Part shown: piece by piece, positions 1-64,000 of the stretch
How positions within the stretch are numbered: the first letter of the stretch is position 1
Layout of the letters: the number at the start of each line of letters is the position of its first letter
Assembly: GCA_016700335.1 (NCBI GenBank)
Contig: CP065014.1
Location: forward strand, 1,221,479-1,285,478
Direction of reading: 5' to 3'
Origin: Chlorobiota bacterium
GTDB taxonomy: Bacteria; Bacteroidota; Ignavibacteria; OLB7
DNA length: 64,000 bases
Translations under genes and position numbers: made by a program
The notes under the pieces: model-generated
What the model was told of the DNA's origin: nothing
The model's database searches: none
Seen by the model: only the letters and a program-made list of their open reading frames with translations

Positions 1-987
1 AACAGCTTCACCATTACATTGTTTCCAATAAACTTCTTTTCCTATTAAAATTGACCATTTAAAAATTTTTTGTTTATATGTTGATTGGGTCAATACATTT
101 TTTTCAACCCTATTTTTGATTCTTTCAAACAATCTTGGTACTGAAGTCATGATTGTAGGTTTTACTTCAATCAAATTTTCAGCAACAGTTTCTATTGAAT
201 CTGCATAAGCTATTGTAGCTCCACATGCGAAACAACTATAATACCCTGCCATTCGTTCATAACTGTGGCATAATGGTAAATAACTTAAAACTAAATCATT
301 AGAATCAATTGGTAAAAATTCTACAGATGAAACTATGTTTGAAACTAGATTACTATGAGTTAGCATGACTCCTTTTGGATTGCCTGTTGTTCCAGATGTG
401 TAAATTATTGTTAATAAATCTTCAGGATTAGTTGATTTTGAAATTGTTTCAAGTTGACCAATTACTGCTTCTGATAATTTTTTTCCTCTTTTGATAACAT
501 CTTCAAAAAGTATTGCATATTTTTCTTTTAAGGATGGGAACATCTCTAATGCTTCAGGCTGCATTACAATGATGTTTTTTAGCGAAGGTATATTATCGAT
601 TATTTTATTGAGCTTACCCAATTGTAAGCTATTTGAACACACAATTGCTTTCACTTTTGAATCGTTAAAAATAAATTCTAATTGTTTTGGTGTTAGAATT
701 GGAAAAGTAGGAACGTCAGGATATCCACAACATGTACAAGCAAAATCGGTAATCATCCATTCAAGTCTATTCTCGCTCATTATTCCTATTGTGTCGCCTC
801 TTTCTAAGCCTAAAGACCTTAATCCCAAAGCAAACGATTCAACTTGGAGATAAAAATTATCATATTTAACCCCTTCATAATTTCCTTTTACTTTCCTTAA
901 AAAGGCATTTTTATCACTACCTTGAAAATGTTTAGATACACTTATAAACAATTCAGAAATTGTTGAGAATTTTGATACTAAAGGCAT
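1..987 (-). CDS. AMP-dependent synthetase/ligase (acyl-CoA synthetase family), 5' part only; gene runs off the window edge
   Basis: The minus-strand frame starting at ATG 985-987 reads MPLVSKFSTISELF. The AMP-binding signature YTSGTTGNPKG is encoded at about 372-402 in the same frame. The listed + ORF 491..853 is a shadow of this gene. Confidence 0.75.
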   Translation of the reverse strand, partial: MPLVSKFSTISELFISVSKHFQGSDKNAFLRKVKGNYEGVKYDNFYLQVESFALGLRSLGLERGDTIGIMSENRLEWMITDFACTCCGYPDVPTFPILTPKQLEFIFNDSKVKAIVCSNSLQLGKLNKIIDNIPSLKNIIVMQPEALEMFPSLKEKYAILFEDVIKRGKKLSEAVIGQLETISKSTNPEDLLTIIYTSGTTGNPKGVMLTHSNLVSNIVSSVEFLPIDSNDLVLSYLPLCHSYERMAGYYSCFACGATIAYADSIETVAENLIEVKPTIMTSVPRLFERIKNRVEKNVLTQSTYKQKIFKWSILIGKEVYWKQCNGEAV

Positions 988-1144
988 ATTAAAAAAATAT
1001 AGTTTAAAAATTAAATAATGTAAATTTATAAAATATTGGGTTTTTAATAACAAATTTCAAACACTAATAATTTCTTATAAAATTTGAATTATTTTAAGTT
1101 TAAAATTATCAAAATCTATTTTCAATTTTTTACTAGTTAAAATT

Positions 1145-1948
1145 TTGGTAAATTGCTATTCTATAAATATGAAAAATTTTCTAAATATGCTTGAAATTGA
1201 TTCAAGCAATAAAAACAAAAAAGAAGTTCCTAAATATAAGGTTTTGTTTCAAGATGATAACATTGTAGTTTTTGATAAAAGTTCAGGAATTGCCGTTATA
1301 CCTGAACGATATGATATTGGAAATTCACTTAAAGAACTTGCAGAATTTGAAATTGGAAAATTGCTTACAGTTCATAGAATTGATAAGGAGACAAGTGGTA
1401 TTGTTCTCTTTGCAAAAAATGCTGAATCTCACAGAAATTTAAATATTCAATTTGAAAAGAGAGAATGTGAAAAAATTTATATTGCTGTTCTTGAAGGTGA
1501 GCTTCCTGAAGATGAAATGAAAATAGATATTCCAATTGGTACAGACCCCTCAGACCCAACAATTATGCGACCAAGCGCACGTGGCAAAGAGTGTGTTACC
1601 ATTTTCAAAGTGATAAATAGGTTTAAGGGATATACACTTGTTAGTGCAAATTTACTTACTGGAAGGCAACATCAAATTAGAGTTCATGCAAGGGCAATTG
1701 GATTTCCATTATTAGTTGATTCAATTTATGGAAATAGAAGCAATTTTTTGTTATCAACTCTTAAACGTGGATTCAGAACTGGTAAGTATTCTGAAGAATC
1801 CCCAATAATATCTAGGTTAACTTTGCATGCTCAAAAATTATCTATTAACCATCCTATTACTAATGAGAGAATTACATTTGAATCTGAATTACCTAGAGAT
1901 TTAAAAGCTTTAATTCAACAACTTTCAAAACTTAGAAGAATAAATTAA
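1145..1948 (+). CDS. RluA-family pseudouridine synthase
   Basis: Catalytic motif HRIDKETSGIVLFAKN (HRLDxxTSG), with a 23S rRNA/tRNA pseudouridine synthase-like order of blocks. Confidence 0.8.
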   Translation: MVNCYSINMKNFLNMLEIDSSNKNKKEVPKYKVLFQDDNIVVFDKSSGIAVIPERYDIGNSLKELAEFEIGKLLTVHRIDKETSGIVLFAKNAESHRNLNIQFEKRECEKIYIAVLEGELPEDEMKIDIPIGTDPSDPTIMRPSARGKECVTIFKVINRFKGYTLVSANLLTGRQHQIRVHARAIGFPLLVDSIYGNRSNFLLSTLKRGFRTGKYSEESPIISRLTLHAQKLSINHPITNERITFESELPRDLKALIQQLSKLRRIN

Positions 1949-2053
1949 TTTTATTAATGTATTTGACATTTTGAATTTATTTTATAAAATTTAGTTCGAA
2001 TTTTTTGGAAGTAATATTTCCATCAAAAATATTTTAAACTTGATTTGAAAAAA

Positions 2054-2090
2054 AATTGGATAAAATTTTTTCTATCCAATTGGTTTTATT
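2054..2090 (+). terminator. putative intrinsic terminator downstream of the RluA-family gene
   Basis: Inverted repeat aattggata ... tatccaatt followed by ggttttatt. Confidence 0.4.
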
Positions 2091-2235
2091 AATATTCTAT
2101 CTTTTAACTATTGAATATTAATTTAATTTATTTTGAATTAATTATGTTTAAAATTTAGTAATTAGTAACAACGTTTTATTACTCGCGTGCAACAAATTGG
2201 AGTATCAGATTTTTATTAACTAAAATTATATTTTA

Positions 2236-4944
2236 TTGATGACAAACTCATTTAATTCAAAGTCAACTTTCAATGTTTTAGGTAAAGATTATATTTTTTA
2301 TAATCTCAATACATTATCAAAAAATGGTATCAACCTTTCAAGATTACCATATTCACTAAAAGTTTTGTTAGAAAATTTACTCAGATGTGAAGATAATTTA
2401 AATGTAACCGAAAAAGATATAATGGCATTAGGAAATTGGGATTCAAATGCAATTCCAGTTAAAGAAATTGCTTTTATGCCAGCTAGAGTATTGTTACAAG
2501 ATTTTACTGGCGTTCCTTGCGTTGTTGATTTAGCAGCTATGAGAGATGCTATGAAAAAATTTGGTGGTGATGCTTCTAAAATTAATCCTCTAGTTGCTGT
2601 TGATTTAGTAATTGATCATTCAGTTCAAGTTGACCATTATGCAAGTGATACAGCATTTGATTTAAACAAAATTTTAGAATATTCTCGAAATCGTGAGAGG
2701 TATGCATTCTTAAGATGGGGACAAACAGCTTTTACAAATTTTAGAGCTGTACCTCCTGATACTGGTATAGTTCATCAAGTAAATTTAGAGTATTTAGCTC
2801 CTGTTTCTTTTATTAATAAGAACACAAACACTGTTTATCCTGATACTGTTGTTGGGACAGATTCTCATACAACAATGATTAATGGTATAGGCGTTTTAGG
2901 CTGGGGTGTTGGAGGTATTGAAGCTGAAGCAGTTATGCTTGGCCAACCAGTTTCAATGCTAATACCTAGAGTTGTTGGTTTTAAATTAACTGGTAAATTA
3001 TCAGAAGGTTCAACTTCAACAGATTTAGTTTTAACAGTAACAGAAATATTACGTAAACATGGAGTAGTTGGTAAATTTGTTGAATTCTATGGAAAAGGTC
3101 TAAAAAATTTATCATTAGCAGATAGAGCAACAATTGCAAATATGGCTCCAGAGTATGGTGCAACATGTGGAATTTTCCCTATTGATTCTGAATCAATTCG
3201 ATACATGAAGTTTACTGGTAGAACCGAAGAGCAAGTATTAGTTACTGAAGCATATTATAAAGCACAAGGTATGTTTCATGATGACAATACACCTGAAGCA
3301 GATTATAGTGAGTTCATTGAGTTAGATTTATCTACAGTAGTTGCTAGTATTGCAGGACCTAAAAGACCACAAGATAGACTACTTTTATCTGAGACAAAAG
3401 AAAATTTTTATAAACTTATCAATTCTTTAGATAAATTATCTAGTTCTGATGCTGCTAATATTATTAAAGAATCTTCAACACAAATTGTAAATGGTTCTAC
3501 TTTTAATATTCAACATGGCTCGGTTGTTATTGCTGCAATAACTTCTTGTACTAATACTTCAAATCCGTCTGTACTTGTTGCAGCAGGACTCGTTGCAAAA
3601 AAAGCATATGAGAAAGGATTGAACAGAAAGCCATGGGTTAAAACTTCATTAGCACCAGGTTCTCAAGTAGTAACAAAGTATCTTTCTGATTCAGGGCTTG
3701 ATAAATATCTTAACGCAATTGGATTCAATAATGTTGGTTATGGTTGTACAACTTGTATAGGAAATTCAGGACCATTACCAATTGAAATTTCAAAATCTGT
3801 AAATGAAAATTCTTTAGTTGTTGCTTCAGTATTATCAGGAAACAGAAACTTTGAAGGAAGAGTTAATCAAGATGTAAAAGCAAATTATTTAATGTCTCCT
3901 CCATTAGTTGTTGTTTATGCAATAGCAGGTAGAATTGATATTGATTTACATAATGATCCAATTGGTTTAGATGAAAACGGTGTAAATGTTTATCTAAAAG
4001 ATATTTGGCCAACTTTACGAGAGGTTCAAGATGTTATGGATAAATCTGTTAGAAGTGAAATGTTTTTAGAAACATATAAAGATGTATTTAAAGGTGATGA
4101 ACTTTGGAACAGTTTGGAGATACCAGAAGGAGATTTGTATAATTGGAATGAAGATTCTACTTATGTAAAACATCCACCATATTTTGAAGGAATGAATATT
4201 GAATCAGAAAATGAAATTAAAGAAATTTCAAATGCATATTGTTTAGCATTTTTAGGTGATAGTGTAACTACAGATCATATATCTCCAGCTGGTGCTATTA
4301 AGCCATCTTCTCCTGCTGGTGTATATCTAACTGGTAAAGGAATTGATATTCCCGATTTTAATAGCTATGGTTCCAGACGTGGTAATCATGAAGTAATGGT
4401 TAGAGGTACTTTTGCCAATATTAGAATCAGAAATAAAATGCTTCAAGATGTTGAAGGAGGATTTACTAATTTTATTCCAACTAGTGAACAATTACCAATT
4501 TATGATGCTTCTATAAAATACCAAGAAAATGGAAATTCACTTGTTGTTATAGCTGGAAAAGAATATGGTTCTGGTTCATCAAGAGATTGGGCTGCTAAAG
4601 GAACAATGTTGTTGGGTGTTAAAATGGTGATAACTGAAAGTTATGAAAGAATTCATAGAAGTAATTTAGTAGGAATGGGAATTTTACCATTGCAATTTAT
4701 AAATGGTGAAAGTGCTGAAAGTCTTGGTCTGACTGGTTATGAGAGATATTCAACAAAAGGTTTTAGTACTTTATTTATTGCAGAATTTCCTAGTAATAGA
4801 GTTATTGACGTAATTGCTACAAAGAGTGATGGTAGTGAAGTATTTTTTAAAGCAACTGTAAGAATTGATACTCCACAAGAAGTTTTGTATTTTAAAAACG
4901 GTGGAATATTGCCATATGTTCTTAGAAAACTTCTATCAAATTAA
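2236..4944 (+). CDS. acnA: aconitate hydratase A
   Basis: A 902-aa protein with aconitase-family blocks ([45 protein letters not shown]). Confidence 0.93.
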
Positions 4945-4986
4945 TTTAGAATAATGCTATTTTTATAAAATATAACTTATGTTTTT

Positions 4987-5022
4987 GCTTGTAATTATAA
5001 TTTTTAATTACAGGCTTTTTTA
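4987..5022 (+). terminator. intrinsic terminator after acnA
   Basis: Hairpin gcttgtaattataa/aattacaggc followed by a T run. Confidence 0.5.
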
Positions 5023-5088
5023 TTAAGAAATTGTTTAAGTTTGAAAATATTATAAATATATTTTTCTAATAAATTTTTTTTAAATCAA

Positions 5089-6609
5089 ATGAAATTATTT
5101 TTTACTATTCTTACACTATTATTGATTTCATTTTCAGGAATTAAATTATCTGCTCAGATTTCTTCGAGAAATTATTTTGGACTTGAAGCTGGATTTAATT
5201 ACTCTGTTTTGAATGCAGATAGCGGTTTTATTTTTCCTTATTCAATTCCTTCTCAAGATTTTAATTCTGCTTTGGGTTTTAATAAATTAGGAGGAGGGTA
5301 TGGGTTTGTTGGAGGGTTTACTTTAGATTACGCAATAAATAAATCATTTGGTTTGATTATCAAAGCATTGTATCAAAGAAGATCAACTTCTAATACTGAA
5401 CAGTTTCTAACAAAAGTAGAAGATTTTTCAACTGGAACATCTGATATAGCAACAGTTGAAAATCAATACACTGCTTCATCTGATTATATAAATGGAGACT
5501 TATTACTTAAGATTTCTTTATCACCTGACGCTTGGTATGGTTATGGAGGTGTAAACTTAGCTTCAATTTTATCAAATAAATTTAGTGGAAAATCTACAAT
5601 AAAAAGTTCAGAATCTGGTACAGTACAATTTAAAAGCCCTACACAGGGTTTTCTTGGTACAGAAATGATCATTCCAGAGCAGGAGGCTTTAAATTTTTAT
5701 AACAATATTCATACTAGTATAAAATTAGGTGTAGGTAATTATATTTCAATTGGAGAAAGTGGAACAGTTATTACCCCTGAGTTAAGCGTGAATGTACCAA
5801 TTACAGAATTACTATCAACAAATTCAATTACAATCCTTAATAAAAATCTAGGTTTACCTCCAGCTAATCTAACATCAGCTGCTTTTACTGTAGGTATCAA
5901 ATTTCCTTTTGGTGATAATAAAAATAAACCTGAAGATAAAATTAATAATGACCCTGTTGGGAAAAATTCTAATGGATATTCTAATACTAATGATAATAAC
6001 AATTTAAAAGGAAATGTTAAGGATGCAAAAACTGGTAAACCTATTCCATCTGAAATGTCAATTGTAGATTTAAATACAGGTGAGGTTATAGAAAATTCAT
6101 CAACTGATCAAAATGGAAAATACAATGCAAATGTTACCAAAAAAGGGAAGTACTCTATTACTGCAACATCAAATGGGTATCTTTTTAATTCTAGTTTGTT
6201 TGAAGTTGATGATAATGGTAAAATAATTCGTAAAGGTAATGGTGATATTTTATTGATGTCTGCTGATGAAAGAGGAAAAACAACTCTATTAGTTTTCTTT
6301 GATACAGATAAATCAACACTACAAAGATCTTCTTACCCTGAACTTAATCGTGCAGCTCAATTTTTGAAAAGCAATCCGAATTTAAATATAGAAATTGCTG
6401 GGCATACTGACAACAAAGGAAGTATGGATTACAACAAGGATCTTTCAAAAAGAAGAGCTCAAACAGTATCAAATTACCTTATTAATAAAGGTGTAAATGC
6501 TTCTCAACTTGTGCAAACTGGCTATGGATTTGATTACCCAGTTAATACAAACGAAACCGAAGAAGGTAGAGCTGATAATAGGAGAGTTGAATTTGTTGTT
6601 AAAAAATAA
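5089..6609 (+). CDS. OmpA-family outer membrane protein (N-terminal barrel/porin-like region, carboxypeptidase-regulatory-like fold, C-terminal OmpA peptidoglycan-binding domain)
   Basis: Signal peptide, and a C-terminal OmpA motif block NLNIEIAGHTDNKGSMDYNKDLSKRRAQTVSNYLI...RRVEF. Confidence 0.8.
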   Translation: MKLFFTILTLLLISFSGIKLSAQISSRNYFGLEAGFNYSVLNADSGFIFPYSIPSQDFNSALGFNKLGGGYGFVGGFTLDYAINKSFGLIIKALYQRRSTSNTEQFLTKVEDFSTGTSDIATVENQYTASSDYINGDLLLKISLSPDAWYGYGGVNLASILSNKFSGKSTIKSSESGTVQFKSPTQGFLGTEMIIPEQEALNFYNNIHTSIKLGVGNYISIGESGTVITPELSVNVPITELLSTNSITILNKNLGLPPANLTSAAFTVGIKFPFGDNKNKPEDKINNDPVGKNSNGYSNTNDNNNLKGNVKDAKTGKPIPSEMSIVDLNTGEVIENSSTDQNGKYNANVTKKGKYSITATSNGYLFNSSLFEVDDNGKIIRKGNGDILLMSADERGKTTLLVFFDTDKSTLQRSSYPELNRAAQFLKSNPNLNIEIAGHTDNKGSMDYNKDLSKRRAQTVSNYLINKGVNASQLVQTGYGFDYPVNTNETEEGRADNRRVEFVVKK

Positions 6610-6620
6610 AATTAATTTAT

Positions 6621-6663
6621 AAAAAAAAAGGCTTGGAAGCAACGCATCCAAGCCTTTTTTTTT
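6621..6663. terminator. bidirectional intrinsic terminator between convergent genes
   Basis: A9-ggcttgga-loop-tccaagcc-T9, a perfect 8-bp stem flanked by A and T runs. Confidence 0.75.
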
Positions 6664-6676
6664 AAATATAAGAAAA

Positions 6677-7129
6677 TTAAAACTTAACATTAAATTTTCC
6701 TTCAGTTACGTTTACATTTGTGCTATCAGTTGTAAAAGAAAAAGTTCCAGTTGCACCAACTGAATCAATTTTAGAAATTGAAAGTGTTCCATTTTTTGAA
6801 TTGTAGGAAGTTGGAGAACCTAAATTTGTTATAGTTACATTTCCTGTAACTATATTTAATCCTCCAATTGGTCCAATAATAAAATTCTGTGCAGAAGGAA
6901 CTAAACCAGTAATTGTGATTAAATTCTGTTGCAAACCAATATCAATCCCATTAATTAAGAATGTGCCACTTTTGTAAGAAGCTGTTATATTATCAGCATC
7001 AAAATTTGTAGTTCCAATTTTAGCTGTTATATAATACGTTTTAACTACTGGGGCAGTTGCAGCACTTTCAGCACAAGAGTTAATAATAAAAGCACTTAAG
7101 ATTGTTAGAAAAAAAATAAATAATTTCAT
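6677..7129 (-). CDS. hypothetical secreted/lipoprotein (150 aa)
   Basis: N-terminal signal peptide with a Cys (IINSC) and a Thr/Asn/Gly-rich beta-rich sequence. No recognisable family. Confidence 0.5.
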   Translation of the reverse strand: MKLFIFFLTILSAFIINSCAESAATAPVVKTYYITAKIGTTNFDADNITASYKSGTFLINGIDIGLQQNLITITGLVPSAQNFIIGPIGGLNIVTGNVTITNLGSPTSYNSKNGTLSISKIDSVGATGTFSFTTDSTNVNVTEGKFNVKF

Positions 7130-7180
7130 TTAAAATTGTTGGAAATTTATAATTAGTAATTGTTTTAAAATTCAAGTTAA

Positions 7181-7648
7181 TCATTTTGATAATTTTTTTA
7201 TAAATTCAAAATGAACTTTTGAGACTGGTTGGATTGACAACCTAGAACCCTTTTGTAATAAGACCATTCCATCAAGTTCTGGTTTATTCTTTAAATCTTG
7301 AAGAGAAATTGGGTTTGAAAATTTTTTGATGAATTTGATATCTAATAAAATCCAAGTTGGGTTTTCAATTTTTGATTTTGCATCATAATGTTTATCTTTA
7401 ATATCGAATGCTGATTTATCTGGATAAGGGTTACTACAAACTTTTGCTAATCCAACAATTGAATTAGGTTCAGAATTAGAATGATAAAATAAAACTTCAT
7501 CACCAATATTCATACTGTCACGTAAGAAATTTCTTGCTTGATAATTCCTTACACCTTCCCATGCAGTTACTATGTCATTCTTAAAATCATCAATTGAATA
7601 TGAATTTGGTTCACTTTTAAATAACCAATATTTTTTTGAAATTGACAT
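7181..7648 (-). CDS. EVE (PUA-like) domain protein
   Basis: YWLFKSEPNSYSIDDF...WEGVRNYQARNFLR...GDEVLFYHS matches the EVE domain pattern. Confidence 0.8.
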   Translation of the reverse strand: MSISKKYWLFKSEPNSYSIDDFKNDIVTAWEGVRNYQARNFLRDSMNIGDEVLFYHSNSEPNSIVGLAKVCSNPYPDKSAFDIKDKHYDAKSKIENPTWILLDIKFIKKFSNPISLQDLKNKPELDGMVLLQKGSRLSIQPVSKVHFEFIKKLSK

Positions 7649-7654
7649 TTACAA

Positions 7655-8146
7655 TTAAAAATTTTTAAAATAATCGAAAGGTTCTTTACATTCTAAACAC
7701 TTATACATTGATTTACAAGATGTTGAGCTAAACTGACTTATTAACTCTGTTTTATTTGAACCACATAATGGGCATTCTATCAAATCTTCAATTTTATTTG
7801 ATAAATCAATTTGATAAAAACCACTATTTTTTGGTGGTGCAATTCCAAATTTTTTTAAATTTTCTTTTCCATTTAAGGTCATCCAATCTGTAGTCCATGC
7901 AGGTGAAAGTTGGATTGAAACCTTAGCATTAGTAAAATCTTTTTTTAATGCAGATAATATATCATCCTCAATTACTTTCATTGCTGGGCATCCAGAATAA
8001 GTTGGTGTAATAATTATATGAACTAAATTATTGCTTAAATTAACATCTCTAACTATTCCTAAATCAATTATAGAGAGTACAGGAATTTCAGGATCTTTAA
8101 CTTTTGTTAATACGTTTAAAATATATTCTTTATTAAATTTGTCCAA
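7655..8146 (-). CDS. paaD: phenylacetate-CoA oxygenase subunit PaaD (PaaJ in newer nomenclature); DUF59/SUF-like domain with a C-terminal Cys cluster
   Basis: DUF59-like N-terminus (VKDPEIPVLSIIDLGIV), a C-terminal CPLCGS...CLECKEPF cluster, and a position directly after paaABC. Confidence 0.8.
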   Translation of the reverse strand: MDKFNKEYILNVLTKVKDPEIPVLSIIDLGIVRDVNLSNNLVHIIITPTYSGCPAMKVIEDDILSALKKDFTNAKVSIQLSPAWTTDWMTLNGKENLKKFGIAPPKNSGFYQIDLSNKIEDLIECPLCGSNKTELISQFSSTSCKSMYKCLECKEPFDYFKNF

Positions 8147-8152
8147 TAAATT

Positions 8153-8914
8153 TTACCAATTAGAATTTGGAAGTAATCTTTGTAAATATTGCAGTTCAGA
8201 AAGTAAATACCCCATAGATTCAGTATGAACTCCATTTTTCCCACCAATAAGCATCCATTCATCGTTTGGAGTAGTTAAAGTAGCTTCATTAAATACATTC
8301 TCAATTGAGGATTTCCATCTATGTTTTAATTTTAAAACGTCAACTCCAAAATTAGATTCTGAAGCAAAAATTTCAAATTCAGTAGGAGTAAAAAATTCAC
8401 CAGTGAATTTCCACAAATCATTTATACTTTGTTGGATTCTATTATGACTTTCTTCTGTTCCATCTCCTAGCCTAATAATCCATTCATTAGCCCATCTAAC
8501 ATGATAAGCTATTTCTTTTAAAGATTTTTCTGCAATAGCAGAAAGTTGCAAATCTGTACTTTTTTTTAATTCAGCAAAGTATAAAAAAGCAAAATTGCTA
8601 TACAAGAATTGTCTGGCAACTGTATAACCAAAATCTAAATTAGGATGTTCAAGTAATAATAGATTTGAATACTGATTTTCTTGTCTTAAATAAGCATAGT
8701 AATCTTCAGACTGATTTTTATCATCAATAAGAGAACAATATTGATAAAAATTCCTAGCTTGACCAATAAGATCTAACCCTATGTTTGACATTGCAATATC
8801 TTGTTCTAAAATAGGACCATGCCCAGCCCATTCCGACAATCGATGACCGAGAATCAAAGAATTATCTGCAAGATGAAGAGAGTATTTTAATAAATTACCT
8901 TTTTGTATAATCAA
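8153..8914 (-). CDS. paaC: 1,2-phenylacetyl-CoA epoxidase subunit C
   Basis: Ferritin-like PaaC pattern and a position between paaB and paaD. Confidence 0.8.
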   Translation of the reverse strand: MIIQKGNLLKYSLHLADNSLILGHRLSEWAGHGPILEQDIAMSNIGLDLIGQARNFYQYCSLIDDKNQSEDYYAYLRQENQYSNLLLLEHPNLDFGYTVARQFLYSNFAFLYFAELKKSTDLQLSAIAEKSLKEIAYHVRWANEWIIRLGDGTEESHNRIQQSINDLWKFTGEFFTPTEFEIFASESNFGVDVLKLKHRWKSSIENVFNEATLTTPNDEWMLIGGKNGVHTESMGYLLSELQYLQRLLPNSNW

Positions 8915-8948
8915 GTTAGTATAATAGTTATTACAATTTAAAAAATGT

Positions 8949-9233
8949 TTACATATACTCTAATTCATCTGGTAATTTGTAAAATGTTGGATGACGATAT
9001 ACTTTGTCATCAGATGGATCAAAAAGGAGTTCTGAATCATCTGGGTTTGTTGCATGAATATATTTTGATTCAACAACCCAAATTGAGATTCCTTCATTAC
9101 GCCTTGTATAAACATCTCTAGCATTTTCAATAGCCATTTCCTTGTCAGCAGCATGAAGTGATCCTACATGCTTGTGACTTAAACCTTGTTTACTTCTAAT
9201 AAATACTTCCCAAATTGGCCAATCTTTATTCAT
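8949..9233 (-). CDS. paaB: 1,2-phenylacetyl-CoA epoxidase subunit B
   Basis: A small 94-aa protein MNKDWPIWEVFIRSKQGLSHKHVGSLHA, typical of PaaB. Confidence 0.85.
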   Translation of the reverse strand: MNKDWPIWEVFIRSKQGLSHKHVGSLHAADKEMAIENARDVYTRRNEGISIWVVESKYIHATNPDDSELLFDPSDDKVYRHPTFYKLPDELEYM

Positions 9234-9253
9234 TTGAATTTTATAATAATTAA

Positions 9254-10210
9254 TTAAGCAACATTTAAAGTTTCATTGAATCTTTTAATTTTCTTTTCAG
9301 CATAAACAGCTGCTGCCTCTCTTACCCATTCACCTTTGTTATGAGCAGAAACCCTTGCTTCTAACCTTTGTTTATTACATGGTCCATTTCCTTTAATAAT
9401 ATTGTTAAATTCATTCCAATTAATCTCACCAAAATTAAAGTGTCCTCTAGATTCATTCCATTTAAGTTCTGGATCAGGAATTTTTAAACCAAGTATTTCG
9501 GCTTGAGAAACTGTAACATCAACAAATCTTTGTCTTAATTCATCATTTGACAATCTTTTGATTTTCCATTTAAGAGATTGAGCAGAGTGAGTTGAATCTT
9601 TATCACTAGGACCAAACATCATCAAACTAGGCCACCACCATCTATTAAGAGAATCTTGAGCCATTTCTTTTTGTTCAATTGAGCTATTACAAAGAGTTAA
9701 TAAAATTTCGTAACCCTGCCTTTGATGAAAGCTTTCTTCCTTACAGATTTTTACCATTGCTCTTGCGTATGGTCCATAAGATGTTCTACAAAGCATAACT
9801 TGGTTCATTATTGCAGCTCCATCTACCAACCAACCAATAGATCCAATATCTGCCCAATTTAAAGTTGGATAATTAAAAATACTTGAATACTTAGCTTTAC
9901 CAATATGAAGTTCATTTAACAATGTTTCTCTGTCAATTCCCAATGTTTCAGCAGCACTATATAGATACAAACCATGACCACCTTCATCTTGCACTTTGGC
10001 TAAAAGTACGGCTTTTCTTCTAAGAGTTGGAGCACGAGTTATCCAATTACTTTCAGGTAGCATACCTACTACTTCAGAATGGGCATGTTGAGCAATTTGA
10101 CGAATTAGTGTTTTCCTATAAGCTTCTGGCATCCAATCCTTGGGCTCTATTTTAATTTCAGAATCAATTTTCTTCTGAAAATTTTCCTCTAGTACTAATA
10201 AATTTTCCAT
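9254..10210 (-). CDS. paaA: 1,2-phenylacetyl-CoA epoxidase catalytic subunit A
   Basis: Di-iron oxygenase PaaA blocks ([31 protein letters not shown]). Confidence 0.88.
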
Positions 10211-10292
10211 GATAATTTAAAAAAAACAAAATTAAAAAATAAGACTAATCACAAATGATCTATAAAAATTTGTATTAATTAATTAAGTAAAA

Positions 10293-11207
10293 TTAAACAA
10301 ATTTTTTTGGGAACAAAAAAGAAGCTATTACTGAGAGTCCTAATGCAATAGCAATAATAATTAATGAAACAATATTACTTATATGAATATCAAAAAATGG
10401 CAGTAACATTTTAATACCAATAAATCCAAGTATAATTGACAAACCATACTTGAGTAGATGAAATTTTTCAATAAAACTTGAGAGTAAAAAATACAAGTTT
10501 CTCAATCCTAAAATTGCAAAAATATTTGAAGTATAAACTATGAATGAATTTTTTGTTATCCCAATTACAGCTGGAATTGAATCAACTGCAAACAATAAAT
10601 CAGATGTTTCAATGAGAATTAAAACAACAAATAAAGGAGTAACAAATAATTTATTATTAATTTTTACAAAAAATTTTTCTTCATGAAAATCTTCAGTTAC
10701 ATTGAAAAATTTGTGTAAAATTTTTACTAATGGATTTTTATCAATTGCATGATTAGGGTCTTTTTCAATTAACATATTAATAGCTGTAAAAACTAAGAAC
10801 CCACCAAACAAATACTCAACCCAAGAAAATTTTACAATCAAAGCAGTACCTAATAATATCATTAGTGTACGCATTATAATTGCTCCTAAAATACCCCAGA
10901 ATAATACTCTATGTTGAAACTTAGGTTCAACATTGAAAAACTCAAAAATAACTACAAATACAAACAAATTATCTACTGAAAGCGACTGTTCTAAAATATA
11001 ACCAGTTAAAAATTCAGTTGCAGATTGTTTACCAAATTCTAAATAAATAAAAGCATTAAAAATCATTGCTAATAAAAACCAAAACAAAGCCCAAAATCCA
11101 GCTTCTTTCGGTTTTACAATATGATTTTTTTTATTAAATACTTTTAAATCTAAAAATAATAAAATCAGTATAAGGATATTAAAACCAACCCACCAAGTAA
11201 TTCCCAA
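10293..11207 (-). CDS. TerC-family integral membrane protein
   Basis: Polytopic membrane protein with the LSVDNLFVF motif characteristic of TerC/Alx. Confidence 0.75.
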   Translation of the reverse strand: MGITWWVGFNILILILLFLDLKVFNKKNHIVKPKEAGFWALFWFLLAMIFNAFIYLEFGKQSATEFLTGYILEQSLSVDNLFVFVVIFEFFNVEPKFQHRVLFWGILGAIIMRTLMILLGTALIVKFSWVEYLFGGFLVFTAINMLIEKDPNHAIDKNPLVKILHKFFNVTEDFHEEKFFVKINNKLFVTPLFVVLILIETSDLLFAVDSIPAVIGITKNSFIVYTSNIFAILGLRNLYFLLSSFIEKFHLLKYGLSIILGFIGIKMLLPFFDIHISNIVSLIIIAIALGLSVIASFLFPKKFV

Positions 11208-11294
11208 ATTATTTTAGGTGTTATTTAATTTAATTCTGTTTATAAATTACAGTACGAATTAAATTAAAATATAGTTTAAAATACAAACTATATT

Positions 11295-14200
11295 TTAAGG
11301 TAAAATTTTCATAATACCAGATTTACTATTCCCTCTTACTTCAGTAAAATACATTAAAGAAGTTTGAGAAGGTAGAATGTTAAAAGTTCCTGGAATTTGA
11401 GCTCTTAGTATATATGAAAACTCTTTTGTACCTCCATTAACTGAATTTGCAAAAAAAGTAATTTTCTCATCTCTAATATCTTTTGAAGAATACCACCATT
11501 TCCAATACCAATTGTTTGAATTTGAATTTGGTTGATAATTAATTTCATCTTGGATATTAAATCCATTATCATCTCTAATTATCTCACACCCAGCAGGTAT
11601 TGGCTCTTCAACCATAACATAATCATAATCTTTAGAAGTTGTCATTTTAACTTTTACAAAAACTTCGTCACCAGATTTAACAACATTATTGTATTGTGTT
11701 TTTAAGTAAATAATTGATTCTAATTTAGTTTTAGGATTAATAACTTTCTGTTTTTTAAGAATAAAATAATCTCTTGAAACAGTAAAACCGCCACCAGCAC
11801 TTGGAATATTTTGTTCGGTTGAAAAATAGGAGATTAATGAATTTGAATAAACTTTTCCATTACCAGATTTTTCAATTGTTACATTATTAATTCCAGATTT
11901 TAATAATTTTTTATCAATTTTAATTTTATCTTCAGATTTGAATATATCAGATGCAGTATATTTTTTTGAAAAAACATTAGATCCATTTACAGTAATCTTT
12001 AAAGTATAATCTGGGTTTACTTCACCAGTGACAGATAAATAATCTGCTAAAGCATAACAGACCATTGCAGTTTGTCTTGTATTATGCCAACCATATTCAC
12101 CTCTTTGAGTTAACAACCATCTAATTGCAGAATTAGTATTTTCATTAGCACCTTGAATCTCTAGTAAAGCACGAACTGACATTGCAGAAGTTTCAATGTC
12201 ATCATCTTGCCAATTATAATAGAAATTTTTTCCTTTCCAATAAGTGAATCCATTTTCTTTTGTAGCTCCTTTTAATAATGATTGTGAAACTTTATTTGCA
12301 TTTCCATTGTCATTTAAATTCTTAAAGGCTAATGCTAAAAGTGCTTTTGCATAATTATTTAAAGTATCTGATTTCAAAAGTACATTACATAATTTTAAAG
12401 TATGTTCATTCATTTTAACATTATAGTTAACTATTGAAGCCGAATAAGCAGCATAAGCTAAGGTTGTAGCATCAATTGGTTTTTGTTTTTTTGTTGTATT
12501 TGAAGTTGATAAACCTGAACTTAAAATACCCATTTTACCATCCAACAAATTATTTAATGCACTAGCTCCAAGATCATATTTGTCATCTTCTACTTTATAT
12601 CCTAATCTCTTTGCCATTGCCATGCCATACATCACATACGCAGTCATAAAAGGATTTGTCTCATCATTTTCCCACCAACCCCAGCCACCATCTTTATGTT
12701 GAAGCTGGTAAAGTCTGTTAAAACCTTTTTGAATCATTTTTGGAATTTCTTCTCTCCTTCTAAGATCAAAATTCAATTTTAATTTGTCAAATGAGCTTGC
12801 AACAATTATAGTAGGTAAAAATCTACTCATTGTTTGTTCAACACAACCATATGGATAACCAATTAAACTATTTAATGATCCAACTAATCCACCTGCAAGA
12901 GAAGGAGTTGTGCAAATAAACATTTCAGGATCTATAACATTATTTGGAATATTAATATTTATGCTTTTAGAATTCTCGGAATTAGATAACTCAATATTCT
13001 CTCCATTACTAACTCTAACTCCTCGTGCTAATACTGGAACTGTTAATTCCATTGCATCAGATTCTTCGTTAGTTAATGCTTTGGTTGTTAATTTTAAACT
13101 ACCTGTTTTAAGAGATTTAACTCTCCAATCAAATCTTTGTTCACCATCAGCAATAACTTTAATAACAGTATCTTTCTGATCATTTACAATATTTTCACCA
13201 TTGAATTGAAGTTTAACTTGTTTGTCAGTTAATAAATAATTATGAATATTAACAGCAACAGTAACTTCGTCACCACTTATAACAAATCTTGGCATTTCCA
13301 TTCTAATCAATAATTCTTTTCTTACTAATGCAGAACTAAATTGTTGACCAACTGCAGAATTAGCGTCAATGGCTCTTGCTGAAATCCTCCATTTTGTAAG
13401 GTTGTCAGGCATTTTAATAATTATCTTAGCTAAACCATTATTATCAGTTCTTAAATCGGGTTTCCAATATGCCATATCTCTGAAATCTTTTCTAATAGCA
13501 GGTTGAACTAATAAATTCCCTTTAACATCACCTAAATATAATTTTCTATTGAAATTCCCATTATCAGCAAATCCAAAATATCCTGGAGTTGGGCTTACAT
13601 TTTTGAATGCATCAGAAAAATTAAAATTGTATGAATGTGAGGTTGATACTTGATTATATCTAGGACCAAAGAAATACCTTTGAATGTTTGGTGTAATATC
13701 TGGTTCAATTGAATAAATAGCTTCATCAACAAGCCCTAAAGCTACTTCTACATTTGGACAAGGTTCTCCTTTTGAGTTTAGAGTTCTAATGGAAATATTT
13801 GCATTTTCACTAGGTAAATATTTTACTTTATCTGTTTTAATTTCAAGTTTTATTAACTTCTCATCAGGAATAATTTTCAATTCCTTTTCACCGGTATACA
13901 TTGTTCCATTTACAACAATTGAAACAGATAAAGTAAATTCAGGAAGCAATTTTTCTTCTGCTTCAAAATGTACTATAGATGAATTATCATTGAATCTTTC
14001 TACTGAATAACTATATAAAGTTTGACCTTCTATAGAAATTAATGCATCAACTTTAGGAGCTGGACCAATAATTAAAGCACTTATAGTTTCTCCTTTATTG
14101 TAAGCTGGTTTATCTGGAATTATTTTTATACTTCCGTAATTATTTTCTACCTCATCTTTAGAATAATCTTGTTCTCCAATGTAAATATATTCATTGCTAT

Positions 14201-16271
14201 AGACAACAGATCCATTTTTATCTTTAGAATTAAATTCAGCAATGAAATAACCTTTTTCATTTGTTGGGGGAATATTAACTTCTGCAAGACCTTTATCATT
14301 AGTAGTTACTTTTCCTTCCCAAAGTTTTGTATCAACTCTTTCATATTTAACTGGAAGTGTTTTATCTGATTGAATTAATTTCTTCCAACTTATTTTCTTT
14401 AAAGTAGCAGTTATACTTGTTGACAAAGGTTTGTTTTCATCATACATTTTTGCTGTTAGATTTGCCTTAATAAAATCTGATTTCCCATAAAAATATTTAT
14501 CAGTACGAGATGAAATGAAAAATTCACTAAAAGTAACGGTTACACTTGTTGATGCTTCTATTGATCTTCTGCTAGCATCTTCTACGCTAGCTTTTATTCT
14601 ATATGTAAAGCCCATTTCAGAATTTACTTGTGTAGGGAAAACAATTTTAAAAGTTCCATCAGGATTTAAACTTCCAGAATTTGAAGTTATTAGAGTGGAT
14701 CTATAATCTGAATAACTATCATCATTTCCAGAATATAAATATTCCCAATCTGAACCGACCCACCATGGTTGTTGAATTGAACTTCTATATATAAAGTAAG
14801 TTACTTTTGCGGTGGCAACTGGAGATCCAAAAAAGTAATTAGCCTTTACATTGGCAATAACTGTGTCCCCTTTAGTATACTTTTTCTTTTCAGGTATTAC
14901 TTCAACTTTGTACTCGGGTTTTTTATATTCATCAACTGTGAAATTCTGCCAACCATCTAACTGATTACAATTTGCTTTAATAGAATAAGTACCCGTTGAA
15001 GCTTCATCAGTTAATACAAAGTTACTATTGAAACTTCCTAAATCATTAGTAATTAGTGTATCTTTTTTAACAATAGCATCTTTAGAATCATTAATTTCAA
15101 TAAATACAGAGTCACCTTTTTTAGGTTTAATATATTGTCCATAATCATCTTTATTCCTAACTACCCCTCTATAATAAACAGTATGTGAAGGTCTATAAAC
15201 TGGTCTTTCAGTTTGCAAAAAAATTAATCCGTTTGATTTAGAATCATTTTCATAATTATAAGTCATTTGATCACATATAACAAAATTATCATCTTTAAAA
15301 CCTAAAACAACTCTAGTATCATAAACATAATAACTATCTTTAGATATTGAATCATAAGATTTTAGATTCATTTTCAGAACCCCACTAGAATTAGTTTTAC
15401 CATTTCCTATTTCAATTTTTTCATTTAAGAATGTTAAAGGAAAATCAGAAACTTTTTCACCACTTTGTTGATTTACAACAAATACCATAACATCTTTTCC
15501 ATGTTGTTTTAAAACTGCAACATTCTCTGAAATAATTAATACAGTTCTTTTAATATATCCTTTTGAATAAGCTTCAATTATATATACACCTTTTTCATTT
15601 AATGGAACTGGAATAGATTCATTCCTCCAAGAATCTTTGGTAGCCTTTAGAGTATAATTCCATTCTTTCACAACAGGATAATCTTCAGCTTCTCTAGGTG
15701 GAGGTGGTAATATTTCAGTAATAGTAGGCTCTTCAAGTTTCTTTTTATTCGAAGATATATTTGCAACTTTACTTAAGTTTTGGGTATTCTTATTTTGTTT
15801 TTTAACTTTTATATTATTATTAGCTTTAATCTTTTTTGAATCAATTTTCGGGGCAGGTAATTCTTTCAATTCAGTTCCATTATAATCAGTTAAATCTCTA
15901 AGAATTTCTCTTGAAGAATAATTAATAACATTAGTTGCTGAATATCTTAGATCTTTTTTAAATTTATTAAATCCAGATTTAATCATGGAAAATAAATTTG
16001 GCGGTGTTGGATCCGAAAATTTTGGGGAATGAGGATTATCTTGTTTCTTGAAATATTCTAATGGATTATTTATTTTATAAGCTCTAAGCATTACATATTT
16101 AGTTTTAGCTTCACCACTAAAATCAACAGAAATGTTAGCACTGTTTGGATAATAAACCCCACGTGAATTTATGTAAAAGTCAATATATTCAGAATCACCC
16201 TGAAATGCAAATGATGATAAGACTGATAAAATTATTAATATCTTAGTTGAATTAGAACGAAGTTTCATCAA
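11295..16271 (-). CDS. bacterial alpha-2-macroglobulin family protein (1658 aa) with an intact thioester motif
   Basis: Signal peptide and a very large beta-rich protein. The thioester motif GCVEQ is present (GYPYGCVEQTMSRF), as in A2M/MG2-domain proteins. Confidence 0.8.
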   Translation of the reverse strand: MMKLRSNSTKILIILSVLSSFAFQGDSEYIDFYINSRGVYYPNSANISVDFSGEAKTKYVMLRAYKINNPLEYFKKQDNPHSPKFSDPTPPNLFSMIKSGFNKFKKDLRYSATNVINYSSREILRDLTDYNGTELKELPAPKIDSKKIKANNNIKVKKQNKNTQNLSKVANISSNKKKLEEPTITEILPPPPREAEDYPVVKEWNYTLKATKDSWRNESIPVPLNEKGVYIIEAYSKGYIKRTVLIISENVAVLKQHGKDVMVFVVNQQSGEKVSDFPLTFLNEKIEIGNGKTNSSGVLKMNLKSYDSISKDSYYVYDTRVVLGFKDDNFVICDQMTYNYENDSKSNGLIFLQTERPVYRPSHTVYYRGVVRNKDDYGQYIKPKKGDSVFIEINDSKDAIVKKDTLITNDLGSFNSNFVLTDEASTGTYSIKANCNQLDGWQNFTVDEYKKPEYKVEVIPEKKKYTKGDTVIANVKANYFFGSPVATAKVTYFIYRSSIQQPWWVGSDWEYLYSGNDDSYSDYRSTLITSNSGSLNPDGTFKIVFPTQVNSEMGFTYRIKASVEDASRRSIEASTSVTVTFSEFFISSRTDKYFYGKSDFIKANLTAKMYDENKPLSTSITATLKKISWKKLIQSDKTLPVKYERVDTKLWEGKVTTNDKGLAEVNIPPTNEKGYFIAEFNSKDKNGSVVYSNEYIYIGEQDYSKDEVENNYGSIKIIPDKPAYNKGETISALIIGPAPKVDALISIEGQTLYSYSVERFNDNSSIVHFEAEEKLLPEFTLSVSIVVNGTMYTGEKELKIIPDEKLIKLEIKTDKVKYLPSENANISIRTLNSKGEPCPNVEVALGLVDEAIYSIEPDITPNIQRYFFGPRYNQVSTSHSYNFNFSDAFKNVSPTPGYFGFADNGNFNRKLYLGDVKGNLLVQPAIRKDFRDMAYWKPDLRTDNNGLAKIIIKMPDNLTKWRISARAIDANSAVGQQFSSALVRKELLIRMEMPRFVISGDEVTVAVNIHNYLLTDKQVKLQFNGENIVNDQKDTVIKVIADGEQRFDWRVKSLKTGSLKLTTKALTNEESDAMELTVPVLARGVRVSNGENIELSNSENSKSININIPNNVIDPEMFICTTPSLAGGLVGSLNSLIGYPYGCVEQTMSRFLPTIIVASSFDKLKLNFDLRRREEIPKMIQKGFNRLYQLQHKDGGWGWWENDETNPFMTAYVMYGMAMAKRLGYKVEDDKYDLGASALNNLLDGKMGILSSGLSTSNTTKKQKPIDATTLAYAAYSASIVNYNVKMNEHTLKLCNVLLKSDTLNNYAKALLALAFKNLNDNGNANKVSQSLLKGATKENGFTYWKGKNFYYNWQDDDIETSAMSVRALLEIQGANENTNSAIRWLLTQRGEYGWHNTRQTAMVCYALADYLSVTGEVNPDYTLKITVNGSNVFSKKYTASDIFKSEDKIKIDKKLLKSGINNVTIEKSGNGKVYSNSLISYFSTEQNIPSAGGGFTVSRDYFILKKQKVINPKTKLESIIYLKTQYNNVVKSGDEVFVKVKMTTSKDYDYVMVEEPIPAGCEIIRDDNGFNIQDEINYQPNSNSNNWYWKWWYSSKDIRDEKITFFANSVNGGTKEFSYILRAQIPGTFNILPSQTSLMYFTEVRGNSKSGIMKILP

Positions 16272-16496
16272 AAGAATTTAAATTAAATATAATTGGATTT
16301 AAAACTTTTCAAAGTTCAAGAAAATTTTTTAAATAGGACAAACTAAATTTAAATTAAGAGAATTGAATTAAGTACAGATTGAAATTATAAATTATTTTAG
16401 AAAATTGAAATTGTGATTTTATTGATTAAAAAATTATTATTTTTAAATAGAATTTATAAAATTATAAATTAACTTTGTTATATTGCAAGTCATATT

Positions 16497-17633
16497 ATGA
16501 GTTGGGAAAATGTAATTGGTCAAAATAAATCAAAAGCTATAATTAGGTTTGCATTGCTATCTGGAAGGATTCCTCATGCATGGTTGTTTTCTGGAACTGA
16601 AGGGATTGGGAAAGATGCAATGGCTATTGAAACAGCTAAAATCCTTTTATGTAATAATCAATTAGATAATAAAATTTCATGTGGAGAATGTAGAAGTTGT
16701 AAATTAGTTTCAAAACTTCAACATCCAAATTTAAAATTTATTTTTGCACTACCTCCTGGCAAAAATGAAGATGGGAGAAATGATGGTCCTTTTTTGAAGT
16801 TAAATGATTCAGAAATATCTTTAATTCAAGAGCAAATAGTATTAAAAGCTAAAGATAACTATCATAAAATATCAATTCCAAAAGCTCATCAGATAAAAAT
16901 ATCTTCTATTAGAGAGGTTAAAAAAGATATTTCTTTTAGTAGTTCTGAGCCTGGTAAAAGAATAATAATTATAAGTGATGCAGATAAAATGGGTGATGAA
17001 TCTGCAAATGCTTTTTTAAAAACATTAGAAGAACCATCTAAAGATACTTTGATAATTTTAACAACTTCAAACAAAGATAGATTATTACCTACTATTGTTT
17101 CAAGATGTCAAGAAGTAAGATTTAATTTGTTAAGTGATGAAGAAATTAATAATGTACTTATAGAAAAATATAAAACAAATAGTACTGAAGCTTTATTGTA
17201 TTCAAAACTTTCAGGAGGAAGTTTAACAAAAGCTCTTGAGCTAAAAAATGGAGAAAATATTTCAACTTTAAGAAATGATGTTGTGTCATTTTTAAGAGCA
17301 TCTTTACGTAAAAGCCCTTTGGCTTTATATACTGAAATTGATAGAGTATCAAATGGATCTGATAAAAGTAGAATTGAGAAATTTTTAATTTTGTTATTAA
17401 TATGGATGAGGGATATTTATTCTATTAAAAACTTAAATAACGAAACCAAATTAGTTAATCAAGATCAAATTCCCGAAATTAATTCTTTCAATTCAAATTT
17501 TCCTAAATCAAACATAAAAGAGATTATAAATAATATAGATAAATCAATAACTGCAATTAAATTCAATGTTCAACCTACACTTGTTCTAACAAATTTAGGT
17601 TTAAGTATTGAACAATATTGTTTCAACAAATAA
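16497..17633 (+). CDS. holB: DNA polymerase III subunit delta'
   Basis: AAA+ clamp-loader N-terminus (WLFSGTEGIGKDAMA), a Zn module CGECRSCK, and the conserved holB-PSP1 synteny. Confidence 0.85.
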   Translation: MSWENVIGQNKSKAIIRFALLSGRIPHAWLFSGTEGIGKDAMAIETAKILLCNNQLDNKISCGECRSCKLVSKLQHPNLKFIFALPPGKNEDGRNDGPFLKLNDSEISLIQEQIVLKAKDNYHKISIPKAHQIKISSIREVKKDISFSSSEPGKRIIIISDADKMGDESANAFLKTLEEPSKDTLIILTTSNKDRLLPTIVSRCQEVRFNLLSDEEINNVLIEKYKTNSTEALLYSKLSGGSLTKALELKNGENISTLRNDVVSFLRASLRKSPLALYTEIDRVSNGSDKSRIEKFLILLLIWMRDIYSIKNLNNETKLVNQDQIPEINSFNSNFPKSNIKEIINNIDKSITAIKFNVQPTLVLTNLGLSIEQYCFNK

Positions 17634-17636
17634 ATA

Positions 17637-19376
17637 ATGGATAATTCAAATCAAATATCAAAAAACAACAATCAAAATACAAATCAAAATTCATCAAATA
17701 ATAATAAGAATGAATTAAATAGACAAAATACTAATCAAAATAAAAATCAACGAAATAATAGTTCTAATAAACAATCATTATCTCAAAGATTTCAAAAAAA
17801 TGAAACCAAAAATTTGGAAGTTGGTAAAATAAATAATAACGAAAAAAATGAAAATCTTGTTGTTGATATAAATAAACAAAATGATTTAATAACCAATCCA
17901 AAAACAAAAATTGTTAATAAGCAATTTTCTAAACCTATTCCTAGACCGAATTTTAATCAGAATCAAAAACCTAAGAATCAGGGTAAACAATTAAATCAAA
18001 GTAGTCAAACAAACAGTGTTAAAGCTAATAGTAATGTTGCAACTGAGAAAAGAACTCAACAAAATCCAAATAATTCTGATAAGACACAAAACAAACAAAT
18101 AAATGAAAAAAGAAACAGTCATCAATCAAGAAATAATTCTCAATCTAGAAATAGCGATTTAAAATCAAACTCTAAACCACAATTAATTAACAATCAAAGT
18201 AATCATAGAAACAACTTTGAAATTATAAAAAGTAATAATGATTATTTTAATGATGAAGAAACTTATGAAGAGATAAAAATAATTCGTGAGAATATTGAAC
18301 ATAAACATGGGGATATGTCAAATGATACTGAAATGAAGTATAATCCTAAAAAAGTTCAAAAAATTGAATCTACAAAAGGTACTTTAGCAAGTAAATTAGT
18401 GGCAGATACTTTAATTGGAAGAGAGTCAAATTGTGAGCATGGTTGCGGTAGTGGTGGTAATTGTAATACTGGTGGTTGCGGAACTAATAGTATTGTTCAA
18501 TTAATGCTTACAAATTTTGAATACAAGGACACAAGAAGAATTATCGAAGTTGAATTTAGGGGTGGAAGAAGAGAATTTGTTCATGTATTTGACGATGATA
18601 TTCGATTAAAAACAATTGATAAAGTAATTGTAGAAATTGATAAAGGTCTTGATTATGGGACAGTTTCTATGACTGGTTCATTGGTTCATGCAAAAAGAAA
18701 AGCAAAACAATTAACTGGAGAACCTTTGCCAAAATTAATTAGAAAAGCATCTGATCCAGATATTGCTAATTATGTTGAAATTAGAAATTTAGAAAGGGAA
18801 GATAGAATCAAATGTCAAGAAAGAGTAAAGTATTTTAATTTGGATATGCATTTGTTTGATGTTGAATGGCAATTTGATAAGAAAAGAGTTACATTTTTTT
18901 ATACTGCAGATGGTAGAGTTGATTTTAGAGAATTAGTAAAAGACTTAGCAAATATTTTTAGAGCTAGAATTGAGTTAAGGCAAGTTCCTCCTAGAGATGA
19001 AGCTAAAAGACTAGGTACTTTAGGCATTTGTGGTAAAGAGCTATGCTGTACAACGCATCTAAGTAGATATGAACACATTACTTTAGAGCACGCTAAATAT
19101 CAAATGCTTCAACCAAATCCTCAGAAATTATCTGGGCAATGTGGTAGATTAAAATGTTGTCTTTTATACGAAGTGGATAATTACATTGAAGGACTTAAAA
19201 AATTTCCTCCATTAGAATCAAATATTAGAACTGAAAAGGGGGAAGCTATAATTCAGAAAATTGATATTTTTAGGGACACAGTAACATTGCATTATTTAGG
19301 TTCAGATCAATGGGAAACTATAAGCTTGTTGGAGTTAAAAAAGTATGTTAAAATTGTAAATAATGTGGTTGCATAA
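17637..19376 (+). CDS. PSP1 C-terminal domain protein (YaaT/RicT-like) with a long N/Q-rich N-terminal extension
   Basis: The C-terminal roughly 300 aa match the PSP1/YaaT region (…FYTADGRVDFRELVKDLANIFRARIELRQV…). It lies immediately downstream of holB, as in Bacillus holB-yaaT. The N-terminal roughly 270 aa are Asn/Gln/Lys low complexity. Confidence 0.75.
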   Translation: MDNSNQISKNNNQNTNQNSSNNNKNELNRQNTNQNKNQRNNSSNKQSLSQRFQKNETKNLEVGKINNNEKNENLVVDINKQNDLITNPKTKIVNKQFSKPIPRPNFNQNQKPKNQGKQLNQSSQTNSVKANSNVATEKRTQQNPNNSDKTQNKQINEKRNSHQSRNNSQSRNSDLKSNSKPQLINNQSNHRNNFEIIKSNNDYFNDEETYEEIKIIRENIEHKHGDMSNDTEMKYNPKKVQKIESTKGTLASKLVADTLIGRESNCEHGCGSGGNCNTGGCGTNSIVQLMLTNFEYKDTRRIIEVEFRGGRREFVHVFDDDIRLKTIDKVIVEIDKGLDYGTVSMTGSLVHAKRKAKQLTGEPLPKLIRKASDPDIANYVEIRNLEREDRIKCQERVKYFNLDMHLFDVEWQFDKKRVTFFYTADGRVDFRELVKDLANIFRARIELRQVPPRDEAKRLGTLGICGKELCCTTHLSRYEHITLEHAKYQMLQPNPQKLSGQCGRLKCCLLYEVDNYIEGLKKFPPLESNIRTEKGEAIIQKIDIFRDTVTLHYLGSDQWETISLLELKKYVKIVNNVVA

Positions 19377-19485
19377 ATGTATAAATTAATTCTTGGAATA
19401 ATAAAAATTCATATTATTTAATTAAAAATTGTATATTTGTATCCTTTTTTAAAAAACTTAACATCAAAAAAAAATAACATAGAAT

Positions 19486-19653
19486 ATGGCTAAAGCACAA
19501 ACCTTTGATAGTAAATCTAAAAAGAAAGCTGCAGAATTTATTTCTGTAAAAGTAATTACATCAGATAAAACTGAAAAAGGATCTTATCGTTTTCAAGAAA
19601 AGTTTATAAAACTTAAAGATATTAATGATATCGAAAAAGCAATAAAACTTTAA
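19486..19653 (+). CDS. small basic protein (55 aa), not in the ORF track; possibly DUF4295-like
   Basis: ATG 19486 to TAA 19651-19653 encodes MAKAQTFDSKSKKKAAEFISVKVITSDKTEKGSYRFQEKFIKLKDINDIEKAIKL. It sits directly upstream of rpmE-rpsR. The DUF4295 resemblance is from memory only. Confidence 0.35.
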   Translation: MAKAQTFDSKSKKKAAEFISVKVITSDKTEKGSYRFQEKFIKLKDINDIEKAIKL

Positions 19654-19683
19654 TAGTTCAAAAATTATTTAAAAATTATTAAT

Positions 19684-19926
19684 ATGAAAGAGGGCATACA
19701 TCCAAATTATGTAGTATCACAAGTGACTTGTGTTTGTGGAAACAAATTCATAACTCATTCAACTGTTGGAGATATTAAAGTTGAAATTTGTTCAGAATGC
19801 CATCCATTTTTCACTGGTAAACAAAAAATTGTAGATGCTGCAGGAAGGGTAGATAAATTTAATCAACGCTTCATCAAAACAAAAAGTATTAAGGAAGCTA
19901 AAACAATTAAAGAAACAACAAACTAA
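19684..19926 (+). CDS. rpmE: 50S ribosomal protein L31 (Zn-binding type)
   Basis: MKEGIHPNY...CVCGNKF...[13 protein letters not shown]. Confidence 0.92.
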
Positions 19927-19932
19927 TTTATA

Positions 19933-20199
19933 ATGGCAAAACAAGAATACTCTTCTTTGCGTCCAGGGCTTTCAAATGATGATTCAAAATCAGGGCACAA
20001 AAAGAATCCTTTATTAGGTGTAACTTATGTTGATTATACTAACACAAAGTTGCTTGAAAAATTTATAACGGAAACTGGAAAAATACTTCCAGCTAGAGTT
20101 ACTGGTGTAACTGCAAAACAACAACGTGCCGTAGTTAAATCAATTAAATATGCTCGTCATTTAGCTTTACTTCCATTTGTTGGACGTGATGATAAATAA
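19933..20199 (+). CDS. rpsR: 30S ribosomal protein S18
   Basis: [34 protein letters not shown] matches the S18 core. Confidence 0.88.
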
Positions 20200-20228
20200 T
20201 TTACTTTATCTTAATTGAAGTTTTATTT

Positions 20229-20268
20229 AAATGCTCAATAATAATAATTGTTATTGAGCATTTTTTTT
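20229..20268. terminator. bidirectional intrinsic terminator between rpsR and the bshA-like gene
   Basis: aatgctcaata-loop-tattgagcatt followed by T8. Confidence 0.65.
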
Positions 20269-20272
20269 ATAA

Positions 20273-21412
20273 TCATTTTGAATTTGATTTCAATACATCA
20301 TTATAATAATTCTCATAATGAGGAACAATAATATCTTCTGAGAAATTATTAACAGCTCTTTCTCTAGCTTTAATTTTAAGATGTGAAAATAATTTAATAT
20401 CTGTTAGTGTTTCAATTGCCCTTTTAGCCATTGTTCCAATATCTCCAACATCACACAGAAAACCAGTTTCAGCTTCTATATTCAATTCCACTAAACCCCC
20501 TCTGTTAGTAGAAATAACGGGCACACCACAGCTCAATGCTTCTAATGAAGATAGACTGAAACTCTCATTTTCACTTGTAATTAAAGCCAAATCACATGCT
20601 GATAAAATAGCTGGTAATGCATTTTGTTTTCCCAAAAATTTAACATGTTCAGAAATATTAAGTTCTCTACATAACATTTCAGTTTCTGTTCTATCAGGTC
20701 CATCACCAACCATAATTAACTTTGATGGAATTTCTTTTCTAACCAAATCAAACAATTTTATACAATCATTTACCCTTTTAATAGGTCTGAAATTACTTGT
20801 ATGAACCAATACTGATTCTCCATTTGGTGCAAATTCACTTCTAAGTTTTGGACAATTATCTCTTGACCAAACATTTGTATTGATAAAATTAGGTATTGAA
20901 ACAATTTTATTCTGATCTATTTCAAAATTTTGAATTGTTGCTTCTTTAAGATAATTACTTACTGCAGTTACCCCGTCAGATTTTTCAATAGAAAACTTAA
21001 CAATAGGTTTTAAAGTAGGGTCAATCCCAATTAATGTAGTGTCTGTTCCATGCAATGTTGTTATTACTTTTATATCAAATCCATTTTCTAATAAAATTTG
21101 TTTGGCAAGGTATGCGCTTGTTGCATGAGGAATAGCATAATGTACATGAAGAATATCTAATTTGTGATACATAGCCACATCTACCATTTTACTTGCTAAA
21201 GAAACAGGATAAACACCCATTTCAAACAATGGATAATCTGGAGTTTCAACTTCATGAAAATAAATATTTTTAAAGTAACCATCCAACCTAAAAGGAAGTG
21301 CATAAGAAATAAAATGGACTGAATGCCCTCTATAAGCTAGTGCTTTTCCAAGCTCGGTACCAACCACACCACTTCCACCATAAGTTGGATAACAAGTAAT
21401 TCCAATATTCAT
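20273..21412 (-). CDS. bshA: GT4 glycosyltransferase, BshA-like (N-acetyl-alpha-D-glucosaminyl L-malate synthase)
   Basis: The N-terminus MNIGITCYPTYGGSGVVGTELGKALAYRGHSVHFIS closely resembles BshA (MKIGITCYPSVGGSGVV...). GT-B fold. Confidence 0.7.
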   Translation of the reverse strand: MNIGITCYPTYGGSGVVGTELGKALAYRGHSVHFISYALPFRLDGYFKNIYFHEVETPDYPLFEMGVYPVSLASKMVDVAMYHKLDILHVHYAIPHATSAYLAKQILLENGFDIKVITTLHGTDTTLIGIDPTLKPIVKFSIEKSDGVTAVSNYLKEATIQNFEIDQNKIVSIPNFINTNVWSRDNCPKLRSEFAPNGESVLVHTSNFRPIKRVNDCIKLFDLVRKEIPSKLIMVGDGPDRTETEMLCRELNISEHVKFLGKQNALPAILSACDLALITSENESFSLSSLEALSCGVPVISTNRGGLVELNIEAETGFLCDVGDIGTMAKRAIETLTDIKLFSHLKIKARERAVNNFSEDIIVPHYENYYNDVLKSNSK

Positions 21413-21433
21413 TTAGTTGAAAATTTTTTGATT

Positions 21434-22807
21434 TTAAAAAACATAAATCAAAGATAAGATAGGTGCAATTGAAGCTTTTTTAATTTCTCCTCCTAAAGCT
21501 GAAGTAAAGTTAACTCCACCAGAGTTTGAAACATCGATTCCAAACCCGAAATCAAATGCCAAATTCTCTGTAAAATATCTTCCAGTAACAGCTATTGGAG
21601 CTATCCCTGAAGTTTCAATATAGTACCATTCACCAGCAATTTTCCAATTCTTTCCAATCTGATAATATCCTCCTATTGCTGCAATTGATGCATTTCGCTG
21701 AAAAATTTCATTAGGAGTTGTATGTTCTTTCCATGCATGACCACCTGCAAATGAAATCCTTTTTTGTTTATCACCAAAACTTATAATTGAATAAGGAGCA
21801 ATAGTTTCAATTTTAGAATCCTTACTATCAGATATAGCATAATGAGCCCCAACTAACAAATTAAAAAGACCGTATCGAATTGGTTCAACTTTTAAACCAA
21901 TTGTAAATAATCTTAATTTGGTAATAAAATCTGGTATATAACTGCCAATGAACAACATTTCAATTCTAGGTGCTAAGGCAATACCTGCAATCCATCCTAC
22001 AAGATCATAATTACCAACATAAAATTTTCCATGATCAATTGTTTGTGCGGTCGGCATAGCTATATTTCTAAAATAAGTAGGATCTATTATTGCTGGAGAA
22101 TACTCTAAAGCACCACTAGCTTTCATCTTTGAAACATTTACTTCTGGAATATAACTTTCAATTTTTAATGGTTTATTTATAACATATTGAAACAATCCTT
22201 TGTTTGGGAAATTTCTTTTTACATATACTTTAATAAAAGTAGTTTCTTTTAAAACTTTAGTTGGTGTAAAGCAAACGTTATAATGAAGGGTATCAGATTC
22301 AACTAAATATGGTGGATTTTCATCTCTAAGAACTTTTACTTTACAATCTGTAAATTCTATATTTATTGAATCTATTATTACTTTTTCGGCACTATAAACA
22401 ATACATTTCAAGCAAGTATCACGACCAACTCTAATTTTGCCTGTTTTTTCTTTTTGAATTTGCCATCGATGTTGTAAAATTGAAAAAGTTGTGAAATTAT
22501 CATCACATGTAAATACTGTAAAGCTCACACTTTCTTGAGTTGAGTCAAGAAGTACTTCAACTGATACATCAACCTCATTTGTACATTTTTTAAAACTTGG
22601 AATAACAACATTTGCAAATGCAGATTTTGTAAATGTGATTCGTTCAATTCCTTTTGTAGATTTAATTGTAATATAATTCATACCTGGATACAACTCTTGA
22701 GGGTAACAAGTTGTTGAACCGGTTTGTGAAAACAATTTTGGCAGAAAAAGAAATATAAAAGCGATATAATAAATTGATTTCATTTTTATCGAAGAATGAC
22801 GTTTCAA
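21434..22807 (-). CDS. hypothetical outer-membrane protein (457 aa)
   Basis: Signal peptide, and a C-terminal region of alternating amphipathic beta strands ending in ...LIYVF (aromatic C-terminus typical of OM beta-barrels). Confidence 0.5.
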   Translation of the reverse strand: MKRHSSIKMKSIYYIAFIFLFLPKLFSQTGSTTCYPQELYPGMNYITIKSTKGIERITFTKSAFANVVIPSFKKCTNEVDVSVEVLLDSTQESVSFTVFTCDDNFTTFSILQHRWQIQKEKTGKIRVGRDTCLKCIVYSAEKVIIDSINIEFTDCKVKVLRDENPPYLVESDTLHYNVCFTPTKVLKETTFIKVYVKRNFPNKGLFQYVINKPLKIESYIPEVNVSKMKASGALEYSPAIIDPTYFRNIAMPTAQTIDHGKFYVGNYDLVGWIAGIALAPRIEMLFIGSYIPDFITKLRLFTIGLKVEPIRYGLFNLLVGAHYAISDSKDSKIETIAPYSIISFGDKQKRISFAGGHAWKEHTTPNEIFQRNASIAAIGGYYQIGKNWKIAGEWYYIETSGIAPIAVTGRYFTENLAFDFGFGIDVSNSGGVNFTSALGGEIKKASIAPILSLIYVF

Positions 22808-22873
22808 AGATAATATATTGATATGTTTTGTATTTGATATTTCTATTGTAATTTTGCAATCAAAATTTTCAAT

Positions 22874-23194
22874 ATGAATATCTCAAATGTAATTTTTATT
22901 TATGCAATAATTATTGCAATTGGTGGAATTTATGGGTATGTAACAATTAAAAGTAAACATTCAATTATTTCTGGTTTAGTTACAGGAATTGTTTTATACT
23001 TATGTTCTTATTTTTATAATCTTAGTTATCAAATTCCCTTTTGGATTTCAAGTTTAGGTGCTGTTTATTTAACTTATACTTTCTATAAAAGATATTCCAT
23101 AACTAAAAAAGTTATACCTTCATTATTACTTACATTAATAAGTTTATTAGTTTCTATCTTATTATTTTATTTAAAATTTAAAGGGAAAAATTAA
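22874..23194 (+). CDS. small hypothetical membrane protein (106 aa, 3-4 TM helices)
   Basis: Hydrophobicity pattern only. Confidence 0.45.
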   Translation: MNISNVIFIYAIIIAIGGIYGYVTIKSKHSIISGLVTGIVLYLCSYFYNLSYQIPFWISSLGAVYLTYTFYKRYSITKKVIPSLLLTLISLLVSILLFYLKFKGKN

Positions 23195-23240
23195 TTCTTA
23201 ATTTAAAGTAATTTACTAATTCAAAGTTAAAAAATTGTAA

Positions 23241-24467
23241 ATGTCAGATAAAAAATTTCAATTAAAAATAGCTGAAAAAAACGAAAGTGGTTTTTTTACA
23301 TCTTATTCTAAAGATGGGAAATTTATTTCATATTATGGAGATAATCACCCTCAATATGCTGGAAATGTAGTAAAAGCTATGGCTTCAGCCAAAGATGGTT
23401 ACCCATATATAGTTGACATTTTTGATGATATTAATGAAAGTAATAGAGAGAATCAAAATGTATTAAATAATGAATGGATTAATTTTAAGAAGAGTTTAGA
23501 TGAAAAATTAATAGCTGTTGTACACGAAGTTATTAGGTTAACTCCAACAATTGTTGAAGTTATATTCTATGCCCCGCTAGCAGCCGAAAGGTTCCAACCT
23601 GGTCAATTTTATCGTTTGCAAAATTTTGAGACTAGTGCTAAAAAGACGAAAGATGGTACTCCATTATTAATGGAAGGTTTAGCATTAACAGGTGCTTGGC
23701 AAGATAAAGAAAAAGGATTGATTAGTATAATTGTATTAGAAATGGGAGTAAGCTCAAGGTTATGTGCATTACTCGAAAAAGGTGAAAAAGTAATTCTAAT
23801 GGGTCCTACAGGAGCACCAACTGAAATTCATGAAAATGAAGATGTGATATTGTTGGGAGGAGGTTTGGGAAATGCAGTTTTATTTTCTATTGGCAAGGCA
23901 ATGAGAGAAAAGAACTGTAGGGTTTTATATTTTGCAGGTTATAAAAAAGGAGAAGATTTATATCATCAACCTAATGTTGAAGCAAGCGCTGATCAAGTAA
24001 TTTGGAGTACAGATTCAGGTGAAGTTATTATTCCGAATAGAAAGCAAGACTCACATTTTAGAGGTAACATTCTTCAATCAATGGAGGCATATTCTAGAGG
24101 TGAACTTGGGGAAAAATTATTTGAAATAAAAGATGCTAAAAGATTAGTTGTTATCGGTTCGGATAGAATGATGGCTGCTGTTAAAAATGCAAGGCACAAC
24201 GCCTTAAAAGATTTGTTTGGTGAACATACAGCTGTTGGCTCAATAAACTCTCCAATGCAATGCATGATGAAAGAAGTTTGTGCACAATGTTTGCAAAGGC
24301 ATGTTGACCCTGAAACAGGTAAGGAAAGCTTTGTATTTAGTTGTTATAATCAAGATCAAAACTTAGATAATGTAGATTTCGATTTCTTAAATTCAAGACT
24401 TAAAGCAAATTCAGTTCTAGAAAAAATTTCAAATATGTGGTTTGATAAAATAGAAACTACATTGTAA
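23241..24467 (+). CDS. FAD/NAD(P)-binding oxidoreductase (FNR/PyrK-like) with a C-terminal Cys cluster
   Basis: FNR-like beta-barrel (FQPGQFYRL), a Rossmann segment (VILMGPTGAPTE; ILLGGGLGNAVLF), and a C-terminal C-x5-C-x2-C-x17-C cluster. Confidence 0.65.
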   Translation: MSDKKFQLKIAEKNESGFFTSYSKDGKFISYYGDNHPQYAGNVVKAMASAKDGYPYIVDIFDDINESNRENQNVLNNEWINFKKSLDEKLIAVVHEVIRLTPTIVEVIFYAPLAAERFQPGQFYRLQNFETSAKKTKDGTPLLMEGLALTGAWQDKEKGLISIIVLEMGVSSRLCALLEKGEKVILMGPTGAPTEIHENEDVILLGGGLGNAVLFSIGKAMREKNCRVLYFAGYKKGEDLYHQPNVEASADQVIWSTDSGEVIIPNRKQDSHFRGNILQSMEAYSRGELGEKLFEIKDAKRLVVIGSDRMMAAVKNARHNALKDLFGEHTAVGSINSPMQCMMKEVCAQCLQRHVDPETGKESFVFSCYNQDQNLDNVDFDFLNSRLKANSVLEKISNMWFDKIETTL

Positions 24468-24507
24468 GAAGCCAATTCATAAAATATTTCTCATCAAATT
24501 TTTAAAA

Positions 24508-25209
24508 TTATTTACTTAAGGAATAGTTATCTAAAACCAACTCATATCTAAACTGTCTTTTGTCATCATTTTTTTCAGAATAAAATACTTGTGCACCTAA
24601 TTTTCTTGAAAAATTTATTATATAATCATAAGTAATATTTAAAGTATCACCAAAAGAAATATATTGTTCAAATTTTTTACCTAAAAGTTTTTGAGAATTA
24701 AAATTTTCAAATCCAACTTTTTTTGTTTCAACTCCAATGTTTTTAAAGTAACCTGAAGTTTTTAAAAATATTGTATCATTGTTTCCAATCAAATAGCTTG
24801 TATCCTTAACAGTTAATGGTATTGAGTCATTACCATTTAACGGATATGTAATCCATTCTTGGTAGTCTAAGGTATTATCTTCATAAAAAGAAATATTACC
24901 ATTAGATTCAAAATTATAGTAGTTGGTATCTTTCCCATTTTTGTTGGAACTGACAACTTTAATTACATTGGTTTTCCCTTTATAGCTTAATCCTGAAGCA
25001 ATTACTGAATCAAAAATATCAACTATCCCTTTATTAATGTTTAACGAATCATAATAATTTTTTGTATAATTATAATAAGAACCTACTTTTGGTTTTACAG
25101 TTGAGTCAATTGTAATCACATTTGGATTAGATGTGGTTTCAGGGGAACAAGCATATATTACGAATGATAAAAAAAGGACTAAACAAACTTTACAAAAAGT
25201 ATAAATCAT
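24508..25209 (-). CDS. hypothetical secreted protein, paralog 1 (233 aa)
   Basis: Signal peptide. It is the intact copy of a tandemly duplicated gene (see 25408..26175). Confidence 0.6.
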   Translation of the reverse strand: MIYTFCKVCLVLFLSFVIYACSPETTSNPNVITIDSTVKPKVGSYYNYTKNYYDSLNINKGIVDIFDSVIASGLSYKGKTNVIKVVSSNKNGKDTNYYNFESNGNISFYEDNTLDYQEWITYPLNGNDSIPLTVKDTSYLIGNNDTIFLKTSGYFKNIGVETKKVGFENFNSQKLLGKKFEQYISFGDTLNITYDYIINFSRKLGAQVFYSEKNDDKRQFRYELVLDNYSLSK

Positions 25210-25407
25210 AATTTTTAAATTTAATTAATGCTCAATGAATATTTTTAAAAGGCTTTTCAAATTAAAAAGAAAAGACTTTAAATTTATAAAGAAAGAATTC
25301 TATGAATATAAATGATTTACAGCATCTTATTTTTCAATTAACTCTTTAATGGAATTATCAAATTATTAGGAAACCAATTCATAAAATTTAACTCAACAAA
25401 TTTCTAA

Positions 25408-26175
25408 AATTATTTACATAAAAAATATTTGTCTAAAAATATCTTTTGATTAACAAATGATAAATCATCATTTCTATGATATAAAAATACAACTGAACCT
25501 AATTTTCTTGAATAATTTATTTCACGATTCGTTTCATAAACATCAGTACCATCTTCACAAAATTATTTTTACTATTATTTTACCTATTAGCTTTTGAGCA
25601 ACAAAATATTCAGATCCTACTTTATTTGTATCAACTCCAATGTTTTTAAAGTAACTATAGGTATATTCTTTATGTTCAAGATTCCGACGATTGTTGAATT
25701 CCTCCAAATAAGTTCTTGATTCAGATATAAATAGTATCGAGTCTTTACCATTTAATGGAAATGTTATCCACTTTAATCGTGCACTATAATAAAGAGAAAC
25801 ATTACCATTAGATTCAAAATTGTAAAAGTAAAAACTTTTCCCAACATTGGTAGAACTGACAACTTTAATTACATTATTTTTCCCTTCAAATTCAATTCTA
25901 GAAGCAATTACTGAATCAAAAACATCAATTATCTCTTTTGTATCATTTTTGGAATTATAAATATATTTTTTGTAATAATAATAAGAACCAACTTTTGGCA
26001 TTATAGTTGAATCACTATTAAACACTTTTGGTTTTACAGTTGAGTCAGTAGTTTTAACATTTGGTTTTACAGTTGAGTCAGTAGTTTTAACATTTGGTTT
26101 TACAGTTGAGTCAGTATTAATCACATGTTCAGGGAAACAAGAAAAATTACAAATGATAAAAAAAGGACTAAACAA
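25408..26175 (-). pseudogene. paralog 2 of the same secreted protein; C-terminal region frameshifted or decayed, N-terminal TDSTVKPNVKT repeat expansion
   Basis: ORF 25555..26175 stops early (…QKLIGKIIVKIIL*), whereas paralog 1 continues. DNA homology to paralog 1 persists downstream of the stop, out of frame. Confidence 0.55.
26019..26117. repeat. three tandem copies of a 33-bp coding repeat (ttttaacatttggttttacagttgagtcagtag) inside paralog 2
   Basis: Units at 26019-26051, 26052-26084 and 26085-26117 encode TDSTVKPNVKT x3. Paralog 1 has a single copy. Confidence 0.85.
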
Positions 26176-26286
26176 ACATTACAAAAAGTATAAATCAAAA
26201 TTTTTAAAATTAATTAATGCTCAATTAATTTTTTAATAGGCTTTTCAAATTATAAGAAAAGATATTTAAATTATATAGAAAGAATT

Positions 26287-27270
26287 CTAGGAAAATAAAT
26301 GTTTTACAGCATCTTTTTCTTCAATTAATTCTTTAATGGAATTATCAAATTTTTCTAACCCAAATTCATTATGAGAAATACCTTTAACAACTGACCATGA
26401 ACCATCTTCATTTGAAGAAATTGGAAATCCAACAATCAAACCTTGAGGGGTATTATATTCACCATTAGAACAAACAGCAACAGAATGGTGCTCACCAATG
26501 GGAGTAGTGCTAGTAAGAGAAACAACAGTATCAACAACTGCATTTGCAGCTGAAGCAGCACTACTAGATCCACGAGCTGCAATAATTGCTGCACCTCTTT
26601 GTTGAACTGTTTTTATAAAATCACCTTTCAACCAATCTAAATCCTTAACTACATCAACAGCCGGTTTTGAATCAATTTGAGTATTATAAAAATCTGGATA
26701 TTGAGTTGAAGAATGATTCCCCCAAATTGTCATATTTTTTATACTAGAAATTGGAAGTTTACATTTATTGGCAAGTTGAGACATAGCTCTATTTTGGTCT
26801 AATCTTGTCATAGCAAAAAATCTATTATTAGGAATATCAGGGGCAGAATTCATTGCAATTAATGAGTTAGTATTACAAGGGTTGCCAACAACTAGAACTC
26901 TAACATCACTTGCTGCATTATTATTTAAAGCTTTACCTTGTCCAGTAAAAATACCCCCATTAATAGTTAACAAATCATTTCGTTCCATACCTGCTTTTCT
27001 AGGAACAGATCCAACTAATAAAGCCCAATTTACATCTTTAAATCCTACATTAATATCATCAGTAATAACTATTTCTTGAAGGTTAGGAAATGCACAATCT
27101 TCAATTTCCATTGCAACTCCTTGTAATGAATTAATGGCTTGTGGAAGTTCAATCAAGTTTAAAGAAACCATTGTATTTGAACCAAACATTTGTCCTGATG
27201 CAATTCTAAATAATAAAGCATAGCCTATTTGTCCTGCTGCACCTGTAACTGCAACTCTAATGTGTTTCAT
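26287..27270 (-). CDS. mdh: malate dehydrogenase (NAD-dependent)
   Basis: [27 protein letters not shown]-terminus and MDH blocks. Confidence 0.9.
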
Positions 27271-27329
27271 GTAATTTATATTAATTTTTTGTTTGTTAAT
27301 TCTTAATTATAGTTTTTTGAAATAGACGA

Positions 27330-28424
27330 TTACTTCTTAATTTTTTTAGCTAATTCTTCTAATAATAATTGTTCTCTTTTGAGCTCATTCATTTTAATTT
27401 CTATTTCCTTTTTTTGAAGATCATTATTATCCTCAGGGGTTCCACCAAAAATACTACCTAATAACCAATGACCTCTTAGTCCTTTTAAGTCAGTTCCAAT
27501 TTCTCTAGCTGCAAATCCAGCTGAAGAAACTGCTTGATTAACAGAACCTGAGAGTATTTCAAGTGAATCATACAAAGATCTATCGTAAAGTAATGCACCT
27601 AAAGTACCTTTAGCACTACCAATATCAGTTACTATTTTTTTGGTTTCGGAAGTAATTCCTTCAACATTATTAGTGATGTTTTCAACTCCTTTAACAGTAT
27701 TGTTTAAGTTGGTTGTAATAGAATTTGTAGTTTTATTAAGATTGTCTGTAAGAGTTGCAAATTGAGTACTAGTGTTTTTCATAAGATTTTCTGCACTTGC
27801 TGAAACATTTACAAAGCTTCGGTAAGCACTATCATTTGTAAGAAATTTACCTAAAGTACCTTCACCCCTCCTAAATTTCATAAATAAAGTATCTAAAGAA
27901 GCAGTTACTCCAGAAGCATTCTTTACAACTCCTCTTGCTTCATCAACTATAGCCATATAATTAACAGGTGGTATTGATAAAATAGAATCACCTTCTTTAA
28001 CTTCTTTGGCAGAAGGATCACCAGATACTAGTTCTAAAATTTTGTCACCAACTAAACCTTGTTGACCAATAGAAGCGTAAGTAGAAGTTCTGATAAATTC
28101 TTTATATTTATCTTTTATAACCATTTCAACTCTTACGTTAGGAGTATCATTTCGCATAAATAAAATAACATTCCTAACAGTACCTACTTGAATTCCACTT
28201 AGAACAATAGCTGCACCACCTTTCAAACCTTGCACACTTTCAAAGGTTGTTTTTAAATTTATTGTTTTATTAAAAAGATTTTCCTTTCCTCCAATTACAA
28301 ATACTCCAACTATTAATGTAACTAAGCCAAGGAGTGCAAAAATTCCAACTCGAATGTTTCTTTTTAAAATACCTTGTCCAAAAACCATTTCTGGTCTTTT
28401 TTCATTTATAATTTTTTCTATCAT
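27330..28424 (-). CDS. MlaD/MCE-family protein (N-terminal TM helix, MCE domain, long C-terminal coiled-coil)
   Basis: The TM anchor VGVFVIGG and LKGGAAIVLSGIQVGTVRNV are typical of the MlaD domain. Confidence 0.75.
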   Translation of the reverse strand: MIEKIINEKRPEMVFGQGILKRNIRVGIFALLGLVTLIVGVFVIGGKENLFNKTINLKTTFESVQGLKGGAAIVLSGIQVGTVRNVILFMRNDTPNVRVEMVIKDKYKEFIRTSTYASIGQQGLVGDKILELVSGDPSAKEVKEGDSILSIPPVNYMAIVDEARGVVKNASGVTASLDTLFMKFRRGEGTLGKFLTNDSAYRSFVNVSASAENLMKNTSTQFATLTDNLNKTTNSITTNLNNTVKGVENITNNVEGITSETKKIVTDIGSAKGTLGALLYDRSLYDSLEILSGSVNQAVSSAGFAAREIGTDLKGLRGHWLLGSIFGGTPEDNNDLQKKEIEIKMNELKREQLLLEELAKKIKK

Positions 28425-28685
28425 AATTGTTTATTACAAAATTCAATTGCAAAGTTAAGGAATATGATGTTTTTTAAATAAATAGTTTTTTTTAAGTTAT
28501 ATAAAATTCTTTAAAAAGAAAGTATTATAAAATGTTTATTATTTTACTTTAGGATACACATTTTAGATGGAAATCATAGTGAAAATATTTCAATAAATAA
28601 TGTATCTTTGTAAGTAAATATTTATATGTTTAGTTAACTCTTTACACTCAAATTACTTATCTCAATAATAATTAATTAATTAATA

Positions 28686-31169
28686 ATGGCTCAATCAAAT
28701 GAACGAGTACTTCCTGTAATTTTGGAGGAGGAACTACGATCTGCATTTTTAGATTATTCAATGTCTGTAATAGTTTCTCGTGCATTGCCAGATGCTCGGG
28801 ACGGCTTAAAACCAGTACATAGAAGAGTTTTGTTTTCTATGTATGAGTTAGGAGTAACAGCATCAAGACCATATAAAAAATCTGCTCGTATTGTCGGTGA
28901 AACAATGGGTAAGTATCATCCTCATGGTGATACTGCGATATATGATTCATTAGTTAGAATGGCTCAAGATTTTACAATGAGGCATGAGATGGTTGATGGG
29001 CAAGGAAACTTCGGTTCAGTTGATGGTGATCCACCTGCAGCTATGAGATATACTGAAGCAAGGTTAACAAGATTAGCAATGGAAATGTTGTCTGATATTG
29101 ACAAAGAGACAGTAAATTTTGAACCTAATTTTGATGAATCATTACAACAACCAAAAGTTCTTCCATCTGGAGTTCCCAATTTACTGGTAAACGGATCAAC
29201 AGGAATTGCAGTTGGTATGGCTACCAATATTCCACCTCATAATCTAGGTGAAGTTATTGATGGGCTTATGGAGTTAACTCATAACCCTGATGTTACAATA
29301 GAAGAGTTAATGAAATTTATTAAAGCCCCAGATTTCCCAACAGGAGGTATAATTTATGGATATGAAGGGGTTAGAGATGCTTTTCAAACTGGTAGAGGTA
29401 GAGTTGTTATTAGGGCTAAAGTTAAAACTGAAATTATGAAATCTGGTAAGGAGCAAATTGTTGTAGATGAGCTTCCTTATATGGTTAACAAAGCAAATTT
29501 AATTGAGAAAATTGCTGATTTAGTTAGAGATAAAAAATTAGAAGATATTTCAAATATTAGAGATGAATCTGATAGAGATGGAATGAGAATTGTTATTGAG
29601 TTAAAGAGGGATGCAACTCCTGAAGTAGTGCTTAATAATTTGTATAAGCAGACTCAAATGCAAAATACATTTGGTGTGATTATGCTTGCTTTAGTTGATG
29701 GAAGACCTAGAGTGTTAAATTTAAAAGAAGCATTAGAAGTTTTCTTAAAACATAGAAATGAAATAATTGTTAGAAGAACTCAGTTCGATTTAACAGCCGC
29801 TGAAAAAAGAGCTCATATTTTAGAAGGGTATATTATTGCGTTAGATAACATTGATGCTGTTATTGCAACCATTAGAAGATCTAAAGATACTGAAACTGCA
29901 AAACTTGCTTTGATGTCTGGGTTTGGCTTAAGTGACATTCAGTCCAAAGCAATCTTAGATATGAGATTGCAAAGATTAACAGGATTAGAAAGAGATAAAA
30001 TCCAAAATGAATATAGAGATATATTAATGTTAATTGAAAAATTAAGATCTATACTTGCATCAAAAGATTTACAATTACAAATTATCCGAGAAGAGATTTT
30101 ACTTATCAAAGAAAAGTATGCTGATGAACGCCGTACATCAATTGTTTTTGATTATCGTGATTTCACTATTGAAGACATGATTGCTCAAGAAGATATGGCT
30201 GTTACTATCTCTCATCAAGGTTTTATTAAAAGATTTCCTGTTTCAGGGTATAGGAAACAAGGAAGAGGTGGAAGGGGAGTAACAGGTATGCAAACTAGAG
30301 AAGATGATTTTATTGAACATATTTTTATTGCTTCAACTCACCATTATCTTATTTTCTTTACAGATAAGGGAAGATGTTTTAGATTAAAAGTTTATGAAAT
30401 TCCAGAAGCTGGTAGAGCTGCAAAAGGTAGATCTTTAGCTAATTTATTACCTAAAGAAAAAGATGAAAAGATAACAACAATTATTGCAGTTAAAGATTTT
30501 ACAAATGATGAATCTATAATAATGGTTACTGAAAAAGGAACTGTTAAAAAGACATTAGTTAAAGACTTTGCAAATATTAGAACCAATGGAATAATTGCTA
30601 TCAATCTTGATACAGATGATCGTTTGGTTGAGACTAGGTTAACCGATGGTACAATGGAAATTCTTATAGGAACACAAAATGGTATGGCTTGCAGATTTAA
30701 TGAGAAAGATGTAAGAGATATGGGACGCCAAGCAGCAGGTGTTAGAGGGATTTCATTGGGCAAAGATGATAAAGTTATTTCAATGGTTACAAGTAGGCAT
30801 ACTGATACAACAATATTAGTTGTTGGTGAAAATGGGACTGGTAAAAGAAGTAATATAAGTGATTTTAGATTGACTAAAAGAGGTGGTAAAGGGGTTATAT
30901 CTATGAATATTACCGAAAGAACTGGAAATGTTGTTGGCATGATGGAAGTAACCGATAATGATGATATTGTTGTTATGACTAAAGAAGGAATGGTTATTAG
31001 GCAAAGTGTTAAAGACATTAGAATTTTAGGTAGAAATACTCAAGGAGTTAGGTTAATTAAAATGGCTGAATCAGATCAAATTATGGGTGTTGCTGCTGTT
31101 CCTGCTTCTGATGAAGAAGGTGAAAGTAATAGTGAAATAGATGAAATTGATGAAACTATTGTTGAATAA
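28686..31169 (+). CDS. gyrA: DNA gyrase subunit A
   Basis: [16 protein letters not shown], the [24 protein letters not shown]-terminal beta-pinwheel repeats and an acidic tail. Confidence 0.95.
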
Positions 31170-31186
31170 ATTTAAAATTAAAATTA

Positions 31187-32107
31187 ATGTCAATTGCAAT
31201 TCAAATTAATGGGTTAGAAAAAGTTTATAAATCTAGTTCAAAAAAAGAACAAGATGTTTATGCTTTAAAGCCATTAAATTTAAATATCAATTCTGGAGAA
31301 GTATTCGGTCTGTTAGGTCCTAATGGAGCTGGGAAAACTACTTTAATTAAAATGTTGTTAGGAATTGTTTATCCTACTAATGGATCTGCTAAAATTGAAG
31401 GAGAAAACATTGGCTCAACTAAAAGTAAAAATTTAATAGGTTACTTACCAGAGAACCATAAATATCCTAATTATTTAACAGGTGAAGGAGTATTAAAATA
31501 TTTTGGATTACTAAGTGGTGTAGATTCTAAAACTTTAACTTCAAGAACTAGTGAACTTCTATCTTTAGTAAATATGAGTAAGTGGGGGACTACTAGAATT
31601 AAGAAGTATTCTAAGGGAATGATGCAAAGATTAGGCATAGCTCAATCGCTTATTAACGACCCTAAAGTTGTTTTTTTAGATGAACCAACTGATGGTGTAG
31701 ATCCAGTTGGCAGAAAAGAAATTAGAGAAATTATTTTCAATATCAGAGAAAGAGGCAAAACAATATTTTTAAATAGTCATTTACTATCTGAAGTTGAAGC
31801 AATTTCAGATAGAGTTGCAATTCTAAAACTTGGTGAACTAGTGCGCTTAGGTACAGTTAATGAATTAACTTCAAATCAAACATTGTTTAAAATTGAAGTT
31901 GAAGAAAATGATCAAAAAAAATTCGAAGAAATTTTACAAAATATTAAAACAAAAAAATTAAATTCAGATTCAACCTATATTGATGTTAATAATTTTGTAG
32001 AGTTAAATTCATTAATTGATTTGATAAGATCTAAAGATATTGTAATTACATCAGTTTCACAACATAAGCAAAGTTTAGAAGATTTATTTATTGAAGTTGT
32101 TAAGTAA
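31187..32107 (+). CDS. ABC transporter ATP-binding protein (ABC-2/GldA-like)
   Basis: Walker A GPNGAGKTT, signature YSKGMMQRL, Walker B VFLDEPTDGVD. No adjacent permease gene. Confidence 0.8.
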   Translation: MSIAIQINGLEKVYKSSSKKEQDVYALKPLNLNINSGEVFGLLGPNGAGKTTLIKMLLGIVYPTNGSAKIEGENIGSTKSKNLIGYLPENHKYPNYLTGEGVLKYFGLLSGVDSKTLTSRTSELLSLVNMSKWGTTRIKKYSKGMMQRLGIAQSLINDPKVVFLDEPTDGVDPVGRKEIREIIFNIRERGKTIFLNSHLLSEVEAISDRVAILKLGELVRLGTVNELTSNQTLFKIEVEENDQKKFEEILQNIKTKKLNSDSTYIDVNNFVELNSLIDLIRSKDIVITSVSQHKQSLEDLFIEVVK

Positions 32108-32156
32108 TTTGATAATTTTTGATTTAAAAATATTTTAATACAAGTTAAAAAATATA

Positions 32157-33236
32157 TTGAATACTTTTGGAAGGTTACTTAGAATTACTACCTTTGGAGA
32201 ATCGCATGGAAACTCAGTTGGAGTTGTGGTTGATGGAGTTCCACCTAATTTAGATATTGATATTGAAAAACTTAAACTTGATTTATCTAAAAGAAGTCCA
32301 GGAAAAGATTTCACATCAAAAAGAATAGAATTAGATTTACCTGAAATTGTTAGTGGAATTTTTGAAAACAAAACTATTGGGTCTCCAATTTGTGTTATTG
32401 TAAAAAACACAAATCAAAAAAGTAAAGATTATGAAGATTTAAAGGATTTGTTTCGACCATCTCATGCTGATTATACTTATCAAAAAAAGTATGGAATTAG
32501 GGATTATCGTGGTGGTGGAAGAGCTTCGGCAAGGGAAACCCTTTCAAGAGTAATTGGTGGTTATTTTGCAAGAGTTATTTTAAATAATTTTGTTAAAGAT
32601 TTAGTTGTTAAAGTAGCCGTAACTCAAATTGCAAGTGTAAAATCTACAATTGTAGAAAATATGGATTACGATGAAATTTATAAATCAACATTCAGATGTA
32701 ATGATATTAAAGCAGAGTTATTATATGAAAAATTATTAGATAAATTAATTTCAGATGGAGATTCTGCTGGGGGTATTGTTTCAGCACATATAGTTAATTT
32801 ACCTATTGGTATTGGTGAGCCTATTTACGATAAATTAAATTCTAGACTTTCACAAGCAATGATGTCAATAAATGGTGCAATGGGTTTTGAAATTGGAGCT
32901 GGATTTGAAGTTGCTAATAAATTTGGTTCTGAAAATAATGATGATTTTATAATATCTGATGGTAAAATATCTACTTCCAAAAATAATTCAGGGGGAATTC
33001 AAGGTGGGATTTCAAACGGTAATTATGTTAATTTCAATGTTGCTTTTAAGCCACCATCTTCAATCTCAAAATTGCAGTATTTAGCAACATCAGAATCTGA
33101 AATTGTTAGACATAAAATAATTGGAAGACATGATCCAACAATTGTTATAAGGGCTGTTCCAGTTGTTGAAGCTATGACTTTATTAGTTCTTGCTGATTTG
33201 GTATTGATTAATAACTTGTATAAAAATACAAATTGA
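32157..33236 (+). CDS. aroC: chorismate synthase
   Basis: MNTFGRLLRITTFGESHGNSVGVVVDGVPP and later AroC blocks. Confidence 0.9.
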   Translation: MNTFGRLLRITTFGESHGNSVGVVVDGVPPNLDIDIEKLKLDLSKRSPGKDFTSKRIELDLPEIVSGIFENKTIGSPICVIVKNTNQKSKDYEDLKDLFRPSHADYTYQKKYGIRDYRGGGRASARETLSRVIGGYFARVILNNFVKDLVVKVAVTQIASVKSTIVENMDYDEIYKSTFRCNDIKAELLYEKLLDKLISDGDSAGGIVSAHIVNLPIGIGEPIYDKLNSRLSQAMMSINGAMGFEIGAGFEVANKFGSENNDDFIISDGKISTSKNNSGGIQGGISNGNYVNFNVAFKPPSSISKLQYLATSESEIVRHKIIGRHDPTIVIRAVPVVEAMTLLVLADLVLINNLYKNTN

Positions 33237-33409
33237 TATTTTATTTTTAAAATCTATAAATTTGATTTTCTTATTTTAGTTTTTCAAATATCTTATTTAA
33301 AATTTTCATTTAATTTGAATGATTGTTTTTTCACAAGTTGCTTTTTGAAAAAACTAATTTATTACTTAAAAATTATTATAAATAAACTATATAACCTCTT
33401 TTTTTTAAA

Positions 33410-34159
33410 ATGAAAAAATACTTATTATTTACTTTTTTTGTTTTGTTATCTAATTTAACCTTGAGAGCACAAGAAGAACAAGGTGATTATGATATTACTG
33501 ATCCTACTGGTACTTTAATTGGTATTATGGGTGGTGGTGTGTTAAGTTCACCTCGCAATCCTTTCCCTTCGGTTAGAATTGGTGTAGATTCAAAAGATGG
33601 GACAAGCGAAGTTTCATCTGACATCTCTGAATTTTCGATTGGAAACAGAGTTGGTTTATTTGGAGTTATTGGTATTGTTAAGCAAATTGCAATTTCTTTA
33701 AATGTAGGCATGATGAAGTACGGAGTTAGTTATGCATCAACACCTAAAGTTAGTTTGCAATTGCAAACAATTCAAGCTGGAGGAGGAGTTCAAATTAATG
33801 TTTTAAATGATTTAAGATCTTTTAGAAGAGATTATGGATTACGCCAAATTTATGCTGATGTAGGTTTAGAAGCTGCTGTAACAACACTTGGTAATAAGGT
33901 TGAAGCTTATTCAATTGATGTAAACTCAAATAGAACTCCAGCAACTGGAAGTTTCCAAGATTCAAAACCTTTTGATAATACTCTTTCTCTTCATGGTGCT
34001 TTAGGTTTCCGTTATGCTTTAGGTATGCATTATGAACTTGGTTTTGAGGGTGGTTATAATTATGCGTTAGGTGGTGTGTTTAATAAAACTTCCTTACCAG
34101 ATTCAAAATTTACAATTGATAATGTTATGGTTCAAGTTGCTTTTGGTTATAGATTCTAA
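33410..34159 (+). CDS. hypothetical outer-membrane beta-barrel protein (249 aa)
   Basis: Signal peptide, Gly-rich alternating strands, and a C-terminal ...AFGYRF. Confidence 0.5.
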   Translation: MKKYLLFTFFVLLSNLTLRAQEEQGDYDITDPTGTLIGIMGGGVLSSPRNPFPSVRIGVDSKDGTSEVSSDISEFSIGNRVGLFGVIGIVKQIAISLNVGMMKYGVSYASTPKVSLQLQTIQAGGGVQINVLNDLRSFRRDYGLRQIYADVGLEAAVTTLGNKVEAYSIDVNSNRTPATGSFQDSKPFDNTLSLHGALGFRYALGMHYELGFEGGYNYALGGVFNKTSLPDSKFTIDNVMVQVAFGYRF

Positions 34160-34174
34160 TATGTTTTTTATTTA

Positions 34175-34209
34175 ACCCGCATTTGTTTTTTCAAATGCGG
34201 GTTTTTTTA
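34175..34209 (+). terminator. intrinsic terminator
   Basis: cccgcatttg-tttttt-caaatgcggg followed by T7. Confidence 0.8.
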
Positions 34210-34636
34210 TGTTTGACTTGAAGTAAAAAAAAGTTACAGCTAAATTATTTAATCCTGATGGTAGTTTATTATTCATTTTTAAATCCTGAATTGGATTTAC
34301 AATAATAGGAGTTTTTCGATGATAGTTTTTCCTTAATTTTTCTGTATTGATTGTAGTTTTATTTAACTATGAAACTGACTTAAAAGGTTTTGTAATCTTA
34401 AGAAAAATGGATAGAAAATTTAATATAATATAAGGCTTTCTAGTTGTTGTTTCAATATAGAATCCAAATTGTTTACTTCATCTAACTAGCATAATTTGTT
34501 CTTCTTCATTTCCAGATTACTTTTCACTAATTTCTACTTTTGTTGAGTAAGTTTAAATTCAACTATTGAATAAATTTGTGTTTCTCTTCTTCGGTAAAAG
34601 ACAAACTTGCCTTTTTAATGATTTTTTCGTTCATAT

Positions 34637-34677
34637 TTTACACTATTTAGTGTAAACCTATATTAGGACAAGGCATT
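34637..34677. repeat. inverted 41-bp copy (about 90% identical) of the IS left terminus found at 35259..35299
   Basis: The reverse complement of 34637-34677 aligns with 35259-35299 (…cttgtcct-aatat/gaaat-aggtttacactaaa[t/a]agtgtaaaa). Confidence 0.7.
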
Positions 34678-34810
34678 TTTTGAATCGTTGGAAATTTTTT
34701 AAAAACAATTTTGACCTGCGTTGGCTTTGCAAGCTCTTTGACAAAGCTTTGGTCTGTGCTTTGGCTTGTGGGGCTTTGGCAAAGTGCTTGCAAAATTCGT
34801 TGGCTATTTG

Positions 34811-35256
34811 TTAGTATGTCCATTCTCTGTGGCTTACAGGTAAACGATTTAATTCCTCTTTATAAAACTTCCATTGTGGCATATGCTTTTCCATCAAGGT
34901 CAGGAAACGGTCGTTGTGATGTCTTTCTGTAAAATGTATCATTTCGTGAACCACAATATATTCCAAACAATGCAAAGGTTTTTTTGCCAGTTCTAAGTTT
35001 ATCCAAATTCTTTTTTTCTCAATGTTGCAAGTTCCCCATTTGGTTTTCATTTGTTTTACTTGCCAGTCAGCAACTGTAACACCAATTTGTTTTCCCATTT
35101 GTCAATAATGGGCTGAATGAGTTTTTTTAATTCTGTCCGATACCATTCATTAATGATGATTTGTCTGTCGTTGGGTTGTGCGGTTGCGTATTTTTTATTT
35201 TCAGAAGGGAAGGATAATTTTTTTAATTCAATTTTTTCAGGGTGGGGCAGGCACAC
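34811..35256 (-). pseudogene. YgjP/DUF45-like HExxH metallohydrolase remnant (typical companion of type I RM loci), frameshifted and N-terminally truncated
   Basis: Two overlapping minus-strand ORFs (35056..35256 and 34811..35098) together give ...WYRTELKKLIQPIIDKW... then ...KTKWGTCNIEKKRIWINLELAKKPLHCLEYIVVHEMIHFTERHHNDRF (WGSCS...HE.xH core). No N-terminal roughly 80 aa remain, and the IS left end abuts the first codon. Confidence 0.65.
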
Positions 35257-35300
35257 TCTTTGTCTTGTCCTGAAATAGGTTTACACTAAAAAGTGTAAAA

Positions 35301-35732
35301 ATGGACAAAAAAATCATTCAAAAAGCAGGTAAGTATTATACCTTAGAAGAAAGACATCAAATCATTCAAGAGTTAATTGCGACTGGCTGTACTAAAGTTG
35401 AAATTTGGGAAAAATATACTGGAGATATAGAAGAACATGGTCAACTACTGCGCTGGATGCGTCAACTAGGATATAATGTTGGAATTAAAACAAGAAGGCC
35501 TAATATTGTATCAAATAATTATCTCATGGTAACTAAGAAATCAAAACCAGATAAGGAGATTAAAATTGAAGATGATTCTTTTGAAAATCTTCAATTAAAA
35601 AAACGAATTGCTGATTTGGAAAAGCAGTTAAAGGATGCCGAACTAAAGGCAATTGCATTTTCTACTATGGTAGATATTGCAGAAAAAGAGTTCAATATAC
35701 CGATTAGAAAAAAGCTCAATACCAAACCATAG
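35301..35732 (+). CDS. IS3-family transposase OrfA (HTH DNA-binding plus coiled-coil)
   Basis: 143 aa with an N-terminal HTH, a leucine heptad region LKKRIADLEKQLKDAELK, and an end 6 bp before the orfB ATG. Confidence 0.8.
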   Translation: MDKKIIQKAGKYYTLEERHQIIQELIATGCTKVEIWEKYTGDIEEHGQLLRWMRQLGYNVGIKTRRPNIVSNNYLMVTKKSKPDKEIKIEDDSFENLQLKKRIADLEKQLKDAELKAIAFSTMVDIAEKEFNIPIRKKLNTKP

Positions 35733-35737
35733 AAGTA

Positions 35738-36680
35738 ATGAAAAATAATTTTTCACACATAGGATTAGCCAAGTTATGTGGATGGTTTGGTATTACTAGA
35801 CAGGCTTATTATCAGAACAATTGGGAAGGAATATCTTCTACTCTAGAAGAAGATTTGATTATACATCAAGTAAAAGAAATTCGTAAAAATCATCGTAGAA
35901 TGGGAACACGAAAACTATATGAATTATTACAACCATTTATTCTTGAACATCAAATAAAAATAGGCAGAGATGCACTATTTAATATGCTTTCGGCTAATCA
36001 TTTATTAGTAAGAAAACGTAAACGTAGAATACAAACTACGAATTCATATCATTGGTTAAGAAAATATCCTAATCTCGTACGTGAGTTTGTACCAACTAAA
36101 ATCAACCAACTTTGGGTAAGTGATATCACTTATTGGAAAATAGATACTGGAGAGCATCTTTACATCAGTTTTATTACTGATGCATATTCACATAAGATAG
36201 TAGGCTATCAAGTAGCTGAAACTATGGAAGCGATAGAAAGTATTCAAGCATTGCAAATGGCTCTCTCTGGCTTGGGGCCAGAGAGCCATTTGCAACACCT
36301 ATCCAGTAAGTAATCTCATTCATCATAGCGATAGAGGTATACAATATTGTAGCAATGCTTATGTAAAGCTATTGAAAGATAATAATATCAATATTAGTAT
36401 GACAGAAAAAGGCGATCCATTAGAAAATGCAGTGGCAGAACGTGTAAATGGAATCATCAAAGATGAGTATTTAGAAACTTATAATATTGATAACTTAAAT
36501 GATGCTAAGGAATTACTTAAAGCTGTAGTAGATTTGTATAACAATGAAAGACCACATATGAGTATTGGAAACCATACACCAAATAATATACATCATTCAA
36601 AAACAAATATAAAAACCGATAGATTATGGAAAAACTATTATCGAAAAAAAACTACATTTGTAAACACAGTTCAGGACTAA
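35738..36680 (+). pseudogene. IS3-family transposase OrfB (DDE integrase core) interrupted by a 22-bp hairpin-forming insertion
   Basis: WVSDITYW...(frame break at about 36271-36292)...LIHHSDRGIQYCS...ENAVAERVNGIIKDE. Deleting 36271-36292 in silico restores a continuous ALQMALSGNTYPVSNLIHHSDRG frame. Confidence 0.75.
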
Positions 36681-36815
36681 ATAGAAACTGTAAACTAATA
36701 GTAGGATTAATTAATTAAACTGTAAACTTTTTTTAGGACGAGTCACTTTGCCAAGTTTTGGCTTGTGTGTTGGCTTGTGCGACTTGGCAATGTGTGTGAC
36801 TGCAGCGGTGGCTCA

Positions 36816-39800
36816 TTAGTTCTGATTTTTCTTAAAGTTTTCTGCTTGTTCAAAAATCTCAACATATACTTCGTCTCTCTCAACTGGTGGATAACCAAAC
36901 TCGTCAAGCAAGAGAATTAGTCCAACTTTTAATGCTGATTTGATGTCATCTCGTTTGTTCCAGTCAGGGAATTTGGCTTGCCCGTCAACCAAGTCTTTCA
37001 CGGCTTTTGCAAGGTCAATCATTTTGTCTTCAGGATATTTGAAGTCGTATTTTATACAGAGTTCTTTGAGTATGTCGTAAAATGCTTTTTCTTCAAAGTC
37101 AATTCCTAAAGCATCTCCTGCCGAAAATTCTTTGTGAACTTCCCAAATCAAATCTGTCAAAGCGGAAGCCATTTCTTCATACACTTCACTTCTCAAAATG
37201 TCGTTTGCATCACGGTCGTTGTAGCGTTCAACCAAGGCTTGCATCTTTTTGGTAAAGTCAATTCCTTTTACTCGGTTTACTTTTTTGATTTCTGCAATTA
37301 CTTTAGCCAATAATTGTTGAAGCAATTTGATTTTTGTATTCGGCAATTTGATTTTATCAATCTTAGCCAAATAATCTTCATCAAAAATGTCTTGTTCGGT
37401 TTCTGCTTCATCACCGAGTTTGAAAATTTCTTCAACTCCTTCACTTTGCAACGCTTCTTTTATCATTTCCCGAACTTTGGTATTCATCTGTGCTGTGTCG
37501 GGTGCATTGCCTTTGGTGAGTTTGAAAACAATGGAACGAACAGCCAAATAGAAATGTGTGTAATCTCTTTCTAACTGCGTTAATTGTTCGCTTCCTGCAC
37601 AAATATCATAAGCGGCTTTCAGTCGCTTTACCAAGCCCATAAATCGGGTTTCAAATTCTTTGGATTGTTGCACATATTCGGCTGCTAAATTCAAAGTGTT
37701 TAATTGCTGAATGGTTGTGCCTTTGAAATATTTTGAATTGTCAAATGTGTGAAACAGTTTAGCCAAGAGGTCTAAATGATTTCTTACAATGATGATGGAT
37801 TCTGCAATGTCTTCAAAATTGTCTTTGTCGCCTTCGCTGTATTGCTTCAACGCCAAATTCATTTGCGTTTTGATGCCGATATAATCCACAACCAAACCTT
37901 TATTCTTTCCTTCAAACTTGCGGTTTACTCTTGATATGGTTTGAATTAAATTGTGTCGCTGAATTGGTTTGTCAATGTAAATGCTGTCCAAGAACGGCAC
38001 ATCAAAACCTGTGAGCCACATATCAACCACAATTGCAATTTTGAAATTTGATTTTTCATTTTTGAATTGTCTATCAAGTTCTTTGCGTTGGTCTTTAGTT
38101 CCCAACAAATCATACATTACCTTCGGGTCGTCTTGTCCTCTGGTGGCAATGAGTTTAATACGTTCAATAGGTTTCAGTTCTCGTTTATCTTTGTCTGTAA
38201 GTTCTGCACCTTCTTCGGCTGCTCGTATTTCGTTCCATTCGGGTTTTATTTCAATAATGTTTTTATACAACTCATACGCAATTTCACGAGTGCTACACAC
38301 AAACATTGCTTTACCTTTTACGGTTGAACCTTCTGAAACCCTTTTTTCATAATGGTTTACAAAATCTTCGGCAACTGCTTTTAAACGGTCAGGGTCGCCA
38401 ATAATGGCATACATCTGAGCCATTTCTTTTTTGCTTTGTTCAATCTGATTTTCGTTGCTTCCTATCTCGGCACATTTTGCGTAATAATCTTCAATCTCTT
38501 TGAGTTTTGAATTATTCAACAACACTTTTGCTGCTCTGCCTTCATACACAATTCGAACAGTGATTTCATCTTTCACTGATTCAGTCATTGTGTAAGCATC
38601 AACAACTTTTCCAAACACATCAAGCGTTGCATCTATTGGCGTTCCTGTAAAGCCAACAAAAGTGGCATTGGGCAATGAATCGTGTAAATATTTAGCAAAG
38701 CCGTATGTTTTAGTAACGCCTTTCTCTGTAACTTTTACTTTTTGGTCAAGGTTTACTTGGCTTCTGTGTGCTTCGTCAGAAATGCAAATCACGTTTGGTC
38801 TATCAGTAAGCAATTGTGTGTCCTCTGTAAACTTGTGAATTGTGGTTAAGAAAACGCCTCCGCTTTGTCTGCCTTGAATTAATTCTCTTAGGTTGGCTCT
38901 GCTCTCAACACTCACCACTGTATTGTCACCAATAAAGTTTTTGGCATTGGTAAATTGTCCCGAAAGTTGGTCGTCTAAATCGGTGCGGTCGGTTATTAAA
39001 ACAATTGTTGGGCTTTCAAAATATTCGCTTTTCATCAACAACCTTGTCAAGTAAAGCATAGTAAAACTCTTTCCGCAACCAGTAGCACCAAAGTATGTTC
39101 CCCCCTTTCCATTTCCGTTGGGCTTTTGTGCTTTCTTGATATTGTCATACAATGCTCTTGCAGCATAGTATTGCGGATAGCGACAAACTATTTTTTCGTT
39201 TTTCTTAGAACTATCAGGAATGTAAATGAAGTTGCGGATAATATCACGCAAACGGTTTTTATGAAACATTCCTTGTATAAGTGTAAACATACTGTCAATG
39301 CCGTCCACTTCTTTTGCCAAACCTGCTACTCTTCGCCAGCCATAGAAAAACTCATACGGAGCAAAGAATGAACCTGACTTGTTGTTTACGCCATCGCTAA
39401 TAACACAAAAAGCATTGTATTTAAACAGTTCGGGAATGTCTCTGCGGTAACGAACAGTTAATTGCTTGAAAGCATCATAAATAGTGGCTTCTTCACGAAT
39501 GGCAGATTTAAATTCAAATACCACCAAAGGCAAACCATTGATATAAACAATGCCATCAGGAATACGTTTTTCTGAACCAATAATTTCTAACTGGTTTACG
39601 AATTTGTAAATATTAGTGTCGGCAGGATAAACTTCTTCGGGTTCGGCTGCAATAGAAATTAACTGGTCTGCTTCGGGCTGGCGGTGCTTATTTAAACCTG
39701 CGTAATTGATAAGTTGAATGTAAATATCCTTTTGATTACGGTCTTCTCGTTTAAGAATAAAACCGTCAGAAAGCATTTTTAAAAATGTTTTGTTGCTTTC

Positions 39801-40028
39801 ATAAAGGTCAGAAGCAGAAAGTGATTTGAGTTGAAGAATAATAGATTTGATTTCATTTACCGTAATGCCTTGACCAGCGTATTGCGTTAAAAGAAAGGTT
39901 TGTAAATCTTCTTCTATTAATACTTCGTCAGGCTTACGAGTTATCGTAATGCCCAAGTGGTGGGGAAATCCTTCTTGCCCCAACAATTCGGTAAATGCCT
40001 TTTCTAAACTTGCCTCTGTAAATTTCAT
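36816..40028 (-). CDS. hsdR: type I restriction enzyme R subunit
   Basis: 1070 aa with the HsdR N-terminal nuclease region, SF2 helicase motifs including DEAH (VICISDEAHRSQ), and a position downstream of hsdM/hsdS. Confidence 0.92.
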   Translation of the reverse strand: MKFTEASLEKAFTELLGQEGFPHHLGITITRKPDEVLIEEDLQTFLLTQYAGQGITVNEIKSIILQLKSLSASDLYESNKTFLKMLSDGFILKREDRNQKDIYIQLINYAGLNKHRQPEADQLISIAAEPEEVYPADTNIYKFVNQLEIIGSEKRIPDGIVYINGLPLVVFEFKSAIREEATIYDAFKQLTVRYRRDIPELFKYNAFCVISDGVNNKSGSFFAPYEFFYGWRRVAGLAKEVDGIDSMFTLIQGMFHKNRLRDIIRNFIYIPDSSKKNEKIVCRYPQYYAARALYDNIKKAQKPNGNGKGGTYFGATGCGKSFTMLYLTRLLMKSEYFESPTIVLITDRTDLDDQLSGQFTNAKNFIGDNTVVSVESRANLRELIQGRQSGGVFLTTIHKFTEDTQLLTDRPNVICISDEAHRSQVNLDQKVKVTEKGVTKTYGFAKYLHDSLPNATFVGFTGTPIDATLDVFGKVVDAYTMTESVKDEITVRIVYEGRAAKVLLNNSKLKEIEDYYAKCAEIGSNENQIEQSKKEMAQMYAIIGDPDRLKAVAEDFVNHYEKRVSEGSTVKGKAMFVCSTREIAYELYKNIIEIKPEWNEIRAAEEGAELTDKDKRELKPIERIKLIATRGQDDPKVMYDLLGTKDQRKELDRQFKNEKSNFKIAIVVDMWLTGFDVPFLDSIYIDKPIQRHNLIQTISRVNRKFEGKNKGLVVDYIGIKTQMNLALKQYSEGDKDNFEDIAESIIIVRNHLDLLAKLFHTFDNSKYFKGTTIQQLNTLNLAAEYVQQSKEFETRFMGLVKRLKAAYDICAGSEQLTQLERDYTHFYLAVRSIVFKLTKGNAPDTAQMNTKVREMIKEALQSEGVEEIFKLGDEAETEQDIFDEDYLAKIDKIKLPNTKIKLLQQLLAKVIAEIKKVNRVKGIDFTKKMQALVERYNDRDANDILRSEVYEEMASALTDLIWEVHKEFSAGDALGIDFEEKAFYDILKELCIKYDFKYPEDKMIDLAKAVKDLVDGQAKFPDWNKRDDIKSALKVGLILLLDEFGYPPVERDEVYVEIFEQAENFKKNQN

Positions 40029-40051
40029 TTATAATTGTTAATGATAAATGG

Positions 40052-40423
40052 TTAATTGTTAATGTTTGCTTTAACGGATTTAATTATACTTGTAATAAGT
40101 TTGATAATTTCTACAGCATCATTGTTTATACTTTCAAATTGTTCTTGGGTTAAGTAATCAGTATCTTTTAGAAGTTCAAGCCAGTAAATAGTCTCGTTAA
40201 TTTCTTTTTGAGCTATACCCATCTTATGCTTGAAATCGTTTTTGGTTTCTGCGTGTTCCGCCTCTCTAACCATTGCACCTACAGAAGTACCACTTCTAAG
40301 TAGTTGTTTTGAAAGCACAAACTCCTTTTTCTGCTTACACAAAAACTGATAGAGTTTTACCACCCTCACCGCAAACAAAAAACTCTTATTCTTTACAATG
40401 TTATCTCTCATTACTTTAACCAT
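40052..40423 (-). CDS. four-helix-bundle protein (TIGR02436-like; formerly '23S rRNA intervening-sequence protein')
   Basis: LSKQLLRSGTSVGAMVREAEHAETKNDFKHKMGIAQKEINETIYWLELL fits the conserved S..L.RS..S...N..E pattern of this family. The family is often embedded in RM loci. Confidence 0.7.
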   Translation of the reverse strand: MVKVMRDNIVKNKSFLFAVRVVKLYQFLCKQKKEFVLSKQLLRSGTSVGAMVREAEHAETKNDFKHKMGIAQKEINETIYWLELLKDTDYLTQEQFESINNDAVEIIKLITSIIKSVKANINN

Positions 40424-41415
40424 TTATCATTAACAATTAACCATTGAACACCAACCATTCTTTCTTGAATCATTTTTAATGTTTTCAAAATGGCTTCTTC
40501 TTTTGGTAATTCTCCATATACCAAATTTTTGAAGTCACCGTTGTAAATAGTTTTCAACTCATTCCATACATTTTCTAAGTCTCTAAAAATAAGTGCTTCA
40601 CTAGGATGATAATTTAGCCATTTATTATTGTTTCTAAAACTTGCAACATCATCATTGGCTACTTTTAAAAGCATTTCATCAAATGCCGTTGATTGAAAGA
40701 ATTTAAAGAACTCATCTTGTTTAAGTAGCTGATGTAAATCGTAGGTGTGCCGTATCTTTTTCTTTAAATCATCCATTGGATTTTCGCCATAAGAAAAACG
40801 AACCAAACTCATTATTTTCTCGCAAATGGTTCTTATTGGTTCTAATGCCAACAAGTTAAAAGGAAGTAGTCCGTTTTCTTTAGCAATATCAGACTGCTTA
40901 TTATCTAGCATCATTTGGCCAACAAATGAAACGATGCTTTTGGTGGTGTAAGGTTCGTAATATCCCAACCAAGTTGATTCCAAAATGATAACATTTCTTA
41001 CTTGGCCGTAATCGCCTTTAAATTCTTTGTTGTAGGAATGTGCCGTTTTTCGATTCATCCCCATTTTATGGGTAACGCCATCGATAGGTACTTCGGGCAA
41101 TACGGCTTCTACAACTGTGCTTACTGCTTTTAATTTTGATTTTAACTTGCTGTCTGTTTCTCCTTCTCGTCTCAATACTACCAAATCAATATCTTCCGAA
41201 AAGCGTTCTATCATATTGTAACATTTGGATAGTGCCGTTCCGCCTTTAAATACCGTGTCTTTGCCAATTTCATTATTGAAAATGGTAAACAAAGCATATG
41301 TAACCCAATAGTCTTTTTCTACATAAATGGCAGGGATTTTCATTTGGTCAGCTGTAAACTGTATCGCTTGTCTGAATAAGGTTTTGTTTTCGTGCAGCTT
41401 CATATTATGTTCCAT
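40411..41415 (-). CDS. abiEii: AbiEii/AbiGii-family nucleotidyltransferase toxin (DUF1814)
   Basis: FKGGTALSKCYNMIERFSEDIDLVV is the hallmark motif. The gene overlaps the upstream AbiEi-like gene by 16 bp. Confidence 0.82.
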   Translation of the reverse strand: MEHNMKLHENKTLFRQAIQFTADQMKIPAIYVEKDYWVTYALFTIFNNEIGKDTVFKGGTALSKCYNMIERFSEDIDLVVLRREGETDSKLKSKLKAVSTVVEAVLPEVPIDGVTHKMGMNRKTAHSYNKEFKGDYGQVRNVIILESTWLGYYEPYTTKSIVSFVGQMMLDNKQSDIAKENGLLPFNLLALEPIRTICEKIMSLVRFSYGENPMDDLKKKIRHTYDLHQLLKQDEFFKFFQSTAFDEMLLKVANDDVASFRNNNKWLNYHPSEALIFRDLENVWNELKTIYNGDFKNLVYGELPKEEAILKTLKMIQERMVGVQWLIVNDKWLK

Positions 41416-42125
41416 TTTTCGGTGGTGGATAATACTTTCGCTGCACCGGTTAGTTTATACTTGGTAATGGGGTTCAATGACTTGAAAAGTGTCTCTGTTA
41501 CTTTGCCTTGCTGCAATTGCTCTAACAGTGCACCTAATAAAGCCCTTGTAGCTGGCGGATATTTTAAAGCTAAGCGAACCAAGGTGTTGATTTCCTTTTC
41601 ATCTTGTGTTTTAATAATGGCTAAAAACCTTTTGCAGGATGCTTCTATATTGGCATCTGGTATTTTTTTTATGTAGCGAATAGCATCCAGTAACTGCAAC
41701 AAAGGAATATTCTCTTTGGTGATGGTGTTTTTTTGCTTTACAAAAGCTATCGTATAGCGTTCTCTTTTAAAATTGGGGCGAACCTGATTTTTACCTATCT
41801 GTATCGTATTGCTTACCTGTGTGGTTAAGCCCAATTGGTTGTATATGCTGTAACCCGTGAGATAGCCCGTTATTTTTCCGTTTTCTTCTAATAGGTCTTT
41901 TACTACTTGTGCCTGATTGGGTTGAAGGTTGCCAAATGGGGTATTTTCGGGTTTGTAGTATTTGCCTTTGGATAGTTTGGTAATCTTGCCCGAAATCACC
42001 ATACGATTCAGGGCTTTTATTACCGCTTCTTTTTGGTTCACCTCTGTAGTAAAGTCAGCATAGGTGAATACATAGCCCTTGGGTAGTCTGTCTATGGTAA
42101 ATGCTATGTATTCAGATATTTTCAT
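41400..42125 (-). CDS. abiEi: AbiEi-family antitoxin / transcriptional regulator (wHTH, DUF6088-like)
   Basis: LPKGYVFTYADF...GKITKLSKGKYYKPE matches the AbiEi-family N-terminal wHTH pattern, and it sits immediately upstream of and overlapping abiEii. Confidence 0.72.
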   Translation of the reverse strand: MKISEYIAFTIDRLPKGYVFTYADFTTEVNQKEAVIKALNRMVISGKITKLSKGKYYKPENTPFGNLQPNQAQVVKDLLEENGKITGYLTGYSIYNQLGLTTQVSNTIQIGKNQVRPNFKRERYTIAFVKQKNTITKENIPLLQLLDAIRYIKKIPDANIEASCKRFLAIIKTQDEKEINTLVRLALKYPPATRALLGALLEQLQQGKVTETLFKSLNPITKYKLTGAAKVLSTTEKWNII

Positions 42126-42157
42126 TCTTTTTATTGTAGTGCAAAGATAATTGATTT

Positions 42158-42186
42158 GTCCAGTTTATTAGCAAAAAAACTGGACA
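42158..42186. promoter_or_regulatory. 10-bp-arm inverted repeat (tgtccagttt N9 aaactggaca) 30-60 bp upstream of abiEi; candidate operator
   Basis: Perfect arms at 42158-42167 and 42177-42186. Confidence 0.45.
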
Positions 42187-42202
42187 TTTTGAAAATTGAT
42201 TG

Positions 42203-42245
42203 AGTGGTAGTAACTTCGCAACGCAGTTGCGAAGTTACTACCACT
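42203..42245. promoter_or_regulatory. perfect palindrome with 20-bp arms and a 3-nt centre, lying between the 3' end of the upstream nuclease-like gene and abiEi
   Basis: agtggtagtaacttcgcaac-gca-gttgcgaagttactaccact. No U tract follows on the minus strand. Confidence 0.6.
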
Positions 42246-42269
42246 GAAAGTTTTGATATTTTGGATAGA

Positions 42270-43436
42270 TTAAAAAGGTAAATCATCATCTAATTCTAAC
42301 GGTTCAGTTATTACGTTTACTTGTTTTGCACCCTCAACAATAAATTTGGCTCTTTCAAAAAGTTCGTCAAATGTTAATATTTCAACATTTCTGCTGTCCC
42401 TTCTGAATAGCTCCAAAGTTTTCTTTTTTATCTCTTTTTCTAATGTATTGCTGGAATTTTCAAGTTCCTTCCAATCTCCAATTATTAAAATAACTTTTGA
42501 ATCGTGTGCTTTTTGCGTTAACGGTTCTCCGTTGATGTATTGCGGACTATCTAAACGAATTAATCCCGAAGCTTTATGTTCTAGTATTTGAGAAACAGAT
42601 TCAATCAAGTCGTTTGAAAGTTTCCAAGAGTTGGAGCGGTTTCCCTTGTTCGCAAACAAAAGGGTAGAAGGTTTCTTTAATTCAACAAAGGTTGTAAAGA
42701 AGTTATCACCCAATAGATAATCTCCAATTACGGTATTTGAGCCGTCTAACTCTGCATAAGAAAGATGAACTTCTCTTTGCAGAATTTCTTGATAGCGATA
42801 ATCTAAACCATAGCCAAAAATCCACTGATTTTTTTCAAAAAAGTATTGCCAAACTTTTTCTTCACTGTGTTTTTTCAAGCCGTTTGCTTCGGCATAGGTT
42901 TTCCAATATTCCGAATTGTTTTTTAAGTCTGAAAATATTTGAAGTCCTCGTTTTCTAAATGCTGTGTTTACAATATCCTTTGATGAAATGATACCTTCAT
43001 TTATCAAAGCTTCAACTAATTCAGCACCGCCTTTTTTTGATAATAATGTTTTAACGGAACGTATAGAATCTGCATCTAATTCTTGGTCTTCTATAATTTT
43101 CAGACGCTTTTCAGTAATTCCTTTTAAATCAATTTCGCTTATGAAAGAAAGGAATGCTTTTAATTGAGCAAAGTTGAATTTACTCAATTTGATTCTTTCA
43201 GTTTCTTTGTTGTGAACTACTTTGATTAACTCAAATCCTTCAATATCATTTTGGTCTGTTATGTAAACGACTTTCAACATCGTTCTTGGAGCAAATTTTA
43301 AAACAGCACCTTTTTCATCTTCGTGTACCACTTGAAAGAATCGCCCTGCTTCAAACTCGTGCCAGTATAAACGATTGGGTTTGTAGTTTGAAATTATCTC
43401 TTCTTCCGAAGTTGTATTTTGGGAAATCCGGCTCAT
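42270..43436 (-). CDS. candidate PD-(D/E)xK nuclease-fold protein, Shedu/DUF4263-like, nested in the type I RM operon (388 aa)
   Basis: C-terminal half: ...WIFGYGLDYRYQ...VIGDYLLGDNFFTTFVELKKPSTLLF...KVILIIGDW shows a D...D-x(n)-E-L-K arrangement consistent with a restriction-endonuclease-like core. There are no ATPase motifs, and the N-terminal roughly 200 aa are unassigned. Confidence 0.45.
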   Translation of the reverse strand: MSRISQNTTSEEEIISNYKPNRLYWHEFEAGRFFQVVHEDEKGAVLKFAPRTMLKVVYITDQNDIEGFELIKVVHNKETERIKLSKFNFAQLKAFLSFISEIDLKGITEKRLKIIEDQELDADSIRSVKTLLSKKGGAELVEALINEGIISSKDIVNTAFRKRGLQIFSDLKNNSEYWKTYAEANGLKKHSEEKVWQYFFEKNQWIFGYGLDYRYQEILQREVHLSYAELDGSNTVIGDYLLGDNFFTTFVELKKPSTLLFANKGNRSNSWKLSNDLIESVSQILEHKASGLIRLDSPQYINGEPLTQKAHDSKVILIIGDWKELENSSNTLEKEIKKKTLELFRRDSRNVEILTFDELFERAKFIVEGAKQVNVITEPLELDDDLPF

Positions 43437-43441
43437 AGTTT

Positions 43442-44531
43442 TTAATTTTCTATTGTCGCTAATTTGGAAAGTAGTAAATCTTTCAGTTCCGTTAGCTTTT
43501 GGGTTTCTAATTGCTTGAAGTTGATTTGCGTGAAAATTTTCTTGGCTAAGAAATCAAAATTAAAAGCCATTTCATCATTTGGAAGAACAGTCTCAATTTC
43601 ATAGAGCATATCATATGAAACAAATGGTTGTGAACTCCCTCTTGTGTTTGACATCAAATCTTTTGATAATAATGTCAAGTATGAGAACCATTTCAAACTT
43701 TCATGTTTTGCTAAACATTTAACACCATTGTAGGTCACGAAGTGTTTTCCAAATGCAAAAACAACCTTTCCGCAATATTCTCCCATGTGACCTATAACTG
43801 GTGCGTCTTCACTATTATATTCATCATAACCACCAATTACACCACCAGCTCCATAAATTGAAAACTGACCACCATTGTTAGGATTGGTATTCCCAATTCC
43901 ATATTGGAATTTGTATAAATCCTCAAGTGTTCCTTTTCTCCACCCCTCAGGCAAATTCTCCAAATCAATTCCCTCCACAAACCATTGCTTATAAATAGCC
44001 TGTGCGGTTTCTTCTAGCTTTTGTATCAGTTGCTGGTTTAGGGCTATGCGGTTTTGGATAACATTGTATTCTTTTACTATTTCTTTTTGTTTGTCAAGGT
44101 GCGGAATGGGTATTTGCATATCACAAAAGGATTTCCAAGGTAAACCACCTCTTACATCTGCATCGGTATAAAACCAAGCATTACGGTCAAACTCTCGTAC
44201 GAGTAAACCACATCATCAAAAATTCAGGATTAAGAATTTCGGTGTCTTTGATTTCAAATACATCATAAGCAGGTGAAACCATAAATTCTTCATCAGATTT
44301 TGACATCGAAATTGGCAAACGGTAATCTCTACCTACGTGCATTCTATTGCAAGCAAATTGATTTTTTCTTACGAGCTTGTAAACAGATAAATCAGTTCCG
44401 ACAATATTAGCAACTGAAGGCATAAAGAATTTATCAATATTAATTCCTAAAAGCTGTTCCGCTTTTTCTTCTGAGTTGCGAATTTTCAATTCCTGTATGT
44501 AATCGCCTAAGCGGCTATAATTTGATTTCAT
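43442..44531 (-). pseudogene. hsdS: type I RM specificity subunit HsdS, split by a frameshift within the first target-recognition domain
   Basis: ORF 44187..44531 carries the N-terminal TRD. ORF 43442..44119 carries the end of that TRD (IPIPHLDKQKEIV), the central conserved region, TRD2 and the C-terminal conserved region. The ORF2 frame stays open up to 44212, so the shift lies at about 44190-44215. Confidence 0.7.
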
Positions 44532-46065
44532 AACCCAAATCTTTAAACACGGTTAGTAAATCATTTTTTGAAGCTGCTTCGGCTTTCAGCAAATCCGCGA
44601 ATTCGTTTTTCAGTGTTTGCATTTTTTCATCAAAATCTATTTTCTCATCACGGTTTACAAATTCAATGTATTTGCTCGGCACGAGTGAAAAATCTTTTTT
44701 TACTACTTCTTCCAAAGTTGCAGAATAGCAGAACTCGGGAATGTTTTCAATTTCATTGCATTGCCATTGGTGGTAAGAGCCTGTAATCTTGATTATATCT
44801 TCTTCTGAAAACTGAATATATTTTTTCTCAAACGGAATTCCTATTTGTCGTAAATCCATAAATAGAATTTCCTTTTCTCTATTTCGGTAATTGCGGGTTT
44901 CATCACCAATTATTCTTGTATGAGCTTTTTTATTCTTATTCAAAATCCAAAGCGTTACACTAATGTTGGTGGTATAAAACATATCTTGTGGTAATACCAA
45001 AATCGATTCAACCAAATTATTTTCAATCAGCTTTTTGCGTATTTTATATTCTTCGCCACCACCACTCAATGCACCATTTGCCAATATAAAACCAGCAATT
45101 CCGTTTTCGGAAAGTTTGGAAACCATATTCAAAATCCAACCATAGTTGGCGTTGCTTTTTGGTGGCACATCATAACCTCTCCAACGTGGGTCGTCAATCA
45201 ATTCATTTTCGCCTCGCCAGTCTTTTTGGTTAAAAGGTGGGTTTGCCATTATGTAATCGGCTTTCAAGTCTTTGTGTTGGTCGTCCGCAAATGTGTCGGC
45301 ATCTTTTTCACCAAGGTTTGCAGAAATACCTCTTATGGCAAGGTTCATCTTTGCAAGTTTGTATGTTGTTTTGGTGTATTCCTGTCCGTAAATAGAAACT
45401 TCTTTTTGGTTTCCGTGGTGTGCTTCAATAAACTTAATGGATTGAACAAACATACCTCCCGAACCACAAGCAGGGTCATAGATAATTCCTTTGTATGGCT
45501 CAATCATTTCTGAAATAAGGCTTACAATTGTCTTTGGCGTATAGAATTCTCCTTTGCCTTTTCCTTCTGCAATCGCAAACTTTTTCAAGAAGTATTCATA
45601 CACACGCCCAACCAAATCTTGTCCTTTGTCTTTGAGTGTATTGATGCTGTCAATTTCGCTAATCAAAGAAGCCAGTTTGGTAATGTCTAAACCCAAACGA
45701 GAAAAGTAATTATCGGGCAATGCACCTTTCAAAGCTTTGTTGTCTTTTTCAATAGTATGCAAGGCTGTATCAATTATTAAAGCAATATCATTTTGTCTTG
45801 CCTTTTTAACAATGTAGCTCCAACGTGAAATTTCTTCCAAGAAAAACACATTGCTCATATTGTAGAACTCAGGCTTCTCAATATACTTTTCTTTGCCTTC
45901 GGCAATCAATTTGGTTCGGTGTTCTTCAAACTTGTCGCTTGCAAACTTTAAGAATACAAGTCCTAATACAACGTGTTTATATTCGGCTGGCTCAACGCTT
46001 CCTCTCAATTTATTTGCAGCTTCCCAAAGGGTAACTTCAATTGCTTTTTCTTTTACCTTAAACAT
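44515..46065 (-). CDS. hsdM: type I RM DNA methyltransferase subunit (N6-adenine)
   Basis: The N-terminal HsdM domain, an AdoMet motif DPACGSGGMFV, and the catalytic NPPF (IMANPPFNQKDW). The 3' end overlaps hsdS by 17 bp. Confidence 0.92.
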   Translation of the reverse strand: MFKVKEKAIEVTLWEAANKLRGSVEPAEYKHVVLGLVFLKFASDKFEEHRTKLIAEGKEKYIEKPEFYNMSNVFFLEEISRWSYIVKKARQNDIALIIDTALHTIEKDNKALKGALPDNYFSRLGLDITKLASLISEIDSINTLKDKGQDLVGRVYEYFLKKFAIAEGKGKGEFYTPKTIVSLISEMIEPYKGIIYDPACGSGGMFVQSIKFIEAHHGNQKEVSIYGQEYTKTTYKLAKMNLAIRGISANLGEKDADTFADDQHKDLKADYIMANPPFNQKDWRGENELIDDPRWRGYDVPPKSNANYGWILNMVSKLSENGIAGFILANGALSGGGEEYKIRKKLIENNLVESILVLPQDMFYTTNISVTLWILNKNKKAHTRIIGDETRNYRNREKEILFMDLRQIGIPFEKKYIQFSEEDIIKITGSYHQWQCNEIENIPEFCYSATLEEVVKKDFSLVPSKYIEFVNRDEKIDFDEKMQTLKNEFADLLKAEAASKNDLLTVFKDLGYEIKL

Positions 46066-46431
46066 ACCAAAGTTGGTTGGATTTGTCTGGTTTTGTTGTT
46101 CATGGAGTTGAGATTTATTATTTGATTTTGTTAAATGTAGGTTGAATCGTCTGCAACACTTTCAGTTAACATACAAAAATACACTTATAATTCATATTAA
46201 TTAAAATCTAGAATATAATTATTATCTCAAGTAATTACATTGTTTGCATCAACTCTTGAATGATATTTTTTTACTAGTAAAATGTAAAATAATTACCTAA
46301 CCTTTAATTATATTTTTATCAATGTTTTACACTTTTTATCTTCAACAATTTTAGAACAATTAGTTTAAATGTTATTGTATGTGTTTAACTTATTTAAAAA
46401 CTTATATTTGTAAAAATATTTACAACACAAA

Positions 46432-47448
46432 ATGGGATTTTTTGATAAAATAAAGAAAGGAGTAATTGATGCAGTTGAAGAAACCAAGGTTTCATTAAAA
46501 GAAACAATTGATGCACTTAGATCAGATAGGTTAAAAGAAGGACTTGCAAAAACAAGGGAGGGAATTTTTGAAAAACTGAATTTAGTTTTAGGTACAAATA
46601 GAATAATAGATGATAAAGTTTTAGATGAAATTGAAGAGGCTTTATTGTTAGCTGATGTAGGAGTACCGACAACAATAAAAATTAGTGATCAAGTAAGATT
46701 TAGGTGTAGAAATGAAGGAATTACTGATACTGATGGATTATCAATTTTACTTCAAGAAGAAATTACGAATGCTTTAATCAAATCACCATCAGCGAATAAT
46801 GATAAATTATTTGTAATACCAAATGAAAAAAAGCCACTAGTTATAATTGTTGTTGGAGTAAATGGAGTAGGTAAAACAACAACAATTGGCAAGTTGGCAT
46901 TTAATTATAAAAATGCTGGTCATAAAGTTATAATTGGTGCTGCTGATACTTTTAGAGCAGCTGCTAATGAACAGTTAGAGGTTTGGGCTAATAGGGCTGG
47001 TGTTGATATAGTTGGTCAAGGTCAAGGGGCTGACCCTGCTGCCGTTGCTTACGATACAGTTAAAGCTGCAATTTCAAGGGGAAGTGATGTAGTTATAATT
47101 GATACTGCTGGTAGGCTTCATAACAAAACAAACTTGATGGATGAGTTAAAGAAAATTAATAGGGTGATAAAGAAATTAAAATCTGAAGCACCTGATGAAG
47201 TATTCTTAGTTTTAGACGCAACAACTGGCCAAAATGCAATTCAACAAGCAAAAGAATTTATGCTTGCAACTGTTGTTACAGGGTTAGTGTTAACAAAACT
47301 TGATGGAACTGCTAAAGGAGGTGTTGTAATTGCAATTGCAGATACTTTGTCAATACCTGTCAGATATATTGGAGTAGGTGAGAAGATTGAAGATTTGCAA
47401 CCATTTTCTGCTAAAGAATATGCTGCAGCTTTATTTGAAAAAAAATGA
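46432..47448 (+). CDS. ftsY: signal recognition particle receptor FtsY (short form)
   Basis: NG domain with GVNGVGKTTTIGKLA, DTAGR and TKLDGTAKGG. Confidence 0.92.
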   Translation: MGFFDKIKKGVIDAVEETKVSLKETIDALRSDRLKEGLAKTREGIFEKLNLVLGTNRIIDDKVLDEIEEALLLADVGVPTTIKISDQVRFRCRNEGITDTDGLSILLQEEITNALIKSPSANNDKLFVIPNEKKPLVIIVVGVNGVGKTTTIGKLAFNYKNAGHKVIIGAADTFRAAANEQLEVWANRAGVDIVGQGQGADPAAVAYDTVKAAISRGSDVVIIDTAGRLHNKTNLMDELKKINRVIKKLKSEAPDEVFLVLDATTGQNAIQQAKEFMLATVVTGLVLTKLDGTAKGGVVIAIADTLSIPVRYIGVGEKIEDLQPFSAKEYAAALFEKK

Positions 47449-47475
47449 TTTATTTCATAAAGTTTTTAATTTATT

Positions 47476-47823
47476 TTAAAAATCCATCCACAATGGAGTT
47501 TCATTATCTGGTAACTCTAAAAGTACTTTTTCCCCCTCAATTATTGTTTTATATGTTTTTATGGCAGCTACACCCCCAACAACCTTGCCATCTTCTAGGT
47601 TAAAAGTCCAGTTATGAAGAGGGCAAGTAACACAATTATCTTCATCAACAAAACCATCTGAAATTACATGAGCATGTTGATGAGGGCATATATTTGACAA
47701 TGAAAAAATTCCTTTTTCAGTTTTAAAAATCGCAATTTCTAAATCTAATTCTTCAACAACAATTTTTTTTCCTCGTCTATTTTTTAAATCACTAATCAAA
47801 CAAACTTCTTTAATTATTCCCAT
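47476..47823 (-). CDS. Rieske [2Fe-2S] domain protein (NirD-like small ferredoxin)
   Basis: CPHQHA...CVTCPLHNWTF Rieske ligand boxes. Confidence 0.8.
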   Translation of the reverse strand: MGIIKEVCLISDLKNRRGKKIVVEELDLEIAIFKTEKGIFSLSNICPHQHAHVISDGFVDEDNCVTCPLHNWTFNLEDGKVVGGVAAIKTYKTIIEGEKVLLELPDNETPLWMDF

Positions 47824-47905
47824 TTATATTTAAAATTTCATTTATAATTTATTACATAGAAAATTAAATTCTTATACAAATTTACAATATTGCAAATTGA
47901 CTCGA

Positions 47906-48901
47906 TTATGCAAAACCCATACAAGATCTAACATTAAGTATTTTTTTATGAGCAATTTCACTTGCCTTTTCAGCACCAAATTTTCTTAGTTTTTCAAGTT
48001 CAGATTTATCATTAATAATCAAATTAAATTTTTCCTTAATAGGTTTAAATTCCTTAATAACTAACTCTGCAACAGCTATTTTTAAATCACCATAACCTCT
48101 TGCTTTTGAAAAATAATTAATAGTTTCATTTTTGTCTAAACCTGAAATTGAACTAAAAATTTGTAATAAGTTATTTACTCCAGCTCTATCTTTATCATCT
48201 GAAAATAATATTTCATTAAAAGAATCAGTTTGTGCTCTTTTAAATGTTGTTAATATTTCATCTTCAGATTGAAGTAAGGTTATTGAATGCCCTTTAACAT
48301 GTTCGTTACTCTTCGACATTTTATTTAACGGATTATCTAAACCCATAATTCTAGCACCGTTGGTTGCAATTATTGGTTTTGGAATAACAAATGTTTCACC
48401 AAAAATGTGATTAAATCTTTCAGCAATATTCCTAGTTAATTCTACATGTTGCTTTTGGTCATCACCTACTGGGACTTCGTCAGTATCATAGAGCAAAATG
48501 TCTGCAGCCATTAAAACTGGGTAATCTAGTAAACCAGTATCAATTGATTCTTGTTTAATTGATTTGTCTTTAAACTGAGTCATTTTATTTAACCAGCCTA
48601 AAGGAGTTATGCAATTTAAATACCAACATAATTCTGAATGTTCTTTTACATCACTTTGAACGAAAATATTAGAATCATTTGCGTTTAATCCACAAGCTAA
48701 CAATAAAGCAAAAGTCTCTGTAATTTTATCTCTTAAAACTTTTGGATCTTGTCTAACAGTAATTGCATGCAAATCAACAACACAATAAATATTTTCTTTA
48801 TTTTTATCTTTCTGTAATTCAACCCACCTTTTTACAGCACCAATGTAATTACCAAGTTGAGCGTTTCCAGTAGGTTGGATGCCACTAAATACTCTTGTCA
48901 T
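47906..48901 (-). CDS. trpS: tryptophan--tRNA ligase
   Basis: Class I motifs: the HIGH-like region GIQPTGNAQLGNY and KMSKS. Confidence 0.9.
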   Translation of the reverse strand: MTRVFSGIQPTGNAQLGNYIGAVKRWVELQKDKNKENIYCVVDLHAITVRQDPKVLRDKITETFALLLACGLNANDSNIFVQSDVKEHSELCWYLNCITPLGWLNKMTQFKDKSIKQESIDTGLLDYPVLMAADILLYDTDEVPVGDDQKQHVELTRNIAERFNHIFGETFVIPKPIIATNGARIMGLDNPLNKMSKSNEHVKGHSITLLQSEDEILTTFKRAQTDSFNEILFSDDKDRAGVNNLLQIFSSISGLDKNETINYFSKARGYGDLKIAVAELVIKEFKPIKEKFNLIINDKSELEKLRKFGAEKASEIAHKKILNVRSCMGFA

Positions 48902-48946
48902 AATAATATTTTAAAAAATCATAAATTAATAAATTAAAAAAACTAA

Positions 48947-49675
48947 TTATCCCCCTAAACCAAAAAAAACTTTTAAAAATTCGATAGAACTTTTTTGGGC
49001 TTCTAATTTAGTACCTTCAAACTCAATTTTTCCATAATCAATAAATGCAACTCTGTCTGCTACAATATCCAAACAGTAAGGATCATGAGTTACAACAATA
49101 CTAGTTATGTTAAATTTGTTTTGCAATTCAATTATTAACTCTGCAATTTCTTTAGTTGTTAATGGATCTAACCCTGTAGTTGGTTCATCATAAAGCAAAT
49201 ATGCAGGTTCAGTAATTATTGTTCTAGCAACACCAATTCTTTTTCTCTGTCCTCCAGAAAGTTCACTTGGCATTGTGTTAATTTTATCTGGTAAGCCAAC
49301 TTGTTCTAAATAATATCCTACTTTATCTTTTATCTCAGCTCTATTTAAACCTTTGGTTTTCTCTAATGGAAATGCTAAATTTTCGCCAACGGTTAATGAA
49401 TCATACAATGCTCCACTTTGAAAAACATATCCAACTTTTTTTCTAATTTCATTTAGCACATTTAGTTTTGCATTCACAACTTCGGTATCTTCAACCAAAA
49501 TACTACCATATTCAGGAAGAATTAAACCAACAATACATTTTAACAGAACACTTTTACCAGAACCTGACTTGCCAAGCAAAACTAGAGTCTCACTTAAATT
49601 GACATTTAAGTTAACTCCTTGAAGTGGTTTTATAGAATCTGAAAATGACTTATAAATATCTTTGATTAAGATCAT
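48947..49675 (-). CDS. mlaF: ABC transporter ATP-binding protein, MlaF-like
   Basis: Walker A GKSGSGKS, signature LSGGQRKRIGVAR, Walker B LLYDEPTTGLD. It lies immediately downstream of the MlaE-like permease. Confidence 0.8.
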   Translation of the reverse strand: MILIKDIYKSFSDSIKPLQGVNLNVNLSETLVLLGKSGSGKSVLLKCIVGLILPEYGSILVEDTEVVNAKLNVLNEIRKKVGYVFQSGALYDSLTVGENLAFPLEKTKGLNRAEIKDKVGYYLEQVGLPDKINTMPSELSGGQRKRIGVARTIITEPAYLLYDEPTTGLDPLTTKEIAELIIELQNKFNITSIVVTHDPYCLDIVADRVAFIDYGKIEFEGTKLEAQKSSIEFLKVFFGLGG

Positions 49676-49741
49676 TAATTAAAAAAAGTACAATAAAATG
49701 TTTAAAAAATATTTGATGAATATAAATTCAAAATTTAGAAA

Positions 49742-50506
49742 CTAAGGAACTGCAATAAAAGTAACAGTAAGCTGAACTAAAATCATATCTAATAAAATAA
49801 TCCAAAGTGAGCTAACAACAACAGCAGAAGTTGTAGTTTTACCTACGCCTTCAGTACCTCCTTTGGTATTAAATCCTTTATAACATCCAATTATTCCAAT
49901 TGCCATTCCAAAAAAAACAGTTTTAAATATACCAGGTAAAGCATCTTCAAAATATAATGATGAAAGAACTTGTGAGTAATAGTATCTTAAAGAAACTCTA
50001 GTATTAATTAACTCCGCTACATATCCACCGTATATAGCTACAAAATCTGATAATGTAGTTAAGATTGGCATTAAAATTATCAACGCAATTATTCTAGTTT
50101 TTACAAGGTAATTAAATGGATCAACGCCAGAGCATTCCATAGCTTCAATTTGCTCTGTTACTTTCATTGAGCCGAGTTCAGCACCTATTCCAGAAGCAAC
50201 TCTACCTGCAACCATCAATGCAGTTATAACAGGACCTAATTCGCGTGTAAATGATCTAGTTACCATTGATGCAACCAATTCTCCAGCACCGAATTTCTGC
50301 ATTGTTGGTCTTGATTGTAATGCTAAAATAAATCCCAAAATGAAATTTGCAGTTAATGCAAGTTGCATTGACTTAGATCCCAAATCATCTAAGTGTTTTA
50401 AAATTTGACCTAGTTCTAATGGAGGTTTAAACAAAGTTGCAAAAAACCTTATTGTGAACTTAACATATTCACCAAATAATCCGATAATATTTAAAAACTT
50501 TTTCAT
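49742..50506 (-). CDS. mlaE: ABC transporter permease, MlaE-like
   Basis: A roughly 250-aa polytopic permease with MlaE-family topology, upstream of the ATPase. Confidence 0.75.
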   Translation of the reverse strand: MKKFLNIIGLFGEYVKFTIRFFATLFKPPLELGQILKHLDDLGSKSMQLALTANFILGFILALQSRPTMQKFGAGELVASMVTRSFTRELGPVITALMVAGRVASGIGAELGSMKVTEQIEAMECSGVDPFNYLVKTRIIALIILMPILTTLSDFVAIYGGYVAELINTRVSLRYYYSQVLSSLYFEDALPGIFKTVFFGMAIGIIGCYKGFNTKGGTEGVGKTTTSAVVVSSLWIILLDMILVQLTVTFIAVP

Positions 50507-50592
50507 AGATTTTTAAAGAGAATAATCTCTGCATTTTTTAGTATGGTACAAGGGTGTTATATTGCCAAATATTTTGAATCAATTTTAATTAC

Positions 50593-51342
50593 ATGAATAG
50601 CAAAAATACGTTTTTACATTTATTATTTTCATTATTTACTTGTTTGATTATTTGTTCTTGTGCAACAACTCAAGATACAACAAAGAAAAAAACATCTGAA
50701 GAATTATTCACAGAAGGAAAAAATTATCTTGATAAAGAGAAATTCGAAGATGCTAAAAAAATATTTGAGTCACTTACTTTAATGGAATCAAATGGAGATT
50801 TAGCAGATAAAGCACAGTTCTATTTAGCAGAAAGTTATTTTTTAAATGATGAATTTAAATTAGCAACATTCCATTTTAATAGGCTCAGAGCCCTTTACCC
50901 TCAAAGTAAATACTATTCTTATTCAATTTTCAGAACTGGAGAAAGTTATGAAAAATCTGCACCACAATATGAAAGAGATCAACAAACATTAAAATATTCA
51001 ATAGATCAATTCAAAGCATTTGTACAAATATTTCCAAACGATGCATTGGCTGATTCAGCAAGAAAAAAAATTGTATCAATAAGAGGAGTATTAGCAAAAA
51101 AAGAAATTGGAGTTGCAAACCATTACATTAAAGTTGAAGAATACAAATCTGCAATAATATACCTTGATAAAATTATTGAAAATTATTCAGATACTGAAAT
51201 TTATGAATTAGCAATTAAAACAAAAATTGAATGTTTGAAAAATTTAGATGAAATAGTTGAAGCAAAAAAAATTGCTGAAAAGTTTTTATCAGAATTTCCA
51301 AAAAGTAAACTTGCAAGTGAGATAAATTCTTTAATTAAATAA
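50593..51342 (+). CDS. bamD: outer-membrane lipoprotein with TPR-like repeats, BamD-like
   Basis: Lipoprotein signal (LIICSCA), helical TPR-like repeats, and size and architecture typical of BamD/YfiO. Confidence 0.6.
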   Translation: MNSKNTFLHLLFSLFTCLIICSCATTQDTTKKKTSEELFTEGKNYLDKEKFEDAKKIFESLTLMESNGDLADKAQFYLAESYFLNDEFKLATFHFNRLRALYPQSKYYSYSIFRTGESYEKSAPQYERDQQTLKYSIDQFKAFVQIFPNDALADSARKKIVSIRGVLAKKEIGVANHYIKVEEYKSAIIYLDKIIENYSDTEIYELAIKTKIECLKNLDEIVEAKKIAEKFLSEFPKSKLASEINSLIK

Positions 51343-51409
51343 TGATTAATTTCAGAATTCAACAAAATTTTTTAAGTTGAATTGTTAATTAAAATATATT
51401 AATAAATAC

Positions 51410-51901
51410 ATGAATGATTTAACACCAAGAATAGTTACTGATTCCTCAGTTGAAATGACTGAGTTGGTTTTACCGAATGATACAAACCAATTAGGTAATC
51501 TGCTTGGAGGGAGGCTGATGCATTGGATTGATATTGCTGCAGCATTAGCAGCTATGAGGCACAGTAGAAGAGTTTGTGTAACTGCTTATGTTGATGGCAT
51601 GAGTTTTCATGAACCTATTAGATTAGGTCAAGTAGTAATTCTCAAAGCATCAGTAAATAGAGTTTTCAAAACATCAATGGAAATTGGGGTTAGGGTAGAA
51701 ATGGAAGATTTAAAAGAGGGAAGATGTGCTCATGCAAATTCTGCTTATTTAACTTTTGTAGGATTAGATGAAAATAGGAAGCCAGTTGTTGCACCTTCAA
51801 TTATTATTTCTAACGATGACGAAAAAAGAAGATGGGAAGCAGCAGGAATTAGAAGAGATGCCAGATTGTTAAGTGATAAAAAAATTAAAGCATTGAAATA
51901 A
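51410..51901 (+). CDS. acyl-CoA thioesterase (hotdog fold, YciA-like)
   Basis: TELVLPNDTNQLGNLLGGRLMHWIDIAAALAAMRHS...VTAYVDGMSFHEPIRLGQVV. Confidence 0.8.
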   Translation: MNDLTPRIVTDSSVEMTELVLPNDTNQLGNLLGGRLMHWIDIAAALAAMRHSRRVCVTAYVDGMSFHEPIRLGQVVILKASVNRVFKTSMEIGVRVEMEDLKEGRCAHANSAYLTFVGLDENRKPVVAPSIIISNDDEKRRWEAAGIRRDARLLSDKKIKALK

Positions 51902-52012
51902 AATATTTTACTATAAGCTGATTAATAAAATTATAATTTTTTACCTTTCTAATTAAAAAATATTCTAATTAACTTATCTACAAACTAAATTTCTCCAATT
52001 TAATATATAAAA

Positions 52013-53665
52013 ATGTTATTTAGATTCTCGATATTGATAATACTATTCTTAAATGTTTTTAAATTAATAGCACAAACAGATTTAGATGCAATTAAACCTA
52101 AATGTTTGTTTACAATTTATGCAGATTTAGTAAATCAATATGGAGTTGATATTGCAAAAAATATTTTGTTAAAACAAGATGGAAACTACCAAAGATCTAA
52201 AAGGCAACAACAACTAGTTACAAATAATAAACATTTTAGATTACATTATGATATATCTGGTGTTGATGCTGTTTCAATGATTGATAAAGATTTAAATTCA
52301 ATTCCTGATTATATTGATTCTGCAAATTATTATTTAGAAAGAACATACGAAATACAAATTAATCAATTAGGATATAAGCCACCTCCAGCAGATAATTTAA
52401 ACCCTAAACAAGGAGATGTTGGACCTGAAATAGATTTATATTTTTGTAATTTACCTCAAGAAATTTATGGAGGAGCACAGCCTGAAGACCAAAATAAAAT
52501 TGATGATAATAGATTATGTTCTTATATGGTTTTAGATAATGATTATAAAGGATATCCAACTTCTGGATATAATGGATTGAGAGTTACAATTGCCCATGAG
52601 TTTCACCATGTTGTTCAGCTTGCTGGTTATAGATCTGATTTATCTCAAAGAAATTTTTATGAAGCAACTTCAGTTTGGATGGAAAGAATTGTTGAACCTA
52701 CTATTCTAGATTATATAAACTATGTAAAAAAATTTCTTGACAGTCCTCAAAAGTATCCATTTTCTACTCATACTACTCAATCATTTGAAGGATATTGCCA
52801 CGTATTGTATTTTGATTATATAACTCAAAAACTTGATAACAAAAATATTATAAAAGAGAGTTGGGAGCTATTTGCAGAAAATGGAAAATGCTTTACATCA
52901 ATTGATAATGCATTAAAAAAGTATGGTTTAAATTTAGAGAATAGTTATTGTGAATTTGGTAAAAGCTGTTATTATACCGGAATTAGAGCAGATGATTCTG
53001 TATATTTAAAAGATGGGTCAAAATATCCAACCATGAAACCTTCAATTACCCAAAATCAGGGTAATGGTAATATAACTTTTGCTGGAGAATTGTTTCCTTT
53101 GTGTTTTGGATTATACAGATCCATTTTTAATGCTAAAAATGGAGTAAAAGATACTATTGATTTTGTAGTTACAAATGGACGATCAAATATTGGATCTGGA
53201 GGTGTTAACTTAGATCCAGATAATTTTAATATTGAAATTTCAACAAGTGAATTTATAAATTCAAAACCGATATATAGATCATACGATACTTTGTTTTATA
53301 ATTTTACTGGTTCTATGAATAGTTTTTGTAATTATGTAATTACAGGTGGTGAAGCACAGTTATCAATAGCTACAACTATTAGTCCACAACCATTTATAAA
53401 TGATGGTGGAAATAAGTTAGTATTAAATTCAGTATTTAGTAATGATGAAATAAAATCTGTTAAAGCATGGGTTTACTCAAGTTCAATGAATAGGATAGCA
53501 GAGTTAAAACAGACTGGCTTGGTAAATTCAAATAACATTTTAGGTTTGGTATGGGATGGTTTAGATTACAATGGTAAGTTAGCTGAAAGTGGAATTTATA
53601 TATATGAAATTGTTGTAAATAACAAATACACTTCAATTGGAAAATTTGCAATTGTTGGAAAGTAA
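52013..53665 (+). CDS. secreted zinc metallopeptidase (HExxH) with a T9SS-type C-terminal sorting domain
   Basis: Signal peptide, a zinc-binding site TIAHEFHHVVQ, and a roughly 80-aa C-terminal tail (LVWDGLDYNGKLAESGIYIYEIVVNNKYTSIGKFAIVGK) resembling Por/T9SS CTDs. Confidence 0.7.
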   Translation: MLFRFSILIILFLNVFKLIAQTDLDAIKPKCLFTIYADLVNQYGVDIAKNILLKQDGNYQRSKRQQQLVTNNKHFRLHYDISGVDAVSMIDKDLNSIPDYIDSANYYLERTYEIQINQLGYKPPPADNLNPKQGDVGPEIDLYFCNLPQEIYGGAQPEDQNKIDDNRLCSYMVLDNDYKGYPTSGYNGLRVTIAHEFHHVVQLAGYRSDLSQRNFYEATSVWMERIVEPTILDYINYVKKFLDSPQKYPFSTHTTQSFEGYCHVLYFDYITQKLDNKNIIKESWELFAENGKCFTSIDNALKKYGLNLENSYCEFGKSCYYTGIRADDSVYLKDGSKYPTMKPSITQNQGNGNITFAGELFPLCFGLYRSIFNAKNGVKDTIDFVVTNGRSNIGSGGVNLDPDNFNIEISTSEFINSKPIYRSYDTLFYNFTGSMNSFCNYVITGGEAQLSIATTISPQPFINDGGNKLVLNSVFSNDEIKSVKAWVYSSSMNRIAELKQTGLVNSNNILGLVWDGLDYNGKLAESGIYIYEIVVNNKYTSIGKFAIVGK

Positions 53666-53670
53666 AGTAA

Positions 53671-53702
53671 AAAGACTCTCTTAACTAATTAAGAAAGTCT
53701 TT
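53671..53702. terminator. weak bidirectional hairpin between convergent genes
   Basis: aaagact...agtcttt flanked by A and T runs. Confidence 0.35.
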
Positions 53703-53718
53703 TAATTTATCAACTATA

Positions 53719-55602
<1,884 letters not shown>

Positions 55603-55669
55603 TTAAATTTTATTTATTTTTTTAATGTAACGATTAAAATCATTATTGATTGAATCTTATAAAATTATT

Positions 55670-55712
55670 ATTTACAAAAATAGTAAGGGGAGACAAAAAA
55701 TGCCTCCCCTTT
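55670..55712 (-). terminator. intrinsic terminator of the 55740..56402 gene, located in the thiC upstream region
   Basis: The minus strand reads aaggggag-gcattttttgt-ctcccctt followed by a U-rich tract. Confidence 0.7.
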
Positions 55713-55739
55713 AATATAATATTATTGAATAGTATTTAT

Positions 55740-56402
55740 TTATTTAACAATTAAAGGTTCAGTTAATCCAGAACCTTTAAAATTAGTAGATTCATCTAAT
55801 TTTAATGACCTACCAACTGTTGTATCTCCTCTTGTAAAGTTAATTGCATTTATACCGATTCCTTCACAAGTTAAAGTTGAATTAGATAACCAATAATAAT
55901 AAGGTTGATTTGCTTTAGTTCTATCAATTTCAGTATTTGAGTTTGATTTAACAAATTTTATTGCTCTAAATGAACCTTCTTTGTCACTGATATTTGCAGT
56001 TATTGTTATATCAGCTGTAGTTAGATTTGATATTCTGGGAGTAAAAACATCTTTCTTATTAAATGAAGTATTATCTATAACATAATTTGCCAATACATCA
56101 TATTGTAGTCCTAAATCAATTTTAGGGCTAATTCCAGCTGGTGAATTGTTCCCATCTTTTGGTGGAATAAGTTGCCAAGCCCAATTGTAAGATCCTTTTG
56201 CATTTATAGGTTTAATTTTGACAGACATTGCTTCAAGTGTATCAACAACTTTACCATTTAAATAAAGTTGAACTTTTGCTAATAAATCATTTTTAAAGGT
56301 TGCTGATTGTTTGATGATATCGAAATCTACTAAAGTTGTAGATTGTTCAACACATGAAGCAATCATAAGAGTTAAAATAAAAGGTAGTAAAAATTTCTTC
56401 AT
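55740..56402 (-). CDS. hypothetical lipoprotein (220 aa)
   Basis: Lipoprotein signal (LMIASCVEQ). No recognisable family. Confidence 0.5.
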   Translation of the reverse strand: MKKFLLPFILTLMIASCVEQSTTLVDFDIIKQSATFKNDLLAKVQLYLNGKVVDTLEAMSVKIKPINAKGSYNWAWQLIPPKDGNNSPAGISPKIDLGLQYDVLANYVIDNTSFNKKDVFTPRISNLTTADITITANISDKEGSFRAIKFVKSNSNTEIDRTKANQPYYYWLSNSTLTCEGIGINAINFTRGDTTVGRSLKLDESTNFKGSGLTEPLIVK

Positions 56403-56603
56403 TAATTTAAGAGAGATATTTTAAAATATAATTTTGTAAACTGTAAAAAATGTCATGCAAAATAACAATTTTTATTGATTTAACTTAAAAAGATAAGTAA
56501 TTTTTTTGATATCATTTAAAAAATTTATTGTTTCAAAATATTGCAAATAAAACAATATTGATTAAAAGTATAATAAATAAAATGAAAAAATTTAATACAA
56601 AAA

Positions 56604-57758
56604 CTAAGAAAAAACTTCTTTCATTTTGTCAAAGAAACTTCCTTTTTCTTTGTTGTTGACTATTGGTTTTATATTAGGGAAATCTGATAATTTGGTAAGT
56701 AAAAGTTTTTCCTCATCATTTAATTTAGTTGGTACAAAAACATTAATTCTAACAATTTGATCTCCTTTTTTATTAGAATTTAAAAAAGGAATGCCCTTAG
56801 TTGCCATTCTAAGTAATTCACCATTTTGAGTTCCTGCCTCAATCGTAATAACGGATCTACCTTTTAAAGTAGGAACTTCTATTTCAGATCCTAAGGCAGC
56901 TTGAGGAAAACTAATTTGTAAATCAAAAACAACATCATTTCCATTCCTCACAAAAAATTCATGCTTCTTTTCTTCAATTAACACGATTAAATCACCGCTA
57001 GATCCTCCTCTTCTACCAACATTTCCACCATTTCTAATTGGAATATAATTCCCATCGCTTACTCCTGCAGGTACACCAATTGTCTCAACACTTTCTCCTT
57101 GAAGTCTGCCTTCACCATTACAACTTTTACAAGGATTGATAACTACTTTACCACTACCATTACAGTTGTTACAACTAACAATATTTACAAACTGTCCGAA
57201 TATAGATCTTGAAACTTGCTTCATTTGACCAGTACCGCTACACTGTTTGCAATTAACAATATCCTTAGAATTAGGGGCACCTTTACCTGAACAATCATTA
57301 CATTTTACCATTTTTTTTATGGTAATATTTTTTTCTACACCTTCAGCAATTTCCTCTAAAGTTAAAGGTAATTTAATTTTCAAATCACTTCCAGGCTCTG
57401 AAATATCAGCTCTGTTCCCACCTCTTTGCTTACTTTGATTGTTAAATAAGTCATCAAAAATACCACCACCAAAAGCCGAGAAGATATCATTAATATCAAA
57501 TCCTGTATTACCACTTCCAAATCCACCGCTACTATTAACACCAGCGTGACCAAACTGATCGTATCTAGAACGTTTTTCAGCATTAGATAATGCATCATAA
57601 GCTTCAGCAGCTTCTTTGAATTTTTCTTCTGATTCACGATCTCCTGGGTTTCTATCAGGATGATATTTCATTGCCATTTTTCTGTAGGCAGTTTTTATCT
57701 CATCATTTGTAGAACTTTTATTTACTTCTAAAATTTCGTAAAAATCTTTCTTGGACAT
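56604..57758 (-). CDS. dnaJ: molecular chaperone DnaJ
   Basis: J domain with HPD (KYHPDRNPGD), a G/F region, and four CxxCxGxG zinc-finger repeats. Confidence 0.95.
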   Translation of the reverse strand: MSKKDFYEILEVNKSSTNDEIKTAYRKMAMKYHPDRNPGDRESEEKFKEAAEAYDALSNAEKRSRYDQFGHAGVNSSGGFGSGNTGFDINDIFSAFGGGIFDDLFNNQSKQRGGNRADISEPGSDLKIKLPLTLEEIAEGVEKNITIKKMVKCNDCSGKGAPNSKDIVNCKQCSGTGQMKQVSRSIFGQFVNIVSCNNCNGSGKVVINPCKSCNGEGRLQGESVETIGVPAGVSDGNYIPIRNGGNVGRRGGSSGDLIVLIEEKKHEFFVRNGNDVVFDLQISFPQAALGSEIEVPTLKGRSVITIEAGTQNGELLRMATKGIPFLNSNKKGDQIVRINVFVPTKLNDEEKLLLTKLSDFPNIKPIVNNKEKGSFFDKMKEVFS

Positions 57759-57773
57759 ATAATAAATTAATTT

Positions 57774-58472
57774 TTAACCAAAAGATGAGAATGATTCCTC
57801 ATTGTTTGAATAAGTGTTTTTCTTTTTGAAAAATATTTTATATACAACATAAATACCTACTCCTAAAATCCCAATCCAAATAACAGCACTAAAAAGTGAT
57901 ACAACTGAAAAAGTTGGTGGGTAAACAGAAACGGTACCATCAGTATTATTATGATAATAAGGTCTAGAATAGTAATAAGCAGGATGGAAAGGAGTACTCC
58001 ACCACATAGAAGTTCTACCTGCTAAATAACCATACATGAAATTATCACCATATCCACCATAATTATTAACTACATAATTACCACCCCCTTGAGTAGTATT
58101 GTTCATCCTTTCAACTTTTCTTGGAACTCCATAACTCCGAGTGTATTCTTGAGAATTAGAAATAGATTTACCACCAAAGGATGGTCTTTGAGTTGTTGTT
58201 GAATTCCATCCACCATTTCCTGTGGTACTTCTAGTACCTCCAAATGAAGGTGTGGTAGTTCTGTTAGGTTGGGTAAAACTTGGCCTGCTTCTATTTGAAT
58301 AAGATGGTGTACTAAAACCTCTACTACTACCAAAGCTACTCCTACCAGAACTCCTAAATCCACCAAAAGAACCTCTCCTTTGTGCGTTTATTTCATCTAG
58401 ATTAATTAAAAATAATAAAACTAAAGAAAATAAAACAGCTAAAAATGATTTAGAAAAAATTACTTTATACAT
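57774..58472 (-). CDS. hypothetical membrane-anchored low-complexity protein (S/G/R/T-rich with repeated PSF(G) motifs, C-terminal TM helix)
   Basis: Signal peptide, RGSFGGFRSSGRSSFGSSRGF...RPSFTQ...TPSFGG...RPSFGG, a Tyr-rich segment, and a C-terminal hydrophobic helix. Confidence 0.5.
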   Translation of the reverse strand: MYKVIFSKSFLAVLFSLVLLFLINLDEINAQRRGSFGGFRSSGRSSFGSSRGFSTPSYSNRSRPSFTQPNRTTTPSFGGTRSTTGNGGWNSTTTQRPSFGGKSISNSQEYTRSYGVPRKVERMNNTTQGGGNYVVNNYGGYGDNFMYGYLAGRTSMWWSTPFHPAYYYSRPYYHNNTDGTVSVYPPTFSVVSLFSAVIWIGILGVGIYVVYKIFFKKKNTYSNNEESFSSFG

Positions 58473-58493
58473 AATTACAATTAAAAAAAATTA

Positions 58494-58979
58494 TCAAAAT
58501 ATATTTTGTGTATCAATTGAATTATCTTCATTCCTAAATTTAATTTCAGCTTTGAAAGTAAAATCAATTGTGTTAGATTTGGTGTCAGTTTTCATCCACC
58601 CAAAAAAACTTTTATCATCGTTAAGATTTCCACCCTTTAATTGAATAAATAACCCAGTTAACCCATCTTGTTGTACATCATTTATAAAAACCATTGTATT
58701 ATTCAAAGTCCCATCACTTTCAATAGTTAATAAATGTAAATTTTGAGCCTCTTCTTCTGAAACTCTTGGCTCAACTGTAATAAGATCTTGAAGATAATCA
58801 TCAAATATATTTTTTGCTTGAATTACACCAGAAGTATTCTCATACTTTATGATTGAGTCAAAAGTTCCATCTTCATCAATATTTATTAAAAGTTCTTTAA
58901 CTTTTGAAATTTGTTCGCCATTGTAATAAATAGCGGTTCGTTCAAGTCTTCCATTACTTTCAATAGAGATTGATACCAT
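58494..58979 (-). CDS. hypothetical protein (161 aa)
   Basis: ORF between grpE and the low-complexity gene. No recognisable motifs. Confidence 0.45.
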   Translation of the reverse strand: MVSISIESNGRLERTAIYYNGEQISKVKELLINIDEDGTFDSIIKYENTSGVIQAKNIFDDYLQDLITVEPRVSEEEAQNLHLLTIESDGTLNNTMVFINDVQQDGLTGLFIQLKGGNLNDDKSFFGWMKTDTKSNTIDFTFKAEIKFRNEDNSIDTQNIF

Positions 58980-59019
58980 ATTTTATTAATAGAAAATTAT
59001 AATTAATTTAAAAAAAAAT

Positions 59020-59577
59020 CTATGATCCTGATGAAACAATAACTTTTGAATGCCTAATAACTTTATCTTTATAAAAGTAACCAGATTCAAGCTCTGAAAT
59101 AATTGTCCCTTCAGGTGCTTCACTAGGTTGATTCATAAGCGCTTCATGAAAGTTAACATCAAAATCCAATCCTAAGCAATCAATTTTTTTAACCTCATAT
59201 TTCATAACTAATTTTTCAAAATTATCCTTTATTAAACTAACTCCATTAAATAAAACATCAAAGTTCTTTTTGTCAAATCCAGTTGCAACTGACCTAGTAA
59301 TATCGTCTAAGATTGGCAAAATATCTTTTAATAATCTTTCATTACTATATTCTAAAATATTTCTAATCTCTAAATCTTTTCTTCTTCTGATGTTCTCAAG
59401 GTCTGCAATTGATCTCATTAATTGATCTTTTAAAACAGCAACTTGATTGCTTGTAACATCTTCAGTATGAATATGATCCGATTCAATATCTTCATTGCTG
59501 TTTAATATTGATAAATCAATTGGATTAATTGGATTATCCAAACTTTCTTCTTTTATGTTTTGTTCTTCGTTAATCAT
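59020..59577 (-). CDS. grpE: nucleotide exchange factor GrpE
   Basis: DQLMRSIADLENIRRRKDLE...LLKDILPILDD. Confidence 0.9.
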   Translation of the reverse strand: MINEEQNIKEESLDNPINPIDLSILNSNEDIESDHIHTEDVTSNQVAVLKDQLMRSIADLENIRRRKDLEIRNILEYSNERLLKDILPILDDITRSVATGFDKKNFDVLFNGVSLIKDNFEKLVMKYEVKKIDCLGLDFDVNFHEALMNQPSEAPEGTIISELESGYFYKDKVIRHSKVIVSSGS

Positions 59578-59591
59578 GTTTTATATTTTAA

Positions 59592-60662
59592 TCAATGTAT
59601 TGTTTGAGTCGAAACTGTTTTTGATATCAAATCTATAATAGAAATCATTCTCGAATAATTCATTCTTTTAGGTCCAATTAAACCTATTGTTCCCAAAGCA
59701 CTTCTAGCATTATATTTTTTAGTTATAATTGAATAGTTCTGTAATCTTTTATCTTCGTTCTCATCACCTATTGTTACTTCAATTTCATTATCTGATCTTG
59801 AATTTTCAAGCAAATGTATAACAACTTCCTTGTTCTCCACAAGTTCAATTATACCCCTTAACTGTTCAATACTTGAAAAATCAGGTTGAGACATTATGTT
59901 GTGTGTTGTAGATAAATGTAATCTTTCAGAATCTATATTGTTAGAAAAAATTATATTAGATTTGTTTAACAATTCTTTAATCAAGCAATTGTAGTTGTCT
60001 GTTACAAAATCTTTAAGTCGATCATGACATGTATTCCTGATTTCGAATAATGTTAAACCAGATAATTTTTCATTTAACAAATTAATTATTTTATCTAAAT
60101 CGGAGCGTTCAATAAAACTTTTAACTTCAATTGTAATAGTTCTTACAAAACCATCTAAAGATAGAACAATCAACACCTTGTTACTAGAGAGTATAATTAT
60201 TTCAATCCTTTCAAGTAAACTATTTAATAACTCAGGAGATGTAACAATACCTAATTGATTAGATATTTTCCCGATTAAGTTAGACGCTTCTTGAAGAATA
60301 CTATTGTTTAAACTGGCTATTGAAATATTTTTTTTAATCGAATTTTCTTCATCCTTATTTAACTTTTCATATTTTAAAAATTTATTAACATAAAACCTAT
60401 ACCCTAAATCAGTTGGTACTCTACCAGCTGAAGTATGGGGATGGCTAATAAAACCTTTATCTTCGAGTGAAGCCATAACATTCCTTAAAGTAGCTGGAGA
60501 TAATGATTCTTCTTCAAATTTAGTTGCTAAAAAATTTGATCCAACAGGATTGGCAGTTAAAATGTAGTTTTGAATTATACTTCTTAAAACTAGTTCTTCA
60601 CGTTCAGTTATCTCCTTAATATGTAAATTATTTATAATATTGTTTTCAGATTGATACAACAT
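59592..60662 (-). CDS. hrcA: heat-inducible transcription repressor HrcA
   Basis: N-terminal wHTH ELVLRSIIQNYILTANPVGSNFLA...SPATLRNVMASLEDKGFISHPHTSAGRVPTDLGYRFYV. Confidence 0.9.
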   Translation of the reverse strand: MLYQSENNIINNLHIKEITEREELVLRSIIQNYILTANPVGSNFLATKFEEESLSPATLRNVMASLEDKGFISHPHTSAGRVPTDLGYRFYVNKFLKYEKLNKDEENSIKKNISIASLNNSILQEASNLIGKISNQLGIVTSPELLNSLLERIEIIILSSNKVLIVLSLDGFVRTITIEVKSFIERSDLDKIINLLNEKLSGLTLFEIRNTCHDRLKDFVTDNYNCLIKELLNKSNIIFSNNIDSERLHLSTTHNIMSQPDFSSIEQLRGIIELVENKEVVIHLLENSRSDNEIEVTIGDENEDKRLQNYSIITKKYNARSALGTIGLIGPKRMNYSRMISIIDLISKTVSTQTIH

Positions 60663-60960
60663 AATATATCTATAATTGAAAAAAAAACTTAAAATGTATC
60701 GCTTTGAATTGAATTCAATTCATCATTTGAACTATTATTTTCTTTAATTTCTAAAATGTTAATCATAAAATTTGAATCACTTATATCTTGACTTAATATT
60801 TTAGAAATAAGATCAATAGACAACTTATTTACATCTTCCTTTGGTTCCAATTCAGATGTAATTAAAAGTTTTAAGTCTAAAGTAATTTCTTTTTTCAAAT
60901 CAAAAAAATAAATTTAATAAGTAATAATATAGAAAAATTTAAATTAAAAATAAATTAGAA

Positions 60961-62064
60961 TTATTGAACTTTATTTGAACTTACAAAACGAATTGTTTTG
61001 ACATCATTTGTTATTTTTATATCATCTAAAACATCTCCATTTTTTGAAGATCTACTTAACATTTTATTTTCAGGTTTAAAAGCATATACTAAATCTGTAG
61101 TTGGATCAACTGAAACAAGTGAAAAAAATCCTGTTAATATCTCATAAAAAGAAGAGTTCCTACCAGAATTTAAGTCAAATTTCAAAATTGATTCATTTCC
61201 TAAAAGATATAGTTGGTTAGTGTTAGAAATTCCTATAAAATTTGGTTCTTTACCAACATACCTATCAATTGGAGGATGTTCTATTTCTAAATTTGTACCA
61301 ATATCTAAACCATTATTCAAGAAAGTCATATATAACAATCTAGGCTTTTCACCATTAGTATAACCAGAACATAAAACTACTAAAGGATTCTCTAGTTCAA
61401 AATTAGTTATAGTTTTACCCATATATATTGCAGGACTTGGTAATAATAAGAATCTTTCAATTTCATAATTTGGATTATTACTACTTATAATTTCAATTTT
61501 ATTTACTCCATTATACTCAGTACCAATAAATACTTTATTTGCTAATGTAGAAATACTAGTTGGATATCCAGAAATGTCTATTTCTCTTGCAATGATATGA
61601 TTTACCACATCTACTAAATAAACTTTTTTAGTATTATGAGAAATAACCCATGCTTGTGATAAATTACTAAATGCCATACCACATATTCCATCATCTTTAC
61701 TTTGAGGAAAACCTACAATTTTAGAAATTATTTTCCGATTCTCTAAAGATAAAATTGAAATACTACCTTCTTCTCTATGATGTAGATATAATCTGTCATA
61801 AGATTCATATATAAAATCGATAGAAGGTACTAAATTTGTTTTGTTAGCCTTAAAAATATCATTCTTAGAAATAAAGCCCCTTGTATCGTTAAATCTTGCA
61901 ATTTCACCATTTACTAATCCATTAGAAATTGTATCAATAGAAAAAATAGAAAGTTCATTATTATCTATTATAGTTGAATCAATTAAATCAGTTCCTTGAC
62001 CAGAACAACCAAAGGAAATTATTAAAATTATAAATGATATAAAATAAAATATATATTTGTTCAT
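60961..62064 (-). CDS. hypothetical lipoprotein, beta-rich (367 aa)
   Basis: Lipoprotein signal (IISFGCSGQG). No catalytic motifs. Confidence 0.5.
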   Translation of the reverse strand: MNKYIFYFISFIILIISFGCSGQGTDLIDSTIIDNNELSIFSIDTISNGLVNGEIARFNDTRGFISKNDIFKANKTNLVPSIDFIYESYDRLYLHHREEGSISILSLENRKIISKIVGFPQSKDDGICGMAFSNLSQAWVISHNTKKVYLVDVVNHIIAREIDISGYPTSISTLANKVFIGTEYNGVNKIEIISSNNPNYEIERFLLLPSPAIYMGKTITNFELENPLVVLCSGYTNGEKPRLLYMTFLNNGLDIGTNLEIEHPPIDRYVGKEPNFIGISNTNQLYLLGNESILKFDLNSGRNSSFYEILTGFFSLVSVDPTTDLVYAFKPENKMLSRSSKNGDVLDDIKITNDVKTIRFVSSNKVQ

Positions 62065-62076
62065 TAAAAAGTATAA

Positions 62077-62985
62077 TTAGGATTTCAATGTCTTCCTATT
62101 AGTTAATAATTTAGTTACAATCCATAATTTAGCGGCAATCCAAATTTTGTGTGAAGTTCTAACAGAAATTCTATTGTTTGTAAAAACATTAAATTCTCTT
62201 AATTCAATTTTTTCTAACAATCTATAATATATAGCATCCATAATTTCTGCAGCAAAAACAGAATTTCTTTCATCTGAATGTAATGCAGCTCGAGCTTTAC
62301 CATAATATTCTCTAGCACGTCTAGCTTGAAACCTCATTAACTCAACAAATTTAACATTATATAATCCTGAAAAAAGATCTTTCTCAGAATAATCATATAA
62401 AGTTAAATCTTCTTTAGGAATATAAATTCTTCCCAACTTAGCATCTATTGCAACATCTCTAATGATATTGGTTAATTGTAGAGCAATACCTAAATTGATA
62501 GCATACTCTTTTGTTTCCTCATATTTATATCCGAAAATTTCTAAACACATTAATCCAACAATTGAAGCAACTCCAAAACAATAATCTTTTAATTCACTGA
62601 AATTTTCATAACGATTTCTTTTTAAATCCATTTCAACACCATCAATCAATATCATAAAATATTGTTTAGGAATTCTAAACCTAACAACAATTTCAATCAG
62701 TGGTTTAAGAACAGGATGTATTGTTGTGCCCAAATAACATTTATCTACTTCTTCTCTAAGCATTCCTAGCAACTTCCTTTTAATAAGCACCTCGTCTAAT
62801 TTAGTAGAAGAACTTAAAACAGGTGCTTCATCAACAATATCGTCAGCATACCGACAAAAATTATGTATTTTGTTTAATGCTAATCTTTCCTCTGATGGCA
62901 TTACTGAAAACGAATACTTAAAGCTAGTATTTTGTTTCGATGGCTCTGGGAAAGTTAGAACGATATCTTGAATGTTAGAAGTCAT
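62077..62985 (-). CDS. squalene/phytoene synthase family protein (HpnD-like presqualene diphosphate synthase candidate)
   Basis: Trans-isoprenyl diphosphate synthase head-to-head family Asp-rich motif RYADDIVDE, with a second Asp-rich region later. Confidence 0.7.
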   Translation of the reverse strand: MTSNIQDIVLTFPEPSKQNTSFKYSFSVMPSEERLALNKIHNFCRYADDIVDEAPVLSSSTKLDEVLIKRKLLGMLREEVDKCYLGTTIHPVLKPLIEIVVRFRIPKQYFMILIDGVEMDLKRNRYENFSELKDYCFGVASIVGLMCLEIFGYKYEETKEYAINLGIALQLTNIIRDVAIDAKLGRIYIPKEDLTLYDYSEKDLFSGLYNVKFVELMRFQARRAREYYGKARAALHSDERNSVFAAEIMDAIYYRLLEKIELREFNVFTNNRISVRTSHKIWIAAKLWIVTKLLTNRKTLKS

Positions 62986-63021
62986 TATTATTTAGCAAAT
63001 ATAAAGATATAATTTTCTTTA

Positions 63022-63891
63022 TTAAGAGTATTTGAGTGACTTAAATAGAATTTTTATTTTGTCTAAAGTTGTAATTTTTGGTCTAAAATTCAAAACATTA
63101 AAATCCATTGATTTAATTTTCAATAATATTTCCATCCCTCCAAAAAATGTTAACAATAATTCGATTCTTAACTGTTTATTTGGAATCATTTCAATTAACT
63201 CAAATCCTTGATTCAACATATTAATTGCATGGTCGGTGTGGTATTCCATAACTTCTCTAAATTTGTTATTAAACTCAAGGCTTTTAAGTTCTTTTAAACT
63301 ATAACCAAAAAAATTAATACTCTCAATTGGTACATTGATTCTATTACGAGGTATATCTTCAGAAACATCTTGCCAAAAATTTGCTAATTGTAATCCTGTA
63401 CATAATTTATCAGATAACTCACATCTTTCATCTGAAGCTAAATCATATAAGTAAAGTATTAACCGTCCTATAGGGTTTGCAGAGTATGCACAATAAACTA
63501 TTAAATCGGTTGTTGCATTAAATCCTTTATTATAAACGTCAAGTTTAAAAGCTCTAAGTAAATCTTGAAAAAGTAATTTAGGGATATTTTTCTCTTTTAT
63601 AGTTTGAAGTAAAGCTACAAAAATTGGATGTTCTGCTTCACCTAAATAAACCTTATCAAGTTTGTCTGACCAGTCATCTAAAAGTATAATTCTTTCTTCT
63701 TCTAACAATCCTGTTTCATCTGCAAAATCATCTGCAAGCCTTGCAAATGCATATATGCTATGAAAATGATGTCTTATTTTTTTAGGTATAATTACTGATC
63801 CTACTGGAAAATTCTCATAATTTGATTTAGCAATTTGACTACAATAACTAAATGCTTCATCGGTGGTGTAAATTTTGTAATCTTTAATCAT
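63022..63891 (-). CDS. squalene/phytoene synthase family protein (HpnC-like hydroxysqualene synthase candidate)
   Basis: Asp-rich motif ARLADDFADE. It is the upstream partner of a tandem squalene-synthase-like pair. Confidence 0.7.
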   Translation of the reverse strand: MIKDYKIYTTDEAFSYCSQIAKSNYENFPVGSVIIPKKIRHHFHSIYAFARLADDFADETGLLEEERIILLDDWSDKLDKVYLGEAEHPIFVALLQTIKEKNIPKLLFQDLLRAFKLDVYNKGFNATTDLIVYCAYSANPIGRLILYLYDLASDERCELSDKLCTGLQLANFWQDVSEDIPRNRINVPIESINFFGYSLKELKSLEFNNKFREVMEYHTDHAINMLNQGFELIEMIPNKQLRIELLLTFFGGMEILLKIKSMDFNVLNFRPKITTLDKIKILFKSLKYS

Positions 63892-64000
63892 AATTGATGT
63901 AAAATACAGATATACTATATTTCTAAAACAATAAAATTAATAATATCTCGTCATACCAACAAGTCAAAATAAATACTGTATATTATTATTAATAAACTAT

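Follow-up and report, generated by a model that had tools for sequence, protein, structure and literature searches.

AbiE is known as a stand-alone system, and the rlo genes in Campylobacter hsd loci are a further example of genes embedded in type I restriction-modification (RM) operons. Type I RM systems often contain embedded genes, as captured by the term 'guilt-by-embedding' (Payne et al. 2024, 10.1101/2024.01.29.577857). For example, TgvAB is embedded in a Vibrio cholerae type I RM operon on VPI-2 (PMC11411939). Likewise, 602 of 5,499 Shedu genes sit inside RM systems, type I among them (Gu et al. 2023, 10.1101/2023.08.10.552793), and Shedu works as a stand-alone system (10.1101/2023.08.10.552762). 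Here we analysed a stretch of 64,000 nucleotides (the window), in which the segment 34214-46363 is very probably a horizontally acquired phage-defence block, made of a type I RM backbone and a cargo slot, in a low-G+C 'Chlorobiota/Kapaibacteria-like' metagenome-assembled genome (MAG). Because embedding in type I RM, Shedu included, has already been published, this locus is a further case of a known kind; the arrangement is real and of a documented type.

On the minus strand, hsdM, hsdS, sduA (388 aa), abiEi, abiEii, a four-helix-bundle gene and hsdR follow one another, and beyond hsdR lie an IS3 element and then a YgjP/DUF45 relic. This gene order and its coordinates, proposed in a preliminary description, were borne out by the ORF calls and the Pfam and PADLOC identities, with PADLOC models matched for HsdM, HsdR, SduA, AbiEi and AbiEii. 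The expected flanks are also present, an OMP beta-barrel gene (33410-34159) on the left and ftsY (46432-47448) on the right. The minus strand had been thought to hold every gene, but the three ORFs of the IS3 element are on the plus strand (35301-36680). Of the strong terminators claimed for both bounds, only the left one exists. The intrinsic terminator of the OMP gene (34174-34203, plus strand; a 12-bp stem with 6 GC pairs and then a T-run) marks where host DNA ends on the left, whereas at the right edge hsdM and ftsY are divergent and separated by a 366-nt promoter region that lacks a terminator.

The backbone consists of hsdM (44515-46065, minus strand), coding for a 516-aa methyltransferase with an NPPF motif (PADLOC MTase_I, E=3.9e-147), the specificity gene hsdS (43442-44531, minus strand) and hsdR (36816-40028, minus strand), coding for the 1070-aa restriction subunit (PADLOC REase_I, 1249 bits) with the Pfam domains HSDR_N, SWI2_SNF2/ResIII, T1R_D3-like and T1RH-like_C. 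HsdR shares 90-95% amino-acid identity with hsdR of the metagenome loci L113, L115 and L123, and hsdM is 83.7% identical in nucleotides to L115, beginning at codon 4. The reported frameshift in hsdS is present: an additional G at 44197 splits the gene into 44187-44531 and 43442-44119. It is, as the compared contigs suggest, confined to this assembly. L096 lacks the extra G, its deletion here gives back a 362-aa ORF, and HsdS is annotated as intact with 362 aa in L082. The 1485-bp IS3-family element (35261-36745, plus strand; NCBIfam transpos_IS3) has a comparable lesion. Its orfA (35301-35732) contains an A6G slippery site at 35708, and orfB (35738-36680) is broken by a 2-bp deletion following 36294; a GC insertion restores the frame. 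By the same kind of comparison, this break is confined to the present assembly, as orfB is intact (314 aa) in L083 and L084. Both changes could be assembly errors in a long-read-derived MAG, the real island being fully functional, to which we give slightly less than even weight. They are absent from the independent short-read contigs of the same species (L096, L083 and L084), and the sister assembly L082 has many 1-bp gaps relative to the window, clustered in the IS element. However, neither change falls within a homopolymer, and true polymorphism is equally possible because the compared contigs come from other samples or strains. If the hsdS frameshift is real, methylation and restriction would both be lost and the RM backbone would be disabled.

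The IS3 element is flanked by the target-site duplication CTT (35258-35260 and 36746-36748) and bounded by TG...CA inverted repeats. L091 represents the empty site (cacactctt followed directly by tgccaag), and the insertion is polymorphic; three different right flanks among the assemblies indicate that the element is multicopy. Next to it, the YgjP/DUF45 metallopeptidase pseudogene (34811-35256, minus strand) lacks its N terminus and has one frameshift but keeps the HExxH motif as HEMIH. Pfam PF01863 matches 34811-35098 with E=5.9e-32 (profile positions 125-206/207) and 35056-35256 weakly (profile positions 81-129). We rejected the IS3 insertion as the cause of the DUF45 truncation, because L091, with its empty site, and L115 have the identical truncated start without the IS.

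The 388-aa gene behind hsdS, sduA (42270-43436, minus strand), had been described as a nuclease-like, uncharacterised gene. The nuclease reading was right, but the gene is a known one: the product matches the PADLOC Shedu model PDLC00392 over its full length (E=3.7e-124) as well as Pfam SduA_C, and its alignment with PDB 8TI8 (E=6e-11) conserves the catalytic D...ExK residues; it is a predicted PD-(D/E)xK nuclease. It begins 5 nt past hsdS, and L194 likewise has sduA 4 nt behind hsdS. The AbiE pair follows, with abiEi (41400-42125, minus strand; PADLOC AbiEi, E=2.9e-59; Pfam DUF6088) coding for an antitoxin and putative autorepressor, and abiEii (40411-41415, minus strand; Pfam AbiEii, E=2e-25; PADLOC AbiEii, E=1.8e-104) for a nucleotidyltransferase toxin. 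Upstream of abiEi, a putative promoter/operator (42142-42186, minus strand) combines a TAtcTTTG motif (42149-42142) with a 10-bp inverted repeat, whose arms TGTCCAGTTT (42186-42177) and AAACTGGACA (42166-42157) are replaced at the same place in L124 by TGTCAAGTTTT and AAAACTTGACA. Both arms have changed and the repeat is preserved. A palindrome (42200-42248) with 23-nt arms, a 3-nt loop and 96% complementarity lies at the AbiE cassette's left edge and may be an attenuator downstream of sduA; homology with L115 begins at 42217, within its right arm. The palindrome and the promoter-like region between sduA and abiEi point to two or more transcription units rather than the single unit assumed previously.

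The least expected item of the block is the four-helix-bundle cassette, which is built like a 23S-rRNA intervening sequence. This 408-bp cassette (40032-40439, minus strand; 23S_rRNA_IVP/TIGR02436 in Pfam/NCBIfam) is closed by a perfect 24-nt inverted repeat with arms at 40032-40055 and 40416-40439. Its RNA is predicted to form a long-range stem in both the minimum-free-energy and the centroid structures (z=-3.76). The gene was called at 40052-40423, and the ORF assigned to the cassette spans 40052-40411; its start codon and the stop codon of abiEii overlap in the string TAATG, and the product matches PDB 2RLD with E=7e-43. The 3' arm stops 3 nt short of the hsdR ATG, and homology to other operons begins exactly at the 5' arm. 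The same 5' arm supplies the last 8 codons of abiEii: the AbiEii profile match stops at residue 318 of 334, and at the L124 junction without the cassette, AbiEii has a different native C terminus. The gene is probably a selfish intervening-sequence-like element rather than a defence cassette, as its architecture suggests. We find it unlikely that the protein is a working part of the operon, for example an Avd-like protein that binds nucleic acid and regulates hsdR or the cassette slot. An intact ORF, homology to DGR Avd (PMC10053308), unusual conservation (more than 120 clusters at 83-93% amino-acid identity) and a constant 23 nt ahead of hsdR across many operons would fit such a role. Yet the cassette varies in position and may stand ahead of abiE or of hsdM, flank the cargo as two copies, or be missing (L124, L155, L169 and L192), relatives lie between housekeeping genes (RelA/SpoT, aconitases, TilS and MurB), miniature arm versions without the ORF exist, and the protein has no PADLOC model.

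Operons related to this one, found in metagenomes and on a Chryseobacterium plasmid, retain hsdM/hsdS and hsdR, and the cargo between them differs, which means that the cassettes are real and exchangeable. The plasmid (NZ_CP041688) has DUF4062, NTase, S-4TM and DUF4145 between hsdS and hsdR; L103-L112 carry DUF4917 with RhuM or AAA_13 with RhuM, and further metagenome loci contain Schlafen/AlbA_2, NA37, YhcG, RT with HAD, AAA_15 or AbiE. L115 is 87.8% identical to the window in nucleotides from the abiE promoter to 70 nt beyond hsdR and has an AAA_13 gene in place of sduA, and L194 has the order hsdS-sduA-RhuM fragment-IVP-hsdR. Four related loci (L114, L115, L141 and L124) retain hsdR 5' stubs ahead of the cassettes, leftovers that hint at the route of cassette entry. 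The embedded genes might instead be accessory or regulated partners that depend on the Hsd proteins, as PrrC is masked by EcoprrI, which we consider rather improbable. Such partnership would account for the tight recurrent spacing (4-5 nt from hsdS to sduA here and in L194, 23 nt from IVP to hsdR in many loci), and there is precedent in PrrC, hardly ever found other than embedded in type I RM, and in TgvAB, which protects better inside its own type I RM cluster than alone (PMC11411939). Against it, the cargo varies greatly while the backbone stays constant, Shedu (10.1101/2023.08.10.552762) functions on its own, as AbiE does according to family knowledge, and AbiE here has its own promoter/operator-like region.

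The composition of the block is foreign. As expected, G+C is raised in 34214-46363, though to 34.6% against 28.5% in the remainder of the window and not to the 38-40% estimated by eye; the 1-kb peaks of 0.37-0.39 lie within hsdR, hsdM and abiEi. GC3 sets the block apart from host genes far more clearly, with 0.22 to 0.41 (mean 0.31) for the island ORFs and 0.151±0.030 for the host ORFs (n=41; Mann-Whitney p=4e-6). Composition, together with the related operons carrying different cargo, supports the earlier proposal of a horizontally acquired island with unrelated modules between the M/S and R genes. Relics of IS3 ends bracket the block, one per edge. The left one (34214-34675, minus strand) is a MITE-like, internally deleted copy of a related IS3-family element. 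Its IRR-like end lies at 34214, its IRL-like end at 34675, and it matches the two ends of the intact IS in inverted orientation (72-77% identity; blastn E=2.6e-33); it occurs in all same-species contigs, and L091 departs from the window exactly at 34675. The right one (46248-46363, minus strand), an IS3-like left-end fragment in the same orientation in the hsdM-ftsY spacer, matches IS positions 27-117 (blastn E=8e-8; local alignment score 66 against 27±2.8 for shuffled sequences) and marks the right limit of the block. IS elements may have had a role in bringing the block in, as these degenerate ends suggest. No convincing target-site duplication surrounds the whole block; the flanking 10-mers (34204-34213 and 46364-46373) agree at 8 of 10 positions, a weak match in AT-rich DNA. 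All same-species contigs reaching the locus carry the block, which therefore behaves as fixed within the species, and the nearest species-level genomes, too distant for synteny with FtsY 71-74% identical, have zero ftsY neighbours in common with the window. That the block is a core RM locus inherited vertically, its higher G+C resulting from selection on proteins and not from a foreign source, is very improbable: it does occupy the same site in same-species contigs from at least five independent samples, with no contig among them joining the OMP gene to ftsY as an empty site, but GC3, the measure least constrained by protein sequence, is doubled, hsdR, IVP, SduA and AbiE share 85-95% identity with proteins from contigs labelled Ignavibacteria, Emticicia, Bacteroidetes and Weeksellaceae while the best matches for host FtsY reach no higher than 74%, IS-end relics lie at either edge, and the 98.7% identical strain L097 departs at hsdM codon 3.

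For a horizontally acquired defence block, activities predicted from homology for every module suggest the following mode of action. HsdM2S would methylate host DNA and HsdR2M2S would cut DNA without the modification, while the stretch between hsdS and hsdR would serve as the cargo slot, here with Shedu, the AbiEi/AbiEii pair and the IVP cassette. Shedu would attack incoming DNA, and AbiE would kill or arrest cells when infection goes forward. The outcome would be layered immunity, expressed mostly from one strand and with hardly any space between the genes. Recombination between conserved flanks probably swaps the cargo; one flank would be the 3' end of hsdS, the other either the IVP arm or the 5' end of hsdR. 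The block appears partly decayed, with hsdS frameshifted in this assembly and DUF45 surviving as a relic downstream of hsdR, and a presumably active, multicopy IS3 element has inserted 70 bp beyond hsdR, between the IS3-end relics at both edges.

Like the published type I RM embeddings, TgvAB and PrrC in EcoprrI, the locus places unrelated defence genes between hsd genes, all on one strand and very closely packed, and variable cargo accompanies a conserved backbone; unlike them, one slot stacks two known systems and an intervening-sequence-like cassette, in an uncultured FCB-group lineage. SduA resembles RM-encoded Shedu (SduA, DUF4263) in its full-length PADLOC match, its retained D...ExK and its location directly after hsdS, but its N-terminal region has no Pfam match and is covered by the PADLOC subtype model only, and its activity is putative. 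As in other AbiE systems (type IV toxin-antitoxin/abortive infection), a PF08843 nucleotidyltransferase with the GG...SEDIDL motif is preceded by an overlapping AbiEi-like gene with an inverted repeat in its promoter region, whereas this AbiEi is of the DUF6088 type and the AbiEii C terminus has been swapped for 8 codons from the neighbouring cassette arm. The IS3 element has the family's orfA/orfB with an A6G -1 frameshift site, DDE rve domain, TG...CA inverted repeats, 3-bp target-site duplication and several copies, and differs by the 2-bp orfB deletion and the two degenerate relatives at the block edges. Finally, the four-helix-bundle cassette shares with the 23S rRNA intervening sequences encoding S23p/IVP (Coxiella, Leptospira; PMC4990558) its protein family, a similar length (408 nt here, 428 in Coxiella), long-stem inverted repeats, heptameric repeats beside the ORF, derivatives that lack the ORF, and a patchy distribution with horizontal spread; RNase III cleavage of the 23S kind is putative for it. 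In contrast to those elements, it lies within a protein-coding operon, its arms are arrays of TTAATGG/TTAATTG-type heptads, and its 5' arm encodes the stop-proximal codons of the upstream gene.

The gene order proposed for the block at 34214-46363 was borne out by profile searches and a listing of ORFs. The minus strand carries hsdM (44515-46065; PADLOC MTase_I, E=3.9e-147), then hsdS, split into 44187-44531 and 43442-44119, and after it sduA (42270-43436), abiEi (41400-42125), abiEii (40411-41415), a four-helix-bundle gene (40052-40423) and hsdR (36816-40028). A YgjP/DUF45 relic (34811-35256) lies beyond an IS3-family element (35261-36745), whose ORFs lie on the plus strand and so do not fit the preliminary description of all genes as minus-strand. 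The HsdM translation contains the NPPF motif as MANPPFNQ, and L096, a contig of the same species, has at this locus a 516-aa homologue annotated HsdM_N plus N6_Mtase. HsdR matches PADLOC REase_I over 1-1069 (1249 bits), has the Pfam domains HSDR_N, SWI2_SNF2/ResIII, T1R_D3-like and T1RH-like_C, and includes DEAH and D...EFK in its translation. These HsdM and HsdR features are those of a type I restriction-modification (RM) system, with predicted bipartite m6A methylation and restriction of unmodified DNA. Exactly matching protein records exist for HsdR (QQS67547.1), SduA (QQS67550.1) and FtsY (QQS67553.1); an exact look-up of the HsdM sequence found no record, and that of the SduA sequence returned solely a 1.5-kb contig. 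Between strains hsdM is mosaic: L096 and the window differ at about 45 positions within the 500-bp stretch 45094-45600 and at only about 9 across the rest of 44073-46100, a pattern that suggests a recombination tract.

The window hsdS is frameshifted by an extra G at 44197, which is missing from L096. Without it the ORF encodes an HsdS of 362 aa, as annotated in the sister assembly L082, and sister contigs carry intact HsdS, which argues that the type I assignment holds for the locus, with function in the window genome in doubt. Phase variation of hsdS was rejected, as the extra G lies outside a simple repeat and there are no invertible hsdS copies. The IS3 orfB in the window is broken by a 2-bp deletion missing from the same-species assemblies L082, L083 and L084. 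Both lesions lie outside homopolymers, and each may be genuine or an artefact of assembly. The 1485-bp element itself (NCBIfam NF033516) has the two ORFs, DDE transposase, TG...CA inverted repeats and target-site duplication (CTT) of the IS3 family, together with an A6G frameshift site at 35708, and its uninterrupted target is found at the IS-free site of L091 (...cacactctt/tgccaag...). Because its right end exits into three different sequences in three assemblies, the element is multicopy. L083 and L084, which leave the IS into unrelated genes, were rejected as evidence for absence of the RM operon; we read them as a multicopy IS, reflecting either assembly through the repeat or real rearrangement. 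The N terminus of the DUF45 relic is already missing at the IS-free site and in L115, a metagenome locus with a related operon, and thus the IS3 insertion did not cause this truncation.

The 388-aa gene, previously described as nuclease-like, encodes the Shedu protein SduA, matching the PADLOC SduA model PDLC00392 at full length (E=3.7e-124) and Pfam PF14082, the DUF4263/SduA_C nuclease domain (E=1.1e-21). When aligned with the solved B. cereus SduA (8TI8), it keeps the D...E-x-K residues, GDYLL...VELK facing VDFLY...IEIK in the comparison with 8TI8/8TI9, of which the 8TI9 construct has IAIK. The protein has a Shedu nuclease domain with the catalytic residues, and single-gene anti-phage activity is predicted. 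The AbiEi gene (PADLOC AbiEi, E=2.9e-59; Pfam DUF6088) precedes that of the AbiEii nucleotidyltransferase (PF08843, E=2.1e-25; PADLOC AbiEii, E=1.8e-104) with an overlap of 16 nt, and the two form an AbiE pair. A 10-bp inverted repeat (TGTCCAGTTT/AAACTGGACA) 32-61 nt 5' of the abiEi ATG is a candidate autoregulatory site, and a TAtcTTTG motif lies directly upstream of abiEi. At the equivalent position in L124, another metagenome locus, both arms of the inverted repeat are altered with pairing kept.

The block had been interpreted as a horizontally acquired defence island, and this is supported by composition, by IS relics at its edges and by the high-identity relatives of its proteins. The elevated G+C was confirmed, with 34.6% in 34214-46363 against 28.5% elsewhere in the window, and GC3 is 0.22-0.41 (mean 0.31) for island ORFs compared with 0.151±0.030 for 41 host ORFs (p=4e-6). 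Many relatives of the island proteins, 85-95% identical, occur on contigs labelled Ignavibacteria, Emticicia, Bacteroidetes and Weeksellaceae. For the host FtsY, a GTDB-wide scan gave no match above 74% identity, the best being Kapaibacteriota/Bacteroidota MAGs at 71-74%. These nearest genomes share none of the neighbours of the window ftsY, the Rieske and tRNA-synthetase genes on its host side included, so the synteny comparison is uninformative. PADLOC detected RM type I, Shedu and AbiE within 9.3 kb. With its clustered systems, mobile elements (one IS3 and two IS relics) and foreign composition, the block has the make-up of a defence island. It occupies one and the same site in same-species contigs of at least five samples; among these contigs no empty site between the OMP gene and ftsY was found, each carrying the block or breaking at 34744/34745 or 46026-46034. 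The block therefore looks fixed within the species, with internal variation in the IS insertion, the hsdM mosaic and a junction in the contig L097.

Both edges are marked by degenerate IS3-like sequences in the same orientation: an internally deleted copy directly after the OMP terminator (34214-34675) and a left-end fragment about 70 bp before the ftsY start (46248-46363). Just outside these relics lie the 10-mers TTTTTATGTT (34204-34213) and TTTAAATGTT (46364-46373), which match at 8/10 positions. This match is too weak to accept as a target-site duplication of the whole block; the 10-mers could be an old duplication of that kind or chance in AT-rich DNA. L097, a contig of 98.7% identity to the window, departs from it at hsdM codon 3 and was considered as an empty site. 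We rejected this reading because, past the junction at window 46057, the tail (L097:4375-4770) aligns in inverted orientation with the hsdR-3'-flank/DUF45-relic region as a diverged homologue (score 43 versus 19±1.9 for shuffles). Ahead of this inverted sequence the contig retains ftsY, the spacer and hsdM codons 1 and 2, and it ends early; the tail could be a rearranged, alternative or inverted module at the hsdM junction. Two copies of a TTGGC/GCCAA-rich motif (34744-34776 and 36753-36785, 79% identity) lie just downstream of the DUF45 relic and of hsdR, and a 22-nt inverted repeat (34726-34747/34773-34794) lies beyond the DUF45 stop. Breaks in four Logan contigs at 34744/34745 hint at a dispersed repeat. 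The left edge has a second structural polymorphism in the IS-free strain, where the C-terminal part of the DUF45 relic (window 34676 to ~35160) gives way to about 110 bp of unrelated DNA next to the IS relic end (L091:6311-6420).

Nested cassettes within the RM operon had also been proposed; they are real, and comparisons with related operons set their limits. A search of a plasmid collection for near-identity gave as its sole match a weak hsdR match in the Chryseobacterium plasmid NZ_CP041688. We dismissed this match as evidence of origin, and it is informative for architecture only: its hsdR is 70.7% identical, and DUF4062, NTase, S-4TM and DUF4145 lie between hsdS and hsdR. Metagenome operons with hsdR 67-95% identical carry different cargo in this slot, including RhuM (18 loci), DUF4917, three kinds of AAA_13 ATPase, Schlafen/AlbA_2+HATPase_c_4, NA37, YhcG/DUF1016, RT+HAD, AAA_15 and AbiE. 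L115 is 87.8% identical in nucleotides to the window from 42217, in the abiEi promoter region, to 36746 and 83.7% identical to the window hsdM, and at the sduA position it has an AAA_13 gene and a 137-nt stub of the hsdR 5' end. The order in another metagenome locus, L194, is hsdS, 4 nt, sduA, a RhuM fragment, the four-helix-bundle (IVP) gene, 23 nt and hsdR; in L124, AbiE is joined directly to hsdR and the IVP gene is upstream instead. Duplicated hsdR 5' stubs of about 19-52 codons lie directly 5' of inserted cassettes in four metagenome loci (L114:1703-1858, L115:6388-6524, L141:1857-1964 and L124:~5367-5430), a pattern that suggests cassette entry through recombination within the hsdR 5' end; the window contains no such stub. 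The slots of L113 (21-692) and L124 (3631-4341) hold a weak homologue of IS200-like Y1 transposases with long tandem peptide repeats (GIAQND / NNETP units).

Such cargo is of a well-described kind. Type I RM, BREX and DISARM often carry embedded genes (10.1101/2024.01.29.577857), Shedu genes were found inside RM systems in 602 of the 5,499 surveyed (10.1101/2023.08.10.552793), and a V. cholerae type I RM operon houses TgvAB (PMC11411939). The original observation was largely right and its interpretation is supported. As a defence island the locus adds little, Shedu and others in type I RM operons having been catalogued already; its value is as a clean, well-bounded example in an uncultured FCB-group lineage. 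From the series of sister operons, the cargo slot can be seen to run from the 3' end of hsdS to either the IVP arm or the 5' end of hsdR, and the leftover hsdR stubs hint at the mechanism of cargo exchange.

Genes in the operon are tightly packed: hsdM overlaps hsdS, sduA starts after a 5-nt gap behind hsdS, abiEii and the IVP gene share TAATG, and 23 nt separate the IVP gene from hsdR. The exception is the 144-nt sduA-abiEi spacer, which contains a palindrome with 23-bp arms (42200-42248) together with the inverted repeat and the TAtcTTTG motif. No terminator-like site was found on the minus strand between genes within the operon. Given this, a single transcription unit is possible, and at least one internal promoter is likely. 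The palindrome loop (42223-42225) reads GCA on the plus strand of the window versus its reverse complement TGC in L082, as if the hairpin tip had flipped.

The most unusual feature of the locus is a cassette resembling an intervening sequence (IVS) that borders the cargo slot. The IVP gene (23S_rRNA_IVP, PF05635, E=5e-30; TIGR02436) encodes a protein close to PDB 2RLD, of a family described as Avd-like (PMC10053308), and PADLOC has no model matching it. The ORF is flanked by a perfect 24-nt inverted repeat (40032-40055 and 40416-40439). The final 8 codons of abiEii lie in the 5' arm, the 3' arm stops 3 nt short of the hsdR ATG, and homology to operons with RhuM upstream starts precisely at the 5' arm. 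The 24-bp stem is present in both the minimum-free-energy and centroid RNA structures (z=-3.76).

Across 78 related loci, TTAATGG/TTAATTG-type heptad arrays lie upstream of the ORF with their complement downstream, and the longest perfect inverted repeat has a median of 11 nt versus 6.8 for shuffles. Column-wise covariation of the stem was dropped because the heptad arrays make alignments ambiguous, and the stem was judged instead from inverted-repeat and folding statistics computed for each sequence. The two flanks were predicted to pair over at least 10 bp in 58 of 61 distinct relatives; the median was 29 bp versus 13 bp when the 3' flanks were shuffled (p=7e-11), a baseline that is high because both flanks are A/T-rich. 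Arm pairs without an ORF occur at seven places among related loci and at none in 2.6 Mb of control loci. One of the seven, an in-frame 78-nt insertion in the L115 hsdM (~2545-2630; window equivalent 44742-44795), consists of a 5' heptad arm, 16 nt and a 3' arm without an ORF, and resembles a miniature palindromic element in coding sequence, in the manner of Rickettsia palindromic elements. Elsewhere, RM systems of other types harbour IVP relatives, and further relatives lie between housekeeping genes, among them RelA/SpoT, an aconitase pair, TilS and MurB.

From the arms, stem, heptads, scattered relatives and a build like that of a Coxiella rRNA element, we read the cassette as a putative selfish, mRNA-borne element resembling an IVS, with presumed RNA processing and a possible effect on hsdR. 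More broadly, and tentatively, at somewhat less than even confidence, IVP cassettes may be widespread palindromic selfish elements, the mRNA counterpart of the 23S rRNA IVS. Under this proposal, the ORF would reside inside inverted TTAATGG-type heptad arrays and ORF-less miniatures would insert in frame in genes; the elements would settle between cistrons of RM, defence and housekeeping operons, overwriting the 3' codons of upstream genes, and in this RM family they would delimit the cargo slot on its 3' side. If RNase III cuts the 24-bp stem as in the rRNA IVS, the hsdR mRNA would be severed from the M/S and cargo transcript, changing the restriction-to-modification balance, and near-identical copies could supply homology for the exchange of defence cassettes. 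If confirmed, the cassette would matter more than the defence island: it would tie rRNA intervening sequences, old and unexplained elements, to a wider mRNA-dwelling family and suggest a post-transcriptional break point within RM operons.

The Coxiella 23S rRNA IVS is a 428-nt element with an S23p ORF, inverted repeats and ORF-adjacent heptameric repeats, and is cut by RNase III (PMC4990558). Rfam detected no rRNA or other RNA family within the 64-kb window. Unlike the 23S rRNA IVS, the 408-bp window cassette (40032-40439) sits between abiEii and hsdR, outside any 23S rRNA helix; it is therefore not a member of that class and is IVS-like at most. Like the 23S rRNA IVS, it consists of an S23p/PF05635 ORF between inverted repeats that form a long stem.

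Follow-up and report, generated by a model that had tools for sequence, protein, structure and literature searches.

An AbiE-family toxin-antitoxin pair in the hsdS-hsdR gap of a type I restriction-modification operon of a Chlorobiota genome

In a stretch of 64,000 nucleotides from a Chlorobiota genome (contig CP065014.1; hereafter the window) two adjacent genes resembling abiEi and abiEii were investigated together with their surroundings (Table 1). As originally predicted, the pair lies inside a type I restriction-modification (RM) operon and shares its strand; hsdM, hsdS and hsdR were identified with Pfam and PADLOC. The gene order is hsdM, hsdS, the Shedu gene sduA, abiEi, abiEii, a gene for a four-helix-bundle protein and hsdR. 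The RM set is not fully intact. hsdM and hsdR are undamaged, and hsdS carries one extra nucleotide after codon 112 (~44195), with intact HsdS homologues aligning to residues 1-112 in frame +1 and to residues 113-359 in frame +2. This one-base frameshift could be genuine or stem from an assembly error. The nearest solved structure to HsdR is that of EcoR124I HsdR (1e-23). For SduA the PADLOC match spans residues 9-372 of 388, and the single-protein system Shedu is thus present.

Table 1 Features of the abiE locus and its surroundings (positions refer to the window)
Feature	Position	Strand	Evidence
hsdM, methyltransferase, 516 aa, intact, first gene of the operon	44515..46065	minus	Pfam N6_Mtase 2e-101, HsdM_N 1e-22; PADLOC MTase_I 4e-147
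hsdS, specificity gene, split into ORFs of 114 and 225 aa, otherwise full length	43442..44531	minus	Pfam Methylase_S, PADLOC Specificity_I
sduA, Shedu, DUF4263 nuclease, 388 aa, between hsdS and abiEi	42270..43436	minus	Pfam SduA_C 1.1e-21; PADLOC SduA PDLC00392 3.7e-124
Perfect hairpin, 20-bp stem, 3' of sduA and 5' of the abiE promoter	42200..42248	minus	inverted repeat I1
Predicted AbiEi operator, TGTCCAGTTT-N10-AAACTGGACA	42157..42186	minus	inverted repeat I2, conservation in relatives
abiE promoter region (predicted)	42133..42175	minus	sequence reading, sigma-70 scan, conservation
abiEi, wHTH repressor/antitoxin, DUF6088 family, 241 aa	41400..42125	minus	Pfam, PADLOC, AlphaFold2, Foldseek, dN/dS
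abiEii, DUF1814 nucleotidyltransferase toxin, 330 aa from the conserved ATG 41403	40411..41403	minus	Pfam, PADLOC, motifs, fold, dN/dS
Four-helix-bundle gene, 23S rRNA intervening-sequence protein family	40052..40411	minus	Pfam 23S_rRNA_IVP 5e-30; TIGR02436 8e-32
hsdR, restriction subunit, 1070 aa, intact	36816..40028	minus	Pfam HSDR_N, SWI2_SNF2, T1R_D3-like, T1RH-like_C; PADLOC REase_I 1249 bits
IS3-family insertion sequence, broken transposase (ORFs of 143, 191 and 102 aa), between hsdR and the YgjP-like gene	35301..36680	plus	Pfam rve, rve_3, rve_2 on two ORFB pieces
YgjP-like/M48-type metallopeptidase remnant, truncated and frameshifted	34811..35256	minus	Pfam YgjP-like 6e-32, profile positions 125-206 of 207 only

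The four-helix-bundle gene lies within an insertion of ~425 bp (~40030-40455, similarity breakpoints at ~40456 and ~40029), which took the place of the abiEii 3' end and of the ATGA junction that normally links abiEii and hsdR. The gene was found in only a few relatives (L011, L026, L094), and hsdR follows 23 nt downstream. Such RM islands usually end with a YgjP-like/M48-type gene. The G+C content ranges over 31-38% in the island (nine of ten 1-kb segments at 34-38%) compared to 26-32% in the flanks, and its DNA is 86-98% identical to a Chitinophagaceae locus, the host being a Chlorobiota metagenome-assembled genome. An empty site was sought in a related genome by TrpRS synteny, where the gene order diverged at once. 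Hence, the borders of the island were drawn from G+C and gene content only. Scans of the window with Rfam and for tRNAs yielded no RNA gene and no tRNA integration site near the island.

The proposed ORFs of 241 and 334 aa are both present in the ORF list. Likewise, the N-terminal peptides LPKGYVFTYADF and GKITKLSKGKYYKPE named for abiEi and the toxin signature KGGTALSKCY...RFSEDIDL named for abiEii were recovered in the translations. The listed abiEii ORF (40411..41415, minus strand, 334 aa from ATG 41415) has 16 nt (41400-41415) in common with abiEi. Homologues of AbiEii are mostly 329-331 aa long and begin at the counterpart of M5. Furthermore, an ATGA junction, with the abiEii ATG over the abiEi TGA, is kept in essentially all of ~78 related loci, including those without an in-frame ATG upstream. 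Judged from these comparisons, abiEii therefore likely starts at ATG 41403, with an overlap of 4 nt (41400-41403). Thus, the genes do overlap as proposed, although not by 16 bp, and the bicistronic AbiE layout with the antitoxin gene first agrees with the conserved junction.

More than 7000 homologues are present in the database. RefSeq names the plasmid copies 'DUF6088 family protein' and 'AbiEii/AbiGii toxin family protein'. An exact-sequence look-up of abiEii returned no record, and a phage collection searched with the abiE cassette gave no match. Against ten relatives, dN/dS was 0.07-0.10 for both genes (~0.08 for abiEi, ~0.09 for abiEii); both are under strong purifying selection. Chance ORFs were ruled out by HMM scores, dN/dS and conservation.

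The HMM searches bore out the assignment of the toxin to AbiEii/DUF1814. Pfam AbiEii (PF08843; DUF1814, COG2253) matched with 90.5 bits (cut-off 22.5, E 2.1e-25) and PADLOC AbiEii with 1.8e-104. The motif F-K-G58-G59-x15-D75-I-D77 with R71 corresponds to hG[GS]x15DhD with the motif-II Arg, which was defined and mutagenised earlier (PMC3985639). G58, G59, R71, S73, D75 and D77 are invariant in the family (sets of 22 and 29 homologues). The spacing of R71-F-S73-E-D75-I-D77 equals that of R63/T65/D67/D69 in AbiEii of S. agalactiae, with S73 at the position of the phosphoacceptor T65. S78 of MenT3 is the structural equivalent of this threonine (10.64898/2026.01.19.700257). The type VII trait, Ser/Thr at the third position of R-x-[ST]-x-D-x-D, is provided by S73. 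Candidates for motif III (a Lys in a hydrophobic setting and an Arg; K200 and R206 in CEKIMSLVRF) and motif IV (R222-H223-T-Y-D226, with His where +DxxD has the first Asp) are invariant and were placed by sequence reading only.

The structural model of the toxin was built from a shallow alignment and is of moderate confidence only (pLDDT 73.8, residues 104-148 below 50). Its best eight fold matches in the PDB were all MenT3 or MenT4, with probabilities of 0.96-1.00 and weak E-values of 1.7e-3 to 6e-2. MenT4 was also the sole PDB match of the family profile, aligned at the catalytic motif (FKGGTSLRKC...RFSTDLDF). The PDB search with the single toxin sequence gave noise only.

For the antitoxin, DUF6088 was the sole Pfam match (44.8 bits, cut-off 25, 1.5e-11), and the threshold of the Pfam AbiEi models was not reached. 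DUF6088 was matched by 86 of 89 relatives and AbiEi_4, weakly, by 32 of them. With the PADLOC AbiEi model 2.9e-59 was obtained. Searches of the PDB with the single sequence and with a profile of 89 diverse homologues found nothing significant, and therefore structure prediction was needed. The AlphaFold2 model reached a pLDDT of 96.8 and a pTM of 0.90. Foldseek gave only two PDB matches at E<=1e-3, both with probability 1.00: 1ZEL (1e-5), which is Rv2827c/MenA4 (TM 0.59), and 6Y8Q (8e-5), AbiEi of S. agalactiae. The TM-score against 6Y8Q was modest (0.31-0.36, with 13% identity in the fold alignment), probably due to domain orientation. According to the model, the antitoxin has the AbiEi fold with an N-terminal wHTH and a C-terminal domain. 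The predicted AbiEi-like wHTH is thus upheld by PADLOC and by the fold; membership of the Pfam AbiEi/COG5340 family by sequence was not found, the protein being DUF6088.

A palindrome over the abiE promoter is kept in ~70 related loci. The variant TGTCCAGTTT-N10-AAACTGGACA was present in 49 of 51 loci with an AbiEi like that of the window (type A), and TGTCAAGTTT-N10-AAACTTGACA in 22 of 23 loci with a 40%-identical AbiEi (type B). Among the loci of both types no mixed operator was found. A single symmetric base pair, changed in both half-sites, distinguishes the variants, and the pattern was replicated in 10 metagenome loci. Since the palindrome changes symmetrically with the type of antitoxin, it is likely the operator for autorepression by AbiEi. 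AbiEi of S. agalactiae represses via inverted repeats in its promoter (PMC3985639).

The promoter can be read in two ways. A Bacteroidota-type promoter would consist of TTTG (42172-42175) and the TAnnTTTG box TATCTTTG (42142-42149), a sigma-70-like one of TGGACA (42157-42162), 18 nt and TACAAT (42133-42138), with a scan score of 10/12. By either reading the upstream element (-35/-33) lies inside the operator. A TAnnTTT[GA] box follows the operator in most loci, after 8 nt in type A and after 16-17 nt in type B. Upstream, the sduA-abiEi intergenic region has an RNA fold with z = -10. The stem of its hairpin shows compensatory changes at 10 of 14 pairs (17 loci); the copies were collected with a loosened search script and an alignment, as a rigid pattern overlooked most of them. 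The hairpin is a probable terminator/insulator or cassette boundary.

We consider it very probable that the two genes form an intact AbiE-family toxin-antitoxin (TA) or abortive-infection module, which is cargo, among several, in the hsdS-hsdR gap of a type I RM operon that is type IC-like and was acquired horizontally. The abiE-in-RM architecture recurs in many Bacteroidota genomes, and the order hsdS-sduA-abiEi-abiEii-hsdR was also found in the metagenome locus L104. Downstream of abiEii, hsdR or its remnant was present in 26 of 80 abiEii-anchored loci, with an abiEii/hsdR ATGA overlap in 16 of these. Of 66 hsdR-anchored loci, ~20 have an abiE pair directly beside hsdR. Between hsdS and abiEi, relatives carry Gabija, AbiH, RhuM, OLD/AAA_15, TIR, GmrSD and others. 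The suggested layered defence fits this cargo and the presence of Shedu; on the RM side, hsdS is frameshifted in the window. Antitoxin and toxin are freely recombined among relatives. Antitoxins that are ~90% identical pair with toxins of only 31% identity, and toxins that are ~89% identical with antitoxins of only 40% identity. This shuffling sits awkwardly with a neutralisation that needs a strictly cognate interface.

AbiE of S. agalactiae and L. lactis (Dy et al. 2014, PMC3985639; Arrowsmith et al. 2026, 10.64898/2026.01.19.700257) resembles the pair in many respects. It shares the overlapping genes with the antitoxin first, the DUF1814 toxin with hG[GS]x15DhD and motif-II Arg, in which a Ser/Thr phosphoacceptor precedes the first Asp by two residues, the N-terminal wHTH with a C-terminal domain of the same fold (6Y8Q), and the inverted repeats in the promoter. 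In contrast, the antitoxin of the window belongs to DUF6088 and not to COG5340/Pfam AbiEi. Its operator has 10-bp half-sites and a 10-nt spacer, compared to 11-bp half-sites and a 27-nt spacer (23-bp arms) in S. agalactiae. The toxin of ~330 aa has a longer C-terminal helical region and RHxYD instead of +DxxD as motif IV, and the locus is chromosomal, within an RM operon and from the FCB group. The best structural matches came from MenAT of M. tuberculosis (MenT3/Rv1045, MenT4/Rv2826c, MenA4/Rv2827c), with 1ZEL for the antitoxin and 7C46, 6Y5U and 6Y56 for the toxin, but the identity to the pair is only 10-14%.

By analogy with S. agalactiae AbiE and M. tuberculosis MenAT, AbiEii would add nucleotides to the 3'-CCA ends of tRNAs and thereby stop translation. 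AbiEi would bind the toxin, induce its auto-phosphorylation on the Ser of R-x-S-x-D-x-D (S73) and so switch it off, and its winged helix on the palindrome would repress the own operon. If the supply of AbiEi were interrupted by phage infection or loss of the island, or if the phosphorylation were reversed, the toxin would arrest the cell; infection would be aborted or the loss of the island penalised. Since there is no room for a recognisable promoter before the four-helix-bundle gene and hsdR, both are probably co-transcribed from the AbiEi-controlled promoter. The label 'type IV TA' used in the original prediction follows the classification of 2014 (PMC3985639) and is dated. In a preprint of 2026, binding of AbiEi to AbiEii with induced auto-phosphorylation was reported and AbiE was reclassified as type VII (10.64898/2026.01.19.700257). 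MenT4 was reported there neither to bind MenA4 nor to be phosphorylated. As MenA4 is the best fold match of the antitoxin, the type VII mechanism may not apply to this pair.

The role of the module deserves discussion, too. In E. coli, AbiE of S. agalactiae failed to protect from 32 coliphages, and therefore phage defence is not guaranteed. The pair could mainly serve addiction, stabilising the island or a plasmid, with residual toxin arresting the cell after loss of the DNA, repressor and antitoxin included. This is a serious but less probable reading. It is favoured by the missing coliphage protection, by close relatives that adjoin rep/parA on plasmids of Emticicia and Runella, and by known cases, since AbiE stabilises plasmids and MosAT stabilises SXT (PMC3985639). 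Furthermore, abiE has stayed intact under purifying selection despite the frameshift in hsdS and the decay of the IS3 and YgjP-like genes in the flank. However, the neighbours in the slot across relatives are overwhelmingly phage-defence genes, Shedu adjoins the pair here, and AbiE of L. lactis is a demonstrated abortive-infection system; both roles can also coexist.

A functional connection of abiE to restriction appears unlikely. On this reading, transcription of hsdR would start at the AbiEi-repressed promoter and its translation would be coupled to that of abiEii, with AbiEi as controller of the nuclease subunit, and the tRNA-targeting toxin would act like PrrC as a fail-safe when restriction or host expression is blocked. 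Such wiring would be in line with the ATGA overlap of abiEii and hsdR in 16 loci, which leaves no promoter-sized gap, and with 5' remnants of hsdR that travel with abiE cassettes to non-RM contexts, including plasmid pEMTOL03. On the other hand, tight packing is common in operons, the four-helix-bundle gene separates abiEii from hsdR here, and a contact of AbiEii with Hsd proteins is hypothetical. In 46 of the 66 hsdR-anchored loci, with HsdR 85-99% identical, abiE is missing beside hsdR; thus hsdR can do without abiE, and an obligatory role of abiE for this HsdR clade was rejected. Conversely, ~40 abiE loci lie wholly outside RM operons.

The parallel with PrrC in position and target speaks for such wiring. 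The prrC gene sits inside the type IC EcoPrrI locus (review), and PrrC is almost exclusively embedded in type I RM loci ('guilt-by-embedding', Payne et al. 2024, 10.1101/2024.01.29.577857). Similarly, abiE is placed between hsdS and hsdR, and by homology tRNA would be the target of both AbiEii and PrrC, so that either locus would hold a tRNA-targeting, translation-blocking toxin within a type I RM system. But PrrC is an unrelated anticodon nuclease, held latent by the RM complex and without own antitoxin or promoter. The toxin of the window is not of the PrrC type, being a DUF1814 nucleotidyltransferase with its own antitoxin and predicted promoter; the embedded position alone is common. Unlike PrrC, AbiE is also widespread outside RM loci.

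That the two genes are a dead remnant in a decaying island, as the frameshifted hsdS, the disrupted transposase of the IS3 element and the shortened YgjP-like gene might suggest, is highly improbable: neither ORF is truncated or has lost a residue that is invariant in the family, dN/dS is ~0.08, the closest relatives have the identical operator and promoter, and the hsdS frameshift is a single base that could be an assembly error.

An intact AbiE module carried as cargo remains the preferred reading, and a similar arrangement is known from the EPEC island RptR-HsdM-HsdS-DarT-DarG-HsdR-M48 (PMC12255303). There, a TA defence pair also lies between hsdS and hsdR, a metallopeptidase gene (M48) follows hsdR, and the hsdS-hsdR slot was described as a likely recombination hotspot for defence genes. 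The pairs differ, as DarTG is a DNA ADP-ribosyltransferase TA and AbiE a nucleotidyltransferase. The EPEC island is regulated by a separate small repressor at its head; in the window, the embedded antitoxin has its own predicted operator and promoter in mid-operon. As a general pattern, defence genes have been documented inside type I RM, BREX, DISARM and Hma loci (10.1101/2024.01.29.577857).

AbiE and embedded defences in type I RM loci were both documented before. The locus thus presents a well-known system in a well-known place and leaves the knowledge of either unchanged; it is a clean and widely distributed example. For annotation, structure justifies the name AbiEi-type antitoxin/repressor for a DUF6088 protein beside an AbiEii toxin. 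The operator is predictable, with two variants one symmetric base pair apart that track two antitoxin types, and these variants offer a ready-made specificity-swap system for wHTH-DNA recognition. The locus also shows a type I RM operon of the FCB group in the role of a scaffold whose hsdS-hsdR gap gathers interchangeable defence genes, here Shedu and AbiE, and which moves between phyla.

The original observation of an AbiE-like gene pair within a type I RM operon was confirmed. The ORF list contains ORFs of 241 aa and 334 aa sharing 16 nt, together with both peptide strings cited for them, and hsdM, hsdS and hsdR lie on the same strand around abiEi-abiEii.

Features of the abiE locus and the surrounding island (ORF positions from the ORF list)
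Feature	Position	Strand	Remarks
hsdM	44515-46065	-	first in gene order
hsdS	44187-44531 + 43442-44119	-	two ORFs jointly (gene 43442-44531); after hsdM
sduA ORF, 388 aa	42270-43436	-	between hsdS and abiEi
Hairpin, perfect 20-bp stem	42200-42248		upstream of abiE promoter
Palindrome TGTCCAGTTT-N10-AAACTGGACA	42157-42186		predicted AbiEi operator
Promoter, reading 1			Bacteroidota-type TTTG + TATCTTTG box
Promoter, reading 2			sigma-70-like TGGACA-18-TACAAT
abiEi ORF, 241 aa	41400..42125	-	antitoxin
abiEii ORF, 334 aa	40411..41415	-	toxin; 16 nt in common with abiEi ORF
Insertion, ~425 bp	~40030-40455		contains the 123-aa ORF
123-aa ORF (four-helix bundle)	40052-40423 (alternatively 40052-40411)	-	between abiEii and hsdR
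hsdR	36816-40028	-	last of the same-strand series
IS3-family element	35301-36680		past hsdR; + strand; followed by the YgjP-like remnant (34811-35256, -)

The two genes do overlap, but probably by 4 nt rather than 16 nt. Homologues of AbiEii mostly comprise 329-331 aa, their first residue being the equivalent of M5 of the window protein. The abiEi stop and the abiEii start are joined as ATGA in about 78 loci, including loci without an upstream in-frame ATG. This common junction makes 41403 the probable start of abiEii. Both genes are maintained under purifying selection. Compared with ten relatives (dS 0.03 to 1.8), dN/dS was 0.065-0.091 for abiEi and 0.073-0.108 for abiEii; an outlier of 0.28 for abiEii was obtained with one nearly identical pair with few substitutions.

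The assignment of the 241-aa protein to AbiEi stands with regard to fold and PADLOC models (best 2.9e-59), but its sequence family is DUF6088 (Pfam, E 1.5e-11) and none of the Pfam AbiEi models was matched. NCBIfam holds no model for AbiEi or AbiEii, and a search of the PDB by sequence gave nothing for either protein. Among 1.84 billion cluster representatives 1352 relatives of AbiEi were found. DUF6088 was detected in 86 of 89 full-length relatives, and AbiEi_4 also, weakly, in 32 of them. Plasmid copies are named 'DUF6088 family protein' and 'nucleotidyl transferase AbiEii/AbiGii toxin family protein' in RefSeq. From the alignment of these 89 sequences AlphaFold2 gave a very confident model (pLDDT 96.8, pTM 0.90). 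In the whole PDB this model matched only two entries (three chains) at E<=1e-3, 1ZEL and 6Y8Q. The former is Rv2827c of Mycobacterium tuberculosis, which is AbiEi-like and partners the DUF1814 protein Rv2826c/MenT4, and the latter is AbiEi of S. agalactiae. This model-based link between DUF6088 and AbiEi appears to be undescribed for the clade so far.

For the 334-aa protein the predicted DUF1814 nucleotidyltransferase was verified with Pfam AbiEii (PF08843; 90.5 bits, E 2.1e-25) and PADLOC AbiEii (1.8e-104). Its structure model, built on a shallow alignment, is of moderate quality (pLDDT 73.8). The best eight PDB fold matches were all MenT3 (Rv1045/TglT) or MenT4, with probabilities of 0.96-1.00. 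A PDB profile search with the toxin family gave MenT4 as single match, aligned exactly at vFKGGTaLsKC...RFSeDiDl. Motifs I and II of DUF1814 proteins are described as hG[GS]x15DhD with an arginine in motif II, and the toxicity of S. agalactiae AbiEii requires G49, R63, D67, D69, K173, R180 and D192 (Dy et al., PMC3985639). The window protein shows G58-G59, 15 residues and D75-I-D77, with R71 four residues ahead of D75, and also K200 and R206; these seven residues (G58, G59, R71, D75, D77, K200, R206) are invariant across the family. The phosphoacceptor of S. agalactiae AbiEii is T65, located between R63 and D67, with S78 as structural equivalent in MenT3 (10.64898/2026.01.19.700257). Its counterpart in the window protein is S73, which is likewise invariant in the family. 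R222-H223-T-Y-D226 is a candidate for motif IV (+DxxD), placed from sequence alone.

The gap of 144 nt between sduA and abiEi contains a hairpin, a palindrome and promoter elements. Under both promoter readings the upstream element falls within the palindrome. The same region was taken from 74 related loci, whose antitoxins are of type A (65-98% identity to the window AbiEi) or type B (36-42%). GTCCAGT-N12-ACTGGAC was found in 49 of 51 type-A loci and GTCAAGT-N12-ACTTGAC in 22 of 23 type-B loci, an association which on its own is not independent evidence, since operator and gene are linked. Ten metagenome loci that were retrieved independently showed it again. Mixed variants did not occur in the 74 loci, and the spacing was constant. 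The informative parts are the symmetry of the change, which is present in both half-sites as expected for a two-fold-symmetric protein-DNA complex, and the palindrome kept amid diverged flanks. AbiEi of S. agalactiae represses its promoter via inverted repeats (PMC3985639), which differ from the window palindrome in sequence and spacing. The predicted two-variant operator appears to be undescribed for the clade so far.

The hairpin ahead of the abiE promoter shows structural conservation, with compensatory double changes in 10 of 14 stem pairs (17 loci). It occurs at the same position in related loci (L002, L003, L005, L008, L010, L016, L018, L023, L028, L036, L041, L042, L046, L060, L063, L066). 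In the Chitinophagaceae locus L001 the right arm alone is left, which indicates a recombination breakpoint inside the hairpin loop. Pattern-detectable copies were found once per locus, exclusively at the site upstream of abiE. The hairpin may be a terminator or insulator, or a cassette boundary.

The context of the pair was compared in 80 genome loci with close AbiEii relatives (66-96% identity), mostly of Bacteroidota. An antitoxin gene lies directly upstream of abiEii in all of these loci with sequence available there. Downstream, 26 of the 80 carry a same-family hsdR or its remnant; in 16 of these the abiEii stop and the hsdR start overlap as ATGA. In many loci without hsdR its first tens of nucleotides persist behind abiEii. 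Cassettes outside RM operons often retain the first 60-300 nt of hsdR straight after abiEii (GGAATGAAATTCAC...), e.g. in L002-L005, L010, L018-L020, L034 and L084. In L084 (plasmid pEMTOL03, 8004-8330) RefSeq calls this stub a 108-aa 'type I restriction endonuclease'. Such stubs suggest that abiE cassettes originated beside hsdR and left RM operons carrying a piece of it. The ATGA coupling and the travelling stub appear to be undescribed for the clade so far.

Conversely, 66 of 80 metagenome loci with HsdR 85-99% identical to that of the window had enough upstream sequence. The window-type abiEii abuts hsdR in 11 of the 66, and a second toxin type, 30-32% identical with the same motifs, in about nine; its partners there are type-A or type-B-like antitoxins. 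Other cargo or none was found next to hsdR in the remaining 46. Thus, abiE often occupies this slot but is not obligatory there. The order hsdS-sduA-abiEi-abiEii-hsdR of the window recurs in L104, and abiEii-four-helix-bundle-hsdR in L094. The gap between hsdS and abiEi of RM-embedded relatives is a variable, defence-rich cargo slot. It holds Gabija GajA with UvrD helicase, AbiH, RhuM, OLD/AAA_15 and AriA-like ATPases, TIR and SLOG domains, GmrSD, Schlafen-type regulators and PDC-S05, as well as several ORFs without annotation (L021, L036, L037, L040, L046, L050, L051, L059, L060, L062, L063).

Toxin and antitoxin types are also exchanged. Toxins 77-89% identical to that of the window pair with antitoxins of only 36-42% identity, and here the breakpoint lies at, or just within, the abiEii start. 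Antitoxins of 78-91% identity pair with the second toxin type (30-32%). Such loci are L011, L013, L015, L017, L026 and others versus L001, L060 and others, and also L112, L124, L141, L102, L103 and L117. The operator variant tracks the antitoxin type in every combination. This free shuffling appears to be undescribed for the clade so far.

Besides abiE, a Shedu gene and a four-helix-bundle gene are embedded in the operon, which corrects the earlier picture. The 388-aa protein is Shedu SduA, a DUF4263 nuclease (PADLOC 3.7e-124). As its gene is complete between hsdS and abiEi, the operon holds two embedded defence modules instead of one. In L117 and L132 sduA occupies the same slot, and in L104 it again precedes abiEi-abiEii-hsdR. 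The 123-aa ORF encodes a four-helix bundle of the '23S rRNA intervening sequence' protein family (Pfam 5e-30, TIGR02436 8e-32). DNA comparison located its gene within a discrete insertion that took the place of the last abiEii codons and the usual abiEii/hsdR ATGA junction. Elsewhere this gene precedes abiEi (L122), or directly precedes hsdR where abiE is absent (L111, L126, L161), in the manner of a small mobile insert.

In hsdS one extra nucleotide after codon 112 (~44195) leads to ORFs of 114 aa and 225 aa; the remainder of the gene is intact. Intact HsdS homologues align over the full gene across both frames, and a homopolymer is absent at the site. The frameshift may have inactivated hsdS recently, may open the way to a half-size HsdS or may stem from an assembly error. 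The hsdR gene is intact, with HsdR of the type IC enzyme EcoR124I as nearest solved structure. The hsdR-side end of the island is decaying: the IS3 transposase is broken into three ORFs, and a truncated and frameshifted YgjP-like metallopeptidase gene lies beyond the element. The island (35000-46100) has a G+C content of 31-38%, nine out of ten 1-kb windows falling at 34-38%, versus 26-32% for the housekeeping genes on its flanks. The host is a Chlorobiota MAG, with which TrpRS from the flank shows 100% identity. The island DNA shares 86-98% identity with L001. Hence, a recent transfer of the island between phyla is likely. Short-read contigs of the same organism (L081-L083) terminate just inside hsdM.

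The label 'type IV' for AbiE is dated, as a 2026 preprint reclassifies the system as type VII (10.64898/2026.01.19.700257). The same work assigns MenT1, MenT3 and AbiEii to a phosphorylating route and MenT4 to a non-phosphorylating one. By analogy to S. agalactiae AbiE and MenAT, the toxin would add nucleotides at tRNA 3' ends and halt translation. The antitoxin would bind the toxin, repress its own promoter and, on the phosphorylating route, induce auto-phosphorylation of the toxin at S73. Infection or gene loss would free the toxin, and the cell would be arrested. Observed here are the genes, folds, residues, purifying selection and an operator-like palindrome co-varying with the antitoxin type, furthermore tight coupling of abiEi with abiEii and, in relatives, of abiEii with hsdR.

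Altogether, the existence of the pair is confirmed, and its reading as AbiE is supported with corrections concerning overlap, DUF6088, type label and hsdS frameshift. An AbiE pair embedded in a type I RM operon fits documented patterns. A dedicated survey (10.1101/2024.01.29.577857) dealt with defence genes that lie inside type I RM, BREX, DISARM and Hma loci. The classical case of a toxin within a type IC locus is PrrC, and in EPEC a TA module placed between hsdS and hsdR, with a metallopeptidase downstream, has already been characterised (PMC12255303). The tail gene of this RM-DarTG island encodes the metallopeptidase; its window counterpart is the YgjP-like remnant beyond hsdR. Thus, the locus adds to a documented kind of system, and the DUF6088 link, the operator, the hsdR coupling and the shuffling are modest additions for this clade.

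Follow-up and report, generated by a model that had tools for sequence, protein, structure and literature searches.

A Shedu (SduA/DUF4263) nuclease gene embedded in a type I restriction-modification operon of a Chlorobiota bacterium

Introduction

Between the specificity gene of a type I restriction-modification (RM) system and an abiE pair, the genome of a Chlorobiota bacterium (GenBank assembly GCA_016700335.1) carries a 388-aa reading frame, which a preliminary description had left unassigned while naming two candidates, a Shedu/DUF4263-type PD-(D/E)xK nuclease or a novel defence nuclease. The locus raises the question to which family this protein belongs and whether, placed inside an RM operon, it acts on its own or together with the restriction enzymes surrounding it. 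Shedu genes within RM systems and the embedding of genes in type I RM loci have both been published already: 602 of 5,499 Shedu genes lie inside RM systems, type I included, and a cooperation between Shedu and RM was raised as a possibility by the same authors (Gu et al., PMC10441436), while Payne et al. (10.1101/2024.01.29.577857) describe embedding as general in type I RM loci. The stretch of DNA analysed here, referred to as the window, comprises 64,000 nucleotides (contig CP065014.1, positions 1,221,479 to 1,285,478 of the forward strand), and all positions given below without a locus name are counted from its first letter.

Results

Family membership and reality of the gene

42270..43436, minus strand: sduA, complete 388-aa Shedu nuclease gene with an ATG start (open reading frame list, Pfam, PADLOC, NCBI)

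Coordinates and length of the reading frame are those of the preliminary description. A chance reading frame is ruled out by the 1954 database homologs of the 388-aa protein together with a dN/dS of 0.06-0.22 across sduA (against five orthologs), and the reading frame is a genuine gene; within the nuclease domain the ratio is 0.05-0.08 in the more diverged ortholog pairs, and sduA is under strong purifying selection. Two further metagenomic contigs carry a 100% identical product, and a contig search with the window protein returned one 1.5-kb contig only, which added no gene context.

Pfam model PF14082 (SduA_C) matches residues 191-359 with 78.1 bits against a cut-off of 27 (E = 1.1e-21), corresponding to positions 2-158 of the 159 in the profile. 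The best of the 13 PADLOC SduA models matched, PDLC00392 (E = 3.7e-124), aligns over residues 9-372, so that the N-terminal region, too, is part of a catalogued Shedu subfamily. The NCBIfam scan of the 388-aa protein gave no match, and the absence of NTPase motifs noticed earlier agrees with the finding that no NTPase family is among its Pfam and NCBIfam matches. All PDB sequence matches were Shedu proteins, namely the B. cereus enzyme (8ti8/8ti9; E = 6e-11 with the single sequence in phmmer and 1e-35 with a profile of 43 sequences) and the E. coli Shedu 8ps4, which was matched by the profile (E = 5.9e-10). Comparison of an AlphaFold2 model (pLDDT 72 overall, about 80-93 across most of the nuclease core) with the PDB by Foldseek led to the same proteins: the top four hits were 8ti9/8ti8 Shedu chains with a Foldseek probability of 1.0 (8ti9_C: E = 1.2e-8, target-normalised TM 0.71; highest TM among the Shedu chains 0.72), and the others had E values of at least 0.07.

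NCBI already holds an identical sequence as 'MAG: DUF4263 domain-containing protein [Chlorobiota bacterium]' and names close homologs 'Shedu anti-phage system protein SduA domain-containing protein'. The 388-aa protein is an ordinary, already annotated member of the Shedu (SduA/DUF4263) family. The first of the two candidates named at the outset is borne out by the profile and fold comparisons that had been suggested as a check, whereas the terms 'unassigned' and 'novel' have to be dropped, given the existing NCBI label and a PADLOC model covering the subfamily over its full length. The gene label should be SduA (Shedu), a correction that matters little past annotation. It could be argued that the protein belongs to another PD-(D/E)xK family, as a novel defence or a housekeeping repair nuclease whose likeness to DUF4263 is superficial, since its N-terminal 185 residues matched no Pfam or NCBIfam model; however, the PADLOC match takes in exactly this region, the SduA_C score is far over its cut-off and the four best structural neighbours are all Shedu chains, with the next at E = 0.07. 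The chance of this reading is negligible, and a nuclease of a different family was rejected as excluded by the Pfam, PADLOC, Foldseek and PDB profile results.

Active site

42327..42881, minus strand: DUF4263 / PD-(D/E)xK nuclease domain, residues 186-370 (phmmer against 8ti8/8ti9, Foldseek)
42858-42860, minus strand: catalytic codon E193 (codon checked)
42720-42722, minus strand: catalytic codon D239 (codon checked)
42681-42683, minus strand: catalytic codon E252 (codon checked)
42675-42677, minus strand: catalytic codon K254 (codon checked)
42588-42590, minus strand: catalytic codon Q283 (codon checked)

The nuclease motifs of B. cereus SduA comprise E204 (motif I), D249 (II), E264/K266 (III) and Q295 (IV) (Gu et al., PMC10441436), and phmmer aligns them to E193, D239, E252/K254 and Q283 of the window protein, the column of E252 being the site of the E-to-A substitution in 8ti9. 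All five residues are invariant among 43 homologs of 27-90% identity, in an alignment which has 12 invariant columns only, these five included. The peptides on which the preliminary description had built its catalytic core were located at residues 238-244 (GDYLLGD), 250-256 (FVELKKP) and 314-322 (KVILIIGDW). From the B. cereus motif alignment and from the invariance, the conservation check proposed at that time, it follows that the 'D ... ELK' triad was correctly chosen, with D239 and not D244 as the motif II aspartate; the distance from D239 to E252 is 13 residues, within the 12-15 claimed.

N-terminal region and linker

43122..43436, minus strand: N-terminal putative sensor domain, residues 1-105 (helix 11-17, strands 23-85, helix 89-101)
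42882..43076, minus strand: helical linker, residues about 121-185 (AlphaFold2 helices 122-133, 137-146, 152-173 and 177-184)

In the predicted models, five antiparallel strands (23-85) are flanked by the helices 11-17 and 89-101, and this domain is followed by a low-confidence loop and the four-helix linker (122-184), in which F168 is invariant in the 43-sequence alignment. About 185 homolog-conserved residues precede the nuclease domain, which excludes a Type 2 or 'type II' Shedu, a protein of about 254 aa made up of DUF4263 alone; the window protein is 'type I' in the sense of Loeff et al. and 'Type 1' in that of Gu et al. Searching PDB sequences with a profile of the N-terminal domain returned noise only (E of at least 0.7) and gave no link to the N-termini of B. 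cereus or E. coli SduA. In a Foldseek search with the isolated domain the best PDB entry was the plant Whirly protein PBF-2 (1l3a), a weak hit (probability 0.90, E = 0.28), and Pur-alpha appeared at rank 7. An sPC4/Whirly fold was assigned to the B. cereus Shedu and to the most populous class, Type 1A, defined by a dimerising beta-beta-beta-beta-alpha sPC4/Whirly-like repeat (Gu et al., PMC10441436). The topology predicted here appears to be the same as that of one sPC4/Whirly repeat and is weakly Whirly-like; going by the model, membership in Type 1A would fit.

The type I RM operon around sduA

44515..46065, minus strand: hsdM, the type I methyltransferase gene with which the operon begins (open reading frame; orthologs with HsdM_N and N6_Mtase)
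43442..44531, minus strand: hsdS, for the specificity subunit of the type I system, interrupted by a frameshift (Pfam Methylase_S; tblastn)
40411..42125, minus strand: abiEi-abiEii type IV toxin-antitoxin/Abi pair (Pfam DUF6088 and AbiEii; PADLOC)
41400-42125, minus strand: abiEi (DUF6088; PADLOC AbiEi, 2.9e-59)
40411-41415, minus strand: abiEii (PADLOC AbiEii, 1.8e-104)
40052-40423, minus strand: 23S_rRNA_IVP / bAvd-like four-helix-bundle gene (PF05635, E = 5e-30)
36816..40028, minus strand: hsdR (type I restriction subunit), 1070 aa, last gene of the operon (orthologs with HSDR_N/ResIII/T1RH-like_C)

Read along the minus strand, the order is hsdM, hsdS, sduA, abiEi, abiEii, the 23S_rRNA_IVP gene and hsdR, and for the segment of 36.8-46.1 kb we propose the label of a composite type I RM, Shedu and AbiE defence island. 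The neighbours named in the preliminary description were recovered, the Methylase_S frame ending at 43442 upstream of sduA and DUF6088/AbiEi and AbiEii following downstream, but the gap to hsdS, given there as 6 bp, is 5 nt (43437-43441). The whole cassette is 77-95% nucleotide-identical to cassettes of other metagenomes; compared with one of them, L002, identity is 87% for hsdM and 93% for hsdR, and the 23S_rRNA_IVP gene between abiEii and hsdR is missing from this otherwise 93-95% identical cassette. With 0.34-0.39 against 0.27-0.31, the G+C content of the cassette is above that of its flanks, as expected for a mobile island.

Directly after hsdR an IS3-family element (about 35263-36745) lies inside a gene for a YgjP-like (PF01863) metallopeptidase, remnants of which are found at 34811-35256. 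The element consists of a 143-aa orfA and an orfB with rve domain, which is split into 191 and 102 aa, and its insertion is absent from L002.

The hsdS gene is broken into reading frames of 114 and 225 aa by a frameshift near 44190-44200, where no homopolymer is found. When the intact 375-aa HsdS of L002 and L003 (a second metagenomic cassette) is used as tblastn query, the frame changes in the window at residue ~110: it is lost after '...MMWFTR', and the conserved 'EFDRNAWFY' resumes in another frame (44187-44242). This frameshift is either genuine, in which case hsdS is a pseudogene or a split gene, or it stems from misassembly. Together with the IS3-family element and its split orfB just past hsdR, in the YgjP-like gene, it might be taken to mean that sduA is a decaying or inactive passenger, the remnant nuclease of a degenerating island; against this, sduA is of full length with all its catalytic residues intact, identical copies occur on the two further metagenomic contigs, and selection on the gene is strongly purifying, which makes a passenger very improbable.

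A second peculiarity concerns the 5' end of sduA. The first ~330 nt of the gene (43106-43436) are 65-85% identical to L002 3580-3910 and L003 10001-10330, whereas the remainder is mostly 97-100% identical to L002/L003; dS is ~1.2 in the 5' third and 0.05-0.15 in the rest, with dN/dS at ~0.13. Because of this contrast in dS and identity, the sequence comparison indicates that recombination has replaced the putative sensor domain, the probable breakpoint being near the boundary between domain and linker. The exchanged stretch directly adjoins the hypervariable target-recognition region (TRD2) of hsdS.

Transcription signals

42203..42245, minus strand: perfect hairpin with a 20-bp stem and a 3-nt loop, 24 nt past the sduA stop codon

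The intergenic region of 150 nt around this hairpin has a folding energy of -47.1 kcal/mol (z = -10), and the hairpin is conserved in L002. Its arm is found solely at 42203-42245 in the window, and a dispersed REP-like repeat was accordingly rejected. The structure is likely to serve as transcript end or stabiliser; since no U-tract follows it, the role of a terminator can only be presumed. Scans of positions 40000-46500 gave no enrichment, with 19 sites resembling a consensus sigma-70 promoter against 23 expected from shuffles and 5 terminator-like sites against 3.9 expected, the terminator scan having missed the large sduA hairpin because this has no T-run. Considering the 5-nt gap to hsdS, the 4-nt overlap of the two genes in intact relatives and the hairpin after the stop codon, sduA is probably co-transcribed with hsdM and hsdS.

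The abiE pair has a promoter-like site of its own at 42162-42133. A second inverted repeat (42157-42186, GTCCAGTTT...AAACTGGAC) overlaps the -35-like hexamer of this site upstream of abiEi and may be an AbiEi operator for autoregulation. In L003, the abiEi promoter and 5' region recur downstream of hsdR (17649-17828; 86% identical to window 42010-42190), which hints at a duplicated or recombined boundary of the abiE module in that cassette.

Genomic context of relatives

Among the close relatives (at least 69% identity, with readable flanks), sduA is located downstream of hsdS and upstream of hsdR in all ten loci, counted as retrieved: the metagenomic cassettes L002, L003/L004, L005, L006/L007 and L008 and the genome loci L010-L013 and L079, of which L005 and L010 represent the same Psychroflexus region. 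Wherever the junction was read in these relatives, sduA abuts hsdS directly, with an overlap of 4 nt in the intact metagenomic loci and instead a gap of 10 nt in L008. Variable cargo lies between sduA and hsdR in the cassettes, consisting of AbiEi/AbiEii, RhuM, Abi_C, a Y1_Tnp-like gene or none; as other genes take the place of abiE in L005-L008, RhuM, Abi_C or Y1_Tnp-like among them, an obligatory sduA-abiE pair was rejected.

The fixed place right after hsdS beside changing cargo, as well as the 4-nt overlap, which suggests translational coupling, speak for a clade of SduA proteins functionally coupled to type I RM. Such a protein could be a guardian which, like PrrC within EcoprrI, is set free when anti-restriction proteins of a phage block HsdMSR, or an end-sensing partner directed against the DNA ends that HsdR produces by cleavage. 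The same reading is favoured by the tight hsdM-hsdS-sduA-hsdR operons of Saccharibacteria and Gammaproteobacteria (L035, L054, L061 and L077; 41-49% identity), whose HsdM and HsdR are only distantly related to those of the window, by the precedent of PrrC (PMC12707154), and by the fact that free DNA ends are the signal sensed by E. coli SduA (10.1101/2023.08.10.552762).

Across the wider family the association is looser. Genes hsdM and hsdR flank sduA on the same strand in 14 of 80 genome loci (36-79% identity), and embedding in type I RM was also found in 6 metagenome loci. The tight operons of Saccharibacteria and Gammaproteobacteria are among these 14. The position within the operon is variable, as in two of the 14, L050 and L070, sduA directly follows hsdM, with an HsdS-like reading frame between sduA and hsdR and a shorter one upstream of hsdM. 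Type III-like Res/Mod neighbours occur in another 5-7 of the 80 loci, among relatives of 41-50% identity (L048, L049, L056, L058, L060, also L021 and L043); they are a Res-like helicase-nuclease of ~800 aa and a methyltransferase with a DPPY motif, recognised by sequence motifs only. About a quarter of the more distant relatives adjoin type I or III RM genes, and the expectation that homologs co-localise with defence genes, as the window SduA does between type I RM and AbiE, was confirmed. Most relatives at 36-55% identity lack type I genes within 8 kb (about 55 of the 80 loci), which argues that the protein does not need Hsd partners. Outside the type I and type III-like loci, RM genes of any kind are missing within 8 kb in most cases.

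In addition, since the divergence of hsdM, sduA and hsdR runs roughly parallel, inheritance of a single cassette can account for the co-occurrence among close relatives, and those other systems embedded in type I loci that have been tested to date function on their own (TgvAB, PMC11411939). Embedding as such is general to type I loci, and Payne et al. (10.1101/2024.01.29.577857) give 96.7% of the type I-embedded genes as co-oriented, with PrrC as the extreme case. We therefore regard a functional coupling of this SduA clade to the RM system as unlikely.

A different kind of association was observed in L005 (Psychroflexus montanilacus), where a 552-aa protein encoded at 1836-3494 combines Phage_integrase domains with an SduA_C domain. 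Within the same island, this unusual integrase-Shedu fusion is found some 6 kb upstream of the sduA gene that is embedded in the RM operon.

Discussion

Both the sduA gene of the window, an already annotated defence gene, and the setting in which it lies are of kinds described before. The data above directly support its assignment to the Shedu family, the catalytic residues and the fold of its product, the purifying selection and the genomic context. Taken as a whole, it is very probable that SduA is a single-protein Shedu system, which forms an independent defence layer in a mobile hsdM-hsdS-sduA-[variable cargo]-hsdR cassette.

How such a protein would work can be outlined by analogy with the B. 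cereus and E. coli enzymes, from which we infer its oligomeric state, activating signal and mode of cutting DNA; homotetramer formation, nuclease activity and protection against phage are known only for these two and a few other Shedu orthologs. Both solved SduA enzymes assemble via their nuclease domains as a tetramer, and the C-terminal DUF4263 domains (residues ~186-370) of the window protein would likewise build an oligomeric, probably tetrameric, catalytic core. The helical linker and the N-terminal domain of beta-sheet plus helix would restrain this core and sense invading nucleic acid, the activating signal presumably being free DNA ends or single-stranded DNA, as for the two characterised enzymes. 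The DUF4263 site might then nick or cut the DNA of a phage or other foreign DNA in linear form. The gene itself travels horizontally within the hsdM-hsdS-sduA-[variable cargo]-hsdR cassette, and SduA would most likely add a second defence layer independent of the type I RM system.

A closer partnership with type I restriction, in which the RM-embedded clade senses HsdR-made ends or stalled translocation products, or fires when HsdMSR is blocked, has in our estimation a low probability. As part of this reading, the recombining N-terminal domain of SduA may co-diversify with the neighbouring target-recognition domain of hsdS. The strict hsdS-sduA linkage and the recombinant N-terminal segment provide a natural system for asking whether Shedu and type I restriction cooperate, while the independent single-protein system remains our preferred explanation.

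Comparison with known systems

The closest characterised relative, in PDB sequence as well as in fold, is SduA of B. cereus B4264 (8TI8/8TI9), a Type 1A enzyme of 382 aa against the 388 aa found here. Both proteins have the same order of N-terminal domain, helical linker and C-terminal DUF4263 domain and share all five nuclease motif residues, and the N-terminal domain of the window protein is predicted to place a helix after a beta-sheet, as in one sPC4/Whirly repeat. In Foldseek, however, the window protein shares only 23-24% sequence identity with the nuclease-domain chains of B. cereus, and no sequence similarity was detected between the N-terminal domains. The B. cereus Shedu, from a member of the Firmicutes, is not described as RM-embedded, whereas the window SduA, from a metagenome-assembled genome of Chlorobiota/Bacteroidota type, resides in a type I operon. 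SduA of E. coli (8PS4/8PS5; 10.1101/2023.08.10.552762) likewise has the 'type I' architecture, with a long N-terminus and a C-terminal DUF4263 domain; its nuclease domain is profile-detectable from the window protein but more distant than that of the B. cereus enzyme, and its N-terminal clamp domain was matched to the window protein neither by sequence nor by Foldseek.

With regard to genomic placement, PrrC in the type IC hsd operon EcoprrI offers a parallel, being a nuclease gene inside a type I RM system in the same orientation as sduA. Its slot, too, is located between hsdS and hsdR. The two proteins are unrelated, PrrC combining an ABC-ATPase with a tRNA-Lys anticodon nuclease and thus having an RNA target. 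They also differ in their distribution: PrrC is almost exclusively RM-embedded, whereas the family of the window SduA is found mostly outside type I loci below ~55% identity. Embedding, near-exclusive for a PrrC-like guardian, is universal among the close SduA relatives only. In two studies (PMC12707154; 10.1101/2024.01.29.577857), PrrC is the paradigm of an RM-embedded second defence. A two-protein type IV (modification-dependent) DUF262/DUF1524 system, although not homologous to SduA, is also a type I RM-embedded defence nuclease module and provides complementary protection.
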